Assembly: GCA_963762565.1 (NCBI GenBank)
Contig: CAVXLD010000009.1
Span: forward strand, 64,001-128,000
Length of the DNA: 64,000 nucleotides
Reading direction: 5' to 3'
Source of the DNA: an uncultured Verrucomicrobiae bacterium
GTDB taxonomy: Bacteria; Verrucomicrobiota; Verrucomicrobiia; Chthoniobacterales; JAFAMB01
Below the pieces are notes generated by a model. It worked only from the letters and a program-made list of their open reading frames with translations. It had not been told where the DNA came from and made no database searches. Each line of letters opens with the position of its first letter. The first letter of the stretch is position 1. The position numbers were made by a program, and so were the translations under genes. Below, piece by piece: positions 1-64,000 of the stretch.

Positions 1-114
1 GCCGCGGTATTTATGCTGGCTCTGGCCGTGATGCTGGTTTGTCTGCTCCCGGCATCAGCCAATAACAATCAAAATGACTGCGATCTGCTATTCGGCGCGC
101 AGCGCCCCTCCTAG
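1..114 (+). CDS. 3' end of a probable membrane protein (partial)
   Basis: Frame 1 is open from base 1 (AAVFMLALAVMLVCLLPASANNNQNDCDLLFGAQRPS*) with a hydrophobic stretch; truncated by the window edge. Confidence 0.35.
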   Translation, partial: AAVFMLALAVMLVCLLPASANNNQNDCDLLFGAQRPS

Positions 115-139
115 CTCCTAGATTCTAGCTCCTAGCTCC

Positions 140-1825
140 TCAATCCGTCACCGCTCCTTCGGACGCCGACTTCACCTGACTCGCGTATTTCGCCAGGACA
201 CCTCGGGGATATTTCGGTTTTGGCGATTTCCAGGCCTTTAGCCGCTCTTGCAGCTCGGCTTTCGAGATCTTGAGATCGATCGTTCGTTTCTCGGCATCGA
301 TGGCGATCGGATCGCCGTTTTTAACCACGGCGATCGGTCCGCCTACAAACGCTTCCGGAGTCACATGGCCGATCACAAAACCATGGCTCCCACCTGAGAA
401 CCGGCCATCGGTGATTAATGCGACCTCTTTACTCAGGCCTTTCCCCGCAATCGCCGACGTCGGAGAAAGCATCTCGCGCATACCGGGGCCTCCTTTCGGC
501 CCTTCATAACGGATCACGATGACATCCCCTTTTTTGACCTTGTCGTCCAGGATCGCGCGCAATGCTCTCTCTTCCGATTCAAATACCCGGGCCGGACCGG
601 AGAATTTTAGTCCTTCTTTACCGGAGATTTTGGCGACCGCTCCTTCCGTCGCCAGATTCCCGTAGAGAACCACCAAATGGCTCTCCGATTTGATCGGGTT
701 CTTCAACGGGCGAATAATCTCTTGGCCTTTCGGGTAGGGCTTAATGGCAGCCAGATTCTGTTTCAGCGTTTTGCCGCTCACGGTCAGGCAATCGCCATGC
801 AAAAGCCCTTCCTGAAGCAGGGTCTTCATCATCGGAATGATGCCGCCGATTTGCACCAGTTCCCACATCGAGTAGCGTCCGCTGGGTTTAAGATCGGCCA
901 ACACCGGGACCCGTTTTCCGATTCGAGTCCAATCGTCTAGCTTCAACCGGATCCCGGCAGCGTGAGCAATTGCTAACAAATGCAAAACCGCGTTGGTCGA
1001 TCCTCCTAACGCGATAGCCACGGTCATGGCGTTCTCAAATGATTCTTTGGAAAGAATATCGGAAGGACGGATTCCTTTTTTTATGAGGTTGAGAACGGCA
1101 GCGCCGGCGCTGCGGCAGTCCGCCAGTTTTTCCTCTGAAATAGCCGCCTGGGCTGAGCTATTAGGCAGGCTCATCCCCAGGGCTTCGATCGCCGAGGCCA
1201 TCGTATTTGCGGTATACATGCCGCCACACGACCCCGGTCCAGGGATGGCGCAGGATTCAACCGCCTCAAGTTCTTGATCCGAAATCTTGCCGCTGGAATG
1301 AGCGCCGACCGCTTCAAAGATCGAAACAATATCCAGGTTACGCCCATTCAAACACCCGGGCAAAATCGTACCCCCGTAAACAAAGACTGAAGGCCGGTTG
1401 AGCCGAGCCAAAGCAATGAGACACCCGGGCATATTCTTGTCGCATCCGCCCACGGCCACAACCCCGTCAAAACCTTCCGCCGCGCTCACGGTTTCAATCG
1501 AGTCGGCAATAATCTCGCGGGAAACCATCGAATACTTCATCCCTTCAGTCCCCATCGAGATACCGTCCGAAACCGTGATCGTATTGAAAGTAATCGATTT
1601 CCCTCCGGCCCCTTCAACCCCCCGCACGACTTCACGGGCCAGCTTGTCGATATGAACGTTGCACGGGGTGACTTCTGACCAGGTGGAAGCCACTCCGATG
1701 ATCGGTTTCTTAAAGTCCTCTTTTTTGAACCCTACGGCATATAGCATCCCCCGGCTAAATGCGCGCTCGGGCCCATCAACAACCGGCGCCGAAAATTCGC
1801 GAGGATCATGACCATTTTTCTTCAT
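140..1825 (-). CDS. ilvD: dihydroxy-acid dehydratase
   Basis: 561 aa; [48 protein letters not shown] and TDGRFSG motifs. Confidence 0.97.
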
Positions 1826-1877
1826 GTGCAGTCATTCTGTAAGGTCCGAACTGGAAACTGGAAAGGGAATTTTTTTA

Positions 1878-2233
1878 AGGAGCTAGGAGCTAGAATCTAG
1901 GAGCTAGGAGCTAGGAGAAGCGTGTCGGCGTGTCGGCGTGTCGGCGTGGTTGCCACGAAGTGGCGAAACAGAATAGCCCAGGGCTTCGCCCTGGGTTGGG
2001 TTCCAAAAAGAGGATCGCCCTGAAGGGGTGACCGACATTGGACGCTGCGTTGGCCACATCGTCGCACAGGCTTGAACAAGAAACTTGGCGAGCACGGATT
2101 CTCCTCTCCCGCCCTTTCAGGGCGGATCCATGAGGGCCGTCATACCCAGGGCTAAAGCCCTGGGCTGTTCTGTTTAGCCACTTCGTGGCATTCGCCGCAT
2201 CGCCGACACGCTTCTCCTAGCTCCTAGCTCCTC
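1878..2233. repeat. REPIN/MITE-like palindromic element with heptamer (GGAGCTA/TAGCTCC) arms
   Basis: Core 1951-2190 is bounded by tgccacgaagtggc...gccacttcgtggca and contains cccagggc..gccctggg hairpins; same layout as the ends flanking the TnpA at 38.2 kb. Confidence 0.75.
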
Positions 2234-2857
2234 TCACACCAGCGCTCGATTCGCCCACAGCATGAGCCTCTCGATCAGGCTCAACGCGTCCGCGCAACGG
2301 GTTTCCTCCACATGAAACACCACTCTCCCTTTTCCCCGGATCACAAAGATCTTGCTTAAGAGGGGAGCGGGGAGCTCGCCGAGCCTTTCCAATAGCTGAA
2401 GCGGCAACTGCTCTCTCACCATAGGCGATGAACCTGCTACGACAAAATGACGATCAAATTCCGGGAGCCCGGTATCGATTACCTTAGCGTGCATCCATTC
2501 CACAAACCACTCCGGCTCGGTCTTCCCGGCAAAGGTGCCAGCCAGAAACCGGGGGGGTTGCTCCGAATGCCGTTCCCTGGCCGTGATGAAGCACCAACTA
2601 TCAATGGCGGGTTCATCCGGCACCGACAACTCGACATAAGGACGTGGAACCCGCCCGTTCCATTCGGCTAACCACGCCATACCGGCTTTATCCCCGGTTA
2701 ACCGATACCAAAGCCCTTCATGATCTTCCTCCAAGCGCCATCGCCTTTTTCTAGCCTCCCATCTGACATGACGTAACGGCGATAGACCGAGAAACCAGAC
2801 CCACATGAGAAGTCCAGCTAATGCAACCACAGTTAGAGGTACGACAACTTGGGTCAC
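2234..2857 (-). CDS. hypothetical protein with N-terminal transmembrane helix
   Basis: 207 aa ORF with a hydrophobic N-terminus that fills the gap between repeats. Confidence 0.6.
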   Translation of the reverse strand: MTQVVVPLTVVALAGLLMWVWFLGLSPLRHVRWEARKRRWRLEEDHEGLWYRLTGDKAGMAWLAEWNGRVPRPYVELSVPDEPAIDSWCFITARERHSEQPPRFLAGTFAGKTEPEWFVEWMHAKVIDTGLPEFDRHFVVAGSSPMVREQLPLQLLERLGELPAPLLSKIFVIRGKGRVVFHVEETRCADALSLIERLMLWANRALV

Positions 2858-2923
2858 CGCCCGGCAAGTGAAATCATGCCCCCAGTCTTCATCAATGAAA
2901 GCTTTGCAACATTTCAGTCACAC

Positions 2924-3210
2924 TAGCCTGCAAGGCTTTCTAAGGCGCCCGCCTTAGAAAGCCTTGCAGGCTATGGCAGCAACCTGATCTGGCCTACAGC
3001 GGATCAGGTTGCTGCTACTCTAAAAGGAGGATTGGTGGGTAGTTTAGGTCTTCTCAAAAAGCAGCAGAATGGCCGGCGTAAGCCGGGCATTCTGCTGCCA
3101 TAGCGAGCATTTCGCACAAATCCGCTGCCGCTGACTTTGTGGCTGTTACCGGAAACAGGTCCGAAAACCGGCGCTAGAACACAGAGCGGATTTGTGCGAA
3201 ATGCTCGCTA
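2924..3210. repeat. four-hairpin intergenic element (TAGCCTG family, copy A)
   Basis: Perfect 23-bp stem 2924-2973, hairpins 2976-3015 and 3061-3098, perfect 26-bp stem 3101-3126/3185-3210; related to 54135-54343 and 40661-40862. Confidence 0.8.
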
Positions 3211-3735
3211 GTGCCAAGCGAACTTGACCTGCAGAGGATTGTTTCCGAGCTGTATTCGCCTGTCTATCGGTTCGCCTTCGCCTTGAGTAGAAACGAGACC
3301 CAAGCGGCTGATCTCGCTCAGGAAACGTTTCTGATCTTAACCAAGCAGCAGGCTCAGGTCCGGGATATCACCAAGATCAAGTCCTGGTTGTTTACGACGC
3401 TGCGCCGGGAGTTTTTGCGCGGTTTACGCTCCCAATCGTCGCATCCGGAGGTCGAGCTAAAGCCGGAGCACCAAGATGAATTGGTCGCCGACTCCCGAGT
3501 GCTCGAGGCGAGTGATGCTGCCACGGTCATCGAGGCGTTGACCCGCGTTGATGAGAGTTATCGGGTCGTCCTGGAATTATTTTACCTGGCAGACCTCTCC
3601 TATAAAGAGATAGCCGCAACCTTGGATATACCGATCGGGACGGTGATGTCCCGTTTGTCCCGAGGTAAAGAGCAACTGAGAACACTTTTAGCTAAAACCA
3701 CACCGCCCGACAGAATCATTCCTCGTCCCAAGTAA
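3211..3735 (+). CDS. ECF RNA polymerase sigma-70 factor
   Basis: AADLAQETF, SWLFT and LSYKEIAATLDIPIGTVMSRLSRG (sigma regions 2 and 4). Confidence 0.93.
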   Translation: MPSELDLQRIVSELYSPVYRFAFALSRNETQAADLAQETFLILTKQQAQVRDITKIKSWLFTTLRREFLRGLRSQSSHPEVELKPEHQDELVADSRVLEASDAATVIEALTRVDESYRVVLELFYLADLSYKEIAATLDIPIGTVMSRLSRGKEQLRTLLAKTTPPDRIIPRPK

Positions 3736-3753
3736 AAACCTGCCTTCTAAGAC

Positions 3754-4563
3754 ATGAATTCGGACGCCGCCAAAGAAATTCTATCAGCATACCGGTCCAG
3801 CGATCGGGATGGGGCGGATCCATTTTTTCGCGAAGCGCTCGACCAAATGGAGCGCGACGGCCAACTCAAGAAGTGGTTCGAAGAGCAACACGGCGTGGAC
3901 CGGGCGATCCGAGACAAATTGGCCAGCATCCAGCCGCCGGCTGATCTCCAGGCAAAAATTCTGGCTCAGATTAGAGGCCAGAAAGTCCGGCGATTCGCGT
4001 TACCTCCGGTCTGGCTAGCGGCGGCGGCTTGTTTGGTACTCGGGGGATTCGTTTTGTTTTATTCGAACCACCAGGGAGGACCCGATCGATTCCAGGAGTT
4101 CAAGAGCGACGCCCTGGCAATGGTTTCAGCGCAAGGTGGACCGGTGCTCGATTTGTGGACATCGAATCTAGACGAAACCCAGAGTTACCTGAAGGAACAT
4201 CAAGCGCCCTATGACGAATGGCTGCCAAACCGGCTAAAATCGATGGAAACGGCCGGGTGCAGGGCCTTTGTTTGGAAAGATTATCCAGCATCGCTGACCT
4301 GTTTTCGAATGGCCAACGGTATGCTGCTACACCTGGTTGTAATCAATCGAGACGCCATGGGAAACGCCAACATCCCAGTCGGAATGAAATCCATGGGAGA
4401 CTGGCACGTCATGTTCCAGCAGAAAGATGGGATGTTATTGATGTGGGCAACCCAAGCGCCCATGGAAAAAATGAAGGAGATGTTGCTGGTGGCGGCGGGG
4501 GGAAAAGGAGTTCGAGGAGTTGCAGGAGTTCAAGGAGTAGGTCTTCGGTCGGCCCTAATGTAA
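3754..4563 (+). CDS. probable membrane-anchored anti-sigma factor
   Basis: Directly downstream of the ECF sigma; short cytoplasmic N-domain, single TM (WLAAAACLVLGGFVLF) and extracytoplasmic domain; the tail runs into a 9-mer repeat. Confidence 0.7.
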   Translation: MNSDAAKEILSAYRSSDRDGADPFFREALDQMERDGQLKKWFEEQHGVDRAIRDKLASIQPPADLQAKILAQIRGQKVRRFALPPVWLAAAACLVLGGFVLFYSNHQGGPDRFQEFKSDALAMVSAQGGPVLDLWTSNLDETQSYLKEHQAPYDEWLPNRLKSMETAGCRAFVWKDYPASLTCFRMANGMLLHLVVINRDAMGNANIPVGMKSMGDWHVMFQQKDGMLLMWATQAPMEKMKEMLLVAAGGKGVRGVAGVQGVGLRSALM

Positions 4564-4621
4564 GAGCGGAAAGCGCCCTGAAAGCATCTCCAACCCCCAA
4601 GGAGCTCCGCAGGGTCCAAAT

Positions 4622-4866
4622 TGGGGAGGGCGCGCTGCCTGTCCGACATAGCCTTATGCATCCGATCGGTTTTTCTTCGAGCGGGGCGACGTCGGATCCC
4701 CGCGCGCCGCGGAGACGTGCCACGACAGAAAGGCATATGTTCATCCGCGGTCATAACATGTCCTCGGCTTCGGTAACAGCGGATCGCGAGGATCCGACGT
4801 CGCCAGCGCTGAGAAGAAAAGACCCACGATGGAAGGCTATGTCGGACAGGCTGCGATCCCTCCCGG
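4622..4866. repeat. GGAGGG-REP family composite element
   Basis: ggggagggcgcgc...gcgatccctccc ends; the internal segment ggatcgcgaggatccgacgtcgccagcgctgagaagaaaagacccacgatggaaggctatgtcggacaggctgcg recurs at ~24553-24627. Confidence 0.7.
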
Positions 4867-4945
4867 GCGACGGCGCCGCTTCAAACACAAGAGCGAAAGC
4901 GCTTAGTGAATCGGTTCCGGCGAAGCAGTGATTCACCCAATCATT

Positions 4946-4970
4946 ATTCCCTACTAATTAAATAGACTTT
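4946..4970. promoter_or_regulatory. candidate operator (Rrf2/CymR-like box) upstream of sbp
   Basis: ATTCCCTACTAATTAAATAGACTTT; 17/25 identical to the box at 7939-7963. Confidence 0.45.
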
Positions 4971-5072
4971 ACCGTCGCAGCGTACTAGCTTAGACGCGAT
5001 TTCACTAATTTATCGGAGGAACTGGGCCCCGAGCGATCCTGTCATTGACCCGGCGCGAGCGAGGCTCTCGCT

Positions 5073-6095
5073 ATGAAGAGAATTTTGGTCACTGTGCTTC
5101 CCCTCCTGGCGGTGGTTGCTGCGGTTGCGCTCGTCTACTTCGGAAACGTCGATGACGACAGATCAATTCAACTCTTGAATGTCTCCTACGATCCTACGCG
5201 TGAGCTCTTTCAAGATCTCAATCAACAGTTTGTTTCGAAGTACCAGCGAGAAACCGGCCGGAAGGTAACCATCAAACAATCGCATGGAGGTTCTTCGCGG
5301 CAGGCGGAGGCCGTCATCGATGGGTTAGCAGCTGACGTTGTGTCGCTGGCTTTGCCTTCGGACATCGACTTATTACGTAAACACGGCTTAATCAGCAACG
5401 GCTGGTCGGACCGCCTGCCAAACCATTCGCAACCCTTCACTTCGATGATCGTGTTCGTCGTGCGCAAGGGTAACCCTAAGGCTATCAAGGATTGGCCCGA
5501 CTTGGTCCGGCCTGGCATTTCTGTGATCACCCCGAATCCGAAGACATCCGGCAATGGCAAGCTGAGCCTGTTGGCCGCTTGGGGCTCTATTATTTATCGC
5601 GGCGGGACCGAAGAGCAGGCGCGAGATTATCTGAAACGTCTTTATCAGAATGTACCCGTCTTGGGGACCGGGGCGCGGGATTCGACGATCACATTCACTC
5701 AGGATAAAATCGGAGACGTTCATCTAACCTGGGAGAACGAGGCTCGGTTAGAGATTCAGGATACAGCCGGTGAGCTGGAGGTGGTTTACCCGCCCGTAAC
5801 TATCCGGGCGGAACCGAGTGTAGCCTGGGTTGATAAAAATGTTGAGCAACGGAAAAGCAAAGATTACGCGAGAGCTTACCTGGAGTTTCTGTTTAGCCGC
5901 ACCGCTCAAGAAACTATGGCCCGATATGGTTATCGCCCAGTCGATCCGGAAGTGCAGCCAGACCACGTTTCTCAACTGCCGGCCGTTCAATTGTTCCCGG
6001 TCACGCTCATTGCAAAAGACTGGGACGATGCCCAGCAAAAGTTCTTTGCTGATAGCGGCGTATTCGATCTGATCTACACACCACGGGCTAAGTGA
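5073..6095 (+). CDS. sbp: sulfate/thiosulfate ABC transporter substrate-binding protein
   Basis: LLNVSYDPTREL, QSHGGSSRQA, VRKGNPKAIKDW, NPKTSG, GARDST and WENEA motifs of the Sbp/CysP family. Confidence 0.92.
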   Translation: MKRILVTVLPLLAVVAAVALVYFGNVDDDRSIQLLNVSYDPTRELFQDLNQQFVSKYQRETGRKVTIKQSHGGSSRQAEAVIDGLAADVVSLALPSDIDLLRKHGLISNGWSDRLPNHSQPFTSMIVFVVRKGNPKAIKDWPDLVRPGISVITPNPKTSGNGKLSLLAAWGSIIYRGGTEEQARDYLKRLYQNVPVLGTGARDSTITFTQDKIGDVHLTWENEARLEIQDTAGELEVVYPPVTIRAEPSVAWVDKNVEQRKSKDYARAYLEFLFSRTAQETMARYGYRPVDPEVQPDHVSQLPAVQLFPVTLIAKDWDDAQQKFFADSGVFDLIYTPRAK

Positions 6096-7867
6096 AACTC
6101 ATGGTTAACTACCGCTGGACCGATGCTCGCAAGGATCTTCTCGCGGGCGTGACGGTGGCCGCCATCTCTTTGCCCCAGGCCATGGCCTATGCGTTGATTG
6201 CCGGCGTCGACCCTCGCTTTGGCCTTTACTCGGCAATCGTGATCACCGCGGTTGCATCCGTCTTCGGTTCATCTTCTCACCTGATCAACGGTCCCACCAA
6301 TGCGATCTCTCTGGTGGTTTTTAGCTCGCTGGCATTTCTCGATCCTGACGCTCGTTTTGATGCCTATCAGGCGACTTTTCTGCTCTGTATTATGGCGGGA
6401 ATTGTTCAAATTCTAATTGCCGTCTTCAGGTTAGGCGACCTAACCCGCTATATCTCAGAATCTGTCGTGCTCGGTTTTATGGCTGGAGCGAGTTGTTTAA
6501 TCGCTCTCGGCCAGGTCGGCAATTTATTCGGGCTCCGCGACCAGGGTAGCGGTCACCAGCACGTCCTTCTCCGGCTGTGGTTGACTCTGACCCAAGGCGG
6601 CCCGCTTAACCTTTACGCCCTCGGAATCGGACTAGGAACAATTTTTCTGGTTGTTGCTCTCGGCCGGTTGCGAAGAACCTATCGCCTTCCCCAGATGGAA
6701 ATGTTGCTCACGTTAATAGTTGTGGCGATTGTTGCCGCGCTCTTCGGTTGGTCGGCGCCCGGGGCGAACGGCAAGACGGCTATCGCCGTGATTGGCCACG
6801 TGCCCGCCGGCTTACCTGGACCGCACATTCCCGTAATCAAGTTTTGGTGGGTAAAAGAGCTTTCCAGCAGCGCCTTAGCCGTCGCATTTCTTGGTCTGCT
6901 AGAAGCCCTGGCCATCGCTAAATCGATCGCAAATCAGACCCGCCAATCGCTGGACTACAATCGGCAATGTCTAGCCGAAGGTTTGGCCAATCTCACCGGT
7001 GGATTTTTTCAGTGTTTACCCGGTTCAGGTTCGCTGACGCGCTCTGCCATCAACTTTCAGTCCGGCGCCGTGAGCCGGGTCTCCGGTGTGTTTGCCGCGG
7101 GTACGGTCGCTGTGGTTGTGCTGTCGCTCGCGCCCCTAGCCCAGTACATTCCCAAGGCAGCTCTAGCCGGCTTGTTGTTTGTTACCGCAGCCAAACTCGT
7201 CGATTGGCGAAGGTTGCGTTTAGCGCTGCGTGCATCCGGATACGACGCCGGCTTGATCGCTATTACCGCTTTCTCGGCTCTCTTCATTAGCGTTGAGTTC
7301 TCGATTCTGATCGGGGTCGCTCTCTCCATCGTTTTGTTTGTGCCGAGAGCCGCCCGATTGCGTTGCTCCGAGTTGGTCGTCAGCACCGAGGGAGTCGTGC
7401 GGGAGCGCCTGCCAGAAGACCCCGTCTGTGACGCGCTAATTCTTTACGATCTCGAGGGCGAGCTGTTCTTTGGGGCGGCGCCGGAACTCGACCGCTATTT
7501 TAACGAGTTGAAGCAAAAAGCGCTGAGCAAGGCCATCCACGTGATTGTCGTTCGAGTGAAACGGACCCGAAATCCTGACCTGGTTTGTCTGGAGCGATTC
7601 GAACTCTTTGTCGACGACCTGAAGGAAAAAGGGATTACCGTTTTATTTTGCGGAGTTCGCCCTGATCTGGCCAAAGCCATGAAGAAAATGGGTTCTTCAA
7701 ACTGGCTTCGGCCAGATCAAGTTTTCTCTGAGGAAGACGACAAGGATTCAGCGACCATCAAAGCCGTCCGACATGCATACAGCCTACTTGGACAGAATGA
7801 CTGTTCGCATTGTAAGCAGAAGGGACTGCAGGATACGGGGCAAACGAAGTTGTATTACCTGGTCTGA
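6092..7867 (+). CDS. sulP: SulP family anion transporter with STAS domain
   Basis: DLLAGVTVAAISLPQAMAYALIAG, GLYS and GSLTRS motifs; C-terminal STAS (GELFFGAA); GTGA overlap with sbp. Confidence 0.92.
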   Translation: MKLMVNYRWTDARKDLLAGVTVAAISLPQAMAYALIAGVDPRFGLYSAIVITAVASVFGSSSHLINGPTNAISLVVFSSLAFLDPDARFDAYQATFLLCIMAGIVQILIAVFRLGDLTRYISESVVLGFMAGASCLIALGQVGNLFGLRDQGSGHQHVLLRLWLTLTQGGPLNLYALGIGLGTIFLVVALGRLRRTYRLPQMEMLLTLIVVAIVAALFGWSAPGANGKTAIAVIGHVPAGLPGPHIPVIKFWWVKELSSSALAVAFLGLLEALAIAKSIANQTRQSLDYNRQCLAEGLANLTGGFFQCLPGSGSLTRSAINFQSGAVSRVSGVFAAGTVAVVVLSLAPLAQYIPKAALAGLLFVTAAKLVDWRRLRLALRASGYDAGLIAITAFSALFISVEFSILIGVALSIVLFVPRAARLRCSELVVSTEGVVRERLPEDPVCDALILYDLEGELFFGAAPELDRYFNELKQKALSKAIHVIVVRVKRTRNPDLVCLERFELFVDDLKEKGITVLFCGVRPDLAKAMKKMGSSNWLRPDQVFSEEDDKDSATIKAVRHAYSLLGQNDCSHCKQKGLQDTGQTKLYYLV

Positions 7868-7938
7868 GGGGCTGCCGCCCTTGGCCTGCGGTTCGGCGAA
7901 GGTCAAAAGCGGCTCCCGTTTCGGAAATTCCCACTTGA

Positions 7939-7963
7939 ATACCCTACTTACTTAGTAGTATAT
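7939..7963. promoter_or_regulatory. candidate operator (second copy of the Rrf2/CymR-like box)
   Basis: ATACCCTACTTACTTAGTAGTATAT, 8 nt upstream of the poly-Cys ORF and overlapping a TTGAAT -35-like hexamer. Confidence 0.45.
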
Positions 7964-7971
7964 ACGCCTTC

Positions 7972-8067
7972 GTGAAACCTATTCATCGACTTTCGTCAGC
8001 CAATTCTCTCGCCCCGGATCGGCTCGCCGCAGTGCTGACCTTGGTTGATTGCTGTTGTTGTCGCTAA
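7972..8067 (+). CDS. putative poly-cysteine leader peptide (31 aa)
   Basis: GTG start; MKPIHRLSSANSLAPDRLAAVLTLVDCCCCR*; four consecutive Cys codons just before the stop, next to sulfate uptake genes; absent from the ORF track. Confidence 0.6.
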   Translation: MKPIHRLSSANSLAPDRLAAVLTLVDCCCCR

Positions 8068-8247
8068 CCTATCTCATCGATCCTCCGCCGTCCCGCGAAC
8101 GCGGCACTATAGCGGACAGGTAACCCAGCTCGTGTTTCCTTGTAGCATCCAACCAAACAACAACTCTTTAGTTTCACGTTATGTCATATTTTCACGCTGC
8201 TTGGCGAACTTGCTTGAACGTTTGGCACGGACGAACGATTTAGGCTC

Positions 8248-8748
8248 GTGGATCAACCAGTCGCAATCGTTCTCATGGGTGTATCCGGCTCTGGCAAGAC
8301 GGTCGTCGGGACCCGCTTGGCGGAGAAGCTAAAGTACGAATTCCTGGATGCGGATAATTTTCATCCGCCGGCCAACATCGAGAAGATGAAGCACGGCATC
8401 CCTCTAACCGATGAAGACCGATATCCCTGGCTACGCAATCTTCACGGGGAGCTCGGTTCCCGGTTAAGTCAAGGTAAGTCGGTTATCTTGGCATGCTCGG
8501 CCTTAAAAGAGACCTACCGTACGATTCTAGGGGAAGGTCTTACTCAGATAAGATTCGTGTATCTGCACGTCGACAAAGCGACACTCGCCGAACGCCTCCA
8601 AAAGCGAGCGGGACATTTCTTCCCAAAAGAGCTGCTCGATAGCCAATTGGCGGCTTTGGAGACGCCCCATGATGCCTTGGTCGTAGAAGAGAACCGGCCA
8701 ATAGATGAGGTCACCGACAACATCGTGAAGGCGATTGAGGGCCGGTAG
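8248..8748 (+). CDS. gntK: gluconokinase (GntK/IdnK type)
   Basis: GVSGSGKT P-loop, DADNFHPPANIEKM, PLTDEDR, ACSALK and LLDSQLAALETP. Confidence 0.92.
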   Translation: MDQPVAIVLMGVSGSGKTVVGTRLAEKLKYEFLDADNFHPPANIEKMKHGIPLTDEDRYPWLRNLHGELGSRLSQGKSVILACSALKETYRTILGEGLTQIRFVYLHVDKATLAERLQKRAGHFFPKELLDSQLAALETPHDALVVEENRPIDEVTDNIVKAIEGR

Positions 8749-9026
8749 GGTGAAAAACTCGGCGCGCCGAGCGTTCCGTTGCCTCATTCGGCTATCCGCG
8801 CCGGTTTTGAGCCGTTCCGTGCGATCCGCTTTGCCGGGCGCTTTGCGAAAACCCTGGACAGCCGGAATTGATTGTGACCGCAACGTCATGGAAGCTCTTT
8901 TAAGACAGGCAGGTACGGGAGTCCAGGTGTCTTGGGAGAAAACCACCGCACGGCGCGGCTCAAAACCGGCGCGCGACACCAAAGGGGTTAGCAACATCAC
9001 CGGCGCGCCGAGTTTTTCGCCCTACC
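8743..9026. repeat. REPIN-like element of two inverted GTAG-REPs
   Basis: ggtagggtgaaaaactcggcgcgccg ... cggcgcgccgagtttttcgccctacc; a similar REP occurs at ~31655-31682. Confidence 0.7.
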
Positions 9027-9033
9027 AGCTTTG

Positions 9034-9714
9034 TTATTTCGCCTCGGCTTTCCCGAATTTTACGAGGATCTCGTTATTCGCGACCTGGATAGACTGGATG
9101 GAATTGATCAACGCCTGATCTTCGGGTTCGCTATCTCGCAACGCCTTGTTGATGGCTTCGGAAATAGACCGGCGATAGTCTTGACTAGTTGTTAGCCACG
9201 GAAGCCGGGCGCCGTTTCCCTCCAAATCAAAATTCTCGACCTTGAACTCGCCGTGATCGACAGAGAGCCGAGCTGCCAATTTTCCGTTGAAATAGCGGTC
9301 ATGGAACCCCGGTACCAAGGGGATCTGCGCCATGAAGGTGAGCGGGACGCTCACCTCTGCCACTAGCCAATCGGCCTCGATGCGAAAACGCATATGTTCG
9401 GCTAGTTCCCGGTTATTGGGGCTGCCGAGAAACCAGGCGTTGAGTTCATCAGCGGTCAGATGAATCTCCGCGGAATTGTTTTTGCTTAACTCGTCTTGAG
9501 CACGCTGAAGTTTGTCCTGAAAGGCTTGGCCACTGCCTTCAGCGATCGGTGGGAACGTCCGCGAACTGGGCGATGTCATCCCGTAAGCCACGCGATAAGT
9601 GGAGATCGCTCCCCAAGCGATCGCTCCGAGGATCAGGACAAAGACAAAAAGCAACAATAGGCAACCCCAACGACAGCCGGTTGGTTGGCGCTGAGGCTGA
9701 GGTTGGCCGCTCAT
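9034..9714 (-). CDS. hypothetical membrane-anchored protein
   Basis: Likely start MSGQPQ (9714); GCRWGCLLLLF TM anchor; the ORF-track extension is heptamer-repeat sequence. Confidence 0.7.
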   Translation of the reverse strand: MSGQPQPQRQPTGCRWGCLLLLFVFVLILGAIAWGAISTYRVAYGMTSPSSRTFPPIAEGSGQAFQDKLQRAQDELSKNNSAEIHLTADELNAWFLGSPNNRELAEHMRFRIEADWLVAEVSVPLTFMAQIPLVPGFHDRYFNGKLAARLSVDHGEFKVENFDLEGNGARLPWLTTSQDYRRSISEAINKALRDSEPEDQALINSIQSIQVANNEILVKFGKAEAK

Positions 9715-9866
9715 ACAAATAAACAGTAAGCAGTTAGCAGTAAGCGGTAAGCGGTAAGCGGTGTCTTTCGTCCTCACCTACTATCTGCGTCTATCTGTGT
9801 CCATCCTGCGGTTGAGGCTTTCGTTCGGCTCGCATTCGCGGTTCTGCGCCGCTTACTGCTTACTGC

Positions 9867-10883
9867 TTACTTTCTATCCGCGGCCGATTGTACTTGCGCT
9901 ACCGCCGGCGTCCCCGCCGCTAGAACGGCTCGCCACCACGGTTCGTTAACTCGGTACCAGTCGACCGTCCGCAACAAGGTCGGTTCAAAGTCATGCAACG
10001 GCTTCCAACCAATCTCGTTTCTAAGCTTTAACGAATCGAGGCTGTACCTGCGGTCGTGCGCCGGCCTGTCTTTCACATAACTGATCAGGTCTTCACTCCG
10101 ATGCAGATGTTTTAGAATCGTCTTCACCACGTCGATGTTTTTATGTTCTGACCCGGACGCGACATTGTAGATCGAACCGGAGATACCATTCATCAGAACA
10201 TCAAAAACTGCGGCGCAGTGATCCTCTACATACAACCAATCCCGCATGTAGAGGCCATCGCCATACACCGGTAAGGGCTGGTTCGCCAGCGCCCGCAGAA
10301 TCATCAAGGGGATCAGTTTCTCGGGATATTGGTAGGGGCCAAAGTTGTTCGAGGATCGCGTGATCACGATGTCTTGCCCATAGGTTTTGTGGTAGGCAAG
10401 GGCCAATAGATCACCCGACGCTTTGCTGGCCGAATAAGGAGAGCTGGGATTCAGAATCGCGGTCTCAGAGACTGGTACATCATTCGACCCGTACACCTCG
10501 TCGGTCGACACCTGTAAGAATCGTTTCACCCCATGCCGGCGAGCGGCGTCCAAGAGTACCCCAGTTCCGACCACGTTACTGTATATGAAGTCCGACGGGG
10601 AAATGATGCTGCGATCGACGTGACTTTCCGCCGCAAAATTGATGAGGCCGAAGTAGCTATGCGCGGACAAAATCTCATCCATTCTTTTGCGGTCCACGAT
10701 ATCGGCTCGAATAAACTCATACCGATCCTTGAACCGTTGGGCGAGATCAGCGGTGGTATTGAGTGAGCCGGCGTAGGTCAAAAGATCAACATTGGTTATG
10801 CTTTCCGGGTCGTAATGTTCCAAAACATAACGGATGAAATTGCTTCCGATAAAACCGCAGCCGCCTGTTACTAGCAATCTCAT
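9867..10883 (-). CDS. rfbB: dTDP-glucose 4,6-dehydratase
   Basis: MRLLVTGGCGFIGSNF, AAESHVDRSI, STDEVYG, YSASK, YPEKLIP and RDWLYVEDH. Confidence 0.95.
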   Translation of the reverse strand: MRLLVTGGCGFIGSNFIRYVLEHYDPESITNVDLLTYAGSLNTTADLAQRFKDRYEFIRADIVDRKRMDEILSAHSYFGLINFAAESHVDRSIISPSDFIYSNVVGTGVLLDAARRHGVKRFLQVSTDEVYGSNDVPVSETAILNPSSPYSASKASGDLLALAYHKTYGQDIVITRSSNNFGPYQYPEKLIPLMILRALANQPLPVYGDGLYMRDWLYVEDHCAAVFDVLMNGISGSIYNVASGSEHKNIDVVKTILKHLHRSEDLISYVKDRPAHDRRYSLDSLKLRNEIGWKPLHDFEPTLLRTVDWYRVNEPWWRAVLAAGTPAVAQVQSAADRK

Positions 10884-10929
10884 GCAGGCGTTTGTAGCAT
10901 AGAAGACCTCTCTGTCCAATTTTTCCACC

Positions 10930-11433
10930 ATGAGCGAACTCCAGATCCGATTCGCCCAACCCGAAGACGCAGAAACCGTTCATCGGCTCGTCTTCGAGCT
11001 GGCAGTTTACGAAAAGCTCACCCACGAAGTCGTATCGACTCCGGAAGACTTCCGGCGCGCGTTGGCGGGACCTGAACCGATGGTTGAAGTTTTTTTGGCC
11101 GAGATATCTGGGAAACCGGTTGCATTCGCTCTTTTCTTCCAAACTTTCTCTACTTTCGTCGGACGTCCGGGGATCTATCTGGAAGACCTTTTTGTTCTGC
11201 CGGAGTATCGGCGCCGCGGCATCGCCCAGTCTTTATTCGTCGAGCTATTTCGAATCGCCCGAGAACGAAATTGCGGCCGAGTGGAATGGACGGTCCTGGA
11301 TTGGAATGAGCCGGCCATCAAGTTTTATACCGAGAAACTCGGCGCCAAGATTCTGAAAGAGTGGTGGCGGTGCCGGGTGGAGGTAACGCCGACGGGAAAG
11401 CCGACATCGCCGACATCGCCGTCAACGACGTGA
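10930..11433 (+). CDS. GNAT acetyltransferase (spermidine/spermine N-acetyltransferase-like)
   Basis: ELAVYEK, GIYLEDLFVLPEYRRRGI and WTVLDWNEPAIKFY. Confidence 0.88.
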   Translation: MSELQIRFAQPEDAETVHRLVFELAVYEKLTHEVVSTPEDFRRALAGPEPMVEVFLAEISGKPVAFALFFQTFSTFVGRPGIYLEDLFVLPEYRRRGIAQSLFVELFRIARERNCGRVEWTVLDWNEPAIKFYTEKLGAKILKEWWRCRVEVTPTGKPTSPTSPSTT

Positions 11434-11499
11434 ACGATGGGAGGGATCGCGTCCTCGCGATCCGCGGTTCCCGAAGCACAGGCTTAGCCAGGACGAAGC

Positions 11500-11997
11500 A
11501 TGACGATTCGGGAAGAAAACAAGGCTGACTTTCCGGAAATCGCGGCTCTAACGCAGGCGGCGTTCGGCGGCGACTATGAAGCAACGTTGATCGAGAAATT
11601 GCGTGCGGCTCACTTGGTGATCGTGTCGCTGGTGGCAGTCGAACAAGGCTCCGTGATTGGACATATTCCCTTCAGCGAACTGGAGGTTGAAGTAGATGGG
11701 AGACGAGTGACGGCAGCGGCATTGGCTCCCATGGCCGTCCGGCCAGATCGCCAGAGACGAGGTATTGGATCAAAGCTCGTGGAAACAGGATTGGACGGGC
11801 TGCGCGATCGCAGTTATGAGGCCGTCATCGTTCTCGGACACCCAGATTATTATCCGCGTTTCGGATTCACTCCTTCGTTGACGGCTTCTCTCGTTGCTCC
11901 GTTTAGCGGGAGGGCATTCATGGGTCTAGAGCTGATGTCGGGATCGCTGTCAGGGAGCAGAGGATCAGTAGAGTATCCGGAAGCGTTCGGCCTCTGA
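11500..11997 (+). CDS. GNAT acetyltransferase (YhbS-like)
   Basis: LAPMAVRPDRQRRGIG and VLGHPDYYPRFGF. Confidence 0.88.
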   Translation: MTIREENKADFPEIAALTQAAFGGDYEATLIEKLRAAHLVIVSLVAVEQGSVIGHIPFSELEVEVDGRRVTAAALAPMAVRPDRQRRGIGSKLVETGLDGLRDRSYEAVIVLGHPDYYPRFGFTPSLTASLVAPFSGRAFMGLELMSGSLSGSRGSVEYPEAFGL

Positions 11998-12008
11998 GAT
12001 TGGGCGAA

Positions 12009-12208
12009 TCCGTTCCGTAGGAACGGACTGACCTTAGCCAGGCAATTTATTGCCCAGGAGTCGCACAAACGGACCTCGTCCCGAAGGGTACGGTGTGATC
12101 CGCACGCCGTGCTCTGCCACCGGACACGCATTTGCACCTGCTTTTTAATCGTTTGAGTCGCATCCCAAGCAATAAATTGCCTGGCTACGATCGGTCGTCC
12201 CTCCGGGA
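12009..12208. repeat. REPIN-like palindromic element
   Basis: tagccaggcaatttattgcc ... gcaataaattgcctggcta inverted arms with short flanking hairpins. Confidence 0.65.
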
Positions 12209-12388
12209 CACAGGCCACTGTCGCCAACACGCAGCACCGTCCCATTTTCGGTAAACATTCATCCCACTTGCGGGATGAAAATCAGGGATAGAGAGCCGTC
12301 ATTTTAACTGCCCAAAAAAATCTTTATTAAAAATTTCTTCTCGAGAAAGGGCCAAAAATTGGGGTTGGCACGCACTAAAAAAATCGCG

Positions 12389-12405
12389 TGGCATCATGGC
12401 TGCTT
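12389..12405 (+). promoter_or_regulatory. candidate sigma54 (-24/-12) promoter
   Basis: TGGCATCATGGCTGCTT (GG-N10-GC) preceded by an AT-rich tract; resembles the site at 58830. Confidence 0.5.
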
Positions 12406-12564
12406 AAGTAGTTTCCCGAGTATCGGATAAGACGAGACCGGAAACCCACTGAGACCAAACTTAACAGAGATGACTAACCCAGTGTGGATCGAAAGTTTGT
12501 CAAGAACGGGACTCAAATAAGAATAACAGCCACCTAAAAATCTTCTCCAGCCAGAAGCCAAAGG

Positions 12565-12611
12565 GACCGGTCGGTGCAAGTTCTCGACTCTGCGCCGACC
12601 GGTCAGTCTTT
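12565..12611 (+). terminator. candidate intrinsic terminator hairpin
   Basis: gaccggtcggtgca...tgcgccgaccggtc followed by agtcttt. Confidence 0.45.
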
Positions 12612-12874
12612 GGCGTTTGGCGTTCGGCGTTTGGCGTTTGGCGTTTGGCGTTCGGCGTTCGGTGTTCGGTGTTCGGCGTTTGGCGTTCGGCGGTTCGGCG
12701 TTCGGCGCTTGGCGGTTAGGGAGGGCGCGCGTCCTCGCGCGCCGCGAGGACGTGCCATCACCTAAAGGTGTATTCTTGTTCCGCGATTACAGCATGTCCT
12801 CGGCTTCGATAACCACGGATCGCGAGGACGCGATCCCTCCCAGGCCACCGCCCGAACGCCGAACGCCAAACGCC
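12609..12874. repeat. GGAGGG-REP element with TTYGGCG heptamer arms
   Basis: Near-identical inverted copy at 58497-58695. Confidence 0.8.
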
Positions 12875-13543
12875 TTACCGCATCTTTAGCCGTTCGGTCA
12901 TGATGGTTTGGACCCGGAGTCGTTCGGCTTCGAATTTTCCATCGCCGACGGTTGGTGCAACCTCGATAAACGGCATGATGGTCACTTCGATTTTGGAAAA
13001 TGGTTTCGGGATGGCGAAACCGTCCCATGACTTTAACCGCCAATAACTGCTGTACTCGATCAGCAGAGGCATTAATGGGACCTTGCAAAGCTGAGCCAAA
13101 AGGAGGGCTCCCGGACCGAAAGAATATCGGGGACCGCGAGGTCCGTCTGGCGTGATACAAATATCGTAGCCCTCGCTCAACTTCCGCGCCATATCCAGCA
13201 GGGCGGCACTGCCACGACGAGAGGTTGAGCCGCGAACTGCACCTACTCCAAAATTGCGCACGAACTCCGCCAGATAAGCGCCATCCCGGCTGGCGCTAGT
13301 CAAGACCAGCGCTCCTTTTCGGCCGGGATAATACCGGCTGAATGCGGTGGTTAAGCCCAACATCCGATTGTGCCAGATCAACGCCACTACGGATCTAGGG
13401 GCATTCTCGGCAAAAAAGCCGGCCTCATCCTTAACTTCACAGCGGAGTGTCCGCATAATGAGTTTGAGCACCAGCGCAGCAAGCCAGACCAAGATCTTCG
13501 ATCGACGGTCGAGTTCCCGAATCGTTCCGCTATTTACTGGCAT
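12875..13543 (-). CDS. DUF374 / lysophospholipid acyltransferase family protein
   Basis: WHNR, SASRDG, VRGSTSRRG, TPDGPRGP and SWDGFAIPKPF. Confidence 0.85.
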   Translation of the reverse strand: MPVNSGTIRELDRRSKILVWLAALVLKLIMRTLRCEVKDEAGFFAENAPRSVVALIWHNRMLGLTTAFSRYYPGRKGALVLTSASRDGAYLAEFVRNFGVGAVRGSTSRRGSAALLDMARKLSEGYDICITPDGPRGPRYSFGPGALLLAQLCKVPLMPLLIEYSSYWRLKSWDGFAIPKPFSKIEVTIMPFIEVAPTVGDGKFEAERLRVQTIMTERLKMR

Positions 13544-13565
13544 TCGCGCAACAGCTTAAAACCAT

Positions 13566-13888
13566 AACCGCGAATGGACACGAATACACGAATAAGAGAA
13601 AGGCCAACCGCAGATTAACGCAGATGTACGCAGATAGAAGTGGGCTTCGGTTAGAGCGCACGCAGAAGCTCTTCACTGAGCATTCCTTGATAGCGGCCAT
13701 CTAATTTGTCGAAAGGTAAAGGGGAAATCCAAAAACGATCTGGTTACGCGCTTAAGACTGACCGAACCTCCCTGAACTGAACGGAGCTCCATTTTATCTG
13801 CGTAAATCTGCGTCCATTTCACCCCGGAGAATTTCGGGGCTGCGGTTAAAGTCTTTACTTCGCGTTCATTCGTGTCAATTCGCAGTTT
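13566..13888. repeat. nested inverted short-repeat element
   Basis: cacgaat and cgcagat arrays on the left mirrored by atctgcg and attcgtg arrays on the right. Confidence 0.55.
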
Positions 13889-13906
13889 GTTTGTGTCTTT
13901 TCGCAT

Positions 13907-15676
13907 TTACACCATTGGGCGGAATCGCCCGACGACCTCGGCCAGCCGAGTGGTTATCTGGCCGAGAGAACAATGTTCAACGCAGCTAATCAGTTCGGAG
14001 AAGGTATTGCCTCCATCCTCCACAACTGCAGCTAGCCGGTCCAGGGCGCGTTCGGATTCGCCAGCGTGTCGCCGGTGAAAATCTTCGACTAGCCCCTGGT
14101 GTATCTTCTTTTTCTTTGCCGGGGTACGGATCGTCTCCAGTTTCGGCCAAGCCAGATCCTCGAGCGTATAACGGTTAAGACCAATAATCGGCCGGCTGCC
14201 ATTGGATATTTGGCTTTCGAGAACGTGGGCAGCCGTCTGGATCTGACTACGTTGGTAACGACGTTCGACGGCCCCTAGAACACCTCCTTGCGCCTCAATG
14301 GAATCAAACTCTCCCAGGATCGCGCTCTGGACGGCTTCTCCCACCACTTGCATCCCGGGTGAACCAGGAAGCGTGTTCATCATGTGTTTAAAGACACCGC
14401 TTTCTTCCAACAGGATGCCTTGAGCGTGAGCTGCATACCGGGCGTACTCTTCGCTCGGGGTGGTAAACGGTTCATCGGCAGCATTGCTGTGACAGGAATT
14501 AGTGGCGTTCATACAGGCCAAGACCAACTCAATCGCCGTACGGGTCAGATTATTTTTCCAATCGGCTGCTACCAACGATCTTCCACTGGTCTGAGTGTGC
14601 AGTTTGAATCGCTGGGTGCGCTCATCGCCGTGGAACACGTCGCGCATGCCAATTGCCCAAATCTTTCGGCAGACCCTGGACAAGGCCACATACTCGACAT
14701 CGAGCCCGCAATCGAGAAAGAACGATAGCCTGGGGCCGAATACATTGACGTCCATTCCCTTGTTCTTGAAATAATCGACGTAAGCAAAGCCGTTCGACAG
14801 AGTATAGGCGGCTTGCTGGACCGGGGTCGCTCCGGCCTCGGCAATATGATACCCGCTGATCGAGATCGGATACCAGCGACGCATGTTCACCGAGCAGAAC
14901 TCAACCATATCCGCCAGGAACCGAAGCGACGGACCAATCGGGAAAATCAACTCATTCTGAGCCTGAATTTCTTTGAGCACATCGGCTTGAATAGTGCCTC
15001 GAAGCTTAGGAACCACATCCGGCCCAAATCGATGTTTAGCGGCCGCTATATACATCGCCAGCAGAATAGGCGCCGGCCCGGAGATGGTCATTGAAACCGA
15101 CACATTCGGCTGGTCGAGATCGAACCCGGCATAAAGCGTTTCCACATCCTCGATGGTATCAATCGCTACCCCGCCCTCCCCAATCTTGCCAAAAACCCCG
15201 GGAGCGAGTGCTCCAACGCCGTAAAGAGTCGGACCATCAAAGGCGGTACTGAGCCGCTTATTGCGTTGATTGCGAGACAGGTAATGAAAACGTTGATTGG
15301 TGTCTTCGGCCAAGCCAAGCCCAGCGAACAGCCGGGTCGGTTCTTCCCCTTTCTTTTCGCCGTCGGCGCCATTCTCTTGATCCCGAGATAGGTACTGCTC
15401 GCTGTAAGCCGCGGAAACGTAAGGAAATTCTCCGGGTAATCCGCCTTCCAACAAAAAGCGGCAGATCTCTCCGGGATCGTCGTACCGCGGCAATGCTAAG
15501 GTCGGCAATTCCAAGCCGGTTGGGGTTCGGGTCTTTCCTACCTTGGCGGCAATATCCCGCCACCTTCCCATGACTTCGTTCGCTTTCGCTGAATCTTTAC
15601 GCACCCGGGCTACCTCCGCTTCAACGAAGCGGTCGTAGCCGCGCACTGACTCAATAATCTGACCGAGATAACTCAT
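13907..15676 (-). CDS. acyl-CoA mutase substrate-binding subunit (C-terminal part of IcmF-type isobutyryl-CoA mutase)
   Basis: LPGEFPY, EEPTRLFAG, RLSTAFD, RGTIQAD, SISGYHIAEAGA and HTQTSGRSL; Phe in RLFAG indicates ICM rather than MCM. Confidence 0.85.
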   Translation of the reverse strand: MSYLGQIIESVRGYDRFVEAEVARVRKDSAKANEVMGRWRDIAAKVGKTRTPTGLELPTLALPRYDDPGEICRFLLEGGLPGEFPYVSAAYSEQYLSRDQENGADGEKKGEEPTRLFAGLGLAEDTNQRFHYLSRNQRNKRLSTAFDGPTLYGVGALAPGVFGKIGEGGVAIDTIEDVETLYAGFDLDQPNVSVSMTISGPAPILLAMYIAAAKHRFGPDVVPKLRGTIQADVLKEIQAQNELIFPIGPSLRFLADMVEFCSVNMRRWYPISISGYHIAEAGATPVQQAAYTLSNGFAYVDYFKNKGMDVNVFGPRLSFFLDCGLDVEYVALSRVCRKIWAIGMRDVFHGDERTQRFKLHTQTSGRSLVAADWKNNLTRTAIELVLACMNATNSCHSNAADEPFTTPSEEYARYAAHAQGILLEESGVFKHMMNTLPGSPGMQVVGEAVQSAILGEFDSIEAQGGVLGAVERRYQRSQIQTAAHVLESQISNGSRPIIGLNRYTLEDLAWPKLETIRTPAKKKKIHQGLVEDFHRRHAGESERALDRLAAVVEDGGNTFSELISCVEHCSLGQITTRLAEVVGRFRPMV

Positions 15677-15681
15677 ACATT

Positions 15682-16806
15682 TTAGGGGAAAAGACTACGG
15701 AAAATCTGGTCAACCCCTGTATCCCGGTGACGATTTGCCTGCGTTTGTAACAAGGTTTGGTTTCGGGGACTACTCCGGAGACGGCTTTCAATTTCAGAAA
15801 CAGCGGTACGAGCGCCCCGGAGATCCGCCTTATTTAATACCACCATATCAGCCGCTTCCAGCATTGCGATCTTCAGCAGTTGCAGCCGGGCGCCGTAATC
15901 AGGTGGCATAACCAAAACGGCGAGGTCCGTGAATGAATGATCAAATCCGAATGGCAAGGCTTCTTGTCCGGTGCCCACGGTTTCGATAATCACGGCATCG
16001 AAGATCCCTAAGCCTCTGAGGTATTTGACGGCTCGTTCGGAAGCAGCCGCTAAACCACCCGCTATGCCGCGGGTTGCCATGCTTCGCATAAACACCCGGT
16101 TGTCCTGGGAGTAAACCATGGTGGCGCGATCTCCTAAGAGCGCACCCGACCCCACCATACTGGGGTCATGCGATAAAATCGCCAGGCGGTGATCGGCTGG
16201 AGAGGTGTGAAGAAATCTGAGGACCAACTCGTCGATCAACGTCGTTTTCCCGGCGCCGCCAGGACCGCTGAAGCCAAACACCTTAGTCTCCCGCTTGGGA
16301 ACGATCCGGTTAGCCGCTTGTGAATCCACGCCATTACCAGCTTCGATCTCGCTAAGCTTGGCCGCGATGATGCGGTCCTCGAATGAAGTGTTAACCACAG
16401 CCGGGACCGGGATAGAAAACCGTGACTGAACATACCGGACCATTTCCTCGAGCGGAGTGCCCGCAAAAAAAATCTGATCAACTCCGTGCTGATACATCAC
16501 CTCGGCATCGTCTTTGGTTATGGTGGCGCCACCGCCGCCGAACACCCGGATATGCCCGCAATCGCGCCCCTGCAGCAGGGATATCACCTCGGAGAAAAAT
16601 TCGACATGCCCACCGTTGTAACTCGAGATACCGATCGCTCGCACATCTTCCTGGATCGCAGCCCGCACAATATCGTGGGCCGATCGATGAAACCCCAGAT
16701 AGATGACCTCAATCCCGTAACGGATCAGATCGAGGTTGATCGTATTGATCGCGCTATCGTGTCCGTCGCAGATGGGGACAGCGGTGAGGATCCGAATGGG
16801 GGCCAT
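15682..16806 (-). CDS. cobalamin-binding domain fused to MeaB-type GTPase (N-terminal part of IcmF)
   Basis: DGHD B12 motif, SSYNGGH, GPGGAGKTT, GALLGDR, FMRSMATRG, ETVGTGQ and NKAD. Confidence 0.85.
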   Translation of the reverse strand: MAPIRILTAVPICDGHDSAINTINLDLIRYGIEVIYLGFHRSAHDIVRAAIQEDVRAIGISSYNGGHVEFFSEVISLLQGRDCGHIRVFGGGGATITKDDAEVMYQHGVDQIFFAGTPLEEMVRYVQSRFSIPVPAVVNTSFEDRIIAAKLSEIEAGNGVDSQAANRIVPKRETKVFGFSGPGGAGKTTLIDELVLRFLHTSPADHRLAILSHDPSMVGSGALLGDRATMVYSQDNRVFMRSMATRGIAGGLAAASERAVKYLRGLGIFDAVIIETVGTGQEALPFGFDHSFTDLAVLVMPPDYGARLQLLKIAMLEAADMVVLNKADLRGARTAVSEIESRLRSSPRNQTLLQTQANRHRDTGVDQIFRSLFP

Positions 16807-16899
16807 GGGGGGAAACTCGCCTTAGGCTCGTTTCATGACAAATGACAAATGGCAGATGACAGATTGCCCGCGGTCCCAACCCAGCGGCTGCAACGACAA

Positions 16900-17358
16900 T
16901 CGTCCTCATTCTCGTCGCCGTCCTCGATCCGATGCGCGCGTTCGAGGATCGGCTTTCGCCCAGGATCGGTAGGCTAATTTGGTGGGGCGAGGCTCCGGAA
17001 TAGCCGATCGTTCTCGCAGGGCAAATCGATGTTTCGTAGTTATATGGCTCGCAATACCTGAAAGCTGCCGAGCCGCGGGTCGCGCAACCCTCGGCTCGGC
17101 ACCGATCAGACGTCGCAGCCGATAGACCGACGAAATGATATTTGACGCTGCGAATCCTTTTCAGCTATTCCGCAGCCTCGCCCCACCAGCGCTGGGCGAA
17201 TGCGTCTCGTGGAATGTTCGCGCCCAATTCGAGGACAGCCTGTCCGACGAAGCCGAGGCTCTATGTTGCCAACCCGCTCAAGGTCGGCCTCGCAAGCGAG
17301 GCGCGCTCCAGAACCAGCAGTCGGCGAAGTCGGAATGACGACGAGGACGAGAACGATT
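16900..17358. repeat. MITE-like element (GTGGGGCGAGGCT family)
   Basis: cgtcctc/gaggacg arms and gaggatcggctttcgcccagg..ggtggggcgaggctccggaatagccga, shared with 28762-29101. Confidence 0.7.
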
Positions 17359-17382
17359 ATCAGGGGTGTTGGACCCAGCACA

Positions 17383-17500
17383 GGGAGGGATCGCGTCCTC
17401 GCGATCAGTGGTTTCGGGAACTGCTATAGACCCGATGAAGCGTTTTCGCTATTTCGACGCTGCAGACCTGTTCACGGCGCGCGAGGACGCGCGCCCTCCC
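17383..17500. repeat. GGAGGG-REP element
   Basis: gggagggatcgcgtcctcgcga...cgcgcgaggacgcgcgccctccc; related copies at ~22306-22422, 24458-24634 and 26626-26742. Confidence 0.75.
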
Positions 17501-18464
17501 TCGTCGTGGAGGCCAATTCGTTTTGTCGACACGCATGGGCGCTGCCGGATACTCTGACAAACCTAAGGCGAGTTTCGCAAACCCATTAGTTAGTGATAAC
17601 GCACTCCGCTTCAAACAAAGTCGGCTGATCAGTTTTAGAACGACCTGTCAACCCCAAAAACCAGCGGCTCCCCGATATACGCCAAATTACGTGGGAAACT
17701 TGAGCACAGATTAGCACTTCCTCTAGGTAAGAGTTAAATCCGATCACCACTGTCAAACCCGCACAAGTTTCTCTAACAAGCTGATCGATAGGTGTTAACA
17801 CAACACAGCCACCTCGAACCTAAATTTGGTTCTCGTGCATTCTACAATCGCTAGTCCATTCGTCTTTGCGCGAAGCCCAATAATTTTTGCAAGTCAATCT
17901 TAGCCCTACCGTCATATCGACACTGATTACCGATATGAATGATCAGTTAATTCCTAACAAAACTATTGTCTAAATGACATAACCAGCTCAACAAGAACGT
18001 CATGCTAAGAACAACAGAAAAAAGGCAAACTCGAGTCACCAAAATAGCAATTCCGACAGGCCGTCAAGCTTTCTCTTTACGTAGTTGTGAGAGTTGCCGG
18101 CCGTGAAAATTTAGTTCACTGAAAACGTATTGACAGACTCGATCACACTTCGATACGGTCCGCGAGAAATTGAAATGGCCAGTCTTTTGGAAGAATTGGA
18201 CAGTTTCGCGAGGCGGCAAATTAACTAACTATCTCGCGGTCAGGCAGTACTGACTTGAGTGTTGCCAATTTAGCTTTGCCAGGGTCGGATCGATAAAGGA
18301 TCCGAGTCTTCGCACTCGAGCATGGCGGCTCTTCTGCGACCCACCGCATTTTAACTCTAATGGAGTTTTTGTCCCGGACTTGGGTCTGTGACGGGTTATG
18401 CCCCTAAAAGGTTGTCTTAGAGGGGTGGTCGAATCTCAGTTTATTTAATTCAGCTTTTTCAAAA

Positions 18465-20975
18465 ATGAAATTTTTCGATCTCTTCCGACGATTCAGTCGG
18501 AGAACAATTACGGGGGCTTCTTTACCGCTGGCCGCCGGTTTTCTATTGTGGGCGGCGCCGTTGCGAGCAGAATTCGTCTACCTGTTAAATCAGACGGGCG
18601 AAGCCATCACGACCTACACCATCGGTTCAAACGGAGCACTGTCCCAGGTGGGTTCGCCCCTCAAGCCAACGTCCCCGTATTACCCCCTTTCTGAAACGAT
18701 GGATCCCAAAGGCCGGTTCGTGTTCTTCACAGACCTGTCAACGAACGGGACCAGCAACTACATCCAGGTCTACAGCATCGGTTCAAACGGAGCCCTTACC
18801 CAGGTGCCGGGGTCACCCGTCTCTCTACCAGTTGTCGGCAATTCGTTAACCGTGGATCCCACCGGCAAGTTCCTCTACGCAATATCCCCCGCGACTACCA
18901 CAGACCAAGGCACCATTGTGGCCTACAAGATCGGTGTTGACGGAACCCTAACAGCAGTCCCAGGGTCACCCTTCACGATAACACCGCTTCTTTATACCCG
19001 GTTCTGTACCATCGACCCGACCGGTAAATTCCTCTACACATCCGGTGGCGGGGGAAGCTCAGGTGGTGGCATCGCAGCCTACAGCATCGATTCAAACGGA
19101 GCCCTAACCCCGGTACCGGGATCGCCCTTCCCAGCCAGCACCGGCGTACTAGGTGCGACTTATGTGACGATAGATCCCACGGGGCGAGATCTCTTCACAT
19201 TGGATGTCTCGAATAGTAGGATCTTGGCCTACACCATTGGTTCAAACGGAGCCCTGACGCCGGTCTCGGGGTCGCCCTTTGCAACGCAGCCCCAGCCCGC
19301 GTCACTGACTCTGGATCCCACGGGCCAGTTTTTGTATGTAGGAAACCTTAGCGGCAACAACAACACCGTCTCGGTCTACAGTAACTCTGCCGGAACCCTG
19401 ACACCGATCTCCGGGTCACCTTTCCCTTTGCCCGTGCCGAGTGACCAGATTTGGTCTGTAACCCTGGACCCCACGGGTAGGTTCGCCTATGTCCAAGATT
19501 ATTATGACAGCACCCTCTTTACCTACAGCATCGGTTCGGGCGGAGGGCTAACGCTGGTCACCAGCAGCGCAATCCAAGCGAGTTCGTTTATTTCCATGCC
19601 ACTGCTTCCGCCGTTCATCTACGTACAAAACGAAAACGAATACACCAACATCACCACCTCCGCCTTTACTACCGATGCAAACGGGGCGCTCCTACCAGTC
19701 CCCGGGTCGCCGTTCCTAACCGGTCTTGACAACTTTGGTATTCCGGCGGTGGATCCGACCGCTAAGTTCGTCTACATAGTAAATTATGCCGACAACAACG
19801 CGTCGGTCTACAGCATCGGATCAACTGGATCATTGACCGCGCTATCGACCGTCGCAACCGGAAATGGACCCACGTCAGTGGGTGTAGACCCAACGGGTAG
19901 GTACCTTTACGTAGTCAACAGCCTTGACAACACCGTCTCTGCTTACACTGTCGGGTTAACCGGAACTCTGACACCGGTTACGGGCTCGCCCTTCGCTACC
20001 GGAGTCAGTCCGGAAACAGTCACCGTTGATCGCTCAGGTCAGTTTGTCTACGTGGTAAACTTGTACGACAACACAGTGTCGGCCTACAAAATCGGTTCAA
20101 CCGGAGCCCTGACCCCGGTCAAGGGGTCGCCCTTCGCAACTGGGAATTCCCCCTTTTCACTGACCGTCGATCCTGTGGGTAACTTCGCCTATGTAACTAA
20201 CGATAACGACAACACCGTCTCAGCCTACAGCATCGGGTCAAACGGAGCGCTGACCCAGGTTTCAGGATCGCCCTTCGCAACTGGGCAATCTCCGACTTCA
20301 GTGACGGTAGATCCCACGGGTCTATTCGTGTACGTAGTAAACGATGGCGACAACACCGTCTCGGCTTACAGCATTCTGGCGAACGGAGCACTGACACCGG
20401 TCACGGGAGCGCCCTTCGCAGCGGGGGAAGAACCCTATTGGTTGGCCATAGACCCAACCGCTAGCTACGCCTATGTCACCAACTTCGGAAATGACAACAT
20501 GTCCGCCTACGCCATCGGGTCAAATGGAGCCCTAAGTCCCATCTCTGGGTCGCCATTTGGGGGGTTAAGCTTGCCTGTTATAGTAAATGTTTCACCTATC
20601 CCGTTCGCGGCATCGACGACGTCCTTAGAAACCGTGACCGGGACGCCGCCGACCTTCACTCTGGATGACACTTTCACCCTGGGTAGGAACAGCACCGGGA
20701 TTGATCCTGTCACCCAACAGGTGACACTGCGGATTGACACCTTCGCCGTCACGATTCCGGCTAACAAGTTCAATCTGCTGACCGACGGCACCTTTAGGTT
20801 CGCTGGGACCATCAACAAGGTAAAATATCTGGTGACGATCAAGCCGCTGGGAAGCAATTCGTTTAAATTGTCTGCCAAAGGTACCGGTCAGGACTTGAGT
20901 ACTCTCGGGAAACAGGTCCCAATCGCGTTGACGGTTGGAGGGAACACCGGCGCCAGCACGGCGATTCACAAATAG
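18465..20975 (+). CDS. secreted tandem beta-propeller protein (lactonase/YVTN-like repeats)
   Basis: Signal peptide, about 14 repeats of S/AYxIGSxGALTxVxGSPF...TVDPTGxFxYV and a small C-terminal beta domain. Confidence 0.85.
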   Translation: MKFFDLFRRFSRRTITGASLPLAAGFLLWAAPLRAEFVYLLNQTGEAITTYTIGSNGALSQVGSPLKPTSPYYPLSETMDPKGRFVFFTDLSTNGTSNYIQVYSIGSNGALTQVPGSPVSLPVVGNSLTVDPTGKFLYAISPATTTDQGTIVAYKIGVDGTLTAVPGSPFTITPLLYTRFCTIDPTGKFLYTSGGGGSSGGGIAAYSIDSNGALTPVPGSPFPASTGVLGATYVTIDPTGRDLFTLDVSNSRILAYTIGSNGALTPVSGSPFATQPQPASLTLDPTGQFLYVGNLSGNNNTVSVYSNSAGTLTPISGSPFPLPVPSDQIWSVTLDPTGRFAYVQDYYDSTLFTYSIGSGGGLTLVTSSAIQASSFISMPLLPPFIYVQNENEYTNITTSAFTTDANGALLPVPGSPFLTGLDNFGIPAVDPTAKFVYIVNYADNNASVYSIGSTGSLTALSTVATGNGPTSVGVDPTGRYLYVVNSLDNTVSAYTVGLTGTLTPVTGSPFATGVSPETVTVDRSGQFVYVVNLYDNTVSAYKIGSTGALTPVKGSPFATGNSPFSLTVDPVGNFAYVTNDNDNTVSAYSIGSNGALTQVSGSPFATGQSPTSVTVDPTGLFVYVVNDGDNTVSAYSILANGALTPVTGAPFAAGEEPYWLAIDPTASYAYVTNFGNDNMSAYAIGSNGALSPISGSPFGGLSLPVIVNVSPIPFAASTTSLETVTGTPPTFTLDDTFTLGRNSTGIDPVTQQVTLRIDTFAVTIPANKFNLLTDGTFRFAGTINKVKYLVTIKPLGSNSFKLSAKGTGQDLSTLGKQVPIALTVGGNTGASTAIHK

Positions 20976-21363
20976 TAACCAAATTCGTGGGTCAGGGACG
21001 GGCCGGAAATCGGCCTGTCCCTGGCGTCGCGGGCGTCGCCTTCAGCTCCTTAAATGACGGATAACAGATGACAAATGACAGATTGACCAGGTCGGAGCGT
21101 TATGTCGTAGCGCGAGCGTCCCATCCTGAATTTGTCATTTGTAATCTGTCATCTGTCATCCGAACGAGCCTAAGGCGCCGCGCCCGCATCGCTACGCGAA
21201 GCGTTGCGGGCGGGAGTTCGGTAAGTGCCATCTTGACGGATAGGCCCCGGAAGGTGTTCTATTTCAAAGGGTTAGTTAACCATTCGGAGCGAGGGTTAGA
21301 TCGAACGGATTCACCGTTTAGAAGAACGATATTTTTGTAGCGGTTAGCTGGAGCACGACCAAT

Positions 21364-22146
21364 ATGCCAGACCCAGAAGAGGTGATCAGTCATTTCAAGA
21401 TTTGGGACGTCACGCCGGAACAGATGGACGTATCAATAAAGGTCTTCCTTACCGATCAGTCCCAAGACCATAAGCGAGAAGCAAACGCCAAAAAGCTAGT
21501 GTGGCTGGCAAACCCGGTCGAAAAGAATAACAAAAAGGAACCCAAAAAGAGTGAGAGACCCGGGAAAAAGAACAAGAAGTATGTGCATCTCACCGGATGG
21601 GAAATGAACTTCGACCCGGGCGATGACAACCCGCCAGCAGATACTTGACAGATCAGTAATCAGTTGAACGATTACAAGTTTGAGACCTGGACAATCGGCA
21701 AGCCGAAAATTCTGTTGCTTCCTGCTGCTAAAGCCGAACCGGACGAGAAGCTACCCGGCGCGTATCCGAAAGAGAAGGATCATTACTTGTGTTACGCCGT
21801 CGAGAAAGGAACGACCATTGACGTCGACATTGGGCTGACCGATCAGATCGATGACAAATTTAAGAAAGAAACAGGAGGGAAAGCGACAGAGGATATTACT
21901 AAGCTTACGCCGAAATACTTAGGCGTCCCCGTAAAAAAGGAGGGTGTCGGTGAGCCTAAAGATCGGATCAACCTAGACGCGCATCTCGCGATCTACGAGC
22001 TGAACAAGAAAAAGCGGCGCAAGTTTTCGGTCCAGTATCAGGTGCTTGATCAGTTCGTGCCCGGAAAGGGTGCAACGGTGACGGTAAACGAGAGCCACTA
22101 TCTGGCGGTACCGTCCAAGAAGAAACCCATAAAACCTAATAGATAA
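21364..22146 (+). pseudogene. four-repeat hypothetical protein interrupted by an in-frame TGA at 21646-21648
   Basis: ORFs 21364-21648 and 21664-22146 are in the same frame; the repeat H-x3-(Y/W)...(D/N)Q...P-x2-K continues across the stop. Confidence 0.65.
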
Positions 22147-22154
22147 GCTAGATA

Positions 22155-22226
22155 AGCCGGTGGTCGGGATTGAACCGACGACCCGCGCATTACGAATGCG
22201 CTGCTCTACCACTGAGCTACACCGGC
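22155..22226 (-). tRNA. tRNA-Thr(CGT)
   Basis: gccggtg tagctcagtggtagagc a gcgca ttCGTaa tgcgc gggtc gtcggttcaatcccgac caccggc t; CCA not encoded. Confidence 0.95.
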
Positions 22227-22639
22227 GGATTGGAGAGCCCAATTTATCGCCCGGTGAGGCGGCTCCGTCAAGCAGAGGCGGTAGGGCGTGCCTAGCTTGC
22301 GACCTGGGAGGGATCGCGTCCCCGCGACCAGTGGTTCGCGGAGGGCGGTACAGAGCAGATCGAGCGTTTTCCTAACTCCACGACGCAGACCTGTCGCGGC
22401 GCGCGAGGACGCGCGCCCTCCCACGTCAGGGGCACAGGTCAGCCTCCGGTAGGCAGCGCTCCACGGGTGGCGACCCCTTTCGGCCTCGCAAGCGAGGCAG
22501 CGCTCCACGATGTCGCTCCTGAATTGTCACTCGCGCGCTCGCCCGGCCTGTAATATTAGTAACAAACATCCCCGGCGTTTGACGGTTTCACGTACTGAGT
22601 CGGGGAAATCGAAAACACCAATTAGGAACTCTAGATTTT

Positions 22640-24439
22640 ATGCCAGAGGCCGATCCGCACCCAGCGAGCCCTTCGGAACAGGAAAATTTACCCCCAGCAA
22701 ATGTAACCGGCGAACTCCAGCTTGGCCCTTCGACAAGCTCAGGGCAGGCCCATCCGACAAGCTCAGGGCAACCCCTTTCGACGAGCTCAGCGGAGCCAAT
22801 TTCGACCAGCTTAATTGGGTCACCGAAACAGCCTGAAGAAGCCGTTTCTCGGAGAGATATTCCCTGGTTTCATGCGGAGCCCGATATCACCAGAGCGGTG
22901 ATCTCGAAGACGGAAGAGGAACTGTTGAGCAGCCTTTCGGCTTTGATGCGTAACCGGGTCGAGAACGAAAAATTGAAACGCCAAATGACGGCGAGCATGC
23001 AGGCGATCGAGGACGCCCACAAAGAGCATGCTGCGATCAAGAACCAGATTCGGAGCGCTGGGGATGAATTAGCCGCCCGGACTAAGGAACACGAGTCCAT
23101 CCGGGATGAGATCGCGCAGACCCAACAAAAACTGCAAGAGGAACGCAGCAAACATATTGAGCATCAGGAAGCCTGGTTCAAAACGCGTCACGAATTAGAA
23201 GAATCCCGGCGAAATGTGCAATCGGCTGCGTCCGAGCTAGGCGATACGCAGGAGACGAGTCGCTTGATGAAGTCCCAAGTGGCTGAGCTAAAGAAGGAGA
23301 TTAGCCGGTTACTTGGACAACGCGAATCGATGCTGGCTCAGCTACAACCGATCCGCGATGAACTGGATCAGCGTCTATCCGCTCGAGAAGCAATCATCGA
23401 GCAAGTCTCCGTCCTTGAACGACACGTTGAGTCTTTAACCGCAGAAAAGACCACCCTTTCAAAGGCGACGCCCGAGCAAGTCGGCGAACGGGTTCAGATA
23501 CAAAAAGAGCTGGACCAAGCTCGCGAAGAAATTGCTCAGCTTCGGCAAGAGGGCGAACGCTTGCGTTCCGATCATCAGCGTTTGACCACCGCAAAACAGG
23601 ATGCAGGAGCGGAGCTTTCGGATGTACAGGGACGGTTAACCAGTCTTCGGTTCGGACACGCCGAGCTTCTGGAGCAGATAAATCAAGCTCACCAAAATCA
23701 CACGGTGCTGCAAGAGAACATCAAGCAGGCCGGGGAAACCCATAGCGATCTGTTGCAGAAGATCGCGGAGGCCAAAGAAGCCCTGGCTCTTACACAGCGG
23801 CAGCACGAAGAAGCTAGCAAGCAGCGGCCGGTTGAAGCGCCACAAGCTCCGGCTGTTCTTAAAGAGCCGGAAGCCCCGGCACTCGAACCGGTTGCCAAAG
23901 AAGCGCCTAAGGTAGAGGTAAAGGCGGAACCCCCGCCCAAGGTCGAGCCTCCGGAGCCGGAACTCCCGCTGGTTGCATCGCATCCTATCCCGCCAGTGGC
24001 TTCTTCCTGGGATTCTTACGTATTGGAGAGTGAATTTTTCACTGAGGAAACGCTGGACGCGTCGCGCATCGCCGAGCTAGTGACCAACCTACCGGGAATT
24101 GAGCACTCGCTAATCGTCCAACAATTTGGCTTCGTTTTAGCGAATCGGTTGCCTCAACGTCTGCATTCCTTGTTCCAAGTCCCGCGTCGCGACTACTCGC
24201 TTCTGTACGACCGGCTACCGAATAAGGTCCGAGATTATCCGAATCTCGCTACTCGCGTGAGTACGTTCCAGACCGGAGACGAGTTTCTCACTTTATCGGG
24301 TAGCAAGGACGTTTTCTTAGCCCTTACCCACGAGGCGCCGACGCTTCGCCCTGGCTTGCCTGAAAAAATCGCTATCGTAGCGGAGGAACTGGGCAAGATG
24401 TATCCCCAGGTAACGCCGGCAACGCCGGCAGCGCCGTGA
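22640..24439 (+). CDS. long coiled-coil protein with Pro-rich linker and C-terminal Roadblock/LC7-like domain
   Basis: Heptad-rich ~300 aa segment, PE/PK linker and LVTNLPGIEHSLIVQQFGFVLA resembling Roadblock/MglB. Confidence 0.7.
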   Translation: MPEADPHPASPSEQENLPPANVTGELQLGPSTSSGQAHPTSSGQPLSTSSAEPISTSLIGSPKQPEEAVSRRDIPWFHAEPDITRAVISKTEEELLSSLSALMRNRVENEKLKRQMTASMQAIEDAHKEHAAIKNQIRSAGDELAARTKEHESIRDEIAQTQQKLQEERSKHIEHQEAWFKTRHELEESRRNVQSAASELGDTQETSRLMKSQVAELKKEISRLLGQRESMLAQLQPIRDELDQRLSAREAIIEQVSVLERHVESLTAEKTTLSKATPEQVGERVQIQKELDQAREEIAQLRQEGERLRSDHQRLTTAKQDAGAELSDVQGRLTSLRFGHAELLEQINQAHQNHTVLQENIKQAGETHSDLLQKIAEAKEALALTQRQHEEASKQRPVEAPQAPAVLKEPEAPALEPVAKEAPKVEVKAEPPPKVEPPEPELPLVASHPIPPVASSWDSYVLESEFFTEETLDASRIAELVTNLPGIEHSLIVQQFGFVLANRLPQRLHSLFQVPRRDYSLLYDRLPNKVRDYPNLATRVSTFQTGDEFLTLSGSKDVFLALTHEAPTLRPGLPEKIAIVAEELGKMYPQVTPATPAAP

Positions 24440-24657
24440 ACGGCGAGAACGCCGCAAGGGAGGGCGCGCGTCCTCGCGCGCCGCGAAAACGTGCCGGGCC
24501 TACAGACGGTGTTTAATCGCTCAAGGGACACGCGCTCGGCTCCGCGAATAACGGATCGCGAGGATCCGACGTCGCCAGCGCTGAGAAGAAAAGACCCACG
24601 ATGGAAGGCTATGTCGGACAGGCTGCGGTCCCTCCTTCGTTAAAACGCGCCACGGAA

Positions 24658-26577
24658 TCACCGGCCGCCTACGCTCGTCACCGTCCGTTTCGTGACTTGG
24701 ATCCCTCGAGACTTTGCACCTCGGATCTGCATATCTTTCGCTGCGAAGGTTTGTTCATCGACACGAGTACCTTTCGCATGCCGGTATTTCAGACGCAGCT
24801 CCGTCACCGGTCGATCGGTGATAAACTTAATCTTGGCGCCTTCCTGGGTGCAGAAATAATCCCGGTTCATAATGGCGCCACCGAAAGCGAACCGCTTGAT
24901 AAAGCTCGCCTTGGGCGTGCTATACACGATCGTGAATACCTTTTCCCGATCATAGATTTGGAAATACTTCACGTCCTTATCCACAAACAGTTTGTCGGGT
25001 GGCGGGATCATCTGGTAGCGGCCGTTTTCCCAAACCACCAATAACTTATCTAGTGGTGAACAGCGAAAAGCGGCTTCGCCTTTGACTTCCGACCCGAGAA
25101 ACCCCCGTTCTTGATCGTAGACGATGGCTAGTTCGTTCGCGGTTAGCTCTCTAACGTCGATCTCCTCTGTCTCGATGCTTTTCGTGCGCCGCTTATACTG
25201 TTTGCCATAGCGTTCGATCAGGCCTTCGAGATAACCGATGACGTACGAGGTCAGCTGTCGAAGGTTCTTTCGAGCCTCCTTCAGGTCTTCCACGATTTTG
25301 AGTTTCTCGTCTTCGTTCTTCTGGAGATCGAACTTCGAGATCCGTTTGATTTGGAGTCCGAGCAGCATCTCCACGTCGTCGATCGTGATCTCGCGGGTTA
25401 ATTGCACTCTCAGAGCAGCCAGACCTCGCAAGACAGTTTGCTGGACATCCTCGTAAGTCTCGCAATCTTCAATCCGCTTGTAGATCCTGTGCTCGATAAA
25501 AAGTTGGACCAGGGTCTTACGATGAAGTTCTTCCGTGAGCTCGTCTCGGCGAATCTCAAGCTCGCGTTTTAGAAGGCTAACTAATTGGTCCGTATTGGCG
25601 CGAATAACTTGCTCAACATCGAGTTGGACCGGGCGTTCTCCCTGAATCACAACCAGGTTCGAATGCAGAACGACTTCGCACTGCGAAAAATGATAGAGAG
25701 CCGCAATCGCTTTATCGGGGTCTTCACCCGGCGATAGAGTAATTACGATTTCAACCGTGGCAGCCGTGAAATCGTTGATCGAGCGGATCTTGACCTTCTT
25801 TTTTCGAGCAGCATCTTCAATCGAGCTGATCACGGACTCCGTCGTGGTACTAAATGGGATCTCCCGAATTACGAGGTGGTTCTGATCACGTTTTTCGATC
25901 TTCGCCCGGAGTTTGACTTTGCCGTTTCCTTTATCGTACTCGCTGGCGTCCATGAGCCCGCCTTGAGGAAAGTCCGGCAACAGCTTGAATTTCTTGTCTT
26001 GGAGGACGGCGATCTGCGCCTTGAGTAATTCCACGAAATTGTGGGGCAAGATCCGCGTCGACAGTCCCACCGCGATCCCTTCGGAGCCCAGCATCAAAAT
26101 CAGGGGCAACTTGCTTGGCAAAATAACCGGTTCTTGATTCCGGCCATCGTAACTCGGGACGTACTCAGTCAGCTTCGGATTAAATAGCTCGTTCCTGGCC
26201 AGGTCGGTGAGCCGGCATTCAATGTACCGAGACGCTGCAGCAGGATCACCGGTGAAAATATTCCCGAAGTTACCTTGTCCTTCGATCAGGTAGCTCCGAT
26301 TAACCAGGTTGACTAAGGCGTCCTCGATCGAAGCATCGCCGTGGGGATGATACTGCATGCAGTGGCCAACGATGTTTGCCACTTTGTTGAAGCGGCCATC
26401 ATCCTTCTCATAGAGCGCATGCAGGATCCGGCGTTGCACCGGCTTAAGCCCATCTTCCAACTGCGGAATAGCCCGATCCCGAATGACGTACGACGCGTAC
26501 TGAATGAAATTCTCGTTAATCAGATCCTTTAGGGGATCTTCGGGCAGGTGAATGAGGGTGGCGGAGTTAGACGACAT
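24658..26577 (-). CDS. parC: DNA topoisomerase IV subunit A (short type)
   Basis: DGLKPVQRR, YHPHGD, QGNFG and AASRYIECRL with catalytic Tyr; reduced CTD. Confidence 0.88.
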   Translation of the reverse strand: MSSNSATLIHLPEDPLKDLINENFIQYASYVIRDRAIPQLEDGLKPVQRRILHALYEKDDGRFNKVANIVGHCMQYHPHGDASIEDALVNLVNRSYLIEGQGNFGNIFTGDPAAASRYIECRLTDLARNELFNPKLTEYVPSYDGRNQEPVILPSKLPLILMLGSEGIAVGLSTRILPHNFVELLKAQIAVLQDKKFKLLPDFPQGGLMDASEYDKGNGKVKLRAKIEKRDQNHLVIREIPFSTTTESVISSIEDAARKKKVKIRSINDFTAATVEIVITLSPGEDPDKAIAALYHFSQCEVVLHSNLVVIQGERPVQLDVEQVIRANTDQLVSLLKRELEIRRDELTEELHRKTLVQLFIEHRIYKRIEDCETYEDVQQTVLRGLAALRVQLTREITIDDVEMLLGLQIKRISKFDLQKNEDEKLKIVEDLKEARKNLRQLTSYVIGYLEGLIERYGKQYKRRTKSIETEEIDVRELTANELAIVYDQERGFLGSEVKGEAAFRCSPLDKLLVVWENGRYQMIPPPDKLFVDKDVKYFQIYDREKVFTIVYSTPKASFIKRFAFGGAIMNRDYFCTQEGAKIKFITDRPVTELRLKYRHAKGTRVDEQTFAAKDMQIRGAKSRGIQVTKRTVTSVGGR

Positions 26578-26770
26578 TTACCAAATCGTGAGAAGTGAGA
26601 GGTGAGAGGTGAGAGGTGATTGGCCGGGAGGGCGCGCGTCCTCGCGCGCCGCGTTAGATCTGCAGTTGTCCATATACTTGAACGCTCGATAAGATCCCAC
26701 CATTACCTCCGCGAACGACTGATCGCGAGGACGCGATCCCTTCCGGCGCTGGGTCTGCCACTTCTCATCT

Positions 26771-28589
26771 TTAGGCCGACACGGGTTCCTCGACCACCAG
26801 ATGGTCCATGATGAACTGCCGCCGGGCGGGAGTGTTTTTGCCCATATAGAATTGCAGGAGAGGCTGGACCACATGGCCGTCATCGACTGAGACATGGGTT
26901 AACTTCATCGCTGGACCGATGAATGCCTTGAACTCTGATGGAGAGATTTCTCCCAAGCCTTTGAACCGGGTGATCTCCGGGTTCTTAATCTTGCGCATGG
27001 CTTCATCGCGTTCGGCTTCCGAGTAGCAATAGAAGGTTTGCTTTTTGTCTCGCACCCGGAACAGCGGCGTTTCCAAAATAAAAACGTGGCCGGCGGTAAT
27101 AATGTCCGGAAAAAAGCGAAGAAAACAGGTGATTAGAAGGTTGCGGATATGGAGTCCATCGACATCGGCGTCCGTTGCCAGGATCACTTTGCCGTAACGC
27201 AAATTCTGCAGAGTTTCCTCCACGTTCAAGGTCCGCATCAGATTGAAGATCTCGTCGTTCTTGTAAACGATCGTGCGGTTGAGATCCCAAACATTGAGCG
27301 GTTTCCCTTTCAAGGTAAACACGGCCTGCACATTCGGATCCCGGCAACTGGTGATGGAACCCGCCGCCGACTGGCCTTCGGTTATAAAAATCATGGATTC
27401 ATGGCCAGCCCCCTTTTCTAAGTTCAAATGAACTTTGCAATCCTTGAGTTGAGGAATGCGTAAGGAGATGGCCGCTGATCGTTCCCGGGCGAGTTTACGG
27501 ACATCTTGCAATTCTTTACGCAGCCGCTGGGTTTCCTGAATCTTCGTCAGTAAGCGTTCGGTTGCTTCGCTGTTCTTATGGAGAAGCGTGGCAACGATGT
27601 CGCGGACCTTCGCGACCAACTCGGTTCTGATTTCGGTATTACCAAGTTTGTTTTTGGTTTGAGATTCGAAAACCGGGTCCTTCAACCGAATCGCGATCGC
27701 GCCCACTAAACCTTCACGCACATCGTCTCCTTCGAACTTCGCTTTGCCCACATCGTTAATCGCTTTCAGGATCCCTTCCCGGAAAGCGCTCAAATGCGTT
27801 CCCCCATCCGAGGTATACTGACCGTTAACGAAGGCGTAATGCTCTTCGGACAATCGATTCGTGTGAGTAAACGCTATCTCGATCATCTTTTCCCGGAGAT
27901 GGAGAATTGGATAAATCGCGTTCCTCCGCCACGTCCTCTTCCAGCAGGTCTTTGAGTCCGTTTTCAGAGGTGAACACCTGCCCGTTGAATTTGATTCTGA
28001 GCCCGGCGTTCAGATAGGTGTAGAGATGGATTCGGCGAAATAGATGTTCTTCCCGGAACCGGAAGCTCTTAAAGATGGCGGGATCTGGCGCGAACACGAT
28101 TTCGGTGCCGTCGGGCGCGTTTTGTTTCCCCCGTTTTTGTGATTTTAATTCGCCCCGGCTGAAATCCGCTTTAAAGAACTGGCCGTCCCGATAACTGGTG
28201 ACCGTGAACTCCTCTGACAACGCGTTTACCGCCTTAGTGCCCACCCCGTTCAAGCCGACGCTGAATTGGAAAACATCGTCATTATATTTAGCGCCGGTAT
28301 TAATCCGAGAAACGCAATCGATGACCTTGCCCAATGGGATCCCGCGACCAAAATCCCGGACGCGCACAACGCTGGTATCGAGCGAGATTTCGACCTGTTT
28401 GCCATATCCCATAATGAACTCATCGATGGCGTTATCGATGACCTCTTTGATCAAGACATAAATGCCGTCATCATAATGGCTACCGTCGCCCAACCGGCCG
28501 ATGTACATGCCGGTTCGAGTCCGGATATGCTCCAGGGACGAGAGGGTTTTGATCTTGCTCTCATCGTAATTGTGTTTCTTAGACGACAT
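26771..28589 (-). pseudogene. parE: DNA topoisomerase IV subunit B with an apparent frameshift near 27915-27922
   Basis: The N-part (EHIRTRTGMYIG, EVIDNAIDE, GLNGVG) and C-part (GGTH, FESQTK, EGQSA, DADVDG, RFKGLGE) lie in different frames; removing one base gives EEDVAEE-x-IYPILHLREKMIEIAF. Confidence 0.8.
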
Positions 28590-28761
28590 AGAATTAGGAT
28601 CGGGAGAGTGACATGGAGGCCCCCTGCTTGCAAGACGCGGCAAGCGGGTCGGGGTAGAGGTTATCGGAGTAGAAAAGGCGATCTGAGATTACGCGGCAGT
28701 ATAACGCAAAATGCTCAAAACCGGAAGGGGTGTGCGAAGCCCACGTTGTTTTTTTTCTTTC

Positions 28762-29101
28762 CCGTCCTCGTCCTCGATTTGGGCCCGCGCGTTCGAGGAT
28801 CGGCTTTCGCCCAGGGCTGGTGGGGCGAGGCTCCGGAATAGCCGAAAAGGATTCGCAGCGTCAACCGTCATTTCGTCGGTCTACCGGCTGCGACGTCTGA
28901 CCGCTGCCGAGCCGAGGGTTGCGCGACCCACGGCTCGGCAGCGTTCAGGTATTGCGCGCCGTATAACAACGAAACATCGATTTGCCCTGCGACAACGATG
29001 GCCTATTCCGGAGCCTCGCCCTAGCAGCGCTGGACGAATGCGTATCGTGGAACGCGCATGCCCATATCGAGGACGAGGACGACGACGAGGACGAGAACGA
29101 T
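28762..29101. repeat. MITE-like element (GTGGGGCGAGGCT family)
   Basis: Arms cgtcctcgtcctcgat / atcgaggacgaggacg; homologous to 16900-17358. Confidence 0.7.
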
Positions 29102-29327
29102 TGATACGTGGCACACCCTGGGCAACGGCTCGGCGCGTCAATAGGCCCTGGTTACTAATTGGTCGAGTACCTGCAGCTTCCCTTGACTAAAGCGGTGGGT
29201 CTTTCGGGAGCCCGCCTCCGCCAGGCCTGCGGCGCGGCAGGCTCTCGCCCCACCAAGTGCGGCACCGATTTGTCATTTGTCATTTGTCATCCTTCCCCCC
29301 TGCCGCTTACCATACTCCCGACTCTCA

Positions 29328-30248
29328 ATGATTCGGTTCATCGCGAAACGGATGCTCGGGCTGGTGGCAATTTTGTTTTGCGTGATCAGTATCACGTTCT
29401 TTTTGATTCGGTTAATGCCAGGCGGTCCTTTCGACCGAGAACGGAAGCTGCCCGAACACATCGAGAAGGCCTTACTAGCCAAATATAAATTGGATGGCCC
29501 GATCTGGAGCCAATATTTCGGGTACCTGGGAGATCTCTTGCATGGCGATCTCCGGCTATCGACCAAATATCGCGACCGGTCAGTGAACGAGATTTTGGCC
29601 GATGCTTTGCCAGTTTCAGCCACGCTGGGTGGCATCGCCTTCGTGTTGGCCATCGCTGGCGGCGTTTTCGTGGGGTGCCTGGCCGCGTCTCATCAACATT
29701 CCTGGGTCGACCGGTCCGCCATGCTGGGCGCAATGTTGGCTATCTCGCTGCCATCATTCGTGATCGGCCCTCTGCTCATCCTGATCTTTGCCATCTACAC
29801 CAATCTGTTACCGGTAGGCGGCTGGGGCACGCTAAGGAGTCTCATTCTTCCGTCGATCACGTTAGCTGCGCCTTACGCCGCCTATATCGCTCGCCTGACC
29901 AGGGCCAGCATGTTAGAGGCGCTAACCCAGGATTTCGTGCGCACCGCGCGCGCTAAAGGTCTGCCGGAGAGCCAAGTTATTTTCAAACACGCTCTTAAAG
30001 TCGCGATTCTACCGGTCGTCTCTTTTATGGGTCCGCTAGCGGCCAACCTGCTAACCGGATCGATCGTGGTGGAAAGTATCTTTTCGATACCGGGGGCGGG
30101 CGGCTTTTTCGTGAATTCGGTGCTTAATCGCGACGGATTTCTATTGGGCGGAATCGTGATTATCTACTGCGTGCTGCTCGTGGGGTTTAACCTGATTGTA
30201 GATATCCTCTACGGCTGGCTCGACCGGCGGATCGTTCTGTATGGTTAA
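29328..30248 (+). CDS. oppB: oligopeptide ABC transporter permease
   Basis: Start MIRFIAKR; MPGGPF, DFVRTARAKGL and GSIVVESIFSIPG. Confidence 0.9.
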   Translation: MIRFIAKRMLGLVAILFCVISITFFLIRLMPGGPFDRERKLPEHIEKALLAKYKLDGPIWSQYFGYLGDLLHGDLRLSTKYRDRSVNEILADALPVSATLGGIAFVLAIAGGVFVGCLAASHQHSWVDRSAMLGAMLAISLPSFVIGPLLILIFAIYTNLLPVGGWGTLRSLILPSITLAAPYAAYIARLTRASMLEALTQDFVRTARAKGLPESQVIFKHALKVAILPVVSFMGPLAANLLTGSIVVESIFSIPGAGGFFVNSVLNRDGFLLGGIVIIYCVLLVGFNLIVDILYGWLDRRIVLYG

Positions 30249-31140
30249 CTCCCGTTCGCCTTGGGTCAGATTTTTGCGCAACCGCGCCGCCATGGTCTCG
30301 CTGTCGGTGCTGGTGCTGGTCGCGGCCGCTGCGTTAATCGGTCCCCATCTGCTATCCGCCGCCGATGCCAATGTAAGCCAATCCAGCTTCTTGCCGCCGT
30401 CCCAGATGCATCCGTTCGGTACGGATTTGAATGGCCGGGATCTGCTTTACCGAGTCTTGCTCGGAGCCCAAATTTCCTTGTTGGTCGGCTTCTCCGGGGC
30501 CGTAGTCAGTTTCGCCATCGGAATCACCTATGGGATGATAGCCGGTTACTTGGGTGGATCGGCGGACTCCGTGATGATGCGCCTGGTCGATATTCTCTAC
30601 GCCATTCCCCGTCTCATTTTTATCTTGATCTTAATCAGCGCGGTCGACCCTATTCTGCGGGCCAGCTTGGCTGCTCACGGTTTTCAAAGCTTAGTGGGCT
30701 ATTCTAAAATCTTCATCTTGGTCACTTGCCTCGGATTCACCTCGTGGCTGACCATGGCCCGGATTATTCGAGGTCAGGTGCTCAGCTTGAAGTCGCAGGA
30801 GTTCGTGATGGCGGCGCGGAGCATCGGTCAAAGCCACTGGAATATCATCTGGCAACATCTGCTACCGAACCTAATCGGTGTCGCCATTGTGTATCTGACC
30901 CTGACCGTGCCTTCGGTGATTCTGGACGAATCATTTCTCAGTTTTCTCGGGGTCGGCATTCAAGCGCCTCTAGCCAGCTGGGGTCTATTACTAAGCGATG
31001 CTGCTCAGGTGATTAATCCGATAAAAGGCTATTGGTGGTTGTTGGTTTTCCCGGCAATCGCGATGGCGAGCACATTGCTCGCCCTTAATTTTCTAGGAGA
31101 CGGTCTTCGGGATGCATTCGATCCCCGGCAAAAGAAATAA
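30241..31140 (+). CDS. oppC: oligopeptide ABC transporter permease
   Basis: HPFGTDLNGRD, ARIIRGQVLSLK, ESFLSFLG and NFLGDGLRDAFDP. Confidence 0.9.
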   Translation: MVNSRSPWVRFLRNRAAMVSLSVLVLVAAAALIGPHLLSAADANVSQSSFLPPSQMHPFGTDLNGRDLLYRVLLGAQISLLVGFSGAVVSFAIGITYGMIAGYLGGSADSVMMRLVDILYAIPRLIFILILISAVDPILRASLAAHGFQSLVGYSKIFILVTCLGFTSWLTMARIIRGQVLSLKSQEFVMAARSIGQSHWNIIWQHLLPNLIGVAIVYLTLTVPSVILDESFLSFLGVGIQAPLASWGLLLSDAAQVINPIKGYWWLLVFPAIAMASTLLALNFLGDGLRDAFDPRQKK

Positions 31141-31193
31141 GAAATGACAGATGACAGATGACAGATTGCGGATGGCTGCCGTGGCCCCGGCGC

Positions 31194-31476
31194 CTGGAGG
31201 GGAGCCGCTTTTGACCATTGCCAAACCGGCGACAGGACCGCGCCAGAAATCGTGGCGTAACCAAGGTTTGTTAGCAGGCGGCTCCCGGGAACGTCTCCAC
31301 GCGTGAATTACCTGGGCGGTGTTGGATCGTTCGAACCACACGTACACGCGATCGGTATTGGCAAGATCAGCAGACGTTCGCGGGAGCCGCCTGCCAGGCA
31401 CACGCTCAGTCTGGCTAACGCAATCTTCCAAGACAGTCTGTTCAACTCAGGACGGGCGGAAGCGGCTCCCCTCCAG
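31194..31476. repeat. GGAGCCGC-family MITE/REPIN
   Basis: TIR ctggaggggagccgctt...aagcggctcccctccag with internal caggcggctcccg/cgggagccgcctg; copies at 43858-44197 and 63220-63454. Confidence 0.75.
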
Positions 31477-31761
31477 TGGTTGGACCCTAAGCGCGCGAGG
31501 ACGCGCGCCCTCCCGAACCTGGTACGATCGCGCCTCTCGCTCGGCCCATCGACGTCCCAAATGGAAGCGCCGGATCACGAATTACCACGTCCATGCCAAC
31601 CCCACGGCGCGGCTCAAATCCGGCGCGGAATCACGTTTCCCAAGTGGCAACGCCCTCGGCGCGCCGAGATTTTCGCCCTACCGGAGAACAAGATCTTAGA
31701 TGACAAAGCCGAGAGAGCGTCTTTATTTCGCCTCCAGGAGTAAAACTAAGGGAATTAAGTT

Positions 31762-33582
31762 ATGGGGATAAAATTACAAGATGCGCTGCAGGAGTCGATT
31801 GTGTGCGGAGATGGCGCCATGGGGACCGAACTATTGGCGGCCGGGGTTGCGCTAGACGTGTGCCTAGAAGAGCTCAATGTTAGTCAACCAGACCTAGTCA
31901 GCAAGGTCCACGAGAGCTATGTGGATGCCGGCTCTCAGCTGCTGGAGACCAATACTTTCGGGGCAAATGCAGTTCGGCTGGCAAAGCACGGTTTGGAAAG
32001 CGAAGTGGAAGCTTTCAATCAGGCGGCGGTCAGACTGACCAAAAAGGCTGCCGCTAATAAGGACATCTGGATCGCAGGAAGTGTCGGGCCGTTGGGCATC
32101 TATGCGGACGAAGCGGAGGTCATGCAGATTGATCGCGGCGCGGTATTCACGGGTCAGCTGAAAGCGTTGTTAGAGGCAGAAGTAGACGCGATTTTTCTCG
32201 AGACCTTCTTGGACTTCGAAGAGATCAAAATTGCACTAACCTCGTTACGCAAGCTTAGCTCCGATGTCCCCGTGATCTGTTCCATGGTCTGCTCAGAAGA
32301 AGGGCGCCTGCCGTCGAGCTTGCCAGTCCTACAGGCTTTTCGGGAGTTGGTAAGACTCGGGGCCAATGTGGTCGGCGTAAACTGTGTCACCGGGCCGCAT
32401 GCCATGGTTCGCATTTTGCGCAGGATTCCGACCGACTTTCTGATCAGCGCTTTCCCAAATGCTGGCTACCCGCGTTATCACGAAGGCCGTTTTCTGTACA
32501 ACGCGGCGCCCGAGTACTTTGGTAAGGCAAGTCGCGAATTTGTGGCAGAAGGAGCGCGGTTAATCGGTGGATGTTGCGGAGTAGGGCCCGAACACATCCG
32601 GCAGATGGCGCTGGCGATTGCCGGTATGAAACCGGTTACTTCAAAGCCGGCTATCCAACGCCTCGAAGAACCTCTGCAGCGCAGGCGTCCGGCAGAGACC
32701 AGCTTGTTAGATCTGCTGAAGAGCGGCCATACGGTTATCGTTACGGAGCTGGATCCGCCAAAAACGTTAGATCTGGAACGATATTTCAAAGCAGCGCAGC
32801 ATCTAGTTGACGCCGGTAGCGACGCGATCACGCTGGCCGACAATTCCCTGGCGATTTTGCGAGTTAGCAATCTCGCCATCGGAGCGATCCTCAAGCAGCA
32901 GTACAACATCATGCCGCTGCTTCATGTTAGCTGCCGGGACCGGAATTTAATCGGTCTGCAAAGCGAGCTACTTGGGATTTCCGCACTTGGAATCCGGCAT
33001 ATTCTACCGCTCACGGGTGACCCGGCGAAATTTGGGGATCAACCCGGCGCTTCGTCGGTGTACGACGTGAACTCCATCCAATTGATGGAAATCATTTCCG
33101 GTTTGAACAAGGGGTACAATTTTACGGGCAAGAGTATCAAGTACCCTACCGATTTTGTAATGGGCTGTACGCTTAATCCGAATGCCAAAAATCTCGATGC
33201 TCAGATTTCGCGCTTAGAAAGAAAGGTTGCAGCCGGGGCCAGCTATGTAATGACCCAGCCGGTCTTTGATCCAGCGCTAGTCAAAACCATGTACGAACGA
33301 ACGCGCCACCTCAACGTTCCGATCTTCACCGGGGTGTGGCCGCTGCTAAACGGAAGGCAAACTGAATTTTTGCACCATGAGGTACCCGGTATTATCATCC
33401 CGGACATTGTGCGCTCAAAAATGACTGGTAAAGAAGGGGCGGAAGGCAAGCGCATGGGTGTCGACCTGGCAAAGCGGATTATCGACACCGTGCTAGAGTT
33501 CTTCCCAGGGGTCTATTTGATCACGCCTTTTCTTTCTTATGACACCACCGCCGAGCTCGCCCAGTTCGTCCGAGGCATATAG
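31762..33582 (+). CDS. yitJ: bifunctional homocysteine S-methyltransferase / methylenetetrahydrofolate reductase
   Basis: DGAMGT, TNTFGAN, GVNC and IGGCCG, then ELDPP, HVSCRDRN, TGDP and MTQPVFD. Confidence 0.92.
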   Translation: MGIKLQDALQESIVCGDGAMGTELLAAGVALDVCLEELNVSQPDLVSKVHESYVDAGSQLLETNTFGANAVRLAKHGLESEVEAFNQAAVRLTKKAAANKDIWIAGSVGPLGIYADEAEVMQIDRGAVFTGQLKALLEAEVDAIFLETFLDFEEIKIALTSLRKLSSDVPVICSMVCSEEGRLPSSLPVLQAFRELVRLGANVVGVNCVTGPHAMVRILRRIPTDFLISAFPNAGYPRYHEGRFLYNAAPEYFGKASREFVAEGARLIGGCCGVGPEHIRQMALAIAGMKPVTSKPAIQRLEEPLQRRRPAETSLLDLLKSGHTVIVTELDPPKTLDLERYFKAAQHLVDAGSDAITLADNSLAILRVSNLAIGAILKQQYNIMPLLHVSCRDRNLIGLQSELLGISALGIRHILPLTGDPAKFGDQPGASSVYDVNSIQLMEIISGLNKGYNFTGKSIKYPTDFVMGCTLNPNAKNLDAQISRLERKVAAGASYVMTQPVFDPALVKTMYERTRHLNVPIFTGVWPLLNGRQTEFLHHEVPGIIIPDIVRSKMTGKEGAEGKRMGVDLAKRIIDTVLEFFPGVYLITPFLSYDTTAELAQFVRGI

Positions 33583-34303
33583 CAGCCATAGGGTCCCGTG
33601 GACCCTGATAATTCAAGTCGGCGGACTAGCGCTGGCAATCGTGGTGATCTTTTTATTAAGCTCACAGTATCCGGTCCTGAATTGGATTGGTGACGCCCGG
33701 AAACACATCGAAAGCCTCGGCATCTGGAGCGGCATCGTTTATCCGATTGCCTACGCGATCTGCAATGTGCTGCTTCTGCCCGGAGGAATTCTAAGCATCG
33801 GAGGCGGATTCATCTTTGGACTATGGTGGGGGTTTCTCATTGTCCTAGTCGGCAACCTGCTTGGCGCGACGACCGCCTTCTGCATTGCCCGGCGCCTTGG
33901 CCGCCGGCGAGTCGAGAAGCTAATCAACAATAGCCGCCGGCTCCGAGTCATCGATCGGGCGATCGAAAGGCATGGATGGAAAATTGTTGTTCTGTCCCAG
34001 TTGAACCCGTTAGCGCCGTCGAGCTTACTAAACTATTTCTACGGGCTGACGCGGGTCCCGCTTTATCGATGCCTTCTGTGGATCGCGCTCGGCCAAACTC
34101 CCGGGTTATTCCTTTACGCGTTTATCGGCACGTTAGGCCAGTTCGGCGTCGAAATGGCCCGCGGCACTAAACAACCGGGTCTCCATGATTATTTAGTGTG
34201 GGGTACCGGTTTCATCTTAACGATTTGTACCACCTACTTGCTCGGCCGCTTAGCCAAGCGCATCATGACAGAGGTGGAGGCTGAGATGGAGAGCCAAACT
34301 TGA
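33539..34303 (+). CDS. TVP38/TMEM64 (VTT/DedA-related) membrane protein
   Basis: LPGGILSIGGGFIFG, LNPLAPSSLLNYFYGLT and multiple TM segments; exact start uncertain. Confidence 0.85.
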   Translation: MTPPPSSPSSSEAYSSHRVPWTLIIQVGGLALAIVVIFLLSSQYPVLNWIGDARKHIESLGIWSGIVYPIAYAICNVLLLPGGILSIGGGFIFGLWWGFLIVLVGNLLGATTAFCIARRLGRRRVEKLINNSRRLRVIDRAIERHGWKIVVLSQLNPLAPSSLLNYFYGLTRVPLYRCLLWIALGQTPGLFLYAFIGTLGQFGVEMARGTKQPGLHDYLVWGTGFILTICTTYLLGRLAKRIMTEVEAEMESQT

Positions 34304-34347
34304 CGGAAGACCGACTCCGGCTACCGTAGGCAGAGGTTGCAGCGCGG

Positions 34348-34710
34348 ATGAACTCCTCCACACCCGACAGCCGGGAAGCAGATATAGTCATTTATCTCGA
34401 CTACGGTGTCGATTGCGTTTTCGGCTATTACAGCGATATCCGCCTGAATGACCAAGGGCTAGTCTTTCGTTCCCGTTGGCGGTTCGATCTCGGAACTCAA
34501 ATATCGTTAAGGGTTTGCGCCAAACCGGAGTCACCAGATACAACGCCGGTTTGCGTCGATCTCACCGGGATCGTGGTCAGCTGCGATCGCATGTACTGCC
34601 GATCCGTGGCCTATGAAGTGACTTTGTTGTTCTTCGAGGAACAATCCGAAAGCGGCTGTGAGCTCAGTCGTTTGACTTGCCGGCCGGAATTAATGGGGAA
34701 TCTGAATTAA
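34348..34710 (+). CDS. PilZ-like small hypothetical protein
   Basis: LNDQGLVF...GIVVSC...YEVTLLF beta-barrel-like pattern. Confidence 0.55.
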   Translation: MNSSTPDSREADIVIYLDYGVDCVFGYYSDIRLNDQGLVFRSRWRFDLGTQISLRVCAKPESPDTTPVCVDLTGIVVSCDRMYCRSVAYEVTLLFFEEQSESGCELSRLTCRPELMGNLN

Positions 34711-34922
34711 GGTGTGAATGGAACCCGGGAGAGAGCGCTCGTGGCGACTGCGCTTTGTGGTTCGGCTGCACCCTGTCGCCTTAGGCAACCTCTCGGACCA
34801 ATTAGGTCCATTGGCGTAACCGACAGTCGCCGTTACCGGAAACCACTCGTCATCGCCGGTTATTTGGGCAAGACGCCCAATAAGGCGCCGTGGCAAAACG
34901 TTGGTCGCGCGGGAGCCTCGTT

Positions 34923-35192
34923 TTACCCCTTCAGCTTCGCGGCCACCGCATGGTTGGCGCGGCTTTTCCGGCGAGCAGCGTAATTCTTGTGAATGACGCC
35001 ACGCTTCGCGGCCTTGTCGAGACTGGAAGCAAATACAGCCAGTTCAGCTTCGATTTTGCTCTTATCTCCTGCGGTGATCGCCGCACTCAGCTTTTTCTGC
35101 TGCGACTTGATTCCAGTGAGGACTGACTTGTTTTGCTGGGTACGAGCTACGGTCTGCCTTGCCCGTTTCCCTGCTGATCGCGTATTTGCCAT
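34923..35192 (-). CDS. rpsT: 30S ribosomal protein S20
   Basis: MANTRSAGKRARQ...LDKAAKRGVIHKNYAARRKSR. Confidence 0.96.
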   Translation of the reverse strand: MANTRSAGKRARQTVARTQQNKSVLTGIKSQQKKLSAAITAGDKSKIEAELAVFASSLDKAAKRGVIHKNYAARRKSRANHAVAAKLKG

Positions 35193-35255
35193 GAGCTTCT
35201 AAAAAAAGGAAACGGAGCCTCACATTGTTAGCTGACTGCGTCAACCGGGAATTTT

Positions 35256-35340
35256 TTCCGCCTTCGTCCCTGGTCTCCCCTAAACTACGGCGCGACAGGT
35301 TCCGCCTTCGTCCCCTGGTCTCCCCTAAACTACGGCGCGA
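35256..35340. repeat. tandem direct repeat of about 41 bp
   Basis: ttccgccttcgtccc(c)tggtctcccctaaactacggcgcga twice. Confidence 0.8.
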
Positions 35341-35375
35341 GAAGCCGCTTCCGGCTTCGCTCCGCCCTGACAAGT

Positions 35376-35852
35376 TCACCCCTCGGGTTGGGTCTGCCGC
35401 TCTCGATCGTCTGCTTTAGAGGGCCGATTGAGTAAGGCGTTAAATACCCGACGAGGGAGGCTGTGTCCCTGCTCTTCAGTCTCGAGTTCGCCTGACGCTG
35501 CCTGTTTCGCCTGCTCCCAAACCGCAGGAAAACCAGGCGATTGCGAATTCATGTAGCGTTCGGCTCTGGCGTATACTTCCAGATCGCGTTGCTGTTTCCG
35601 GTCGGGTGTCTGGCTCAGACTCGCCACCTTCATTCTGAGATTTTCATTCTGCGCTCGCAGATTCTGCAAATCTACTTTTAACCGGTTAGTGGCGTCCGCC
35701 TCCAATTCTAGTTTGTCAGCTAGATGCCGTCGCAGGCGAATCACTTCGCGACGTGTTTCCCAAAGTCGAAGTATTGCTAAGCCGGTTCCAATAAGCCCAA
35801 GAAGTAATCCCACTCCTAATCCCCAGAAGAAGTGGTCATGTGTAAAGTCCAT
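35376..35852 (-). CDS. hypothetical protein with N-terminal TM helix and coiled coil
   Basis: FFWGLGVGLLLGLIG followed by heptad repeats. Confidence 0.75.
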   Translation of the reverse strand: MDFTHDHFFWGLGVGLLLGLIGTGLAILRLWETRREVIRLRRHLADKLELEADATNRLKVDLQNLRAQNENLRMKVASLSQTPDRKQQRDLEVYARAERYMNSQSPGFPAVWEQAKQAASGELETEEQGHSLPRRVFNALLNRPSKADDRERQTQPEG

Positions 35853-35911
35853 GGTGACGGGAAAGTAAACTGTGACGGACGTTGATCAAGTTCGCAGTTG
35901 GCGGTTTTCAG

Positions 35912-36982
35912 TTAAGCGGTGGCCGCGAACCGGGAATGGTGAACCCCCTCCTTGCCTAGGATGATACGAAGAAAGGTCGCATCGGAGAAAGGACCGTCGC
36001 GGCCCTGGCGAACGATGATCAGGTCCATAGAAGGGATGATGAACATGCGCTGATAACCAGATCCAATTGCGGCGATAAGATCTCGCGGCGCATCGCGGCA
36101 AAGACAGACGTGTTGCCAATATTCCCGTTGCCAAGGGATGTCTAACTCCTTTTCAACATCAATTTCGCTGGCGCCATCGCTGGCCGTCCGATTTATCCAG
36201 AATCCCATACCAAACATCGGATTCGCTCGACTGCCACGAAACAACTCTTCCAGCATACCGCTCGGAACGATTTGGCGGTGACCGTATTTCCCATCGTTGA
36301 GAATGAGTATGCCTAGCTGGGCCCACTGCCTGCAGCTCAATTTGAAACCGCTGGCAAGTAACGGATGTCCGACTTCATCTTCTCGAAAGTCGACACCGTA
36401 GATGCCGAGAGGACTCAGGATTCGTCGCTGAAGATATCCTTGAAGAGTAAGCTGCCGTCGCAGTAATTTTCGGCGGAGAACATCAGAAAAAATCTGGAGT
36501 TGACTCGGGCCATACATGAAGGTTTGGCCCGGGGGAGCGACTGCTCTCAAAGCAATGCTATAACGGTTGCGATCGGGGATCCTTTTGCCATGAAGAGCGA
36601 ATACGGGTTCGATGCCAGCGGTAAAGTTCAGGAGATTGCGAATGGTGATATTCTGCTTGTCCGGTTTATCGTCCCACTCGGTGATCGTATTCTTCACTGG
36701 TTCATCCAAGTCCAGGAGACCGTCTTGTTGGGCGGCGATAGCAGCCAGGCACCAGAATCCCTTCGTGCCGCTGAAGATCGAGGCAACCCTATCCTGGTCA
36801 TCCCCATGCGCATAAGACTCGTGGAGGATGTGACCATCCTGGATCACCAACAGAGACAGACCTTGGTGCGCCACCGAGTACTTCTGTGCTGCCGCGCAAC
36901 TGGCTACCGAGACATCTCCGTACGCGGAAGTGAGAACGACCATGCCGGCAGCCAAAATCACCAAAGAACAAATCATTCTCAT
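35912..36982 (-). CDS. serine hydrolase / beta-lactamase family protein
   Basis: Signal peptide, SGTK (SxxK), ITIRNLLNFTAG, PGQTFMY and AIGSGYQ. Confidence 0.88.
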   Translation of the reverse strand: MRMICSLVILAAGMVVLTSAYGDVSVASCAAAQKYSVAHQGLSLLVIQDGHILHESYAHGDDQDRVASIFSGTKGFWCLAAIAAQQDGLLDLDEPVKNTITEWDDKPDKQNITIRNLLNFTAGIEPVFALHGKRIPDRNRYSIALRAVAPPGQTFMYGPSQLQIFSDVLRRKLLRRQLTLQGYLQRRILSPLGIYGVDFREDEVGHPLLASGFKLSCRQWAQLGILILNDGKYGHRQIVPSGMLEELFRGSRANPMFGMGFWINRTASDGASEIDVEKELDIPWQREYWQHVCLCRDAPRDLIAAIGSGYQRMFIIPSMDLIIVRQGRDGPFSDATFLRIILGKEGVHHSRFAATA

Positions 36983-37142
36983 GAAGCCGCAACCACTACT
37001 GTTGCTGGCCGGAAAAGCAAGAGAGGAAGGAGTTCAGGAGTTGCAGGCCCGCCCGCATCGCTACGCGAAGCGTTGCGGGCGGGAGTTCGGGAGTTCAGGA
37101 GCCGGTTATTCGACAGATTTGGGCAATTCTCAATTCTTGGCC

Positions 37143-37793
37143 ATGGAGAGCGATCATTTCCAGACGCTTGAGCAGAGCAAGGAGGCGGTTCCGTTCCGAC
37201 TCTTTTTCTCCATCAATCCGCCTCCCGATGTGATCCATCATTTGTCGGCGATGCAGAGTGAAGTGAGAAAGGTTCTGGAAACCGGTTTCGACCCAAGGCG
37301 CACGGTGCGCTGGATCCGGCCGACCCAGTTTCACTTGACCATTCTATTTTTGGGGAATGTGCCGCCCGCGGAAATCCCGAGCTTAGAACTGGTAGCAAAC
37401 GAAATAATGGCGTCGTTCACCGAGCTGCCGATTTTGACCCTAGGCAATATCGGCAGCTTTCCTGCGTTTCATCGTCCCAGAGTCTTATGGGTCGGATGCC
37501 GTTCCAATGAAGTGCTAAACCAGCTCCAATCTCGGTTTTTAGCCGCGTTTTCCCGAAGAATTCCGCTTAAAGAGAACGAGCGTTCTTACCCTCACATCAC
37601 CATCGCTCGATTTCGTCACCTTCCTCGCAGGTTCGCAGAGAGAATGCGCGTGCTCTCAGAAAAGAATTGGTTCCCCGAATGTGTCTGGCGCGTACATGCG
37701 GTGAGCTTGATGCGGAGCGTACCTCGACCCGACGGTGTCGAATACACTTGTTTGTCGAATTTCTCGCCCGACATTGGCGCTGATGGACCCTGA
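37143..37793 (+). CDS. thpR: RNA 2',3'-cyclic phosphodiesterase (2H phosphoesterase)
   Basis: RLFFSI, HLTILFLG, PRVLW and PHITIAR; likely start MESDH (37143). Confidence 0.85.
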   Translation: MESDHFQTLEQSKEAVPFRLFFSINPPPDVIHHLSAMQSEVRKVLETGFDPRRTVRWIRPTQFHLTILFLGNVPPAEIPSLELVANEIMASFTELPILTLGNIGSFPAFHRPRVLWVGCRSNEVLNQLQSRFLAAFSRRIPLKENERSYPHITIARFRHLPRRFAERMRVLSEKNWFPECVWRVHAVSLMRSVPRPDGVEYTCLSNFSPDIGADGP

Positions 37794-38121
37794 AGAGCAG
37801 TTGCGGAACGATGCCTGGATCGGAGATGCAGTGCTGGCCCTTTTCGCGCGTTCTTGGCTTCTGCAAATTGGTCAAACAGAAAACTCCAAGGATCGCAATC
37901 GCTTGTTCGAATTGTGGGTTTCGAATCAGTTCCTCTCTTCTTTCGGTGAACCAACCTGTGTGGAGGCCGCGATTGGAAGGACCTATGCCAGCGGAGGATT
38001 GGACGCAGCTTTCGCGTTTATTGAGGGGAATCTCTTAAAGCGATTTCTCCAAACCGCCAGAAATCGCGGATTTAATTTGGCGGTGACGAAGAAGCATTCT
38101 AGCGGCGAAGCCGCGACTTAG
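37783..38121 (+). CDS. minimal RNase III-domain protein (Mini-III-like)
   Basis: AWIGDAVL, VSNQFL and TCVEAAIG motifs; 112 aa, no dsRBD; overlaps the thpR stop. Confidence 0.7.
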   Translation: MDPEEQLRNDAWIGDAVLALFARSWLLQIGQTENSKDRNRLFELWVSNQFLSSFGEPTCVEAAIGRTYASGGLDAAFAFIEGNLLKRFLQTARNRGFNLAVTKKHSSGEAAT

Positions 38122-38777
38122 CAGCGAAGCTGCGACTCAAAATAGCCTAGGGTGAAGCCCTAGGAACGTGAATAAATAGCGATTTAGCGCTGAAAGCGCG
38201 TGACAATAACGTATTTTCTTTATGTTATTACTGCGTGCCGCAATCGTTGGCAAGCCTTCTCACCCATTTAATCTTCTCTACCAAGAACCGAAAACCTTTG
38301 CTCTATGGCAAGGATCTCCAAGAACGGACTCACGCTTATCTGGCCACGGTGCTGAATGATTTGAAATGTCCAACCGTGATTGTCGGCGGCGTTGCGAACC
38401 ATGTGCATATCCTCTGTCAGTTGGCCAAAACCAAGTCGGTCTCCGACGTCATGGAGCACCTGAAGGCTTCTTCCTCAAAATGGTTAAAGACACAGGGAAG
38501 CCACGCCTTCAGTTGGCAACGCGGCTATGGCGTTTTCTCCGTCAGCCAGTCGCTGGTCGCCGCCGTTGTTCGTTACATCGAGCGGCAAGAGGAACATCAT
38601 CGCACAATCACATTCGAAGAAGAATATCGATCAATTCTCAAAGGTTACCGAGTCGTGTTTGATGAACGATACGTCTGGGATTAGCGCGGCATTGAAGCGC
38701 ACCTTCAGTGCGCGGCGCTTTGGGGGCGTTGTCCTAGGGCTTCGCCTAGGCTATCTTGAGTCACCGCTTCGCGGCTA
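38119..38777 (+). mobile_element. IS200-type / REP-associated HUH transposase element with palindromic ends
   Basis: Inverted multi-hairpin ends (gactcaaaatagcctaggg...cctagg / cctaggg...cctaggctatcttgagtc) around tnpA. Confidence 0.75.
38235..38684 (+). CDS. tnpA: Y1 HUH transposase (IS200/IS605 TnpA family)
   Basis: HLIFSTKNR, NHVHIL (HUH), WQRGYGVFSVS and YIERQEEHH. Confidence 0.93.
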   Translation: MPQSLASLLTHLIFSTKNRKPLLYGKDLQERTHAYLATVLNDLKCPTVIVGGVANHVHILCQLAKTKSVSDVMEHLKASSSKWLKTQGSHAFSWQRGYGVFSVSQSLVAAVVRYIERQEEHHRTITFEEEYRSILKGYRVVFDERYVWD

Positions 38778-38824
38778 GTTTGAGGCGTTCGCGCGCGCCC
38801 TCCCCGTCAGGGGTCGAACGACCG

Positions 38825-40660
38825 TTACACCGCTGCCAACTCTTCCACCCGGACCGCGACCGGTAGATCACAAAAGAACTCGGTTTGACCGTTGATCTCG
38901 CTTTTTACGCCGATGCGGCCGTCGTGCGCTTGAACAACCTGCCGGGCGATGGAGAGGCCCAAGCCTACCCCATCCCGGATACTTTGTTTTTCCGAGCGAT
39001 AAAACTTATCGAATACCTTGGCTTGCTCCAGATCAGATAGACCCGGACCATGATTGCTTACGCTAAAACGCACGAATTCTTCGCTGAGTTGCTGCACCCG
39101 GAGTTCGACTTGGGTGCCAGGGAAACTGTACTTGAGCGCATTGGACAGGAAGTTAGTGAGCACTAACGAAATACGGGTGCTGTCAACTGAGACTTCCGGT
39201 AAGTCCGGAGCAATATCCAACTCCAGATTCAGCGAAGCTTGATCGAAAAGTTCCAGAAAACGATCATAAGCGTCTTGCGCCAGTTGGGCAGGTGAGACTG
39301 GGCCAAGATCCAGTTGGTCTTGACCGCTCTCCATACGAGCCAGATCCAAGATACTCTTCAGCGTTTTCAGCAACCGCTCACATTCGTTGCAGCCAGTTAC
39401 GACCAATTCCTCCTGTGAGCTCGACAATTTGCCGGTGCGCTGTTCCAGCAACAGATGCAGGACCAGGCGTATCCCGGTCAACGGTGTCTTGATTTCGTGG
39501 CTTAAGGTCGCCAGCAAATCGGTTTTGACTTCGTCCAACCAACGGAACCGGGTCACATCAACCAGCATTACCGCACGCCCCGAGAATGTCCCATCTTCCA
39601 GGATGACCGGAAAGATTCGGGGCAAGAAATACGTTTCTTGCTCATTGATTCGAAAGAGCAAGGCTTGCTTGAGATCATCCATCCGATAGTCGGTCCCGGC
39701 TCGGGCCACATCCAATAACCGGCGTTTAACCTGTTGGGGTAAATGGGTTCCAGCGCCGAGATTGGCCATCAGACTTTCAGCGGCCGGATTCATCCGGGAA
39801 ATGCGGTCATGCTCGTCCAGAATGAAGAGCGGATAAGGCAACGTGGTCAGCAAAGCCCGGATCACCTGGTTTAACTCGATGAGCTTGCGATCCGTTTCTC
39901 GGTAGAAACTGCGGAGCTCCTGAGCCATGCGATTGAACTCATTGGTGAGTTCACCCAATTCATCCCGGCTCTGGACCGGCAGCAGATGGTCGAATTCTCT
40001 GGAACGCAGATCCCGAATGGAGTGGGTCAATCGACGGATAGGATGAATGAGCGAACGCCCCAGCCGGGTGTAAGTGAAAATGAAGACGATGACCGAACTC
40101 ACCATCGCGATCAATAGAAGCCGGATTGAGTCCGCTGCCTTACGGCGCGCTTCCTGGTTGGCCTGCAGCATTTGCTTTTCATTGATGCCGAGGATGGATT
40201 GACTCAGGTTCGTGATCTTGAGCGTCAACTCCGGAACCCGAGCCCAGGACTCATGGATGGCCGGGTCATGAGCGAAATATTGGCGAAACGTCTCCCGATA
40301 AACTTGGATGTAGTCTGTCGTCGCCTGCTTGAGCTGGCTCACCAGGTCTTTCTCTTCCGGCTCCCTGGCGTTCCGCTCCAGGACAGCAATAGCCGCCTGG
40401 AAATCCTTTTCTGTTCGATCTAACGGGCCGGTCTGGTCATAGGGCAGCGTCGGCCGGTCCACTCCGCGAGAATAGAAAATGTTAACTCTTGCGGTACCAA
40501 CCCGCATGGAATGGCAAGCCCGGATGCTGTCGTAATTCTTGCACATGACCCTGTCGACAGCTCGCCCGAGGTCATTAAACAGCCAGACACCGTAGATACC
40601 TACGGTGAGCAAAATGATCAGCGTGGCCAGCAGGCCAAGTGTAAGTCGCCAACGCAGCAT
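38825..40660 (-). CDS. HAMP/PAS sensor histidine kinase (KinB-like)
   Basis: Two TMs, HAMP (DELGELTNEFNRM), SHEIKTPL, NFLSNALKY and GVGLGLSI. Confidence 0.92.
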   Translation of the reverse strand: MLRWRLTLGLLATLIILLTVGIYGVWLFNDLGRAVDRVMCKNYDSIRACHSMRVGTARVNIFYSRGVDRPTLPYDQTGPLDRTEKDFQAAIAVLERNAREPEEKDLVSQLKQATTDYIQVYRETFRQYFAHDPAIHESWARVPELTLKITNLSQSILGINEKQMLQANQEARRKAADSIRLLLIAMVSSVIVFIFTYTRLGRSLIHPIRRLTHSIRDLRSREFDHLLPVQSRDELGELTNEFNRMAQELRSFYRETDRKLIELNQVIRALLTTLPYPLFILDEHDRISRMNPAAESLMANLGAGTHLPQQVKRRLLDVARAGTDYRMDDLKQALLFRINEQETYFLPRIFPVILEDGTFSGRAVMLVDVTRFRWLDEVKTDLLATLSHEIKTPLTGIRLVLHLLLEQRTGKLSSSQEELVVTGCNECERLLKTLKSILDLARMESGQDQLDLGPVSPAQLAQDAYDRFLELFDQASLNLELDIAPDLPEVSVDSTRISLVLTNFLSNALKYSFPGTQVELRVQQLSEEFVRFSVSNHGPGLSDLEQAKVFDKFYRSEKQSIRDGVGLGLSIARQVVQAHDGRIGVKSEINGQTEFFCDLPVAVRVEELAAV

Positions 40661-40862
40661 AAGCCTGGATTGTTGAAGAATCGCCTACGATTCTTCAACA
40701 ATCCAGGCTATTGCGTCGCGAGTCTTATATTTAAGAGCATTCACCATTAAGGGTACTCACAGCCGTTCGAGTTAGCCGATAGCCAGACGTCGATGTCTGG
40801 GTATCGGCTCATAGCGTGCCTCGCTGAAAAATGGCTAACCATTTTTCAGCGAGGCAGGCTTA
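40661..40862. repeat. multi-hairpin intergenic element (TAGCCTG family, copy C, minus orientation)
   Basis: 22-bp perfect stem 40662-40709, hairpin 40774-40809 and 22-bp stem 40813-40860; spans exactly from the regulator stop to the kinase ATG. Confidence 0.75.
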
Positions 40863-42194
40863 TTGGAGATTTAGCCGCTTCCGTTTTCGGTACAAGGTCG
40901 CTGGATCTATTCCTAAAGTCCTTGCCGCTGCATCGAGGCTGGATGCTCGCCCTAGAACGCTGCGGATATGAGCCTCCTCCAAAGTCTCCAGACTGACATC
41001 GCTCCCGATCGCAATCTTGGCGTCGAGAGGCGCCGGCGGGTTCTCTGGTATGAACCTTTCACCAATTAAATCATCCGGGGCCAGGATGACGGACCGTTCA
41101 ATCATGTTCCTCAGTTCTCGAAGATTACCCGGCCACTTGTAATTATTGAGTCTCTTCAATGCGCCGTCACTAAAGGCCACGCGCGGCCGGCCTAGCTGGC
41201 GAGAAAAGAATTCGAGATAAGATCTAGTAAGACGCGCTAAGTCAAGGAAACGCTCCCTTAAAGGCGGGATCCGGACCGAGATCACATCGAGACGATAGTA
41301 AAGATCTTCGCGGAAAGTGCCGGCTCGCACCCGCTCTTTCAGGTCGTTGTTTGTCGCCGCAATGATTCGTGCATCGGTAACCCGGATCTTATGTTCACCC
41401 AGCCGCTCATACTGGCGTTCTTGCAGCAAACGGAGCAATTTCGGCTGAATCTCGAGGGGAAGTTCACCAATCTCGTCGAGAAACAGCGTCCCCCCTTCGG
41501 CGGCCGCGACCTTGCCCCAGGTATCTCGAATGGCGCCCGTGAAAGCGCCTTTAACGTGCCCAAATAGGTCGCTCTCGAGCAGCTCGCGGGACAAACTAGG
41601 GCAACTCACCGTCACAAAAGGCGCGTCCCTCGCTCCGCTGCGGTCGTGGATGGCCTTAGCCAGGACACTCTTGCCGGTGCCGCTCTCGCCCAACAACAGT
41701 ATCGCGGCCTGCGTCGGCGCAGCTTTGAACAAAATTTCGACCGCCGACTGCATCGCCGGGTCATATGAAGAAAAGTCGAGCGTCGGATTCTGGAGATCGA
41801 TCTCCGTCTGTAACTCGACGATCTTGGTCTCCAGCTTCCGCTGCTTTTCCGCCCGAACCAAGATTTGGCGGAGGTTTTCCGGAGTAAAAGGCTTCTCCAG
41901 ATAATCAAAAGCCCCCTTCTGCATCGCCGTCACTGCCGAAGCCACGGATGCATAAGCGGTAAAAACGACGACTTGCACGTGAGGAAATCCTCGCTTGATC
42001 TCTTCGAGAACCTCCAGGCCGTCTTCATCTCCCAGCCGGAGGTCGAGAAAGACCAAATCGTAAGCGTCTTCCTGTAATTTCAGAAGAGCGACGGTTTTAC
42101 TGTCAGCGGATTCGGCGAAATGTCCTTCGGCACGGATGGCAATAACGGTGGAACTCCGAATGGCTTTTTCGTCGTCAATAATCAGCGCTCTCAT
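40860..42194 (-). CDS. sigma54-dependent response regulator (NtrC/AlgB-like)
   Basis: REC domain ([18 protein letters not shown]), GESGTGK, GAFTGA and Fis-type HTH ([11 protein letters not shown]). Confidence 0.93.
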
Positions 42195-42582
42195 GAAATC
42201 CAGGCTTTGAGATTGTCCTTTAAGCAAATTTTGCGCCTAAGTTGTAAGTTGCTCATTTGTAATTTCTTACGGAATTAGCGTTGCGCACACATATCTAATA
42301 ACGCAATCGAAGCACGACAGTTTCGTGCAAATTGCATTGAACGGCAAAGCCAAGTTATTCAAACGGCCATTGTGGCAGGGCCAGTGGCTCTATGCGGGAA
42401 GGCACCGGCGCCTTGGGAGTAACCACGCGCTCGGGATCCACACATGGGAGTCGCGGTTTTGGTGCCCGAAATACGTTGCGCTCGATGCGCTTTGCCCAGT
42501 AACTCGGTGACTCGGTGGTAGATTCGTTTATCTTCAGACACCTTACAGAATGGGACCTCGAGCGTTTTGAAGAAGGGAGCGG

Positions 42583-43845
42583 GTGACGGCTACCGGACAG
42601 AACTCAGATCGGATGAACGGGGCGACGGCGAGCGCAAGTTGGCTATTGTCCCAAGAAGTTCGTGAGCCGGGTGATGGCGGGAGCTATTGGCCCAGCCGCA
42701 GCGATCTTTCGCTCGAGGAAAAGTGCGACCTCTACTACGGAAACGCAGGGATATTACTGTTCCTGCGCGAACTCTATGAAGCGACTGGTCGTCCAGAATA
42801 TCGGGAGGCGATTCGGCGCGGCGTACGGTTCCTGGAAAGGAATATCTCGCGCGTGGGTCGCTACGGTCTCTACGACGGGTTGGCTGGGATAGCGTTTTCC
42901 TTGGCCCAATGGCCGGATGACCCAGAGGCGGTAGCCGGCTGTTCGCGGGCGGTCGACCGTTTGCTTCGAGAAAAGCAAGACCACGTGAACGCGGGCGTGC
43001 GATGGAACCAACACATCGATGTGATGAGCGGTTCAGCGGGAATCGGGCTGAGTCTGCTTGAGCTTGGACGAAAATTGCATCGGCCAGAGCTAACCAATTT
43101 AGCGGTTCGGGCCGAAGTCGATCTGACGGCTGTCAGCTCAAATTTGCCCCGGCGGCGCTATTGGGTTCAGCAATCCAACGAGCAAAAGCAATACCCGAAT
43201 TTTTCTCATGGCACCGCTGGAGTCGGTTATTTTCTACTAAAGCTCTACGAAGAAACCGGTCACTGCAGGTTTCTTGACGCAGCCAATGACGCCGCGAACT
43301 GTCTCCAATCGATCATGTCCACCGACCCGGGGACCGAATGCCTTATTCCCCATGACTTACCCGAAGGAAGAGAGCTTTTCTATCTTGGGTGGTGCCATGG
43401 GCCGGCCGGCACCAATCGTTTTTTTTATGAGCTTTTTAGCATTACCAAAGAAGTTAAATGGCAAAGCGTTGGCCAAACCGCGGCGGAGACTATCCTGCGC
43501 TCCGGGATACCGGAACAACAGACACCCGGCCATTGGAATAACGTCAGTCGTTGTTGTGGAGTTGTCAGCGTTGGCGAGTTTTTTCTGGGACTTTATCGGA
43601 AAACCAAAAAGGTATCTTATCGCCAATTCGCGTTCCGGCTCGGCAAACACCTGGAAAACACAGCTCAAGCCGACGGCCAAGGTCTGAAATGGATCCAGGC
43701 TGAAAACCGGATTGAGCCAGACCGGCTGATAGCTCAGACCGGCCTGATGCAAGGTGGCGCTGGTATCGGATTGTTCCTCCTCCACTTGGCGGACCCAGAT
43801 AACAAACACGGAAGAGGGTTGCTCTTTCCGGATTCTCCCTGGTGA
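42583..43845 (+). CDS. stand-alone LanC-like (lanthionine synthetase C-like) protein
   Basis: GxAG repeats, FSHGTAG, GWCHGPAG, RCCG and GLMQGGAG. Confidence 0.88.
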   Translation: MTATGQNSDRMNGATASASWLLSQEVREPGDGGSYWPSRSDLSLEEKCDLYYGNAGILLFLRELYEATGRPEYREAIRRGVRFLERNISRVGRYGLYDGLAGIAFSLAQWPDDPEAVAGCSRAVDRLLREKQDHVNAGVRWNQHIDVMSGSAGIGLSLLELGRKLHRPELTNLAVRAEVDLTAVSSNLPRRRYWVQQSNEQKQYPNFSHGTAGVGYFLLKLYEETGHCRFLDAANDAANCLQSIMSTDPGTECLIPHDLPEGRELFYLGWCHGPAGTNRFFYELFSITKEVKWQSVGQTAAETILRSGIPEQQTPGHWNNVSRCCGVVSVGEFFLGLYRKTKKVSYRQFAFRLGKHLENTAQADGQGLKWIQAENRIEPDRLIAQTGLMQGGAGIGLFLLHLADPDNKHGRGLLFPDSPW

Positions 43846-43857
43846 CACGAGGTGGAA

Positions 43858-44197
43858 CGCGGTTGAGGCGTGTGATTGTGCCCAACGCCCGGAGGGGAGC
43901 CGCTTTGGATCGTATCCCGCCAGCCTCGCGACGTTCTTCTCAAGATTGGTCCAACCGGAACATGTTAAAACAGGCGGCTCCCGGGAATTACCCAGCGGTT
44001 TGCAGTTCCTGCAGGACGCGGCTTAACGAATCGGAGGCCATGAGGGTAAATGCATCACGTTGGGTTATTCCCGGGAGCCGCCTGTTGCCCAAATCTTTGG
44101 CCGACTCACACGCTAAGACAAAGATCACCAGGTCGTAAGATGACGCGCCAAAGCGGCTCCCCTCCGAGCGTTGGGACAAACACACCTCCTCAACGCG
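43858..44197. repeat. GGAGCCGC-family MITE/REPIN
   Basis: Long inverted ends cccaacgcccggaggggagccgctttgg / ccaaagcggctcccctccgagcgttggg. Confidence 0.75.
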
Positions 44198-44218
44198 CCG
44201 GCTGCAAGGACAGGCGCG

Positions 44219-47200
44219 CTAGATGAAGCGGAGGTGCCGCAAGTCGGCAACGTATTTATTGATCAGCTCCGCTGACAGCTGCGGAATATCAAAGCCGGCG
44301 GCTTCCAGCGCCGCGCAAAACCGCTGGGCGGGGAGACGGGACTTTGCAACGGGCGTTTGGGGACTGCGAAAGGGCCCAAGAAGCGCAAGCAATGAACTCT
44401 GCCTTTGCTCTTCGGGGAGAGATCGCATCGCAGTTTCAAATCGCGACAGCCAATCGCCGTAATTGTCGATCCGTTCTATTCGGTGTCCGGCATCATTTAG
44501 CCAATCGACAAATGTATCGAGCGAGATGCCGTCGTCGTAAGGGGCCGATAGATTGTAGGTATGGAATCCCTCGGAATCCCGGGCGCCAACTTCCGTAATC
44601 GACTCGGCGAGGAAGTCGACGGGGGTGCCTTCGTATTGGGCGCGTGGCCGGCCGGCCCGCGTGTCGCGCGCGTAGAAGGTCGATGGCGCTATGCCGGTGA
44701 CGACCAAACTGAACAGCAGTCTCGTGAATATGTCAGGGACATTCAGCTGGCCGGAGTAGACGCGGTGGGCGAGGATCATGCCTGGCCGGAATACGGAGAC
44801 GGGGAGGTTGCACAAATCGTGGGCTTCTCGCAGGAGGACTTCGCTGGCCCATTTGCTGATTCCGTAGCCGTTGGCATACCTCTCGTTGATCTCACAGACA
44901 GGGATAGAGCTGCGGATATCGCTGTCTTCGTCAACCAGATGGCGGGCGACTGAGTTCACGCCGAGGGTCGAGATGTAATTCAGCTGCTTCAGATTGGTGG
45001 TTAGGGCAAGCCGGATAACTTCGGCAGTGCCGACAACGTTGGCAGCGAACAATTGGTTGTAGGGCAGAACATGATTGACATGGGCAGCGGGGTGCACGAT
45101 CAGATCGACCGTCCTAGCCAGGCGGGCCCAGCTGCTGGCGTCCAGACCTAGGTTCGGCGAACCGATATCTCCCGCCAGAACCTCGAGATGATCGGAAGCT
45201 AAAGCCTGAAAATGCTTGAGGAGCGTTGCATCTGTGTTGAACGCGGACTCGATCCGCTGACGCGCCTGACCTGCGTCGGACCCGCGAGCAATGCAGATCA
45301 ATTTACCGTCCCGATCGGCCAGTCGCTCGAGCCACGCCAAGGCGAGGAACCGGCCGAGAAAGCCCGTTGAACCGGTCATCAGGACAGAACGGAAGGGATC
45401 ACAGGGTCGCGGCAACGTGGCAGCGTTGGCGAGCACCTGTTTGTCGATGAATTTATCGAGCGTCAGTTCGCTGGCATACACTTTAGACGCGCCGGGCACG
45501 TGCACGGTCGCGAAACTGGGCCGCTGCGCGCCGAGGCTACGTTCGGTTTCGATATAGTCTGCCAGATGTTGAACCGTGCCCGTTGGGCCGACGATAACCC
45601 CAACCGGGACCTCGATGCCGAAAATCTCCTGGAGCAGGATCGAAAACGTCAGGGCTGAAAGTGAGTCTCCGCCCAGTTCGCTAAATCGGGAATCGGAGCA
45701 CACGTCCGCAGGCGAAACCCCAAGAGTAGCCTGCACCGCGCGGCACACCGTTTCCGATACTGGCTGATCTGCTCCTCCGGCCCTCAGGGATCGAAGTTCG
45801 TTGAATTGGTCTTGGGCGAGCTTGGCGTACAGCTGCTCTAGTTGGTCGCCGTACCGCTCCTGGAATTTCGGGCGCTGAGACTTCCCGAGTTCCGACAGGA
45901 GGCCGTTCTGCAAGCTGAACGGAACGGTCTCAATCAGGAAGTCACGCGGGATTTCATAGCCGTTGAGATGGTGCTCCTTTGCAATCTGCTGCAGCGAGCG
46001 ACGGATCGCCGATTTCATCTGGTCGGTCCCTCCGCCTTTGGCGTCGACCTGAACAGTCAGCTCCTCGGCGGGTACTACAACGGCGAGCAAGAACGCTCGC
46101 TCGCTGCTGGCATACACGTAAATCTGCCGGATAATCGAGCTCTGCGAATACAGCACCTCCAGGCGGGAGATAGCGACAAATTCGCCCTGTGACAGCTTCA
46201 CAACGTTGTTGCGCCGGTCGAGATACATCAACCGGTCAGGCCCAAGCTCGGCCATGATATCGCCGGTTTTGTAGAAGCCTTCCTCATCGAATCTATCCGC
46301 CGTGAGTTCGGGACGTTTGTAGTAGCCGCCCATCAATCGTTCGGATTTCACAAGCAACTCCCCCCGCGGGTAGGGCTTGTCGGTACTGAAATATCCCAAC
46401 TCCGGCACGTCCACGAGTTTGTAGGCGATCACGGGCGGACGCTGCACTTTCCCATCGAGGAGCACACTGCGACCGGTAAGTTCCGTGCCGGAGTAGCCGA
46501 TGGGAATCCTCATTCTCAGCATCGACTCCGTGAAGGCATGAGTTTCGGGAGCCAAAGAAGCCGAGCCGCAACCGACCAAGAGGAGGCGGCCACCCAGTAG
46601 GTGCTCGCGTAACTCGCGTTTTACTTCCTTTTCGACCACGTCGGAAGCGGCGCCGTTTGCAATCCTTCTGTCCACTTCGCCGAGGAAATGGTGATGGAGC
46701 AATTCGCAGACACGGGGCACCAGCGAGATCATCGTGGGACGCGCTAGAGACAAGTCCTCGAACAGCGTCGATAAATCGCTCTTCGGCGAGCAGTAACTTG
46801 TCCCTCCGTTTGCCAGCGCCAGCAACAAGTAGCTGCTCCCAACGATGTGGCTCATCGGCATGAAGCTCAGGGTGATGGCCGGTATGCGCGATTCATTGAG
46901 CCACGTGGTGAGGATGAGGCTTTCGGGGTACATCGCCCCCTTTGGTGTACCGGTGGAGCCGGATGTGTAGAACAGCCAGGCCAATGGGTTTTCGTCGGCG
47001 TTGGGTATATATAAGGGCGCCGCCGGCAACAACTTTGCCCGGTTCATCACGTCGTCGAGCGTATCGACCACAATCCGGCAATTCGCGTTTGCCAACCGCT
47101 GACGCGCGCCCTCAAGCTTCTCGCGTTGGTCGTCGTCTCGAGAGTCGTAGTCGAAGACCAACATGCGTTCTGGCCTCCTGCCGGAGAGCACAGCACTCAC

Positions 47201-47743
47201 GGCGGCGTCGAGGTATTCAATTCCTATGGCCAGAATGCGGGGCTCAGTCTCGGCGATGATCTCGGCGTACTGGGCGGCTCGGGCGCTTGTCTGTAAGGGG
47301 ACGATGACTGCACCAAGATGGATAGACGCCAACAGTAGGGTAGCGTAATCCGTACTGGTGAAGCCCAGAATGCAAACAGAATCGCCTGCTCTGAGCGGCT
47401 GTGAGTTGTCATTGTGCCATTCGCTGGCAACAGCGCGCGCGCGCGTCCACAAATCCCGATAGGTGATGGTGTCGAAGCGCGGCAGCAGCCTGAGAGTTTT
47501 ACGGCCCGTCGTCTGATCGCTGACCAACTCGCGCGCGCGTTGACCGAGCGCTGGTCTATCGGTGTAACCCTCCATGACGATTTGCACAACCTGAGCCAGA
47601 CGCAGTCCAGGCTCCCGTTTCGCCGCTACGACTGTCTCTAACGGAAAAGAGTCGCGGAACTGTGGATCCGCGGCCAGCAACCTCTCGAGGCGATTCGGTG
47701 GCCGCTTTTCGCCTCCGCTTGTGATTTGGGTTGCAGCGCTCAT
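44219..47743 (-). CDS. car: carboxylic acid reductase (A-T-R)
   Basis: YTSGSTGTPKG, YKTGD, KLSQGEFV, LGGDSLSA (Ppant Ser), TGSTGFLG and GYGISKW; 1174 aa. Confidence 0.93.
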   Translation of the reverse strand: MSAATQITSGGEKRPPNRLERLLAADPQFRDSFPLETVVAAKREPGLRLAQVVQIVMEGYTDRPALGQRARELVSDQTTGRKTLRLLPRFDTITYRDLWTRARAVASEWHNDNSQPLRAGDSVCILGFTSTDYATLLLASIHLGAVIVPLQTSARAAQYAEIIAETEPRILAIGIEYLDAAVSAVLSGRRPERMLVFDYDSRDDDQREKLEGARQRLANANCRIVVDTLDDVMNRAKLLPAAPLYIPNADENPLAWLFYTSGSTGTPKGAMYPESLILTTWLNESRIPAITLSFMPMSHIVGSSYLLLALANGGTSYCSPKSDLSTLFEDLSLARPTMISLVPRVCELLHHHFLGEVDRRIANGAASDVVEKEVKRELREHLLGGRLLLVGCGSASLAPETHAFTESMLRMRIPIGYSGTELTGRSVLLDGKVQRPPVIAYKLVDVPELGYFSTDKPYPRGELLVKSERLMGGYYKRPELTADRFDEEGFYKTGDIMAELGPDRLMYLDRRNNVVKLSQGEFVAISRLEVLYSQSSIIRQIYVYASSERAFLLAVVVPAEELTVQVDAKGGGTDQMKSAIRRSLQQIAKEHHLNGYEIPRDFLIETVPFSLQNGLLSELGKSQRPKFQERYGDQLEQLYAKLAQDQFNELRSLRAGGADQPVSETVCRAVQATLGVSPADVCSDSRFSELGGDSLSALTFSILLQEIFGIEVPVGVIVGPTGTVQHLADYIETERSLGAQRPSFATVHVPGASKVYASELTLDKFIDKQVLANAATLPRPCDPFRSVLMTGSTGFLGRFLALAWLERLADRDGKLICIARGSDAGQARQRIESAFNTDATLLKHFQALASDHLEVLAGDIGSPNLGLDASSWARLARTVDLIVHPAAHVNHVLPYNQLFAANVVGTAEVIRLALTTNLKQLNYISTLGVNSVARHLVDEDSDIRSSIPVCEINERYANGYGISKWASEVLLREAHDLCNLPVSVFRPGMILAHRVYSGQLNVPDIFTRLLFSLVVTGIAPSTFYARDTRAGRPRAQYEGTPVDFLAESITEVGARDSEGFHTYNLSAPYDDGISLDTFVDWLNDAGHRIERIDNYGDWLSRFETAMRSLPEEQRQSSLLALLGPFRSPQTPVAKSRLPAQRFCAALEAAGFDIPQLSAELINKYVADLRHLRFI

Positions 47744-47753
47744 GTGCTGCTCC

Positions 47754-48518
47754 TTACTCGTTCAGCGTCCGCTTGATCCATTCCGCCGTGCTCGAAAAAA
47801 CGCCCGACACTTGTTCGTTGATCTGTTCGCCTTCTTTACTGACGGCGCCCGACAGCGTCACGCGCAGGCGCACGCGGACCTCGCCGATTTGCAGCAAATG
47901 ATCGGCCTTAAGAATCGCTTGCTGCCCAGGACCTAGTACCTGGTTATCGACTCGCACCACCGAACCAGGCTCTTGGGCTACCATCGCCACCCAATGAGAA
48001 CCACCACTCTGAAATCGAACTGGCCGAGCCGCGACTCCGGGTAGTCCCGCAAACAGTTCGGCGCCTAACGACCCCTCAGTCCCCAACGTGTCGCCATCTT
48101 TGCAAGACAAGGCCCGATCGCCAATTAGGATATCCAACTGGGGAGTCTCGCTGGGTGCCCGGGCTGGCTGAACCAATTGGGGTACTGCGGTGATGAGCTT
48201 CCCACCATAAGACCCGAAAATCTCACGGAATCGGATCACATCGAAAGTCTCTTGGGCATCGGTGCTGGGATTGACGATGGAAATCACTCCGCCCCGGGCA
48301 CGAACCCGGCGCGCCATCGATAGCAGCGAACGCAAGACGATGCCACTGACGAATGTTACTTCTGAGAAATCGAGCAGGAGGGTCGTGACGCTCCGGCTGA
48401 GCATTCGCTCGACCCACTGGGATAACTCTCGGTTGAACCTGGTTGCAGCCTCTTCGTCCAAACGCCCGTTGTAAACCAGGACCGGCTGATTCGCTCTGAT
48501 TTCCACTGTGACTTCCAT
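47754..48518 (-). CDS. STAS (anti-sigma antagonist) domain fused to an FHA-like domain
   Basis: GRLDEE...LLLDFSEVTFVSG (STAS); the C-terminal DGDTLG...LQIGEVRVRL resembles a degenerate FHA. Confidence 0.65.
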   Translation of the reverse strand: MEVTVEIRANQPVLVYNGRLDEEAATRFNRELSQWVERMLSRSVTTLLLDFSEVTFVSGIVLRSLLSMARRVRARGGVISIVNPSTDAQETFDVIRFREIFGSYGGKLITAVPQLVQPARAPSETPQLDILIGDRALSCKDGDTLGTEGSLGAELFAGLPGVAARPVRFQSGGSHWVAMVAQEPGSVVRVDNQVLGPGQQAILKADHLLQIGEVRVRLRVTLSGAVSKEGEQINEQVSGVFSSTAEWIKRTLNE

Positions 48519-48656
48519 AGGTCATCCGGCAGGTAATAACCTCATCCGGCACTCACTTTTGGTCTTGTTTAAGCAATTTGGATCTGAGACAAAAGGACTT
48601 CCCTAAGCAGCGCCAAGCAACGATTCATCACGCGCTTTTTTGGGATCTTCTTCGCC

Positions 48657-50690
48657 ATGAAGCTACTCCACAACCCGTGTCTTCTTCAACGAAGCAAATT
48701 TTGCTGGGCGTCGCCACGAGCCCTAGCGGGCATCTCTTTACTTTTTTTGCAGCCTGCGTTTGGACAACAACCAACACCACAGACAAAGCCCGTTATTCCA
48801 CAAGCCGAACAGCCGACAGCAACTCCAAGTGCGGAGCCAATGCTGCCGACCGGGCCGAGAGAAGAAGCCAAGCCCTTGATCCCTGCGGCCGGTATTCCTA
48901 CTCCCAGTCCTACACCGACTCTCCCTACCGAGGTCCAATCCAAGCTGGATCAAGAGTTTGAGGAAGCAATGCAAGTGCATCGATTTCGCCCGAGCTTTTT
49001 TGCGCCGCTTTCGTTGCTCGATGCAGTACGTCTGACTCTCATGCAAAATTCGGACCTTCGCATGAGTACTGAAGACGCGCAGTCGGCCCGGGGTGCGCTG
49101 AAGAAAGCGACCGGAAATTACGATGCCCAATTCATCGGTGCTCTCGGTTATGTGAGGAGTCAGCTGTCCAGCTCGAACAGTAGTAACGCAGTCTCAGCTT
49201 TCTCAACGCAGAACCAAATTACTCAGGTCCTCACCCAGACGCTGACCCAAACCCTGACCCAGCTCAAAGCCAATCCGAGCGCCAACATCAGCCAGCTCGT
49301 GAGCATGAACGCCGCCCAATCCAGCGGGTCGGCATCAACGACTGACATACAAACCATTATCGCTACCGCAGACGCTTCCAAGACTTTGCGAAACGGGATA
49401 GACCTCAGCGTTGAGTACTCCCCCCAGTTCTTAAACAACCAGGATCAACTTTCGTGGCCTCCCGCGGTTCACCAAATCACTTTTTCAATGGGAATGTCTC
49501 TCACCAAATTTGGCACGTACTTCAATTCGGCTGACGAGACGGCTGCGCGTAAAGACTATCAAGCCGCCTTGTTGACTTTAGGGCACACCACCACCAAGGC
49601 AGTGCTCGACACGATACAGGCCTACTGGAAAGAGGCGGCAGCTCTCGAGAAGTTTTATTACGAGGACCGCACCTATCGGGTAAACGCCGCGGTACTTACC
49701 CTCACCGAGGAGCTGGCCAAGAATGGTGGCGTGGCTCAAACAGAGGTTCCGCTGGCTGTGGCTCACCGAGCGGAGGCCTTTGCGTCGCGATCGGCTGCGC
49801 TAATTGAGGTCTTGAATTCAGCGAAAGCCCTGGCGGCAACCTTAGGGTTAACTCGAGAGCAGTTGCGCTTCCTCCCGTTTCCGTCGGACCATTTCCCGGG
49901 CCTGAACGAAACCGCTCTCTCAAGAATCAATGAGTCTCAATTGATCGATGTGGCGCTGGGGCGACGTCTCGATCGGTTGGCCGCCATCGAGAAAGTCGAC
50001 GGAAAACGAGTGAAGTCCGACCATGCTAGAATCGATTTGCGGCCCGATGTTAAATTCAGTCTCGGGGGAGGCGCCGACATCGTTGACGGCCGGCAGACCG
50101 GAGCCGGTTCAGGCTATACCGTGGACCCGCAGGTTAATGCTAATGTCTCACTGAACTGGACGCCCGCCAACAATAAGAAAGAAGCCGCTTTGCTCGACGC
50201 GGAAGCAGATTTGGACAAGTCCCTTATCGGCCTGGACGATATTTCCAGAGAGATCGAGTTAAGCATTCAAAACGACATCTCCACAATGCAGGCTTACCAG
50301 GTCGAGATTGCCCAGTCAGATTTGGCCGTCGAAAACTACAAAAAAAGTATAACGGATCTGCGGGAGAAGTTCCGCGTGGGAGCCGCGACCCTCATCGACG
50401 TGTTTCAGTCCGTGGATCGACTCACCAGATCAGCAGAGTTGCTGGCGGATGCACAGTCGAGCATGGCGTCGACCATCGCTAAGCTTCGGTATGACACGGC
50501 GACAATGCTGACCAGAGGCACGGTTATGCGAACCCCGGGGTTTCCAAACCCGGTGGAGAAAATGCAGCTGAAAAGAGATGTTTTTGTTACTCTGCCGGAT
50601 TTGAACCAAGAGGCAGGTCCGACCGTAAAGGACCGGAATTATGAGCCTAATATCAAATACATCTCAGGCCACCCCCCCTGGCACCACTAA
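48657..50690 (+). CDS. TolC-family outer membrane efflux protein
   Basis: Signal and Pro-rich N-terminus, LSLLDAVRLTLMQN, REKFRVGAATLIDV; first gene of the export operon. Confidence 0.82.
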   Translation: MKLLHNPCLLQRSKFCWASPRALAGISLLFLQPAFGQQPTPQTKPVIPQAEQPTATPSAEPMLPTGPREEAKPLIPAAGIPTPSPTPTLPTEVQSKLDQEFEEAMQVHRFRPSFFAPLSLLDAVRLTLMQNSDLRMSTEDAQSARGALKKATGNYDAQFIGALGYVRSQLSSSNSSNAVSAFSTQNQITQVLTQTLTQTLTQLKANPSANISQLVSMNAAQSSGSASTTDIQTIIATADASKTLRNGIDLSVEYSPQFLNNQDQLSWPPAVHQITFSMGMSLTKFGTYFNSADETAARKDYQAALLTLGHTTTKAVLDTIQAYWKEAAALEKFYYEDRTYRVNAAVLTLTEELAKNGGVAQTEVPLAVAHRAEAFASRSAALIEVLNSAKALAATLGLTREQLRFLPFPSDHFPGLNETALSRINESQLIDVALGRRLDRLAAIEKVDGKRVKSDHARIDLRPDVKFSLGGGADIVDGRQTGAGSGYTVDPQVNANVSLNWTPANNKKEAALLDAEADLDKSLIGLDDISREIELSIQNDISTMQAYQVEIAQSDLAVENYKKSITDLREKFRVGAATLIDVFQSVDRLTRSAELLADAQSSMASTIAKLRYDTATMLTRGTVMRTPGFPNPVEKMQLKRDVFVTLPDLNQEAGPTVKDRNYEPNIKYISGHPPWHH

Positions 50691-51957
50691 AGACGGGGCG
50701 CCGCCGGAAAAAACTATCTTCCGAAAAGCCGCCTTGGAGCGGCTTTCTTCTCCGGAACAGCTCGATTATCTGATGTCGGTCACGTCGCCCGTCGGATGGC
50801 TGGCGCTTTCGGCATTGGCGGGCGTCCTTTTCCTGATTGTGCTTTGGGGGTTTCTTGGACGAATTCCCGATACGGTTTCAGGAAGCGGGATCTTGATTCG
50901 CGGCGGCGCGGTTTACGATGTTTCTGCCGGAAGCGATGGATTCATTACTCAGGTGCTGGTGAAAACGGGCGATCAAGTTAAGGCCGGCCAAGTCGTGGCA
51001 AAGATGAGCCAGTCGCAGTTGGAGCTAAAGATCAAGTCAAGCCAGGCCCAGCTAAAGGTCTTGCAGGGGCAGGACGCCGACATGACCAGTCGGGAGGATA
51101 AGAATGACGCCGCCGCGCTGGCGGACTACAAGAAACAAGATCAGGCATTGCTCGATGCCATTGCCAGCTACAAAGTTCAGATCGAAGCCGACCAGAGAGA
51201 ATTCGAAACTAAAGAAAGCCTACTGCAAAAAGGCTTAACCACGCAGGCTGAAGTCAACAAGGCGCGCGATGCCCTTTACGGCGTTAAGGGTCAGGTCGCG
51301 GATACTCAAGTCAAGGAGAGCCAGATTGGGACGGACGAAATCAAGTTAGCCCGCGACACTCAGACGTCTAGAAACGCGCGCCTGAAAGAGATCAACAGCA
51401 CGAAGCTGCAGCTCCAGGAATATATCGCGGAGCGAGATGCCGGAGTTCAAGTGGTTTGCAATTATTCGGGACGAGTGATCGAAAAGCTGGTTGAACGCGG
51501 CTCACCGGTTGTCGCAAAAGACCGGGTCATCACCGTCGAAGCGGAGGACGCGCCGATGCTGGCGGTAATCTATGTCCCCGCCGGAGAAGGGAAGAAAGTT
51601 CTGCCAAACCAGGAAATTCGGGTTTCACCTTCTACAGTGAAGGCTGAAGAGTATGGATTTATTCTCGGGAAAGTGACAAATGTTTCCTATTTCCCAAGCA
51701 CTCCGGAGGGCATGAAAGTTGTACTCAGAAACGAAGAGTTAGTGAAGGACCTTTCTACGACGGGAGCTCCTATTGAGATCACGGGCGACCTCTATCAAGA
51801 TCGGTCGACTAAGAGCGGGTACCGATGGTCTTCTTCGCAGGGACCATCAACGGGGATTTTCAGCGGCACGCTGGCCCAAGCTTCCATTGTGGTTGACCAG
51901 AAGCCGCCCATCGACTTCGTGATTCCGAAAATCAAAGAAATCCTCGGGCTCAAATGA
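50641..51957 (+). CDS. NHLM bacteriocin system secretion protein (HlyD family)
   Basis: IFRKAALERLSSPEQLD, PSTVKAEEYG and SGYRWSSSQGP. Confidence 0.92.
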   Translation: MSLISNTSQATPPGTTKDGAPPEKTIFRKAALERLSSPEQLDYLMSVTSPVGWLALSALAGVLFLIVLWGFLGRIPDTVSGSGILIRGGAVYDVSAGSDGFITQVLVKTGDQVKAGQVVAKMSQSQLELKIKSSQAQLKVLQGQDADMTSREDKNDAAALADYKKQDQALLDAIASYKVQIEADQREFETKESLLQKGLTTQAEVNKARDALYGVKGQVADTQVKESQIGTDEIKLARDTQTSRNARLKEINSTKLQLQEYIAERDAGVQVVCNYSGRVIEKLVERGSPVVAKDRVITVEAEDAPMLAVIYVPAGEGKKVLPNQEIRVSPSTVKAEEYGFILGKVTNVSYFPSTPEGMKVVLRNEELVKDLSTTGAPIEITGDLYQDRSTKSGYRWSSSQGPSTGIFSGTLAQASIVVDQKPPIDFVIPKIKEILGLK

Positions 51958-54137
51958 GCGACGCCATCCTGCCGTCCGACGGGGCGCTCCCCGCTCGCGT
52001 GATGACGCCGACGCTGCTGCAGATGGAGGCCGTGGAATGCGGGGCGGCGGCGTTGGGCATCATCATGCGGTATTACGATCTGTGGCGCCCGCTGGAGCAG
52101 CTCCGAATGGAATGCGGTGTGACCCGCGACGGCAGCAAAGCGAGTAATTTGTTGAAGGCGGCGCGACGTTTCGGGATGGAGGCGAACGGAATCCGTTGCG
52201 AGCTGAACGCCCTGCTAAAAACCGAACCACCGGTGATTCTCTATTGGAATTTCAATCACTTCCTGGTGTACGAGGGCGTTAGCCAAGGAAAAGTTCATTT
52301 GAACGACCCGGCTACCGGTCCTCGTCGAATTAGCATCGAAGAGCTAGAGGCCTCTTTCACCGGGGTAGTGCTGAAGATCAGCCGCGGTCCGGCCTTCGTA
52401 CCGGGCGGGGAAAAACCTAGCCTGTTAACTGCCTTGCGCCGGCGCATTTCGGGGTTCGAAATCGGTTTGAGTTTTGCGTTTTTAACCGGCTTGCTACTGA
52501 TCATTCCGAATATCGTGAACCCATCATTCACCCGGGTGTTCATCGACCAGTACCTGATCGGAGACAAGACGAGCATTCTCCGCCCATTGGTCGCCTGCAT
52601 GGCGGTCTCAATTGGCTTCATGATTTTGCTGCTTTGGTTGCAGCGCCATTTTCTATTGCGGTTGGAGACTAAGCTCGCCCTCACAACTTCCGCTAAGTTC
52701 TTTACCCATGTGGTCAAGCTGCCCATGGAATTCTATTCGCAGCGCTATGCGGGAGAAATCGGATCACGGGTGCTCATCAACGATAAGGTTGCCAAGGTTC
52801 TCTCCGATAAGCTGGTCACGACCGGGCTCGACCTGATGGCCTTGTTGTTCTTTGCCCTCGTCATGATCCAATATGATTTTTGGCTGACGTTGATCTGCGT
52901 CACCTTTGCCTTCCTCAATTTGATTGCGATCAAGGCCGTTCAACGGCCCCGGACCGATGCAAGCTTCCGGCTGCAGCAAGAACGCGGAAAGATGACCGGG
53001 ACTTCGATGAATGGCGTGCAAATGATTGAGACGCTGAAAGCGACCGGCGGTGAAGACGAGTTTTTTGGGCGGTGGTCAGGTTATCAGGCAAAGACTATCC
53101 GAGCGGAACAGGACATGGATTTATACGGTCAAACCTTGTCTGCCGTGCCTCCGCTGACCAAAGGGTTAATCACGGCCACGATCCTCGGGTTTGGTGGCTG
53201 GAGAGTCATGGATGGTCATTTAACCGTGGGTTTGTTAGTCGCCTTCCAATCATTGATGGATGGGTTCACTAAACCGATTACCTCCTTCGTGACATTCGGT
53301 AATGCGCTCCAGGAGACCGGCTCCGACTTGAACCGGCTCGACGACGTCTTGCGTTATGAAACCGATCCTATTTACGCCAGCGATCGCACGGTCAGCCCTG
53401 AGTTCAAGGCCACCATCAAATTGACCGGACTGCTCGAGGTCCGCAATCTGACCTTTGGGTTTAACCCATTAGGCGCCCCGTTAATTGAGAACCTCAGCTT
53501 CAGGGTCCGGCCGGGTGAGCGGGTCGCTTTGGTGGGCGGTAGCGGCAGCGGTAAATCGACCGTTTCCAAACTGGTAGCCGGCCTTTTCAAACCATGGAGC
53601 GGCGAGATCCTGTTCGACGGGGTTCCGCGAACGCAGATCCCTCGGCGTTTGCTGCACAATTCGATCGGTATGGTTGATCAGGATATCTTCATGTTCGAAG
53701 GCACGATTCGCGACAATCTGACCATGTGGAATCCGACAGTCCTCGACTCTCATATCACTCTAGCGTGTAAGGATTCTGCCATAGCGGAGGACGTAGCCAG
53801 CAGGCAAGGAGGTCTTTCCAGCACCGTTGCAGAAGGCGGGGTCAACTTTTCTGGTGGCCAGCGCCAAAGGCTCGAAATCGCTCGAGCCCTGGTGAATTCG
53901 CCAAGTTTTTTGATTCTGGACGAGGCCACTAGCGCGCTAGATCCAACCACTGAGGAAGTGATTGATCGCAACCTGCGTCGACGCGGCTGTTCCTGTTTAA
54001 TCGTAGCACACCGCCTAAGTACGATCCGTGACTGCGATGAGATCATCGTCCTCGAATATGGAAGAGTGGTAGAACGAGGGACGCACGAATCGATGAAAAA
54101 CGCAGGTGGCCCATATTCGAGGTTAATCAGTCATTAG
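51954..54137 (+). CDS. NHLM ABC transporter with C39 peptidase domain
   Basis: QMEAVECGAAAL, WNFNHF and NDPA (Cys/His/Asp triad); GGSGSGKS, FSGGQRQR and LDEATS. Confidence 0.95.
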   Translation: MSDAILPSDGALPARVMTPTLLQMEAVECGAAALGIIMRYYDLWRPLEQLRMECGVTRDGSKASNLLKAARRFGMEANGIRCELNALLKTEPPVILYWNFNHFLVYEGVSQGKVHLNDPATGPRRISIEELEASFTGVVLKISRGPAFVPGGEKPSLLTALRRRISGFEIGLSFAFLTGLLLIIPNIVNPSFTRVFIDQYLIGDKTSILRPLVACMAVSIGFMILLLWLQRHFLLRLETKLALTTSAKFFTHVVKLPMEFYSQRYAGEIGSRVLINDKVAKVLSDKLVTTGLDLMALLFFALVMIQYDFWLTLICVTFAFLNLIAIKAVQRPRTDASFRLQQERGKMTGTSMNGVQMIETLKATGGEDEFFGRWSGYQAKTIRAEQDMDLYGQTLSAVPPLTKGLITATILGFGGWRVMDGHLTVGLLVAFQSLMDGFTKPITSFVTFGNALQETGSDLNRLDDVLRYETDPIYASDRTVSPEFKATIKLTGLLEVRNLTFGFNPLGAPLIENLSFRVRPGERVALVGGSGSGKSTVSKLVAGLFKPWSGEILFDGVPRTQIPRRLLHNSIGMVDQDIFMFEGTIRDNLTMWNPTVLDSHITLACKDSAIAEDVASRQGGLSSTVAEGGVNFSGGQRQRLEIARALVNSPSFLILDEATSALDPTTEEVIDRNLRRRGCSCLIVAHRLSTIRDCDEIIVLEYGRVVERGTHESMKNAGGPYSRLISH

Positions 54138-54343
54138 CCTGCGCCGTCTTTGAAAGCGCAGGCTTTCAAAGACGGCGCAGGCTATGGGCAGTTAGACCGG
54201 CGCTACCGCGCCGGTCTAACTGCCTGTGCGAAGAACTATGTGTGAGAAACTACCAACAAATTTTGGGAGTGCAGGAGAATGGTCCGGCGTAGCCGGGGCA
54301 TTCTCCTGCCATAGCCTGGATCGCTAGTAGATCCAGGCTTCTT
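54135..54343. repeat. four-hairpin intergenic element (TAGCCTG family, copy B)
   Basis: Perfect 23-bp stem 54135-54184, 17-bp stem 54187-54224, hairpin 54271-54309 and 10-bp stem 54313-54339; lies between stop and ATG of the two transporter genes. Confidence 0.8.
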
Positions 54344-57292
54344 ATGGCAGTCGTTGCCTCAGCTATCAGCAATGCACTCGTAGCAGCGGGACAGCTACAC
54401 CTTCTTCGTTTGAACGAAACCTTCGTGATCGAAGGGTCGGAGAACGTTTGGTTTATTGAGAGCGGCAAAGTGGACCTTTTCACGGTCCAGCTTCAGGGAA
54501 ACGATGCGACCGGACCGAGAACTCATTTCCTTTCCTTGGAAGCCGGGTCGCTGATCTTTGGGATGGATTTTGAAAGGCAGGAGCACGGATACTGCTTTCT
54601 TCTGACCGGTCAGGAAGGGACCCATCTAATCGAACTTGATCGGGAGAAAGTGAGGCGATTGGCTCGGGACCATGAATTTGCTGCGAGCATCGGCCAACTT
54701 ACCGATCAGTGGCTGGCTCATCTCTCCGCTAGCGTCACGCGAGATGTACGGCCACTTCCGAAAGCCGATGAGCTCTTGGTCGGAGGCAAGGAAATCTTGC
54801 TGCCGCGGGAGAAAATCGCGCGGGCCCGACGTGGCATCGTTTGGGTCCAGGTAATGCGAGGAGAAGCGTTGTATCTCGGAATGGAGGCCGTTTCCCGAAC
54901 GGGCGAAGGCGTGCCGGTCTTGCCTTTGTCGCCGGATACTTGGATCGAATCCTACGACGACAATCTCCTCTCCTGCTTTTCAACACCCACCGCGATCACT
55001 CAGGCCACATTTTGGATGGGCTTGGGTCTCTTCCATGAGGTGTTGTGCCAGTGTGAATTCATTAATAAGAAGCTCAGGATTGTCGATGATTTTAACCGGC
55101 TTCGCGCGCGGGAAGCATCGGGCTTGCGGTCGCGGGACACCGCCTTGCGCGAAATTGCTTCAGTATTGGAACCCCTCGCAGAAGGCCGTGACGGAGCTCT
55201 CCTCGATGCCTCGGCTAACCCGATACTGGCGGCTTGCCGGATAGTTGGTGAAGCCTGCGGAATCCCGGTTAAAGTCCCGCCTGACCTTCATCTGGTCGCC
55301 GACAAACTCGGAGCCATCGCTAAAGCATCGCGATTTCGCTACCGCGCGGTAGCGCTCCGAGGCGATTGGTGGGAGGTCGACCATGGCTCGCTTTTGGCCT
55401 ATCGCGAAGGAACTCGTGACCCGGTTGCGATCGTTAAGACCGGCCCCAAGAGCTACGAACTCGCAGACCCACGAACGCCGAACCGGATCCCAATAACTCC
55501 GGCGGTAGCAGCCACATTGGCACCCTTCGGTGTTTCATTTTATGCCCCCTTACCAGAGACCAAGTTAGGCGCTTGGGACCTGATTAAATTTGGATTGAGA
55601 GATTCTAAATCAGACCTTCGCACCATCCTTCTGATGGGGGTTTTGGTCGGATTATTAGGCATGGTAACGCCTTACTTCAGCGGTCAGATCTTCGATTCGA
55701 TTATCCCGTCCGCTGATCGCAGCCAGTTAACCCAGTTTGCGATCGGGTTATTTGCGGCAGCCCTGGCCACATTCGCTTTCGAGCTGACTCGTTCGATCGC
55801 CGTGCTCCGGCTCACCGGTAAGATGGACTACTCAGTTCAAGCCGGAGTCTGGGATCGCCTCCTGAACTTGCCGTCCACCTTCTTTCGAGAGTACACGGCC
55901 GGCGACCTCACCGACCGCGCGCTGGGCGTCGAACAGATTCGACAAGCGATCTCTCAATCCGGTACGCAGGCGATCGTCGGGGCAATCAGCGCTGTGATTA
56001 CGGGGATCTTTCTTTTCTCCTACAACCTCCAGATGGCGGCCATCGCTATCGCTCTGGTGGCGGTAGGAGTCCTGCTCCCCTGCTCTATCAATTTTCTGCA
56101 GTTACGCAATCAGCAACGCATGTTCAGAATGCGCGGGTTGATCACGGGCCTCGTTCTCCAGCTGATCAGCGGCGTCGCAAAGATCCGAGTTTCCGGAGCA
56201 GAAGACTCCGCATTCCGTGAATGGACTCGCAGATTTTCGGCTCAGAAGCGACTCGCCTTTCGGGTCGGATTCCTCGCCAACATTATCCAGGTCTTCAGCC
56301 GAGTATTTCCCGTCATTGCGACGGCGATCATTTTCTTCGCCTACGGCTGGCTACGAGACCAAGCCGCTGCGAACCATGATAAGTTCGGCATGACGACGGG
56401 CCAGTTCGTTGCCTTCAACGGCGTCTTCATGAATGTCCTCTCAAGCATGTTGGCGCTGAGCGGGGTTGTTCTCGATCTGCTGATCATCTTTCCGTTGTTT
56501 CAACGGCTACGGCCGATCATCCAAAGTGAACCTGAGATCGATGAAGCTAAAGCTCATCCTGGAGAATTGAGCGGTGAAGTGGAGGTTTATCATCTCTCAT
56601 TTCGCTACACCGAGGATGGGCCATTGATTCTGAAGGATGTCTCTCTCTTAATCCGACCAGGGGAATTCGTTGCGCTAGTAGGCGGCTCCGGATCTGGAAA
56701 ATCCACCCTGCTCCGTCTGCTCCTTGGCTTTGAGAAACCGGAGTCCGGAGCGATTCTTTACGATAGCCAGGAGCTCTCTTCTTTGGACCTGCGGGCGGTC
56801 CGGCGGCAAATCGGAGTCGTCCTGCAATCAAGCAAGCTGATGCCAACAGACATCTATCGGAACATCATCGGGTCGCATACAACTCTTACACTAAACGACG
56901 CTTGGGAGGCCGCCAGAATGGCTGGCCTCGATCGAGATATCAAAAATATGCCCATGGGCATGAACACCGTCGTATCCGAAGGTGGCGGCACGTTTTCGGG
57001 CGGTCAGCGGCAACGTCTTATGGTGGCGCGAGCGCTGGTGAATCGGCCTAGAATTGTTTTTTTTGACGAGGCAACCAGCGCGATGGATAACGAAACGCAA
57101 CGTACGGTCACTGAAAGCCTGGACGCCATGCAAGCAACTCGGATCGTTATCGCCCATCGATTGAGCACCATTATTAATGCGGACCGAATTTTCGTCCTGA
57201 AATATGGCGAGCTGGTTCAGACCGGTGCCTACACGGAATTGATGAATCAACCGGGGCCATTTGCCGATCTTGCCAAACGACAGCTGGCTTAA
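54344..57292 (+). CDS. NHLM ABC transporter permease/ATPase subunit
   Basis: cNMP-binding-like N-terminus, degenerate C39 (GDWWEVDHGSLL), WDRLLNLP, GGSGSGKS and FDEATS. Confidence 0.92.
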   Translation: MAVVASAISNALVAAGQLHLLRLNETFVIEGSENVWFIESGKVDLFTVQLQGNDATGPRTHFLSLEAGSLIFGMDFERQEHGYCFLLTGQEGTHLIELDREKVRRLARDHEFAASIGQLTDQWLAHLSASVTRDVRPLPKADELLVGGKEILLPREKIARARRGIVWVQVMRGEALYLGMEAVSRTGEGVPVLPLSPDTWIESYDDNLLSCFSTPTAITQATFWMGLGLFHEVLCQCEFINKKLRIVDDFNRLRAREASGLRSRDTALREIASVLEPLAEGRDGALLDASANPILAACRIVGEACGIPVKVPPDLHLVADKLGAIAKASRFRYRAVALRGDWWEVDHGSLLAYREGTRDPVAIVKTGPKSYELADPRTPNRIPITPAVAATLAPFGVSFYAPLPETKLGAWDLIKFGLRDSKSDLRTILLMGVLVGLLGMVTPYFSGQIFDSIIPSADRSQLTQFAIGLFAAALATFAFELTRSIAVLRLTGKMDYSVQAGVWDRLLNLPSTFFREYTAGDLTDRALGVEQIRQAISQSGTQAIVGAISAVITGIFLFSYNLQMAAIAIALVAVGVLLPCSINFLQLRNQQRMFRMRGLITGLVLQLISGVAKIRVSGAEDSAFREWTRRFSAQKRLAFRVGFLANIIQVFSRVFPVIATAIIFFAYGWLRDQAAANHDKFGMTTGQFVAFNGVFMNVLSSMLALSGVVLDLLIIFPLFQRLRPIIQSEPEIDEAKAHPGELSGEVEVYHLSFRYTEDGPLILKDVSLLIRPGEFVALVGGSGSGKSTLLRLLLGFEKPESGAILYDSQELSSLDLRAVRRQIGVVLQSSKLMPTDIYRNIIGSHTTLTLNDAWEAARMAGLDRDIKNMPMGMNTVVSEGGGTFSGGQRQRLMVARALVNRPRIVFFDEATSAMDNETQRTVTESLDAMQATRIVIAHRLSTIINADRIFVLKYGELVQTGAYTELMNQPGPFADLAKRQLA

Positions 57293-57348
57293 AGTAGCGA
57301 AACTGGTAGCCAGCCATACCTCTACGGACCTAACGCGCGGCTCACCCT

Positions 57349-58497
57349 ATGAAGAGCGATAGCACGGCCAATGTAGTTCCGTTTCCAAACGCTACGGTCG
57401 ATCAGAAAATTGACGCCAACATGACGGAAATCGCCCTAGACATTCGGGCGAAGGCGCTGGAGAAATGGGGAGCAAATCAAGCCGTCGAAGTCGTGGGTTT
57501 CAGCCAGAAAATTAGGGACACGCTCGATAAGGTTCAGAAGTTCGCCAAGTTCAATCAAACGATCCTGATCACCGGTGAAAGCGGCGTTGGGAAGGAACTC
57601 TTTGCTAAAGCTTGCTATCTGCTCAGCGCTCGAATCAAGGCGCCTTTTGTCATCGTCAACTGCCCGCAATACAGCGAAGGTAATGTAACCGTCAGTGAGC
57701 TTTTTGGTCATGTGAAGGGCAGCTTCACCGGCGCGATTGCCGATCATAAGGGCCTGTTCGATGCTGCCGAAGGCGGCGCCGTTTTTCTCGATGAAGTCGG
57801 AGACCTTCCTCTCAATGCACAGACCATGCTGCTGCGAGCGCTCGCTGAAAAAGAAGTAAAGCCTTTGGGGTCGAACAAAACCTATTCCGTCGATGTCAGG
57901 ATCATTGCCGCTACCAATCGCCCACTACGGGATATGGCGGCGTGCGGTCAGTTCCGGCAAGACCTCTACTTTCGTCTCCGCTATTTTCCACTTGAAATCC
58001 CGGCGCTGCGCGATCGAGAGGAGGACTGGAAGGTCTTGATCAGTCATTTTGTCGATCGGCTAAACCAGGAATATAACCTGAAGAAAGCGTTCTCCCCTAT
58101 CTCCATCAAGTTCTTGGAGCGTTACCCCTGGCCGGGCAACGTCAGGGAGCTGAAAAGCATCGTCACCATTGGGTTCTCCATGGCCGACTCGAAGTACATC
58201 GAACCAGACCACTTTGTTAGCGACCTGCGACAGGCGAATTTGCCCGGTCCCGACACCGGTAAGAGCGAGTTATTCGAACATATGGTTGAGGACGGCGGAT
58301 CGTTTTGGGATGTCGTTCATCAGCCTTTTCTCAACCGAGATCTTAATCGAGCGCAGGCACGAGAGATTATTTCGCAGGGGCTATTGACCGCTAGAGGCAG
58401 CTACCGGCGGATGAGCGTTCTCTTCAATATTAAGCCGGATCAATATCAAAAATTCATGGACTTCCTCCGCCATCATCGGTTGAAGCCGGAGGAATAG
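57349..58497 (+). CDS. sigma54 enhancer-binding protein lacking a sensory domain
   Basis: GESGVGKE, GSFTGA, FLDEVG and WPGNVREL; only ~45 aa precede the AAA+ domain; atypical C-terminal HTH. Confidence 0.9.
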   Translation: MKSDSTANVVPFPNATVDQKIDANMTEIALDIRAKALEKWGANQAVEVVGFSQKIRDTLDKVQKFAKFNQTILITGESGVGKELFAKACYLLSARIKAPFVIVNCPQYSEGNVTVSELFGHVKGSFTGAIADHKGLFDAAEGGAVFLDEVGDLPLNAQTMLLRALAEKEVKPLGSNKTYSVDVRIIAATNRPLRDMAACGQFRQDLYFRLRYFPLEIPALRDREEDWKVLISHFVDRLNQEYNLKKAFSPISIKFLERYPWPGNVRELKSIVTIGFSMADSKYIEPDHFVSDLRQANLPGPDTGKSELFEHMVEDGGSFWDVVHQPFLNRDLNRAQAREIISQGLLTARGSYRRMSVLFNIKPDQYQKFMDFLRHHRLKPEE

Positions 58498-58695
58498 GCG
58501 TTTGGCGTTTGGCGTTCGGCGTTCGGCGTTCGGCGGGTTCGGGCGGGTGGCCCGGGAGGGATCCGCGTCCCCGCGATCCGTGGTTATCGAAGCCGAGGAC
58601 ATGCTGTAATCGCGGAACAAGAATATACCTCTAGGTGACGGCACGTCTTTCGCGGCGCGCAGGACGCGCGCCCTCCCTAACCGCCAACCGCCAAA
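58497..58695. repeat. GGAGGG-REP element with TTYGGCG heptamer arm
   Basis: Inverted near-identical copy of 12715-12874. Confidence 0.8.
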
Positions 58696-58700
58696 CGCGC

Positions 58701-58749
58701 AAAATGGAGCCCCCGTTCCATTTTCGAGAATCGACGTTCCATTTTCGAG
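58701..58749. promoter_or_regulatory. candidate upstream activator sequences
   Basis: CGTTCCATTTTCGAG at 58714 and 58735 (21-bp period) plus an inverted half-site AAAATGGA at 58701. Confidence 0.6.
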
Positions 58750-58829
58750 CCGGTTGCACACCGGCACAAAAACAGAGCATTTGACATAAATATCTTATAA
58801 TGAAAGACTTAAACCTCTATCCCCGATTG

Positions 58830-58846
58830 TGGCACGGCTGCTGCTT
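58830..58846 (+). promoter_or_regulatory. sigma54 (-24/-12) promoter of the precursor operon
   Basis: TGGCACGGCTGCTGCTT, a close match to TGGCACG-N4-TTGCW. Confidence 0.75.
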
Positions 58847-58900
58847 AATGGATTTGCAGACATGCCGGTGGCTGTCGAACTCCAGTAGAGGAGATTTGTA

Positions 58901-59215
58901 ATGGACCCCAACTCAACCGTCTCGCGTAAAGATATAAGGGAAGCCCTAGTGCGGGCGGCTTTGAAAGACGAGGCGTTTCGGGAGTCTCTTTTGGCGAACC
59001 CAAAGTTCGCAGTTGAGAGAGCGTTGGGTAGAACCTTACCGGATCGCCTACAAGTCGTTCTTTTACGAGAGACAGACAACCTCATGTATATCGTGTTGCC
59101 GAAGGATTTTCCTGATGACGCAGCACATCTCACGGATGCGGAACTCGAAAACGTGGCCGGAGGCTTCCTTAGCGCAGACAACAATATGCTGTCTCCTCAG
59201 GATCCGGCGTTCTGA
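58901..59215 (+). CDS. NHLP (nitrile hydratase-like) leader peptide family protein
   Basis: RAALKDEAFRESLLANPK, YIVLP and LTDAELENVAGG followed by the 16-aa core FLSADNNMLSPQDPAF. Confidence 0.9.
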   Translation: MDPNSTVSRKDIREALVRAALKDEAFRESLLANPKFAVERALGRTLPDRLQVVLLRETDNLMYIVLPKDFPDDAAHLTDAELENVAGGFLSADNNMLSPQDPAF

Positions 59216-59269
59216 GAATTCCAGTCCGATTAACACCAACGCAAACCAGAAAAATAAAAAACCACTACC

Positions 59270-59392
59270 ATGAGCGAAGAAATCCAGAAACCCGAGACGG
59301 TCAGCGACGAACAACTTGAAGATGTTGCCGGCGGTACGTTCGACAATAACTCCTGCAACGCCCTGATCGAGGCCACCGTTATCGTTGGGTAA
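59270..59392 (+). CDS. lanthipeptide precursor copy 1 (40 aa)
   Basis: MSEEIQKPETVSDEQLEDVAGG-TFDNNSCNALIEATVIVG*; double-Gly leader. Confidence 0.9.
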   Translation: MSEEIQKPETVSDEQLEDVAGGTFDNNSCNALIEATVIVG

Positions 59393-59471
59393 GACATTCG
59401 TCTTCCTTCCGATACCGGTTCAGATCAACTGCACACCCAACCCAACCCAAACCCACCAACTAGACCACCAT

Positions 59472-59594
59472 ATGAGCGAAGAGATCCAGAAGCCTGAGAC
59501 TGTTAGCGACGAGCAACTCGAAGATGTTGCCGGCGGCACGTTCGACAATAACTCCTGCAACGCCCTGATCGAAGCCACCGTCATCGTTGGGTAA
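59472..59594 (+). CDS. lanthipeptide precursor copy 2 (40 aa)
   Basis: Same peptide as copy 1, with 10 synonymous differences. Confidence 0.9.
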   Translation: MSEEIQKPETVSDEQLEDVAGGTFDNNSCNALIEATVIVG

Positions 59595-59674
59595 GACATT
59601 CGTCTTCCTTCCGATACCGGTTCAGATCAACTGCACACCCAACCCAACCCAAAAACCACCAACTAGACCACCAT

Positions 59675-59797
59675 ATGAGCGAAGAGATCCAGAAGCCTGA
59701 GACTGTTAGCGACGAGCAACTCGAAGATGTTGCCGGCGGTACGTTCGACAATAACTCCTGCAACGCCCTGATCGAAGCCACCGTCATCGTTGGGTAA
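59675..59797 (+). CDS. lanthipeptide precursor copy 3 (40 aa)
   Basis: Same peptide; one synonymous difference from copy 2. Confidence 0.9.
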   Translation: MSEEIQKPETVSDEQLEDVAGGTFDNNSCNALIEATVIVG

Positions 59798-59874
59798 GAC
59801 ATTCGTCTTCCTTCCGATACCGGTTTAGATCAGCTGCACTGCCAACCCAACCAACCCACCAACCAAATCATAAT

Positions 59875-59997
59875 ATGAGCGAAGAGATCCAGAAGCCTGA
59901 AAACGTTAGCGATGAGCAACTCGAAGATGTTGCTGGCGGCACGTTCGATAACAACTCGTGCAACGCCCTGATTGAGGCCACTGTCATCGTTGGATAA
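59875..59997 (+). CDS. lanthipeptide precursor copy 4 (40 aa)
   Basis: Same core; a single T10N change in the leader and many synonymous differences. Confidence 0.9.
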   Translation: MSEEIQKPENVSDEQLEDVAGGTFDNNSCNALIEATVIVG

Positions 59998-60021
59998 CAC
60001 GATAGGCCAGAATTAAGTAAT

Positions 60022-60058
60022 GCCGCCGCCGGATTTCTTCGGCGGCGGCTTTATATTT
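60022..60058 (+). terminator. intrinsic terminator / stabilising hairpin after the precursor array
   Basis: gccgccgccgga-tttc-ttcggcggcggc followed by tttatattt. Confidence 0.75.
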
Positions 60059-60064
60059 GCTGCT

Positions 60065-63000
60065 ATGACGAGGGGATCGATCGCCTCGATATTGGCGCGC
60101 AGCGCTCCATTGCAAGAACGTCTGGCTGCTACCGATCCTCAGCAGAATCCCGGAGAGACACCCGCCCTTTTGGAGTGTTGGCGAGGCGCCTTGGATACCG
60201 CAACTCACCGGCTGTTCGATGAGCGGCTTGCGTCGCTCGGCCTTTCCTTGGAACAGGCTCGACTTCAGCTTGGGATGCTTGGGCGCGAACCAAATCGAGA
60301 AAGTAAATGCTTTGATGCATTCTTGAAGGCTTTCTCCTACCCGCCTTACCCCGGCTTTGTTGCTCTCAAACTCCCGTTTGTACCCCTCTGGGCGCCCGCA
60401 GCGTCCTTCGCGCATGACCTGGTCTTCCGAGGCGCAGAGGATAGCCGGCTCATTTCTGAGGATGCTTCTCGAAATTTGTCGCAATCGTTACTGGAGGAGC
60501 TCTGTCGCGTCGCCGCCGAGCCCGTTTATCTCTTGTTTCAAGAAGAGCGTGCCAAGGGGCAGTCGTTTGAGGAATTTGTCAGGCTATCCTTGAAATCGGA
60601 CGGAGAACGGATCTTTGGTCGCTTCCCGGCCCTTGCTCGTTGCCTCCTTGTTGTATTCAGGAACTGGATTAGTGGCACTCAGCTCTTTATGAGGCGGCTT
60701 GCGGCCGATTGGGCAGAGTTCCATGCGTTCCTTCCTGAACTGAAAAGCGATGATCCGATCCAGTCGATTTCGACAGGTTTTTCGGACCGGCACGACGACG
60801 GTCTTCAAGTCTTGCTTGTCGAGTTTTCGGACGGCTCCCGGGTGCTTTATAAACCCAAGGACATGTCGTTGGAGGCGCGGCTGCCCCAAATCAACGAATG
60901 GCTAGACGCGGAAGGTTTCCCGTTCAAACTGAGATTTCCGGTTTCGCTGCAAAAGGAAGGCTACGGATGGTCCGCATTCATCCGGCCGGAGCCCTGTCAC
61001 TCAATCGAAGAGGTAAAAACGTTTTTCGAACACGCCGGGGCTCTCCTCTGCCTCGCCCACACATTGAACGGCAAGGACCTTCTTCTAGAAAACATCGTCG
61101 CCTGTGGCAGCAATCCGGTTCCGATCGATCTCGAAACTTTCTTTCAGCCGCAAGCCCAAAGAGCGGATCGGATCGGTTCGCCTCCCGATCGAGATCCGCC
61201 AGAATGCCTGCGCCGCAGTTCCGTTCTCGAAACCGGAATGCTCCCGTATTGGCACATCGCCGGACTGGATATTCCCTGCGATCTCAGCGGCTTAAGCGGT
61301 TCCAAGGAAAATCTGTCCCAGATCAGGCAGCCCTACTGGGACGCCGTGAACACGGATCAGATGAAGCGTTCCGATCGCGGGTATAAGTCACCGGAGAAAG
61401 CTAACCGGCCCGTTTACCATGGTGCATTTCAACATCCGCGAGACTATGAGGGCGCGCTGGTCGATGGCTTCTGCCAGCTTTATCGGTTTCTGTGCGTCCG
61501 AAAGGAATCATTTATCAATTTCCTGCAAACGTTTTCGAACGCTCGAACGCGACTGATCTTCCGATCAACCCAAATGTACGGGTTGCTAGCGAAGCAATCG
61601 TTAAGAGCCGAAAACCTGACGGATGGAATTCTGCGGAGCTTGGTATTTGAAACCCTCTATCGGCCGGCGCTTAAGGGTAATTATCTATCCAACTTTCTCA
61701 AGGCGATCCTGGATCGGGAGGTACGCTGTTTGGAAAACCTCGATATCCCGAGGTTCTATATTCGCCTCGATTCGGACGCGCTGACGATCGATCACGGGCT
61801 TGAGATCCCGCATTTCCTTGTGGAATCACCCTTGGAAACAGTCAGGCAGCGAGTACTGGCGATGTCCTCAGAAATCGAAGAATATCATGTGGAAAATCTC
61901 CAGGAATCGCTCAGAAGGCAGCCCAGAATGGTTGGCCCGAGTCAGACCCGTGGCGAGATCCTCGACCTCGCTGGCAACCTGGTTGCCGAGATTCTGCGTC
62001 GGAGCAGAAATGACCCTGCAAAAAATCTGTGGCCACTGCCAACCTTCGTGAAGGAGCCTCTTCCCGAGCATGAACGTGACGGGCTCTATTTGGGAGATAT
62101 CGGAGTCGCGATATTTCTGGCGGCTTGGGATTGCGCGGGAGGGACTTCCATTTCAAAAGAACCGCTCGATACGTTGTTCTTGCGGTTGCAAGGTCGTCGA
62201 TTCCCACAAAACATCCCTCTAGGCATTTGCAACGGGCTTGGTTCATACGCCTATGGTTGTCTAGTCCTGGCAAAGCTCACCAAGCAGACCCGGTGGCTCG
62301 AGCTTTCCGACCGGTTTGGGGAAGAGATTTCCGTCGGACGTCTGACATCAGAAGCGGACCCCGATATCGTCTACGGTTTGGCGGGAGCAATTGTTTGCCT
62401 GGTTCGGCTACACCAAGCGACGAAAGACCAGAGTTTCCTGGAACGGGCACAGCAAGGTTTGGACATCCTTAGCTCCAGATTTATACACGGAACAGGGTGG
62501 GTCCGACCGAACGGAGAAGCTTTGGTCGGTTTCGCCCATGGCTCTGCAGGGATCGCTTTTGCTGCCCTGACGTTGGCCGAGGCGTCAAAAGAGGAGCGGT
62601 GTTTAGCACTGGCAAGAGATGCTTTTGCACTAGATCGTGGATTTTACTCGGAATCGGAAAAAAATTGGATGTCCACTACTCAATGCGAGGGAAATGCGTT
62701 GCGAGCTTGGTGCAGCGGTTCGCCTGGCATGACGCTAGCAAGACTAACAGCTCGGCGTCTCATGGAAGATCCGGTCTTAGGCGCCGAAATCGAACGGACG
62801 TGGCGGAGCTTTCCCGATCTGCTCGGCCTCGATCACTGGTGCTGCGGCAATTTAGGACTGGTAGAGCTTCTCTGGCATGCCGCCCGAAAACTCGACCGGG
62901 AAGACCTGCGCACGAAAGCCGACACTTTGCTTGGCAAAACTGTTCAGCGAGCGCTCAGGAGTGCGTTTTCTAGGTTCAATCCCGAGTTGGGCCACAACTT

Positions 63001-63106
63001 CTGTTTCCAACCCAGCCTGTTCCGCGGGTCCGCCGGTTTGGGTTATACGTTGCTGCGGTTTCTGCACCCCGATAAACTGCCTTGTATCCTCGCATTTGAG
63101 GTGTAG
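60065..63106 (+). CDS. lanM: class II lanthipeptide synthetase LanM
   Basis: SDRH, YKPKD, ENIVA..PVPIDLET, RLIFRSTQMY and DIPRF; cyclase GFAHG, WCSG and WCCG; likely start MTRGS (60065). Confidence 0.92.
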   Translation: MTRGSIASILARSAPLQERLAATDPQQNPGETPALLECWRGALDTATHRLFDERLASLGLSLEQARLQLGMLGREPNRESKCFDAFLKAFSYPPYPGFVALKLPFVPLWAPAASFAHDLVFRGAEDSRLISEDASRNLSQSLLEELCRVAAEPVYLLFQEERAKGQSFEEFVRLSLKSDGERIFGRFPALARCLLVVFRNWISGTQLFMRRLAADWAEFHAFLPELKSDDPIQSISTGFSDRHDDGLQVLLVEFSDGSRVLYKPKDMSLEARLPQINEWLDAEGFPFKLRFPVSLQKEGYGWSAFIRPEPCHSIEEVKTFFEHAGALLCLAHTLNGKDLLLENIVACGSNPVPIDLETFFQPQAQRADRIGSPPDRDPPECLRRSSVLETGMLPYWHIAGLDIPCDLSGLSGSKENLSQIRQPYWDAVNTDQMKRSDRGYKSPEKANRPVYHGAFQHPRDYEGALVDGFCQLYRFLCVRKESFINFLQTFSNARTRLIFRSTQMYGLLAKQSLRAENLTDGILRSLVFETLYRPALKGNYLSNFLKAILDREVRCLENLDIPRFYIRLDSDALTIDHGLEIPHFLVESPLETVRQRVLAMSSEIEEYHVENLQESLRRQPRMVGPSQTRGEILDLAGNLVAEILRRSRNDPAKNLWPLPTFVKEPLPEHERDGLYLGDIGVAIFLAAWDCAGGTSISKEPLDTLFLRLQGRRFPQNIPLGICNGLGSYAYGCLVLAKLTKQTRWLELSDRFGEEISVGRLTSEADPDIVYGLAGAIVCLVRLHQATKDQSFLERAQQGLDILSSRFIHGTGWVRPNGEALVGFAHGSAGIAFAALTLAEASKEERCLALARDAFALDRGFYSESEKNWMSTTQCEGNALRAWCSGSPGMTLARLTARRLMEDPVLGAEIERTWRSFPDLLGLDHWCCGNLGLVELLWHAARKLDREDLRTKADTLLGKTVQRALRSAFSRFNPELGHNFCFQPSLFRGSAGLGYTLLRFLHPDKLPCILAFEV

Positions 63107-63219
63107 GAATCAATCGTTTTTCGGGCTGCTGCTCGCGCTCGTCGTCGTCCTCGTCCTCCGAGCAGAACCCAGTTAGTTTACGGGGCTGATCTAATCGAGC
63201 GCTGTGGCGGAGCCCACGA

Positions 63220-63454
63220 CTGGAGGGAGCCGCTTTGTAGCATTGAAGCTCCATCGGTTGGCAGACAGGCGGCTCCCGAGAACGTCTCCACGTGCCGCAG
63301 TTCTATCGCCGTCGTGTCTCTCCGCCGTACCAAACCAAATGCGATGGGAAATTGCTGCCGCTGGGCAATTCCCGGGAGCCGCTTGTCTACCCCGAAAACT
63401 TTCGGTGGCTGCCAACTTGCATAACTGCCAAGCTACAAAGCGGCTCCCCTCCAG
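63220..63454. repeat. GGAGCCGC-family MITE/REPIN
   Basis: ctggagggagccgctttgtagc...gctacaaagcggctcccctccag. Confidence 0.75.
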
Positions 63455-63479
63455 GCCCTGGGCGCCAAACGAGCCCTCC

Positions 63480-64000
63480 ATGGAACTTATCTACACCCTA
63501 CACCCCACACCGACGCCCGAAGAGCGGTATCGCATCGTTGATCCGCTGATCGCTTACAACGAGGCACAGGCAGGGCCAAGAAACTCGAAGGAATTCGCTT
63601 TTTTTGTGCGTTCTGAAACAGGTGAGCTCGTCGGAGGGTTATTGGGCTCGACTCACTTCAACCATTTCTTTGTCTCAGCGATTTTCATCGACCAGGAGTT
63701 TCGACGCGAAGGGATTGGGCGTGAACTGATCAGACGCGCAGCAGCTTTGGCGCTTGAGCGAGGGTGCGATATAATCTACCTGGACACCTTCGATTTCCAG
63801 GCACCCGGTTTCTACGAGAAACTCGGGTTCAAAGTTTTCGGGGCGCTGAACGACTATCCGACGGGCCACCGACGTCTCTATTTCGTGAAACGACTTGGTG
63901 CAGGCGGCGAGGCCCAAGGACGCACTACAAAACTGAACTTCACCCTTCAACCCCAGCCAACGCCGGACGAAAAAAAGCGCATCATTGATCCCTTGGTCGC
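63480..64000 (+). CDS. tandem-domain GNAT acetyltransferase (partial, runs off the window)
   Basis: MELIYTLHPTPTPEERYRIVDPLIAYN...FRREGIG...LDTFDFQAPGFYEKLGF, then a second repeat starting PTPDEKKRIIDPLV; no stop, so absent from the ORF track. Confidence 0.85.
   Translation, partial: MELIYTLHPTPTPEERYRIVDPLIAYNEAQAGPRNSKEFAFFVRSETGELVGGLLGSTHFNHFFVSAIFIDQEFRREGIGRELIRRAAALALERGCDIIYLDTFDFQAPGFYEKLGFKVFGALNDYPTGHRRLYFVKRLGAGGEAQGRTTKLNFTLQPQPTPDEKKRIIDPLV

Follow-up and report, generated by a model that had tools for sequence, protein, structure and literature searches.

Three rows of hairpins at gene junctions

The window analyzed here, a 64,000-nt stretch of a contig from an uncultured Verrucomicrobiae bacterium (genome G000), carries three multi-hairpin elements, copies A, B and C, each of which is a row of separate self-paired hairpins (Table 1). 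Copy A occupies a divergent gap upstream of an ECF sigma gene, copy B lies between two long co-directional ORFs, and copy C separates a sigma-54 response regulator from its histidine kinase. The first-pass annotation of the window had described three copies with this layout, ending almost at the start codons GTG 3211, ATG 54344 and ATG 40660, and this description was confirmed. The last hairpin, H4, ends 0-4 nt upstream of the start codon in all three copies, and the first three bases of copies B and C are the stop codon of the upstream ORF (for copy C, TAA 40862-40860 of the sigma-54 response-regulator ORF). Folded as single-stranded DNA, copies A, B and C reach -109.6, -90.4 and -67.9 kcal/mol, respectively. 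Against a null of 200 dinucleotide shuffles these energies correspond to z-scores of -17.4, -15.7 and -14.3, and none of the 200 shuffles folded equally well.

Table 1. Hairpins, spacers and neighboring repeat features in the window
Feature	Position	Strand	Description
Copy A H1	2924-2973	+	perfect stem of the family type, TAGCCTGC...GCAGGCTA; covariance-model match C9:66917-66980
Copy A H2	2976-3015	+	14-bp perfect stem (GCAGCAACCTGATC...); TG between H1 and H2
Copy A spacer	3016-3060	+	unconserved
Copy A H3	3061-3098	+	H2-type hairpin in inverse orientation, GCAG.AGAATG..CCGGC loop GCCGG..CATTCT.CTGC
Copy A H4	3101-3210	+	26-bp stem, 53-nt loop; abuts GTG 3211 of the ECF sigma gene
Copy B H1	54135-54184	+	23 bp perfect, 4-nt loop; begins with TAG, which ends ORF 51954-54137 as its stop codon
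Copy B H2	54187-54224	+	17 bp perfect
Copy B spacer	54225-54270	+	divergence from congeners 41-51%
Copy B H3	54271-54309	+	H2-type hairpin in inverse orientation
Copy B H4	54313-54339	+	short (10 bp) H1-like hairpin, 4 nt upstream of ATG 54344
Copy C H1	40813-40862	-	H1 40860-40813, TA 40862-40861; one C/C mismatch
Copy C H2	40774-40809	-	15 bp, imperfect
Copy C spacer	40710-40773	-	retains the left arm only (ACGCAAT) of the H3 found in four congeners
Copy C H4	40662-40709	-	full 22-bp perfect H1-type hairpin, 1 nt upstream of histidine-kinase ATG 40660
REP-like head	38120-38164	-	ATAGCC + 7-bp hairpin upstream of the Y1 transposase; matches Rfam Acido-Lenti-1
Y1_Tnp (IS200-like / RAYT-like) ORF	38235-38684	+	flanked by inverted ATAGCC hairpins, not by H1

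The lengths previously given for the first stem need some amendment. The 23-bp stem with a 4-nt loop stands for copy B, and copy A can be drawn either in that form or as 24 perfect bp with a 2-nt loop. In copy C the stem is interrupted, with 18 perfect bp followed by a C/C mismatch and 3 further bp. The junction between H1 and H2, GGCTATGGCAG, is the reverse complement of the junction between H3 and H4, CTGCCATAGCC, in copies A and B, so that the element is an inverted pair of two-hairpin units. Copy C lacks H3, apart from the left-arm remnant in its spacer. Hairpins resembling H3 of copy B adjoin H1 matches in other genera. H4 of copy A is a different, longer hairpin, and 18 bp of each of its arms are invariant in four species. 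Within its loop the motif CTAGAAC is likewise invariant in four species and the remainder drifts. Since its right arm ends at the GTG, this hairpin may be a candidate promoter or operator region of the ECF sigma gene.

An origin of the palindromes as assembly or fold-back artefacts is ruled out by independent contigs and by the assemblies of four other species, which carry elements at identical sites. The independent contigs, from other runs, span copy B (X2 record 7 and X5 record 15) and copy C (X2 record 1).

A hairpin repeat family of narrow taxonomic range

The repeat unit consists of H1 followed by H2. H1 has a 22-bp, usually perfect stem with the base AGCCTGC, a variable core and the tip AAATGC, and H2 is a 12-17-bp hairpin joined to H1 via GGCT-ATG-GCAG. 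An alignment of 54 H1 hairpins yields the consensus AGCCTGCATCGCT.A.AAATGC, loop, complement, then ATGGC, in which positions 1-6 and 17-19 of the stem are the most conserved and positions 14-16 the most variable. The corresponding H2 consensus is GGCAG.AGAATG.TCCGGC, loop, complement. The stem interiors of copies A-C had been called unrelated, which is too strong: they differ greatly, yet base and tip are common to all, and the left arms of A and B agree at 14 of 22 positions.

The 6.1-Mb genome contains 106 perfect palindromes with stems of at least 14 bp. Their length distribution has a second peak at 21-24 bp (36 cases), and nearly all of these belong to one consensus. When up to two mismatches were admitted, 58 H1 hairpins were found, of which 4 were of another family or nested, leaving 54. 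An H2 hairpin follows 2-4 nt downstream of about 36 of these 54, and inverted pairs around an unconserved spacer make up 10 of 44 H1 clusters under a strict screen. A covariance model built on H1 gives 128 strand matches in the genome, which by a reading of the match table fall at about 70 places. Loci A-C are thus confirmed as members of one family of small hairpin-forming DNA repeats.

The family extends beyond this genome, within a narrow taxonomic range. Across genomes sampled from the order, the H1 model matches 12 of the 15 other genomes of the same family and none of the 135 genomes from the other 15 families, which limits the repeats to one family of soil Verrucomicrobia. H2-type matches adjoin H1 model matches in G014, G019 and G004, so the two-hairpin unit is common to at least three genera. 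A scan of the species collection with a strict 5-nt-loop pattern found two loci, both in Verrucomicrobiota MAGs, too few to describe a distribution. Copies A, B and C have no match in Rfam at gathering scores; at E values up to 1 they match generic miRNA-precursor hairpin models only, at 20-39 bits against cut-offs of 54-128. The 20 runs listed as containing the stretch include no RNA run.

Anchoring on stop and start codons

Many H1 hairpins touch the coding sequence beside them. An ORF of at least 100 codons has its stop codon exactly at offset -1 or -2 from the A of AGCC at 19 of the 108 H1 ends, where the outer TAG or TAA of H1 overlaps the stem. Stop codons of such ORFs number 35 anywhere from -60 to +30 of the H1 ends. 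A control palindrome family (33 palindromes) has 3 stops in the same interval and none at offsets -1 or -2 of its 66 ends. An ATG or TTG that opens at least 80 codons is found within 0-3 nt of 10 of the 108 H1 ends. At loci B and C, the positions of stop and start are unchanged relative to relatives without the element. The anchoring could be caused by a preference for TA or TAG, or by selection against other positions.

The gene contexts of the clusters are unremarkable. For 31 clusters, the genes on either side could be assigned from open frames, without a gene caller. Of these, 17 lie between tandem, 7 between convergent and 7 between divergent genes, a mix near that of any intergenic element. 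The genes between clustered H1 hairpins on contigs 7, 11, 6 and 1 look ordinary, with ECF sigma and DapF-like products suggested by their first residues, and nothing transposase-like was seen among them when read by eye.

Coordinated change of the two arms

The first-pass annotation had proposed that structure is kept while sequence turns over. The 54 H1 hairpins had been selected for pairing, and the 96% of paired cells in their alignment are therefore circular evidence. Two approaches free of this selection were used. In a one-arm test, sites were defined by a pattern on a single arm (8 fixed bases) and the best downstream complement was scored. The outcome was bimodal: 64 sites had 0-2 mismatches, 16 had 3-7, and 365 had 9 or more. 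The second approach was a metagenome scan in which base and tip were fixed and the 9+9 bases of the core were left free, which found 79 loci with 76 distinct hairpins and 62 different left cores. Core mismatches numbered 0, 1, 2, 3 and 5 in 30, 31, 8, 6 and 1 cases, respectively, where independent cores would average 6.75. The free 9-bp cores of 61 of the 76 end-matched hairpins therefore carry at most one mismatch. The two arms of H1 change together, and the proposal holds.

The residual mismatches were oriented by the flanking open frames. By this rough orientation, G-U-type and A-C-type mismatches are equally frequent, 16 against 16 in the metagenome and 6 against 6 in G000. This equality gives no sign of RNA wobble tolerance; fast correction would erase such a signal.

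Insertion, inheritance and loss at orthologous sites

The orthologous junctions of related genomes record the history of the three loci. Pairs were scored on multiple alignments, pairwise scoring being noisy because MAFFT misaligns inside palindromes. At locus B, G002, G003 and G005 have the complete H1-H2-spacer-H3-H4 row at the same junction, and in G004 H4 is the sole hairpin between TAG and ATG. The same junction measures 4 nt in G024 and 12 nt in G007, both of other genera. Two-sided changes affect 18 of the 71 predicted pairs, 12 of them within the 22 pairs of H1.

At locus C, the complete row is found in G003, G004 and G005. G000 has lost H3 except for its left arm, most of H1 is gone from G002, and G001 has an unrelated repeat instead. 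Two-sided changes are seen in 11 of 73 pairs; at one H1 pair, three species have C-G, A-T or G-C and the fourth has the C/C mismatch. The H4 stem of G003-G005 includes the kinase ATG, with a matching change on the opposite arm. In other genera the junction is 3-22 nt long (G020, G014 and G105), and in G023, G163, G162, G012 and G022 it is filled by other, unrelated hairpin repeats.

Locus A is more fragmented. G005 matches G000, with two-sided changes in 7 of 63 pairs, and H2 of copy A shows 4 compensated pairs relative to G005. G004 is without H2-spacer-H3 and G003 without H1-H2; G002 has a different 470-nt repeat together with the right arm of H4 only, and G001 has a single H1-like hairpin with a large loop. 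A further doublet, on contig C11, is present in G002, G003 and G005 and survives as a remnant in G004, and it too shows two-sided changes.

These comparisons show that the elements are insertions into formerly short junctions, since the junctions of other genera at loci B and C are short. They predate the divergence of most species in the genus. Inheritance within the genus has been vertical, and decay has been piecemeal, by deletions that start or end at hairpin feet. Parts of the mosaics differ in presence between congeners, with sharp edges, which supports the first-pass interpretation in this respect. Absence was judged as loss where shared derived states help, as for H4 of G002 and G004 at locus B. 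No case was seen that requires a recent gain: all presence/absence differences that could be polarized look like losses.

Evolutionary rates and possible replacement of a core

Rates were compared between G000 and its congeners in five regions, giving 11 locus-by-species pairs that are non-independent. The H1 base differs at 36 of 312 positions (11.5%), the H1 centre at 162 of 699 (23.2%) and the H1 loops at 40 of 108 (37%). For reference, differences are found at 2174 of 5176 third codon positions (42%), at 1142 of 10353 first and second codon positions (11%) and at 706 of 1952 other intergenic positions (36%). The H1 arms thus evolve about half as fast as loops and codon position 3, and the base is as slow as protein-coding positions. 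Misalignment of palindromes can only inflate the divergence of a hairpin, so the arms are slower than neutral sites. Because copying between arms alone predicts the neutral rate, selection or another homogenizing force must act.

The H1 core of locus B (54143-54176) follows a different course. Between G000 and each of G002, G003 and G005, 10-11 of 13-14 core positions are different, and the cores of the latter three differ mutually at 0-1 of 13-14 positions, though their spacers differ by 36-50%. All four orthologous cores are perfectly paired. This looks like replacement of the whole core rather than drift.

Search for a mobilizing enzyme

No cognate transposase could be tied to the family by position among the 35 Y1-transposase loci and three IS-like families inspected. 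The first-pass annotation had noted an ATAGCC motif at the ends of an HUH TnpA element in the window, and this motif does flank the Y1 transposase ORF (Table 1). The REP-like head upstream of that ORF belongs to a different repeat family, which shares with H1 the ATAGCC head only. H1 itself flanks none of the 12 Y1_Tnp loci of G000, whose own REPs consist of (G/A)TAGCC and a 7-8-bp hairpin. The 23 Y1_Tnp loci of five relatives (G004, G014, G019, G134 and G020) yielded two strong H1 model matches, both more than 1.1 kb from the gene, which leaves none of the 23 with a match within that distance. The implied link between the hairpins and the TnpA element is therefore not supported. With no RAYT flanked by H1, the family does not behave as a REPtron in any of the genomes searched.

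The three multi-copy 1.6-kb IS-like families have no H1 or H2 ends. A Rep_trans-like insertion sequence that targets TAG was also considered and rejected: PF02486 has no match in the genome, and the 1.6-kb family that inserts after GGTAG has unrelated ends. Another 1.6-kb family ends at a GGCAG hairpin that looks like H2, but this hairpin is the target repeat of that element.

Some sequence is shared with the REPs of this genome. H1 has TAGCCTG(G)CA in common with the commonest of them (32 copies), and on contig 3 the REPs of RAYT-like proteins begin GTAGCCTGG. This sharing suggests that H1 may be a REP with an inner hairpin in its loop.

Relation to known repeat systems

The nearest described repeats are of the REP/BIME kind. 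Di Nocera et al. (2013, PMC3733652) and a study of TnpA-REP (PMC8266576) portray these as short extragenic hairpins in tens of copies, with a (G/A)TAG-like head, sub-families with alternative complementary stem residues, frequent inverted pairs, mosaics with other hairpins, and sites inside operons and after genes. The H1 family resembles them in each of these respects. The differences lie in the hairpin itself: the REP palindromic unit has 20-40 nt and a stem of about 5-13 bp (PMC3733652), whereas H1 has 48-50 nt and a mostly perfect 22-bp stem. The conserved GTAG of a REP is unpaired and at one end, whereas the (A/T)TAG head of H1 is paired with CTA at the other foot, on both strands. REPs are also rare between divergent genes, where H1 is not depleted (7 of 31 clusters). 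In addition, many H1 hairpins abut a stop or start codon to the base, and no RAYT gene is flanked by H1 in the 35 loci. The element had been called undescribed. This stands to the extent that the family is real and without an Rfam match, but its layout is that of a REP/BIME-type hairpin mosaic, with 22-bp stems and without the unpaired tag.

REPINs, as characterized by Bertels and Rainey (2011, PMC3116915), are likewise inverted doublets with a poorly conserved spacer that persist vertically in one lineage. Compensatory changes are described there as common in REPINs, and they are seen in the H1 family as well. H1 doublets differ in that each half pairs with itself and has its own differing core, rather than the halves pairing with each other, and in that H1 forms no master sequence cloud, with 62 distinct cores among 76 copies. 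A single-copy RAYT with H1 ends was not found either.

A third point of comparison is a mutational process. Template switching turns imperfect inverted repeats perfect, and its effect is expected to grow with arm length, according to Lavi et al. (2018, PMC5941160). Such quasi-palindrome correction (the Ripley model) explains both the perfect arms of H1 and the two-sided changes without an RNA function. It leaves the consensus, the spread to about 70 sites and the slower-than-neutral rate unexplained.

The Correia/NEMIS MITEs of Neisseria are small inverted-repeat elements at TA, often inside operons near genes, and are transcribed into hairpins that RNase III cuts. They measure 100-155 bp, have 26-bp terminal repeats that pair mutually, and are recent and nearly identical. 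In the present family, by contrast, each 48-nt H1 hairpin is its own palindrome and the cores differ between copies. Two further candidates were rejected. H1 is no intrinsic terminator, as its 3' flank is A(T/C)GGCAG or unique sequence without a T run. Integron attC sites, which likewise conserve structure over sequence, were set aside because no R/L boxes, GTT core or cassette array were seen by reading.

Proposed explanation and its alternatives

Taken together, loci A-C are best explained, with moderate confidence, as old insertions of a lineage-specific REP/BIME-like hairpin repeat family without a known transposase, in which the arms are kept matched by template switching, selection or both. 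The family is of the REP/BIME kind, but long-stemmed, self-matching, codon-anchored and under some constraint. Spread would have been effected in trans by a single-strand, hairpin-recognizing enzyme of the RAYT kind, as suggested by the (A/G)TAGCCTG head common to H1 and the REPs of the genome. Intra-hairpin template switching during replication would then copy one arm onto the other and so keep the arms matched. Purifying selection on base, tip and pairing would probably act in addition, given that the arms change about half as fast as loops and codon position 3. The units frequently form inverted pairs around a free spacer, and the whole then spans the interval between a stop codon and the following start codon. 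The copies would be transcribed within operons, and a 22-bp hairpin in contact with a stop or start codon would there influence termination, initiation or the processing of the mRNA. Counting against this explanation are the lack of a cognate transposase at the loci inspected, the departures from the defining features of REPs, the lack of any case that requires recent gain, the slower-than-neutral rate of the arms, which template switching alone does not predict, and the core of locus B, whose pattern gradual change fails to explain.

If correct, this explanation would widen the REP/BIME kind to include hairpins that are long, perfect and self-matching and that lack a partner transposase, in a soil phylum that has received little study. 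The data also show that DNA repeats can display very strong double-sided "covariation", which calls for caution in RNA-motif discovery based on covariation only. Should a host function underlie the constraint on base, tip and pairing, a single control element would be common to about 70 operon junctions and could be tested directly.

A stronger version of such a host function is possible, and we hold it with low confidence: the H1-H2 unit would be a functional "gene-boundary" hairpin of one verrucomicrobial family whose base and tip are read by a putative factor, as folded single-stranded DNA or as RNA, and which is selected at about 70 junctions, with a core that can be rewritten whole while staying perfectly paired, as at locus B. 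Such rewriting would suggest that the hairpin is regenerated, with one arm synthesized from the other during insertion or repair. To our knowledge, no such step is part of the known REP/RAYT and MITE mechanisms.

The hairpins could instead be cis-acting elements of operon mRNAs that are selected as RNA, serving as processing sites, stabilizers or brakes on termination or initiation, with their repeat nature secondary. We consider this unlikely, although several results speak for it. The arms of H1, above all base and tip, evolve slower than loops and codon position 3; pairing is kept at the orthologous sites B and C; the hairpins are in contact with genuine stop and start codons of conserved genes; and co-directional genes flank 17 of the 31 clusters. 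At 22 bp, a perfect RNA helix also has the length of a classical RNase III substrate, and work by Liang, Rudd and Deutscher in 2015 is said to have found that E. coli REPs near stop codons lower the expression of the upstream gene. These points are opposed by the lack of any excess of G-U over A-C mismatches (16 against 16 and 6 against 6, roughly oriented) and by the lack of a matching Rfam family. The H1-H2 unit is also found in either orientation and in every gene context, the 7 divergent regions among them. Furthermore, the junctions of other genera are short or filled by different repeats, which indicates that the genes work without the hairpins.

Descent from a DDE transposon that targets and duplicates TA (IS630/Tc1-like), with the hairpins as its MITEs and H1 as a palindromic mini-element flanked by TA, is very improbable. 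H1 is usually flanked by T and A (a T precedes it in 46 of the 76 metagenome copies), TA or TAG borders the missing blocks of loci A and B at either edge, and the stop codons TAG and TAA themselves hold TA. The flanking T and A extend the palindrome, however, so that a target duplication is indistinguishable from stem. No long element with H1 ends was found among the multi-copy elements of the genome (the three 1.6-kb families), and neither the conserved inner tip nor the fixed 22-bp length has a role in a DDE model. The copies are moreover old and common to several species, yet their arms are undecayed, unlike MITE ends.

Finally, it is hardly credible that no mobile family exists and that local intergenic palindromes arose by template switching and are alike by chance or shared constraint. 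In favor of this view, some hairpins that are complete in congeners are reduced to a single arm (H4 of locus A in G002, H3 of locus C in G000), and the H4 arm of locus C adapts to the start codon. Against it, the 22-bp consensus, the fixed stem length and the neighbor hairpin are common to some 54-70 copies at unrelated loci, and the H1-H2 unit recurs in at least three genera. The shared consensus already contradicts a local origin.

Other repeats in the window and genome

Several other repeats were encountered. A second palindrome family, CGCGCCGAGCCGTGG - 11 nt - CCACGGCTCGGCGCG, has 33 copies by pattern (e.g., C9:183469-183511 and C9:151730-151770, outside the window) and shows no anchoring on stop codons. 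Rfam Acido-Lenti-1 (RF01687) matches the window at 1951-1995 (-), 12165-12210 (+) and 38120-38164 (-). The last of these has an inverted partner at about 38724-38748, and the first is half of an inverted pair (1951-1995 / 2140-2190), which is bracketed by tandem short repeats (GGAGCTAG units and GTGTCGGC units) at 1880-1950 and 2190-2235. In this genome the Acido-Lenti-1 "sRNA" motif looks like the REP of a RAYT.

A four-copy element of 1.63 kb is present in G000 at C1:471654-473315, C3:319409-321063, C4:141684-143336 and C9:30235-31862. It lacks terminal inverted repeats and sits immediately after GGTAG in a short repeat. Its sequence finishes with CCATAG, and a hairpin lies close to the left end. 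Within the window, the segment 43606-44206 is a multi-copy repeat with a variable inner segment; its summed depth in X2 is 10-fold higher, and segments of 58-72 nt are exchanged at many joints. The response regulator-kinase junction that holds copy C in G000 is occupied in G023, G163 and G162, of another genus, by elements of 300-480 nt, each folding into one very long hairpin and with ends like CTGACAGAAGATCGCAGAG. Operon junctions appear to be places where several repeat families commonly land or survive.

Follow-up and report, generated by a model that had tools for sequence, protein, structure and literature searches.

The window, a stretch of 64,000 nt from an uncultured Verrucomicrobiae bacterium (GenBank assembly GCA_963762565.1, contig CAVXLD010000009.1, positions 64,001 to 128,000), carries a class II lanthipeptide gene cluster with only one LanM, in which one precursor gene with an NHLP leader is followed by four precursor genes (lanA) with short leaders. 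Genes for an exporter and for a sigma-54 enhancer-binding protein (EBP) lie upstream (Table 1).

Table 1. Genes and sequence elements of the lanthipeptide cluster, in positions of the 64,000-nt window
Feature	Position	Strand	Basis or remark
TolC-like outer-membrane factor of exporter	48657..50690	+	Pfam OEP, E 2e-15; TIGR01844 weak match
NHLM HlyD-type membrane fusion protein	50641..51957	+	TIGR03794, 323.6 bits (cut-off 156)
NHLM ABC exporter subunit 1 (ABC1), N-terminal C39 peptidase domain	51954..54137	+	TIGR03796, 1033.8 bits (cut-off 853)
NHLM ABC exporter subunit 2 (ABC2)	54344..57292	+	TIGR03797, 900 bits (cut-off 709), match from residue 292
Sigma-54 EBP, PspF-like layout	57349..58497	+	Pfam Sigma54_activat (PF00158), residues 49-215, E 1e-58; AAA_lid_14
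Pair of direct CGTTCCATTTTCGAG boxes at a distance of 21 nt, candidate site for activator binding	58714..58749	+	Sequence repeats
Sigma-54 -24/-12 promoter element TGGCACGGCTGCTGCT (predicted)	58830..58845	+	TGGCAC-N5-CTGCT; 71 nt before NHLP start codon
NHLP-leader precursor	58901..59215	+	Leader 58901-59164, core 59165-59212 (FLSADNNMLSPQDPAF), stop 59213-59215
Short-leader class II LanA, copy 1	59270..59392	+	40-aa ORF
Short-leader LanA, copy 2	59472..59594	+	ATG inside 69-aa TTG ORF 59385-59594
Short-leader LanA, copy 3	59675..59797	+	40-aa ORF
Short-leader LanA, copy 4	59875..59997	+	40-aa ORF; leader T10N
GC-rich 12-bp hairpin with T-rich tract, putative terminator or attenuator between precursor genes and lanM	60022..60059	+	Sequence
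LanM class II lanthipeptide synthetase	60065..63106	+	TIGR03897; Pfam DUF4135 and LANC_like
GNAT acetyltransferase, cut by window end	63204..63998	+	Pfam Acetyltransf_1

The NHLP precursor is a protein of 104 aa that consists of an 88-aa leader ending in LTDAELENVAGG and a 16-aa core, FLSADNNMLSPQDPAF, with two Ser (Ser3, Ser10); Cys is absent from the entire protein. It reached 71.8 bits against TIGR03793 (leader_NHLP; E 3e-20, residues 9-88, cut-off 50.9), as the only NHLP above this cut-off within the window and one of two across the genome. The NHLP profile matched the solved NHLP leader structures 9cjx (E 2.6e-8) and 8tb1, and an AlphaFold2 model of low confidence (56.1) with three helices, a hairpin and a floppy tail agrees with published NHLP leaders. 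Homology to NHLPs stops at the Gly-Gly motif (...ENVAGG/FLS...), and the metal-binding Cys cluster of nitrile hydratase is absent. In an alignment of 34 NHLP homologues D79, L82, A86 and G88 are invariant and G87 is nearly so. According to the accessible text of PMC12537861, double-glycine substrates of C39 peptidases have Gly-Gly at positions -2/-1 and hydrophobic residues at -4, -7 and -12, a rule that the NHLP leader follows with V-4, L-7 and L-12 and the short leader by itself with V-4, L-7 and V-12. A hypervariable core with abundant Cys, Ser and Thr, by which the NHLP family is described, was not found here, as the window core has no Cys, two Ser and is conserved within its clade. Because 18 of 52 single-domain NHLP representatives were Cys-free, a Cys-rich core is typical of the family without strictly defining it. 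Neither does the gene qualify as a LanA, the core of which supplies Cys and Ser/Thr for (methyl)lanthionine: Cys is missing from the window core and from the cores (15-23 aa) of 34 of 35 homologous NHLP genes.

The four short genes are housed in four tandem repeat units of ~203 nt. Each encodes the 22-aa leader MSEEIQKPE(T/N)VSDEQLEDVAGG followed by the core TFDNNSCNALIEATVIVG with one Cys. A double-Gly leader, the adjacent LanM and the core residues T1, S6, C7 and T15 mark them as class II lanthipeptide precursors, the modification of which is predicted. Class II LanAs normally have short double-Gly leaders of ~22 aa. The short leaders aligned to positions 61-77 of TIGR03793 only (E 0.1); the double-Gly leader family NF038167 fits them better (E 2-4e-5), yet below its cut-off. 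A first-pass annotation made from the sequence had described one full NHLP gene with a 16-aa Cys-free core beside four Cys-containing precursors with 22-aa leaders, and a DNN motif in both types of core; all of this was borne out. It had also matched the short leader to the last helix of the NHLP leader, which holds for the likeness and not for its specificity: LTDAELENVAGG and VSDEQLEDVAGG are identical in 7 of 12 residues, but between the end of the short leader and MSAEQLQSVAGG, a Nif11 leader end in the other cluster of this genome, the figure is 8 of 12, and thus the resemblance is real, yet not NHLP-specific. The LxxVAGG-type segment that both leaders share is a generic double-Gly export and cleavage signal in the available part of Haft 2010 (PMC2887384).

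LanM scored 591.5 bits against TIGR03897 (cut-off 304) and matches LicM2 and CylM; the HMMER alignment to CylM begins at LanM residue 188. The longest lanM ORF starts at 60020, but because this ATG falls inside the hairpin, the ATG at 60065 (MTRGSIASILAR...) is the likelier start. The lanM gene lies 25-70 nt downstream of the short lanA genes. The N-terminal 240 residues of LanM are the least conserved part of the protein, with 13-38% identity between LanM types. A complex prediction of the dehydratase part of LanM (residues 1-640) with NHLP, run without controls, gave a score of 0.02 against a mark of 0.32, a value that counts neither for nor against binding.

The NHLM exporter upstream of the NHLP gene is complete, with TIGR03794, TIGR03796 and TIGR03797 each above cut-off. 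Residues 19-144 of ABC1 correspond to Pfam Peptidase_C39, a domain predicted to cleave after Gly-Gly. The first ~420 residues of ABC2 form a conserved cytoplasmic extension (77% mean column identity). Its residues 1-300 matched no Pfam family even at E 10, and the AlphaFold2 model of residues 1-420 was poor (pLDDT 53.6) and found no Foldseek match at E <= 0.001; the weak structural leads are a HlyB-type C39-like domain (best E 0.019) and a cNMP-binding-like one. NHLP and exporter are syntenic in 7 of 10 genome loci, while L022 and L030 show the exporter end only and L028 none; the TolC-like gene is syntenic in L021, L024-L027 and L029. Downstream of LanM, the true GNAT gene probably encodes ~150 aa from about 63470. 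It follows LanM of any type in clade-A loci, with no match in L026, L028 and L029, and its role within the cluster is uncertain.

The EBP has only ~45 residues ahead of its AAA+ domain and lacks a receiver or sensor domain. Two matches to the sigma-54 element were observed in the 64 kb, against 0.15 expected, and 31 of 32 loci have the element ahead of the NHLP gene, at a distance of 57-76 nt. With a -24 GG/-12 GC element and an AAA+ EBP, this is classed as a sigma-54-dependent operon with a predicted promoter. At least one CGTTCCATTTTCGAG box occurred at -183 to -190 in 13 of 24 loci scanned, 12 of which had both; boxes are missing from loci without an adjacent activator and from L030, L071 and L072. 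NHLP and the sigma-54 promoter persist in clade-B loci, which have neither an adjacent activator nor boxes. A comparable GC-rich hairpin, differing in sequence and usually followed by a T-rich tract, precedes lanM in 13 of 13 loci. The genes scanned from 44219 to 63998 contained neither a kinase nor a receiver domain and thus lack the gene set of a three-component pheromone system; an NtrC-type regulator and a HAMP/HisKA kinase follow LanM in the distant locus L071 only. Contigs from four soil RNA libraries (four studies) span the NHLP and lanA genes, and two of them, X16 (58835-59344) and X17 (58849-59310), bridge the junction between the NHLP stop codon and lanA1; such contigs record presence in the libraries and are no proof of transcription or of a single transcript. 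Cover was zero at 58548-58769 and at 60028-60600, the 5' end of lanM. Missing cover proves nothing, and the gaps are at most a weak hint of transcripts running from promoter to hairpin.

The first-pass annotation had called for a survey of homologous clusters, and this revealed a conserved pairing. NHLP and short lanA genes occur together in all 8 related genome loci that extend downstream and, among metagenome loci retrieved with the short precursor, in 26 of the 34 that were informative. The NHLP gene is strictly single-copy, is the first precursor gene and stays with lanA-lanM even without an adjacent exporter (L028). A sample of 400 genomes of the phylum searched with NHLP profile A1 yielded G000 and five distant NHLP holders only (6/401); profile A3 returned the same genomes and no extra context for the NHLP family of contig 5. 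Percent identities of ABC2, EBP, NHLP and LanM were 82, 83, 83 and 37 between the window and L023, 82, 86, 92 and 37 between L033 and L024, and 91, 85, 82 and 84 between the window and L033. LanMs are thus as little as 36-37% identical between loci with NHLPs 80-92% identical. Spearman coefficients of NHLP identity, descriptive only because the sequences are related, were 0.91 with EBP, 0.75 with ABC2 and 0.39 with LanM. By these comparisons, NHLP identity goes with that of the NHLM exporter and of the sigma-54 activator rather than with that of LanM.

The NHLP ORF was intact in 35 of 35 genes, and 31 of 34 aligned NHLP proteins had Cys-free cores. Core length is constant at 16 aa in 15 clade-A genes and at 17 aa in 8 clade-B genes, at dS of about 0.5-1.4. 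For the core dN/dS was 0.25 in clade A and 0.135 in clade B, and for the leader 0.054 and 0.124, respectively; these values are rough, as clade-A dS is near saturation. Two pairs in the set are identical (L063/L064 and L024/L068). The core FLNPQANVLNIQDPI of L067 contains no Ser, Thr or Cys, and that of P0014 likewise has no Ser/Thr. L024 and L025 have the NHLP core FLSAENNTFLGPDSSL in common while their LanA cores differ. In P0039 and P0040, the nearest relatives of L069, the core is truncated to 10 and 12 aa. L069 carries the same Cys core on its NHLP gene and on a short LanA, and P0209 is an NHLP bearing a LanA-like core, which indicates that this LanM lineage has had NHLP-borne substrates. 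In a targeted search, only P0057 (a fusion) and P0233 were longer than the short LanA and carried it. At its N-terminus (FL-S/D-x-D/N-N) the NHLP core is similar to the same part of LanA cores; a search of the remaining frames behind the NHLP core for a frameshifted Cys-core remnant turned up nothing convincing. A decayed copy, which would have counted against the idea of the first-pass annotation, is not what these genes suggest: the short Cys-free core is the rule, and its substitution pattern indicates purifying selection on a functional peptide.

Prochlorosin-type clusters combine one LanM with many Nif11-leader precursors. The second LanM cluster of the genome (contig 5, L031) is alike in having one LanM and about 19 Nif11-leader precursors with two-Cys cores, and no short leader. 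Unlike that type it adds one lone Cys-free NHLP with a conserved 13-aa core, GSFPLADLFKGYI; the window cluster differs in having short leaders instead of Nif11 leaders. In the contig-5 NHLP family, 22 of the 23 cores lack Cys, have a length of 12-15 aa and close with F-x-G-Y-x.

We consider that there is about an even chance that the NHLP gene is the precursor of a separately exported, linear peptide of ~16 aa, co-transcribed with the lanA genes from the conserved sigma-54 promoter. The 16-mer would most likely act as a diffusible signal or an accessory factor of the exporter/regulator backbone, perhaps as the signal. The invariant Gly-Gly together with the fixed core length fits a processed, exported product, and the core of L067 without Ser, Thr or Cys and the core sharing of L024 and L025 speak for independence from LanM. 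We infer cleavage, export, absence of modification and a signalling role along the following lines. The PspF-like activator may bind the two upstream boxes and drive the sigma-54 promoter, such that NHLP and the four lanA genes form one precursor unit ending at a leaky hairpin ahead of lanM. Each short-leader LanA would receive one (methyl)lanthionine ring from LanM, its 22-aa leader being a complete canonical double-glycine leader, and the NHLP precursor would be no productive LanM substrate. The C39 domain of ABC1 would cut both kinds of precursor after Gly-Gly, the products leaving through the ABC1/ABC2-HlyD-TolC (NHLM) machine, to which the long NHLP leader may be fitted rather than to LanM. 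Against this reading, the window encodes neither a sensor kinase nor a receptor, and the activator is sensor-less. Also against it, the clade-A leader is more constrained than the core, which fits a leader-centred function too; the single-copy NHLP always stays with the lanA-lanM operon (L028); and NHLP-borne Cys or LanA-like cores occur in L069 and P0209.

Class II bacteriocin induction peptides such as plantaricin A are short, unmodified, made with a double-Gly leader from a gene of the bacteriocin locus and exported by the same C39 ABC exporter. Their loci have a histidine kinase and a response regulator beside the peptide, whereas the window has the sensor-less sigma-54 activator only. Further differences are the folded NHLP domain of 88 aa that serves as leader here and the host, a Verrucomicrobiota-like diderm. 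Plantaricin A is named as a double-Gly class II bacteriocin in the available text of Haft 2010 (PMC2887384), and the last ~13 residues of NHLP leaders are described there as resembling class II bacteriocin leaders. The NHLP/Nif11-NHLM systems of the same source are alike in the TIGR03793 Gly-Gly leader, the adjacent TIGR03794/03796/03797 exporter and the LanM neighbour; in the part available, Cys is given for under two thirds of LanM-adjacent NHLPs, and leaders track the exporter above tailoring enzymes. Unlike in those systems, NHLP is single-copy here, its Cys-free core is conserved rather than hypervariable, and it shares one sigma-54 operon with multi-copy short-leader LanAs. Neither this mixed-leader layout nor its conservation was found in the literature searched.

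In the dpr cluster, DprM is encoded with DprE1-E7 (Vidya et al. 2025, PMC12537861, here from the part accessible). Alike are the class II LanM, the NHLP precursors, at most one Cys per core, and Gly-Gly with hydrophobic residues at -4/-7/-12 for a C39 transporter. One precursor, DprE6, is a Cys-free NHLP and is described there as unmodified by DprM, a precedent for an NHLP peptide independent of LanM. In dpr a full NHLP leader is present on all substrates and truncated leaders fail; here the Cys-containing substrates have a 22-aa leader and the sole NHLP is Cys-free. Radical SAM and RRE genes are part of dpr, and none were noted among the cluster genes scanned here.

The first-pass annotation had proposed that the NHLP protein acts in trans as a leader or chaperone that activates LanM or the exporter for the short peptides, with a dehydrated-only partner or a signal as alternatives. 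Its refutation tests on pairing and decay left it unrefuted, but they do not separate a trans-acting leader from those alternatives. Of its interpretation, the alternative of a separate peptide or signal fits best, and a trans leader for LanM gained no support. Such a natural split leader, a folded NHLP domain that would bind LanM in trans and activate it for LanAs with the C-terminal helix only, we regard as highly improbable. It has a precedent in the activation of LanM by a leader peptide in trans in vitro, a laboratory construct for leaderless cores, but here the cores bear complete leaders of their own. The conserved pairing with exactly one NHLP per operon, the very strong constraint on the leader and the occurrence of the LanA core family on NHLP leaders (L069, P0209) would suit it. 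DprM, a LanM of the NHLP type, requires the N-terminal NHLP bundle and rejects delta1-65 and delta1-74 leaders, which leaves room for a trans role (PMC12537861, accessible part). Against it, the leader length is normal for class II LanAs and the common motif generic (PMC2887384, available part); NHLPs that are 80-92% identical sit beside LanMs of just 36-37% identity and covary with exporter and activator instead; and a lone NHLP is present with full-length Nif11 LanAs too. The NHLP docks on DprM within the region matching the N-terminal 240 residues of LanM (PMC12537861, accessible part), which is the least conserved here, in contrast to the high selectivity of DprM for its own NHLP. A pure trans-activator would moreover need neither a constrained core nor an invariant Gly-Gly, and by its position before the attenuator the gene belongs with the substrates rather than with lanM. 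Dehydration of the two core Ser by LanM, giving a partner that joins the ring peptide in the manner of a two-component lantibiotic, is equally improbable. Ser3 and Ser10 would permit it, and Haft 2010 (PMC2887384, available part) suggested that Cys-free NHLPs beside LanM stay dehydrated; yet orthologous cores lack Ser/Thr (L067, P0014), and DprM left Ser/Thr of the Cys-free DprE6 untouched (PMC12537861, accessible part). The NHLP core also does not co-vary with the LanA type, being identical in L024 and L025, and there is a single LanM. Two-component lantibiotics consist of two different, co-evolving Cys-containing LanAs, usually with two LanMs, which is not the constellation of one LanM, a Cys-free NHLP core and a core shared despite differing LanAs.

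Docking of the folded NHLP leader on the heterodimeric NHLM exporter, possibly on the C39-like domain of ABC2, might instead open or assemble the ABC-HlyD-TolC machine for the short lanthipeptides, with the 16-aa tail as an export handle. NHLP identity follows ABC2 and the backbone, not LanM, the extension of ABC2 is highly conserved and its C39-like and cNMP-binding-like leads would be suggestive; exporters constrain NHLP leaders more than tailoring enzymes do (Haft 2010, PMC2887384, available part). All structural matches are weak, however, and the model is poor, the NHLP-lanA-lanM cassette is kept in L028 without an adjacent exporter, and core conservation within clades exceeds the needs of a handle. 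We know of no precedent for the priming of PCAT-type exporters by a second peptide, and judge this role quite unlikely. Slightly better, though still unlikely, are the chances of a broader version, a natural trans leader or adaptor inside the producer, made in precursor amounts and acting on the NHLM exporter (e.g. the ABC2 C39-like domain) or on LanM. It would license both the processing and the export of LanAs that shed their NHLP domain, the tail serving mainly as a handle for cleavage and recycling of the adaptor and L069, with one core on both leader types, representing an evolutionary intermediate. PspF-type proteins are controlled by a partner protein, and the activator here has no regulatory domain; NHLP, or its leader freed after export, could accordingly modulate it and couple precursor transcription to export capacity. 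The NHLP-EBP correlation is the highest of all pairs and NHLP is the first gene behind the promoter of the activator, but the correlation may merely reflect shared ancestry, clade-B loci retain NHLP and promoter without adjacent activator or boxes, and we give this regulator a very small chance. Very unlikely as well is a relic, a one-time NHLP-type LanA now without Cys and decaying slowly, kept only by its position between promoter and lanA genes. The full Cys core of L069, the truncated cores of P0039 and P0040 and the LanA-like core N-terminus recall such a past; intact ORFs throughout, core length fixed within clades, dN/dS of 0.05-0.25 across dS of 0.5-1.4 and an invariant cleavage motif contradict it.

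The cluster represents a clean and widespread natural case, in soil Verrucomicrobiota-like genomes, of a long NHLP combined with canonical short leaders in one operon, and NHLP behaves as part of the exporter/regulator backbone while LanM/LanA modules swap. ORFs of LanM clusters that lack Cys are dropped in genome-mining pipelines (Walker 2020, PMC7268733, available part), so conserved non-lanthipeptide products such as the NHLP 16-mer go unseen. As a RiPP operon under sigma-54 control, the system offers a defined promoter, an attenuator and boxes that are candidates for activator binding, and it raises testable questions on the NHLP leader in export versus modification and on Cys-free NHLP peptides as signals.

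ORF and family searches identified a complete class II lanthipeptide locus on the + strand of the window, and confirmed the gene description of the first-pass annotation throughout, namely an NHLP-leader protein with a Cys-free core and four short-leader precursors (LanAs). The NHLP protein (71.8 bits; cut-off 50.9) bears the core FLSADNNMLSPQDPAF, while the short genes encode the leader MSEEIQKPE(T/N)VSDEQLEDVAGG and the core TFDNNSCNALIEATVIVG.

Features of the lanthipeptide locus and its surroundings (positions in the window)
Feature	Position	Strand	Remarks
Sigma-54 pattern match, sole other one	12389-12404		TGGCATCATGGCTGCT
Stand-alone LanC-like ORF	42583-43845	+	133 bits vs cyclase part of LanM model
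NRPS-like A-T-reductase gene	44219-47743	-	adjoins LanC-like ORF
TolC-like protein	48657-50690	+	
NHLM HlyD-type protein	50641-51957	+	TIGR03794, above curated NCBIfam cut-off
NHLM C39-peptidase ABC subunit (ABC1)	51954-54137	+	TIGR03796, above curated NCBIfam cut-off
Second NHLM ABC subunit (ABC2)	54344-57292	+	TIGR03797, above curated NCBIfam cut-off
Sigma-54 enhancer-binding protein (activator)	57349-58497	+	without receiver or sensor domain
GTTYGGC-rich stretch	58474-58547		3' of activator gene
Direct boxes, two	58714-58749		CGTTCCATTTTCGAG, 21 nt apart
Sigma-54 -24/-12 element	58830-58845		TGGCACGGCTGCTGCT, 71 nt upstream of NHLP start
NHLP-leader gene	58901-59215	+	single
Four tandem 40-aa genes	59270-59997	+	~203-nt repeat units
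GC-rich 12-bp hairpin, T-rich tail	60022-60059		between last short gene and lanM
LanM		+	3' of short genes
GNAT gene	63204-63998	+	3' of LanM, truncated by window edge

The LanC-like ORF lies ~5 kb upstream of the NHLM exporter. A small GNAT gene 3' of LanM recurs in clade A with any LanM type (window, L021, L023-L025, L033, L052, L063, L068), and no match to it was found in the clade B loci L026, L028 and L029. As all cores of the window lack Lys, there is no obvious case for lipidation of the kind seen in GNAT-modified RiPPs.

The survey of homologous clusters suggested by the first-pass annotation found the NHLP/short-LanA pairing conserved. A search with the NHLP protein recovered 58 homologues, 33 of which were aligned with the query; cores were Cys-free in 31 of these 34 rows, the exceptions being P0022, P0042 and the fusion P0057. 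The latter, from one 2168-nt metagenome contig, joins NHLP residues 1-46 in frame to an entire short LanA with the window's sequence, and may have arisen by deletion or by chimeric assembly. Among 10 loci from named Verrucomicrobiota and Chthoniobacterales MAGs, NHLP is followed by one to four short-leader one-Cys genes and LanM in all eight that reach downstream (in L022 and L027 the sequence ends shortly past NHLP). The short precursor as bait, a survey without bias towards NHLP, yielded 47 metagenome loci, of which 26 contain NHLP, 13 are uninformative (<450 nt upstream) and eight lack it despite at least 450 nt upstream. Among the eight, L042 and L066 open with a sigma-54 element of their own and end after the third short gene, a layout that in L023 and L063 goes on to a second promoter and NHLP; L074, L075, L078 and L079 represent other peptide families with the leader motif alone in common; L053 is a lone degenerate short-gene copy without LanM, and L051 is ambiguous. 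Altogether, 34 of 35 NHLP genes, two identical locus pairs included, encode Cys-free cores of 15-23 aa.

Two further arrangements were observed. In L028 (5015-6277 and flanks) an NHLP-lanA x4-lanM cassette lies near a DDE transposase, with no exporter within 10 kb upstream; LarC-like and transaldolase genes downstream match the flank of L026, and a LarC-like gene also lies downstream in L021. Moreover, 93 of the 148 nearest NHLP representatives (P0086-P0232, representative library) comprise at least two NHLP stretches per predicted protein of 170-400 aa, which may be tandem genes merged by the gene prediction, or genuine fusions.

The first-pass annotation had considered a decayed copy of a normally Cys-bearing core. 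Decay is contradicted by the constant core length (16 aa in 15 clade-A genes, 17 aa in eight clade-B genes), by core dN/dS of 0.25 and 0.135, respectively, and by the kept Gly-Gly region, in which D79, L82, A86, G87 and G88 are invariant or almost so in the 34-row alignment. The leader gave 0.054 and 0.124; all these pairwise Nei-Gojobori values are rough, at dS of ~0.5-1.4. The NHLP core probably descended from a LanA core, considering that its N-terminus (FL-S/D-x-D/N-N) resembles those of LanA cores, that the NHLP P0209 bears the core LADKANCKATLSSIINISAG, and that in L069 the NHLP gene bears LLDTNIQTQSNTCLSQLSSVVQL and the next short gene begins LLDTNIQTQN, the DNA there being almost identical. 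Cys was absent from 18 of 52 single-domain NHLP representatives, in agreement with a passage in Haft 2010 (PMC2887384) giving Cys in slightly more than 60% of the NHLPs next to LanM.

From what is established for class II LanAs, the 22-aa leader of the short genes should be complete. At its end, this short leader matches the NHLP leader in 7/12 residues and a Nif11 leader encoded elsewhere in the genome in 8/12, and hydrophobic residues occupy -4, -7 and -12 in both NHLP and short leaders. A passage in Haft 2010 (PMC2887384) likewise describes the ~13 residues before Gly-Gly as similar in NHLP, Nif11 and class II bacteriocin leaders. Judged by these residues, the common segment is a generic double-glycine export and cleavage signal. 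Between the window and L023, identities are 82% for ABC2, 83% for the activator, 83% for NHLP and 37% for LanM; L033 and L024 give 82, 86, 92 and 37%, and the window and L033 91, 85, 82 and 84%. This pattern points to exchange of the LanM/lanA module with a breakpoint directly after NHLP. By sequence, NHLP remains with the exporter and activator backbone and is not evolving with LanM; its identity correlates with that of the activator (Spearman 0.91), ABC2 (0.75) and LanM (0.39), values that are descriptive only, the sequences being related. The N-terminal 240 residues are the least conserved part of LanM (13-38% between LanM types); Vidya 2025 (PMC12537861) reports that DprM docks its NHLP in this region and discriminates strongly in favour of that NHLP.

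A prochlorosin-like second LanM cluster of this genome (L031; contig 5, 578000-597900; LanM ~900 aa) combines ~19 precursors carrying full-length Nif11 leaders and two-Cys cores with one lone NHLP, whose core GSFPLADLFKGYI is short and Cys-free. Cys is missing from 22 of the 23 cores in this NHLP's family; those 22 measure 12-15 aa and close with a conserved F-x-G-Y-x. Thus the lone Cys-free NHLP recurs even where no leader is "split". One Nif11 precursor there also has a short Cys-free core, GISFSAEEVSSL. Neither an adjacent NHLM exporter nor, with the window's pattern, a sigma-54 element was found in L031.

Given the generic segment, the independence from LanM and the recurrence in the Nif11 cluster, the earlier idea that NHLP acts on LanM as a trans leader for the short LanAs is not favoured. 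A wider intracellular, leader-centred role, on LanM or the exporter, seems unlikely to us, even with several points speaking for it: constraint in clade A is stronger on the leader than on the core (0.054 vs 0.25), the gene is strictly single-copy, it is kept with lanA-lanM even without an adjacent exporter (L028, beside a transposase), the LanA core family has sat on NHLP leaders (L069, P0209), and an NHLP-type LanM did not accept truncated leaders in Vidya 2025 (PMC12537861). Furthermore, the strongly conserved 420-aa cytoplasmic extension of ABC2 could be a docking site for the folded leader; residues 1-420 (54344-55603) gave weak leads, at low model confidence, to a cNMP-binding-like domain followed by a HlyB-type C39-like domain. 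The extension has an invariant Cys298 at a helix start. The alternative of a dehydrated partner peptide fares no better: L024 and L025 share an identical NHLP core with different LanAs and some orthologous cores lack any Ser, Thr or Cys, which speaks against both dehydration and a specific partnership of two peptides as the conserved function. DprE6 of dpr, a Cys-free NHLP, is left unmodified by DprM according to Vidya 2025 (PMC12537861).

The sigma-54 pattern matched twice in the 64 kb (0.15 expected), and all but one of 32 related loci carry an element 57-76 nt 5' of NHLP. The CGTTCCATTTTCGAG boxes recur at the same distance in loci with an adjacent activator; no such boxes were detected in the clade without one, or in L030, L071 and L072, although the activator is adjacent there. 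The longest LanM ORF begins within the hairpin, which makes ATG 60065 the likelier start. A comparable GC-rich hairpin of differing sequence, usually with a T-rich tract after it, precedes lanM in 13/13 loci. With the promoter upstream and the hairpin before lanM, NHLP is thus predicted to lead a "precursor" unit that runs from the promoter through NHLP and four lanA copies to the attenuator and is followed by lanM. Contigs of four soil RNA libraries (four studies) cover NHLP and lanA genes, and X16 (58835-59344) and X17 (58849-59310) bridge the NHLP stop to lanA1, as evidence of presence rather than proof of a single transcript. The GTTYGGC-rich stretch, which draws RNA-library contigs with many different flanks from all four runs, looks like a dispersed repeat outside the operon. 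No sensor turned up among the genes scanned (44219-63998 of the window). The distant family member L071 (9485-12129) carries an NtrC-type sigma-54 response regulator and a HAMP/HisKA kinase 3' of LanM, besides a sensor-less activator upstream.

The components of the locus and Cys-free NHLPs near LanM are already known; full-text word searches of open-access papers found none that describes a conserved operon with mixed leaders, an NHLP gene behaving as part of the backbone, selection on the NHLP core or sigma-54 control of this gene. We propose that the NHLP gene would encode a separate, conserved, linear exported peptide, whose long leader would be matched to the NHLM exporter, and which would share a sigma-54-controlled transcript with canonical short-leader LanAs. 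ABC1 would cut the two precursor types after Gly-Gly, both would be exported, and the most plausible role of the 16-mer would be that of a signal or accessory factor.

Follow-up and report, generated by a model that had tools for sequence, protein, structure and literature searches.

The window, by which we mean the whole 64,000-nt stretch of DNA that was analysed, closes with a run of genes on the + strand in the order outer-membrane protein (OMP), HlyD adaptor, first ABC protein with a C39 domain (ABC1), second ABC protein (ABC2), sigma-54 activator, NHLP gene, four copies of a short precursor gene, LanM and GNAT. The features of the locus are the following.

48657..50690, + strand: TolC-like outer-membrane efflux protein (Pfam OEP, 2.1e-15; TIGR01844 weak, under its cut-off)
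50641..51957, + strand: HlyD-type adaptor of an NHLP bacteriocin export system (TIGR03794, 323.6 bits against a cut-off of 156)
51954..54137, + strand: C39 peptidase/permease/ATPase exporter (TIGR03796, 1033.8 bits; Peptidase_C39, 5.9e-32)
54344..57292, + strand: second ABC permease/ATPase of an NHLP export system (TIGR03797, 900.4 bits)
57349..58497, + strand: sigma-54 enhancer-binding protein with no receiver domain (Sigma54_activat, 1.2e-58, residues 49-215)
58714..58749, + strand: two perfect 15-nt direct repeats, 21 nt apart, a candidate activator-binding site
58830..58845, + strand: sigma-54 type promoter, TGGCAC-N5-CTGCT (pattern match)
58901..59215, + strand: 104-aa NHLP-leader precursor with a 16-aa core that lacks Cys (TIGR03793, 71.8 bits against a cut-off of 50.9)
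59270..59392, + strand: precursor copy 1, 22-aa leader and 18-aa core (ORF listing, translation)
59472..59594, + strand: precursor copy 2 (ORF listing, translation)
59675..59797, + strand: precursor copy 3, which differs from copy 2 by 1 nt and is a recent duplicate (pairwise comparison)
59875..59997, + strand: precursor copy 4, with leader Thr10 replaced by Asn (ORF listing, translation)
60022..60049, + strand: intrinsic terminator/attenuator, a hairpin with a 12-bp stem (10 GC pairs) and a T-run
60065..63106, + strand: class II LanM with a CCG zinc motif and the DxH His replaced by Leu (TIGR03897, 591.5 bits)
63204..64000, + strand: GNAT acetyltransferase of 382 aa with a tandem double domain, running past the window end (Acetyltransf_1, 1.6e-15)

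The synteny HlyD–ABC1–ABC2–activator–NHLP–peptides–LanM is kept in all seven array-bearing genomes as far as their contigs extend: in each the precursors are bounded by the activator gene on one side and LanM on the other, and the ABC and HlyD genes lie upstream where the contig reaches. The complete GNAT ORF is seen in metagenome locus L038. A single-domain GNAT homologue follows LanM in G002, G003, G004 and G005, and none was found at the G007 and G024 loci. An earlier sequence-only reading had placed the array in a C39/LanM context, and genes matching TIGR03796 (1034 bits) and TIGR03897 (592 bits) indeed flank it; that reading was silent on the NHLP gene, the sigma-54 control and the unusual LanM.

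Each of the four precursor genes is 123 nt long and encodes 40 aa, a 22-aa double-Gly leader followed by an 18-aa core with a single Cys. Tandem Repeats Finder reports a single array at 59270-59997, with a period of 203, 3.6 copies and 92% matches. The ORF listing recovers the same four 40-aa ORFs, with starts at 59270, 59472, 59675 and 59875, that had been read from the letters, and translation gives the invariant 18-aa core and the Thr/Asn leader variation claimed with them: the core is the same in 4 of 4 copies, and the sole amino acid change is the Thr10 to Asn substitution in the leader of copy 4. Between copies 1 and 2 we count 10 synonymous and 0 non-synonymous differences, exactly the figures given earlier. 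The corresponding counts (synonymous, non-synonymous) are 9 and 0 for copies 1 and 3, 17 and 2 for copies 1 and 4, 1 and 0 for copies 2 and 3, 10 and 2 for copies 2 and 4, and 11 and 2 for copies 3 and 4, over 25.7 synonymous and 94.3 non-synonymous sites. For all pairs except 2 and 3, dS ranges from 0.47 to 1.60 and dN from 0 to 0.022 (dS(JC) 0.55 with dN 0 for copies 1 and 2; dS(JC) 1.60 with dN 0.022 for copies 1 and 4), and the binomial p for the synonymous excess lies between 9e-6 and 5e-10 (2e-7 for copies 1 and 2; 5e-10 for copies 1 and 4). The four diverged copies that encode one peptide are under strong purifying selection, as had been proposed: dS is far above dN, with p down to 5e-10. 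Because the divergence is near-exclusively synonymous, the copies, save the pair 2/3, are old and have been kept to one peptide by selection and not by recent homogenisation.

The spacers between copies are C/A-rich, lack a Shine-Dalgarno sequence and are unstructured (folding z about -0.4). Three candidate features of the array were tried and discarded: (i) processing hairpins between the copies, as the spacer folding z is not significant, (ii) internal sigma-54 promoters in the spacers, as the GG...GC pairs there are spaced by 12 nt and sigma-54 promoters need 10 nt, and (iii) antisense ORFs across the array, as the substitutions sit at third positions of the + frame.

A precursor match is present in 9 of 61 genomes (the window's own and 60 relatives), all of them members of the same family as the window; the 24 genomes that represent other families of the order gave no match, and the matching genomes in collections are only Chthoniobacterales/Verrucomicrobiota MAGs. 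A family profile run against 1.84 billion representative proteins returned 62 matches at E <= 0.001 and 21 at E <= 1e-10. The same leader is found on the tandem precursor genes of seven genomes, in 4, 4, 3, 3, 3, 2 and 1 copies. A metagenome scan yielded 47 loci, 43 of which hold the peptide by pattern, and 28 of these 43 have 2-5 near-identical copies, many of the single-copy loci sitting at contig edges; the earlier observation of one core in multiple gene copies extends in this way to tandem arrays across the family. The window's exact core occurs at nine loci, L040-L048, in 3, 3, 1, 3, 3, 3, 4, 3 and 3 copies, respectively, counts in which the single copy of L042 lies at a contig edge, one copy of L043 is broken and one of L044 is cut by the contig end. 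L041 holds counterparts of window copies 1, 2 and 3, and of the three copies in L040 two are of the 2/3 type and the third is of the copy-4 type; the peptide is thus constant even though the make-up of the array changes. Arrays of other lineages consist of several identical copies and one divergent member. Orphan precursor homologues without LanM are present in the G010 and G018 genomes and at locus L060.

The window leader ends in Gly-Gly and bears hydrophobic residues at -4 (Val), -7 (Leu) and -12 (Val). C39 domains require hydrophobic residues at these three positions, according to the accessible text of PMC12537861. The leader satisfies this rule and the TIGR03796 exporter encoded nearby is predicted to cut it after Gly-Gly, in agreement with the earlier assignment of LEDVAGG as a double-Gly site for a C39 peptidase. 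The precursor has no Pfam match even at E = 10, and the 22-aa leader matched neither TIGR03793 nor Nif11. The NF038167 model (CTB-family double-Gly bacteriocin) aligns with the leader only, at 23.9 bits against a cut-off of 32, which is below family membership, and a protein-language-model atlas gave sub-threshold leads only (Type-A lantibiotic 0.87, ComC 0.85). The sole candidate for a long-leader fusion of the window core among the profile matches, P0058, looks like an over-extended ORF call and not like an NHLP. Two residues of the window core are acidic and none is basic, and by eye the family cores are nearly all neutral or anionic. Such a charge is unusual for membrane-active cationic antibiotics, though it does not decide function.

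LanM starts 68 nt past copy 4 and adjoins the array in all seven array-bearing genomes. We rejected a start at 60020 in favour of 60065, because the former frame would include the terminator and the N-termini of the relatives align from 60065. The protein aligns along its length to LicM2 (6ST5, 8e-50), and its dehydratase part to CylM (5DZT). It keeps the YKPK Lys, the catalytic-loop Asp and Asn, the IDLE Asp and the elimination-loop Arg and Thr/Ser, along with the cyclase His and the Cys-Cys-Cys zinc ligands, including the third ligand of the CCG type. WCCG is present in 7 of 7 family LanMs and in every full-length close homologue; the CCG motif is a ProcM-like signature in the available portion of PMC10783134. 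Of the canonical five-residue site (CylM Lys274, Asp347, His349, Asn352 and Asp364), the Lys, both Asp residues and the Asn are present and the His is absent. This DxH His is Leu in the window (DLLLEN), and the position is occupied by L, W, G or Q in all seven family LanMs. In a survey of 51 database homologues, 50 of them scorable, it is missing from 48 and survives only in the two most distant matches. The other LanM of the same genome, on contig C5, retains it (DLHQEN). The accessible text of PMC4550811 lists the DxH His among the residues conserved in LanMs and describes CylM-H349A as severely slowed, giving little product and yet nearly full modification after 10 h. As that mutant is slow but near-complete by 10 h, we read the His-less LanM as altered or slow, not dead. 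A complex prediction for the LanM dehydratase domain (1-640) and the 40-aa peptide returned a score of 0.02 and a mark of 0.32, values that speak neither for binding nor against it.

LanM is the fastest-diverging gene of the cluster. Between the window and three same-genus genomes its identity is 37%, against 73-84% for HlyD, ABC1, ABC2, the activator and NHLP. The figure rises to 82% between G005 and G002, which share the same core (other cluster proteins 72-96%), and is 54% between G004 and G005, which have different cores (other cluster proteins 76-87%). LanM identity is thus high with the same core and low with different cores, which indicates that LanM tracks the core. Judged by these protein identities, the co-divergence is the reverse of the ProcM pattern.

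Thioether candidates in the window core are Cys7 with Thr1, Ser6 or Thr14. The family matches supplied 53 distinct cores, and the 35 with one Cys and <=30 aa were used to compare possible rings; 14 Cys-free 'cores' are mostly distant leader-only matches or fragments. The Cys is nearly invariant across the family alignment and Asp occupies core position 3 in 31 of the 35. Ser or Thr is found at Cys+6 or Cys+7 in 33 of the 35, an enrichment to be read with the Ser/Thr-rich nature of the tails and with the fact that the core set was gathered with a profile containing that region; upstream, at Cys-2 or further, Ser or Thr is found in 30 of the 35. The two cores without a downstream Ser/Thr belong to the orphan genes of G010 and G018, in which Gly-Ser replaces Gly-Gly, and LanM was not found in these two genomes (87% and 79% complete). 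Conversely, the LanM-linked cores of L051, L056 and L065 have no Ser/Thr before the Cys. The 33 of 35 cores with a downstream residue and the LanM-linked cores without an upstream one therefore favour Cys7-Thr14 over Thr1-Cys7, the two rings that the sequence-only reading had put forward side by side. Given that modification occurs, this comparison of cores suggests Cys7-Thr14 as the rather probable ring and makes Thr1-Cys7 a putative ring of low probability. Rings with the Cys N-terminal to the dehydro residue, as in the predicted Cys i to Thr i+6/7 linkage, are of the cinnamycin type; cinnamycin is a multi-ring peptide, and its sequence and leader are unrelated to those of the window.

The NHLP gene, whose start is preceded by GGAG, accompanies the array throughout. 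A homologue with a Cys-free core is found in 7 of 7 loci, that of G003 only as a 43-aa C-terminal ORF. Between congeners the protein is 83% identical overall, with the leader ~85% and the core ~60% identical by eye; by eye again, ~10 of 16 core positions are conserved between G000 and G004, and the cores of G007 and G024, outside the genus, are unrelated in sequence. Since the NHLP cores are Cys-free in all seven loci, the short peptides are the only nearby candidate substrates for the LanM cyclase domain. The tail of the short-peptide leader shares the L-E-x-V-A-G-G ending with NHLP. About 40% of LanM-adjacent NHLPs lack Cys (Haft et al., PMC2887384, in the text available). The accessible part of PMC12537861 reports that DprM leaves a Cys-free NHLP precursor unmodified, that it needs the structured N-terminal NHLP bundle and that tail-only leaders are no substrates. 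By analogy, the tail-like short leader would either count against LanM using the short peptides or hint that NHLP acts in trans. A split-leader system could be imagined along the latter line, in which NHLP would not be a precursor at all but a detached leader that binds in trans to LanM, or else to the exporter, and turns it on. We hold this improbable, and it would have several consequences if true: short tail-only peptides could be processed in bulk, and it would explain (i) why every locus retains a full NHLP although its core is of no use, (ii) why the NHLP leader part is better conserved than its core, (iii) why 40 aa are enough for the real substrates, and (iv) how one regulatory protein can serve an array of many substrate copies.

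The activator is ~81-84% identical in congeners. The two 15-nt repeats lie ~100 nt upstream of the sigma-54 promoter, and all 5 of the same-genus loci have the repeat motif at matching offsets; G024 has a related palindrome and G007 has none. The promoter pattern has one match in the 64-kb window (0.06 expected), at 58830, 55 nt before the NHLP start codon. An equivalent site is situated 419-450 nt upstream of the array in all seven genomes, G004 has a second sigma-54 promoter preceding an extra block of copies, and rpoN is encoded in the window's genome. Downstream of copy 4, the terminator hairpin has a folding energy of -30.2 kcal/mol (z = -4.83; none of 200 shuffles equally stable), and a comparable hairpin with a T-run follows the last peptide in 6 of 7 genomes. 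No Rfam family was found within 57300-60400.

Of the 20 runs listed for part of the segment 58800-60100, 6 are soil metatranscriptomes of different studies. Contigs fall on 58835-60011 in all four soil metatranscriptome runs that were mapped (4 studies), and several RNA-library contigs are 99-100% identical over copy 3; being assembled contigs, these data show presence in RNA libraries and not transcript ends, and DNA carry-over is possible. Cover is nil or little on 60058-60450 and on most of LanM and the activator gene, which is not evidence of absence or of termination. A pile-up at 58482-58678, which lies on a simple repeat and has loose ends on both sides, is probably derived from other organisms.

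These findings suggest that the four genes are probably a dosage-amplified LanA of a class II lanthipeptide, with modification predicted from the gene content. In the mechanism that we propose, the adjacent enhancer-binding protein would activate the sigma-54 promoter, and one transcript would carry the NHLP gene and the four precursor copies. The terminator would pass only part of this transcription on to lanM and GNAT, leaving precursor in excess over enzyme. LanM would bind the short acidic leader and phosphorylate and eliminate Thr14, and perhaps Thr1 and Ser6 as well. The CCG zinc site of the enzyme would add Cys7 to dehydrobutyrine-14 to give a product with one eight-residue methyllanthionine ring in which the Cys is on the N-terminal side. 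Cleavage after Gly-Gly would fall to the C39 domain of ABC1, and the product exported by the ABC pair, HlyD and the OMP would be 18 residues long, polar and acidic at its head, hydrophobic at its tail and bearing one ring. As to its role, an antagonistic peptide is our tentative first choice, short of an even chance; a signal is a possible but unlikely use, a surface-active or structural function is more doubtful, and any other role more doubtful again.

One alternative explanation is that the array arose by mis-assembly or collapse of reads, or that its copies are duplicates in decay without functional significance, as the 1-nt distance between copies 2 and 3 and the broken middle copy in L043 might suggest. 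We give it practically no credence: copies 1, 2/3 and 4 are separated by 9-19 differences, synonymous with few exceptions, the same array appears in independent assemblies, and RNA-library contigs cover it. The sequence-only reading, too, had judged mis-assembly unlikely, and the exact core in tandem at nine independent metagenome loci (L040-L048) bears this out. A different objection concerns chemistry, namely that the 40-aa peptides are an unmodified double-glycine bacteriocin or pheromone using only the C39/ABC machinery, with LanM serving the NHLP precursor or being vestigial. The orphan homologues with no LanM in the genome or on the contig, the loss of the DxH His in the LanM clade, and a sub-threshold double-Gly bacteriocin leader model (NF038167) as the sole family match all speak for this view, as does the failure of tail-only leaders, which the 22-aa leader resembles, with DprM (PMC12537861, in its accessible part). 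It would, however, leave an intact and conserved CCG cyclase without a substrate, as the NHLP core is Cys-free in 7 of 7 loci and DprM leaves a Cys-free precursor unmodified (same source, same part). Moreover, 33 of 35 cores pair the single Cys with a Ser/Thr at Cys+6/+7, the cores that have lost this Ser/Thr are precisely those of orphans without LanM, and LanM divergence follows the short-peptide core. On this balance we consider an unmodified product distinctly improbable.

We assign the same low probability to a two-peptide system, in which the multi-copy ring peptide would act with a linear 16-mer from the single-copy NHLP gene (or, in relatives, with the divergent array member) and gene numbers would set the ratio. 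Such a pairing would fit the adjacency of NHLP and array behind one promoter in 7 of 7 loci, the partial conservation of the NHLP core within the genus and the many relatives' arrays that combine identical copies with one variant; the window array itself has no variant copy, however, and the NHLP cores of G007 and G024 are unrelated.

The probable assignment as an amplified class II lanthipeptide precursor can be compared with characterised systems. Ruminococcin A (rumA1A2A3 and RumM of Ruminococcus gnavus) is likewise class II, with three genes for the same prepeptide, a LanM and a C39-type transporter (PMC6071512, as far as its text is accessible). It differs in being a multi-ring antibiotic of a Firmicute with unrelated sequence, and that same accessible text describes no NHLP partner, sigma-54 control or CCG/His-less LanM. 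Nisin O of Blautia obeum combines identical nsoA1-3 with a variant nsoA4, much as the arrays of the relatives do (PMC6031655, in the part available), but it is class I (LanB/LanC) with a nisin-like core, and the window array has no variant. Prochlorosin/ProcM systems, including the genome's own C5 locus, share a CCG LanM, Gly-Gly leaders and NHLP-type ABC export. Their leaders are long, of the Nif11 or NHLP type, and each enzyme serves a large variety of cores, whereas the window has a 22-aa leader and one core in four copies. The contrast with the hypervariable ProcM cores that was drawn earlier is borne out within a single genome, as the C5 locus has ~18 Nif11-type precursors with diverse cores and the array has four identical ones. 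DprM/DprE of Desulfotomaculum come close in another respect: in the accessible part of PMC12537861 they pair NHLP with LanM, their cores have <=1 Cys and one methyllanthionine ring, one Cys-free member is unmodified and C39 recognition proceeds via -4, -7 and -12. All DprM substrates described there carry a full NHLP, whereas the window has a tail-like leader on the Cys peptides and a full NHLP on a separate Cys-free protein.

Systems with several precursor genes for a single lanthipeptide have been described before, as have CCG LanMs, sets of NHLP export genes and NHLP lanthipeptides with one ring. What is new is a combination that a single lineage of soil Verrucomicrobiota has kept: old arrays of several copies whose cores have one Cys and follow a short leader, an obligatory NHLP partner free of Cys, control by sigma-54 together with a terminator ahead of lanM, a CCG LanM that lacks the His and changes along with the core, and a predicted ring from Cys to a downstream Thr. 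The library of papers searched, which excludes ~1.7 million PubMed Central articles and all subscription journals, gave no printed record of the window peptide or of lanthipeptides of this order, in line with the sequence-only reading, which had recognised no described lanthipeptide in the core. Most of what is known of lanthipeptides comes from Firmicutes, Actinobacteria and cyanobacteria and, to our knowledge, almost no RiPPs have been characterised from Verrucomicrobiota. The locus adds a coherent lanthipeptide-type family from soil members of this phylum that is present in soil RNA libraries, and it pairs a ProcM-like CCG enzyme with the opposite strategy, in which the core is fixed and amplified and the enzyme diverges with the core among close relatives. 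It also offers natural experiments on the purpose of the conserved DxH histidine in LanM dehydratases, on whether a LanM from an NHLP background accepts leaders reduced to the tail, either alone or alongside a separate NHLP protein, and on rings formed from Cys to a downstream dehydro residue. Given the several gene copies and the presence in soil RNA libraries, the peptide may be abundant outside the cells of these bacteria, which are widespread in soil. Among the database homologues of the precursor, P0001, P0004, P0009 and P0011 carry PF28158 as a precomputed Pfam label.

The short precursor genes and the NHLP gene that precedes them differ in the sequences through which their translation would begin. 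Each gene of the array is preceded by a short region:

59216-59269, 59393-59471, 59595-59674 and 59798-59874 of the window: regions 5' of the four short precursor genes

These regions are C/A-rich, with G nearly absent from the final 35-40 nt, are unstructured and carry no Shine-Dalgarno sequence, whereas GGAG is present for the NHLP gene. This contrast suggests that translation of the array is initiated by a different mode.

In the metagenome array L043, the middle copy is broken, its core being truncated past the Gly-Gly site, and the two flanking copies are intact, which shows that decay, in addition to duplication, drives turnover of the array. The related genome G004 carries an additional block:

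7798-8525 of locus L023: extra three-copy block, inserted upstream of the NHLP gene

Because a separate sigma-54 promoter and a separate hairpin belong to this block, the G004 locus comprises two promoters and two terminators.

Homologues of the peptide also occur as single orphan genes:

5328-5534 of locus L029, minus strand: orphan homologue
4940-5113 of locus L030, plus strand: orphan homologue
Locus L060: orphan homologue

In all three, Gly-Ser replaces Gly-Gly and Pro replaces the conserved Thr. Genes for an NtrC-type regulator and for an aldolase adjoin the L029 and L030 orphans, and no LanM was found in the orphan-bearing genomes G010 and G018 or on the L060 locus. The orphans may be decaying or repurposed copies. 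The distant profile matches P0036, P0042, P0047 and P0046, in which two leader-plus-core units are repeated within one ORF, belong to a different family, whose cores are acidic and free of Cys.

Two complementary elements lie 3' of the activator gene:

58497-58538 of the window: heptamer repeat GGCGTT[C/T], 5.6 copies, beginning at the activator stop codon
58682-58698 of the window: 17-nt stretch, 167 nt downstream of the repeat and 94% complementary to it

This region carries a pile-up of loose-ended RNA-library contigs, which probably derive from other organisms.

A GNAT gene follows LanM:

63204-64000 of the window, continuing to G000:C9:128352 in the window's own genome (705-1853 of locus L038): GNAT, 382 aa

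The protein is a tandem double GNAT in this genome and has a single domain in the related genomes G002-G005. N-terminal acetylation is a tentative candidate for its role; Lys is absent from the window's 18-aa core.

Two further genes of the window were considered:

42583-43845: stand-alone LanC-like protein, 420 aa
44219-47743, minus strand: carboxylic acid reductase (NF041592, 1656 bits)

Since homologues of the LanC-like protein occupy unrelated positions in at least four same-genus genomes, it probably lies outside the precursor-array cluster. The carboxylic acid reductase gene adjoins a gene for a STAS-domain protein and is divergent from the export genes.

Contig C5 of the window's genome holds a second, classic prochlorosin-like locus (~579.7-597.3 kb; loci L039 and L009), with approximately 18 precursors bearing 76-aa Nif11-type leaders and diverse ~40-aa cores, most with two Cys, followed by a LanM with a CCG motif and a canonical DLHQEN loop.
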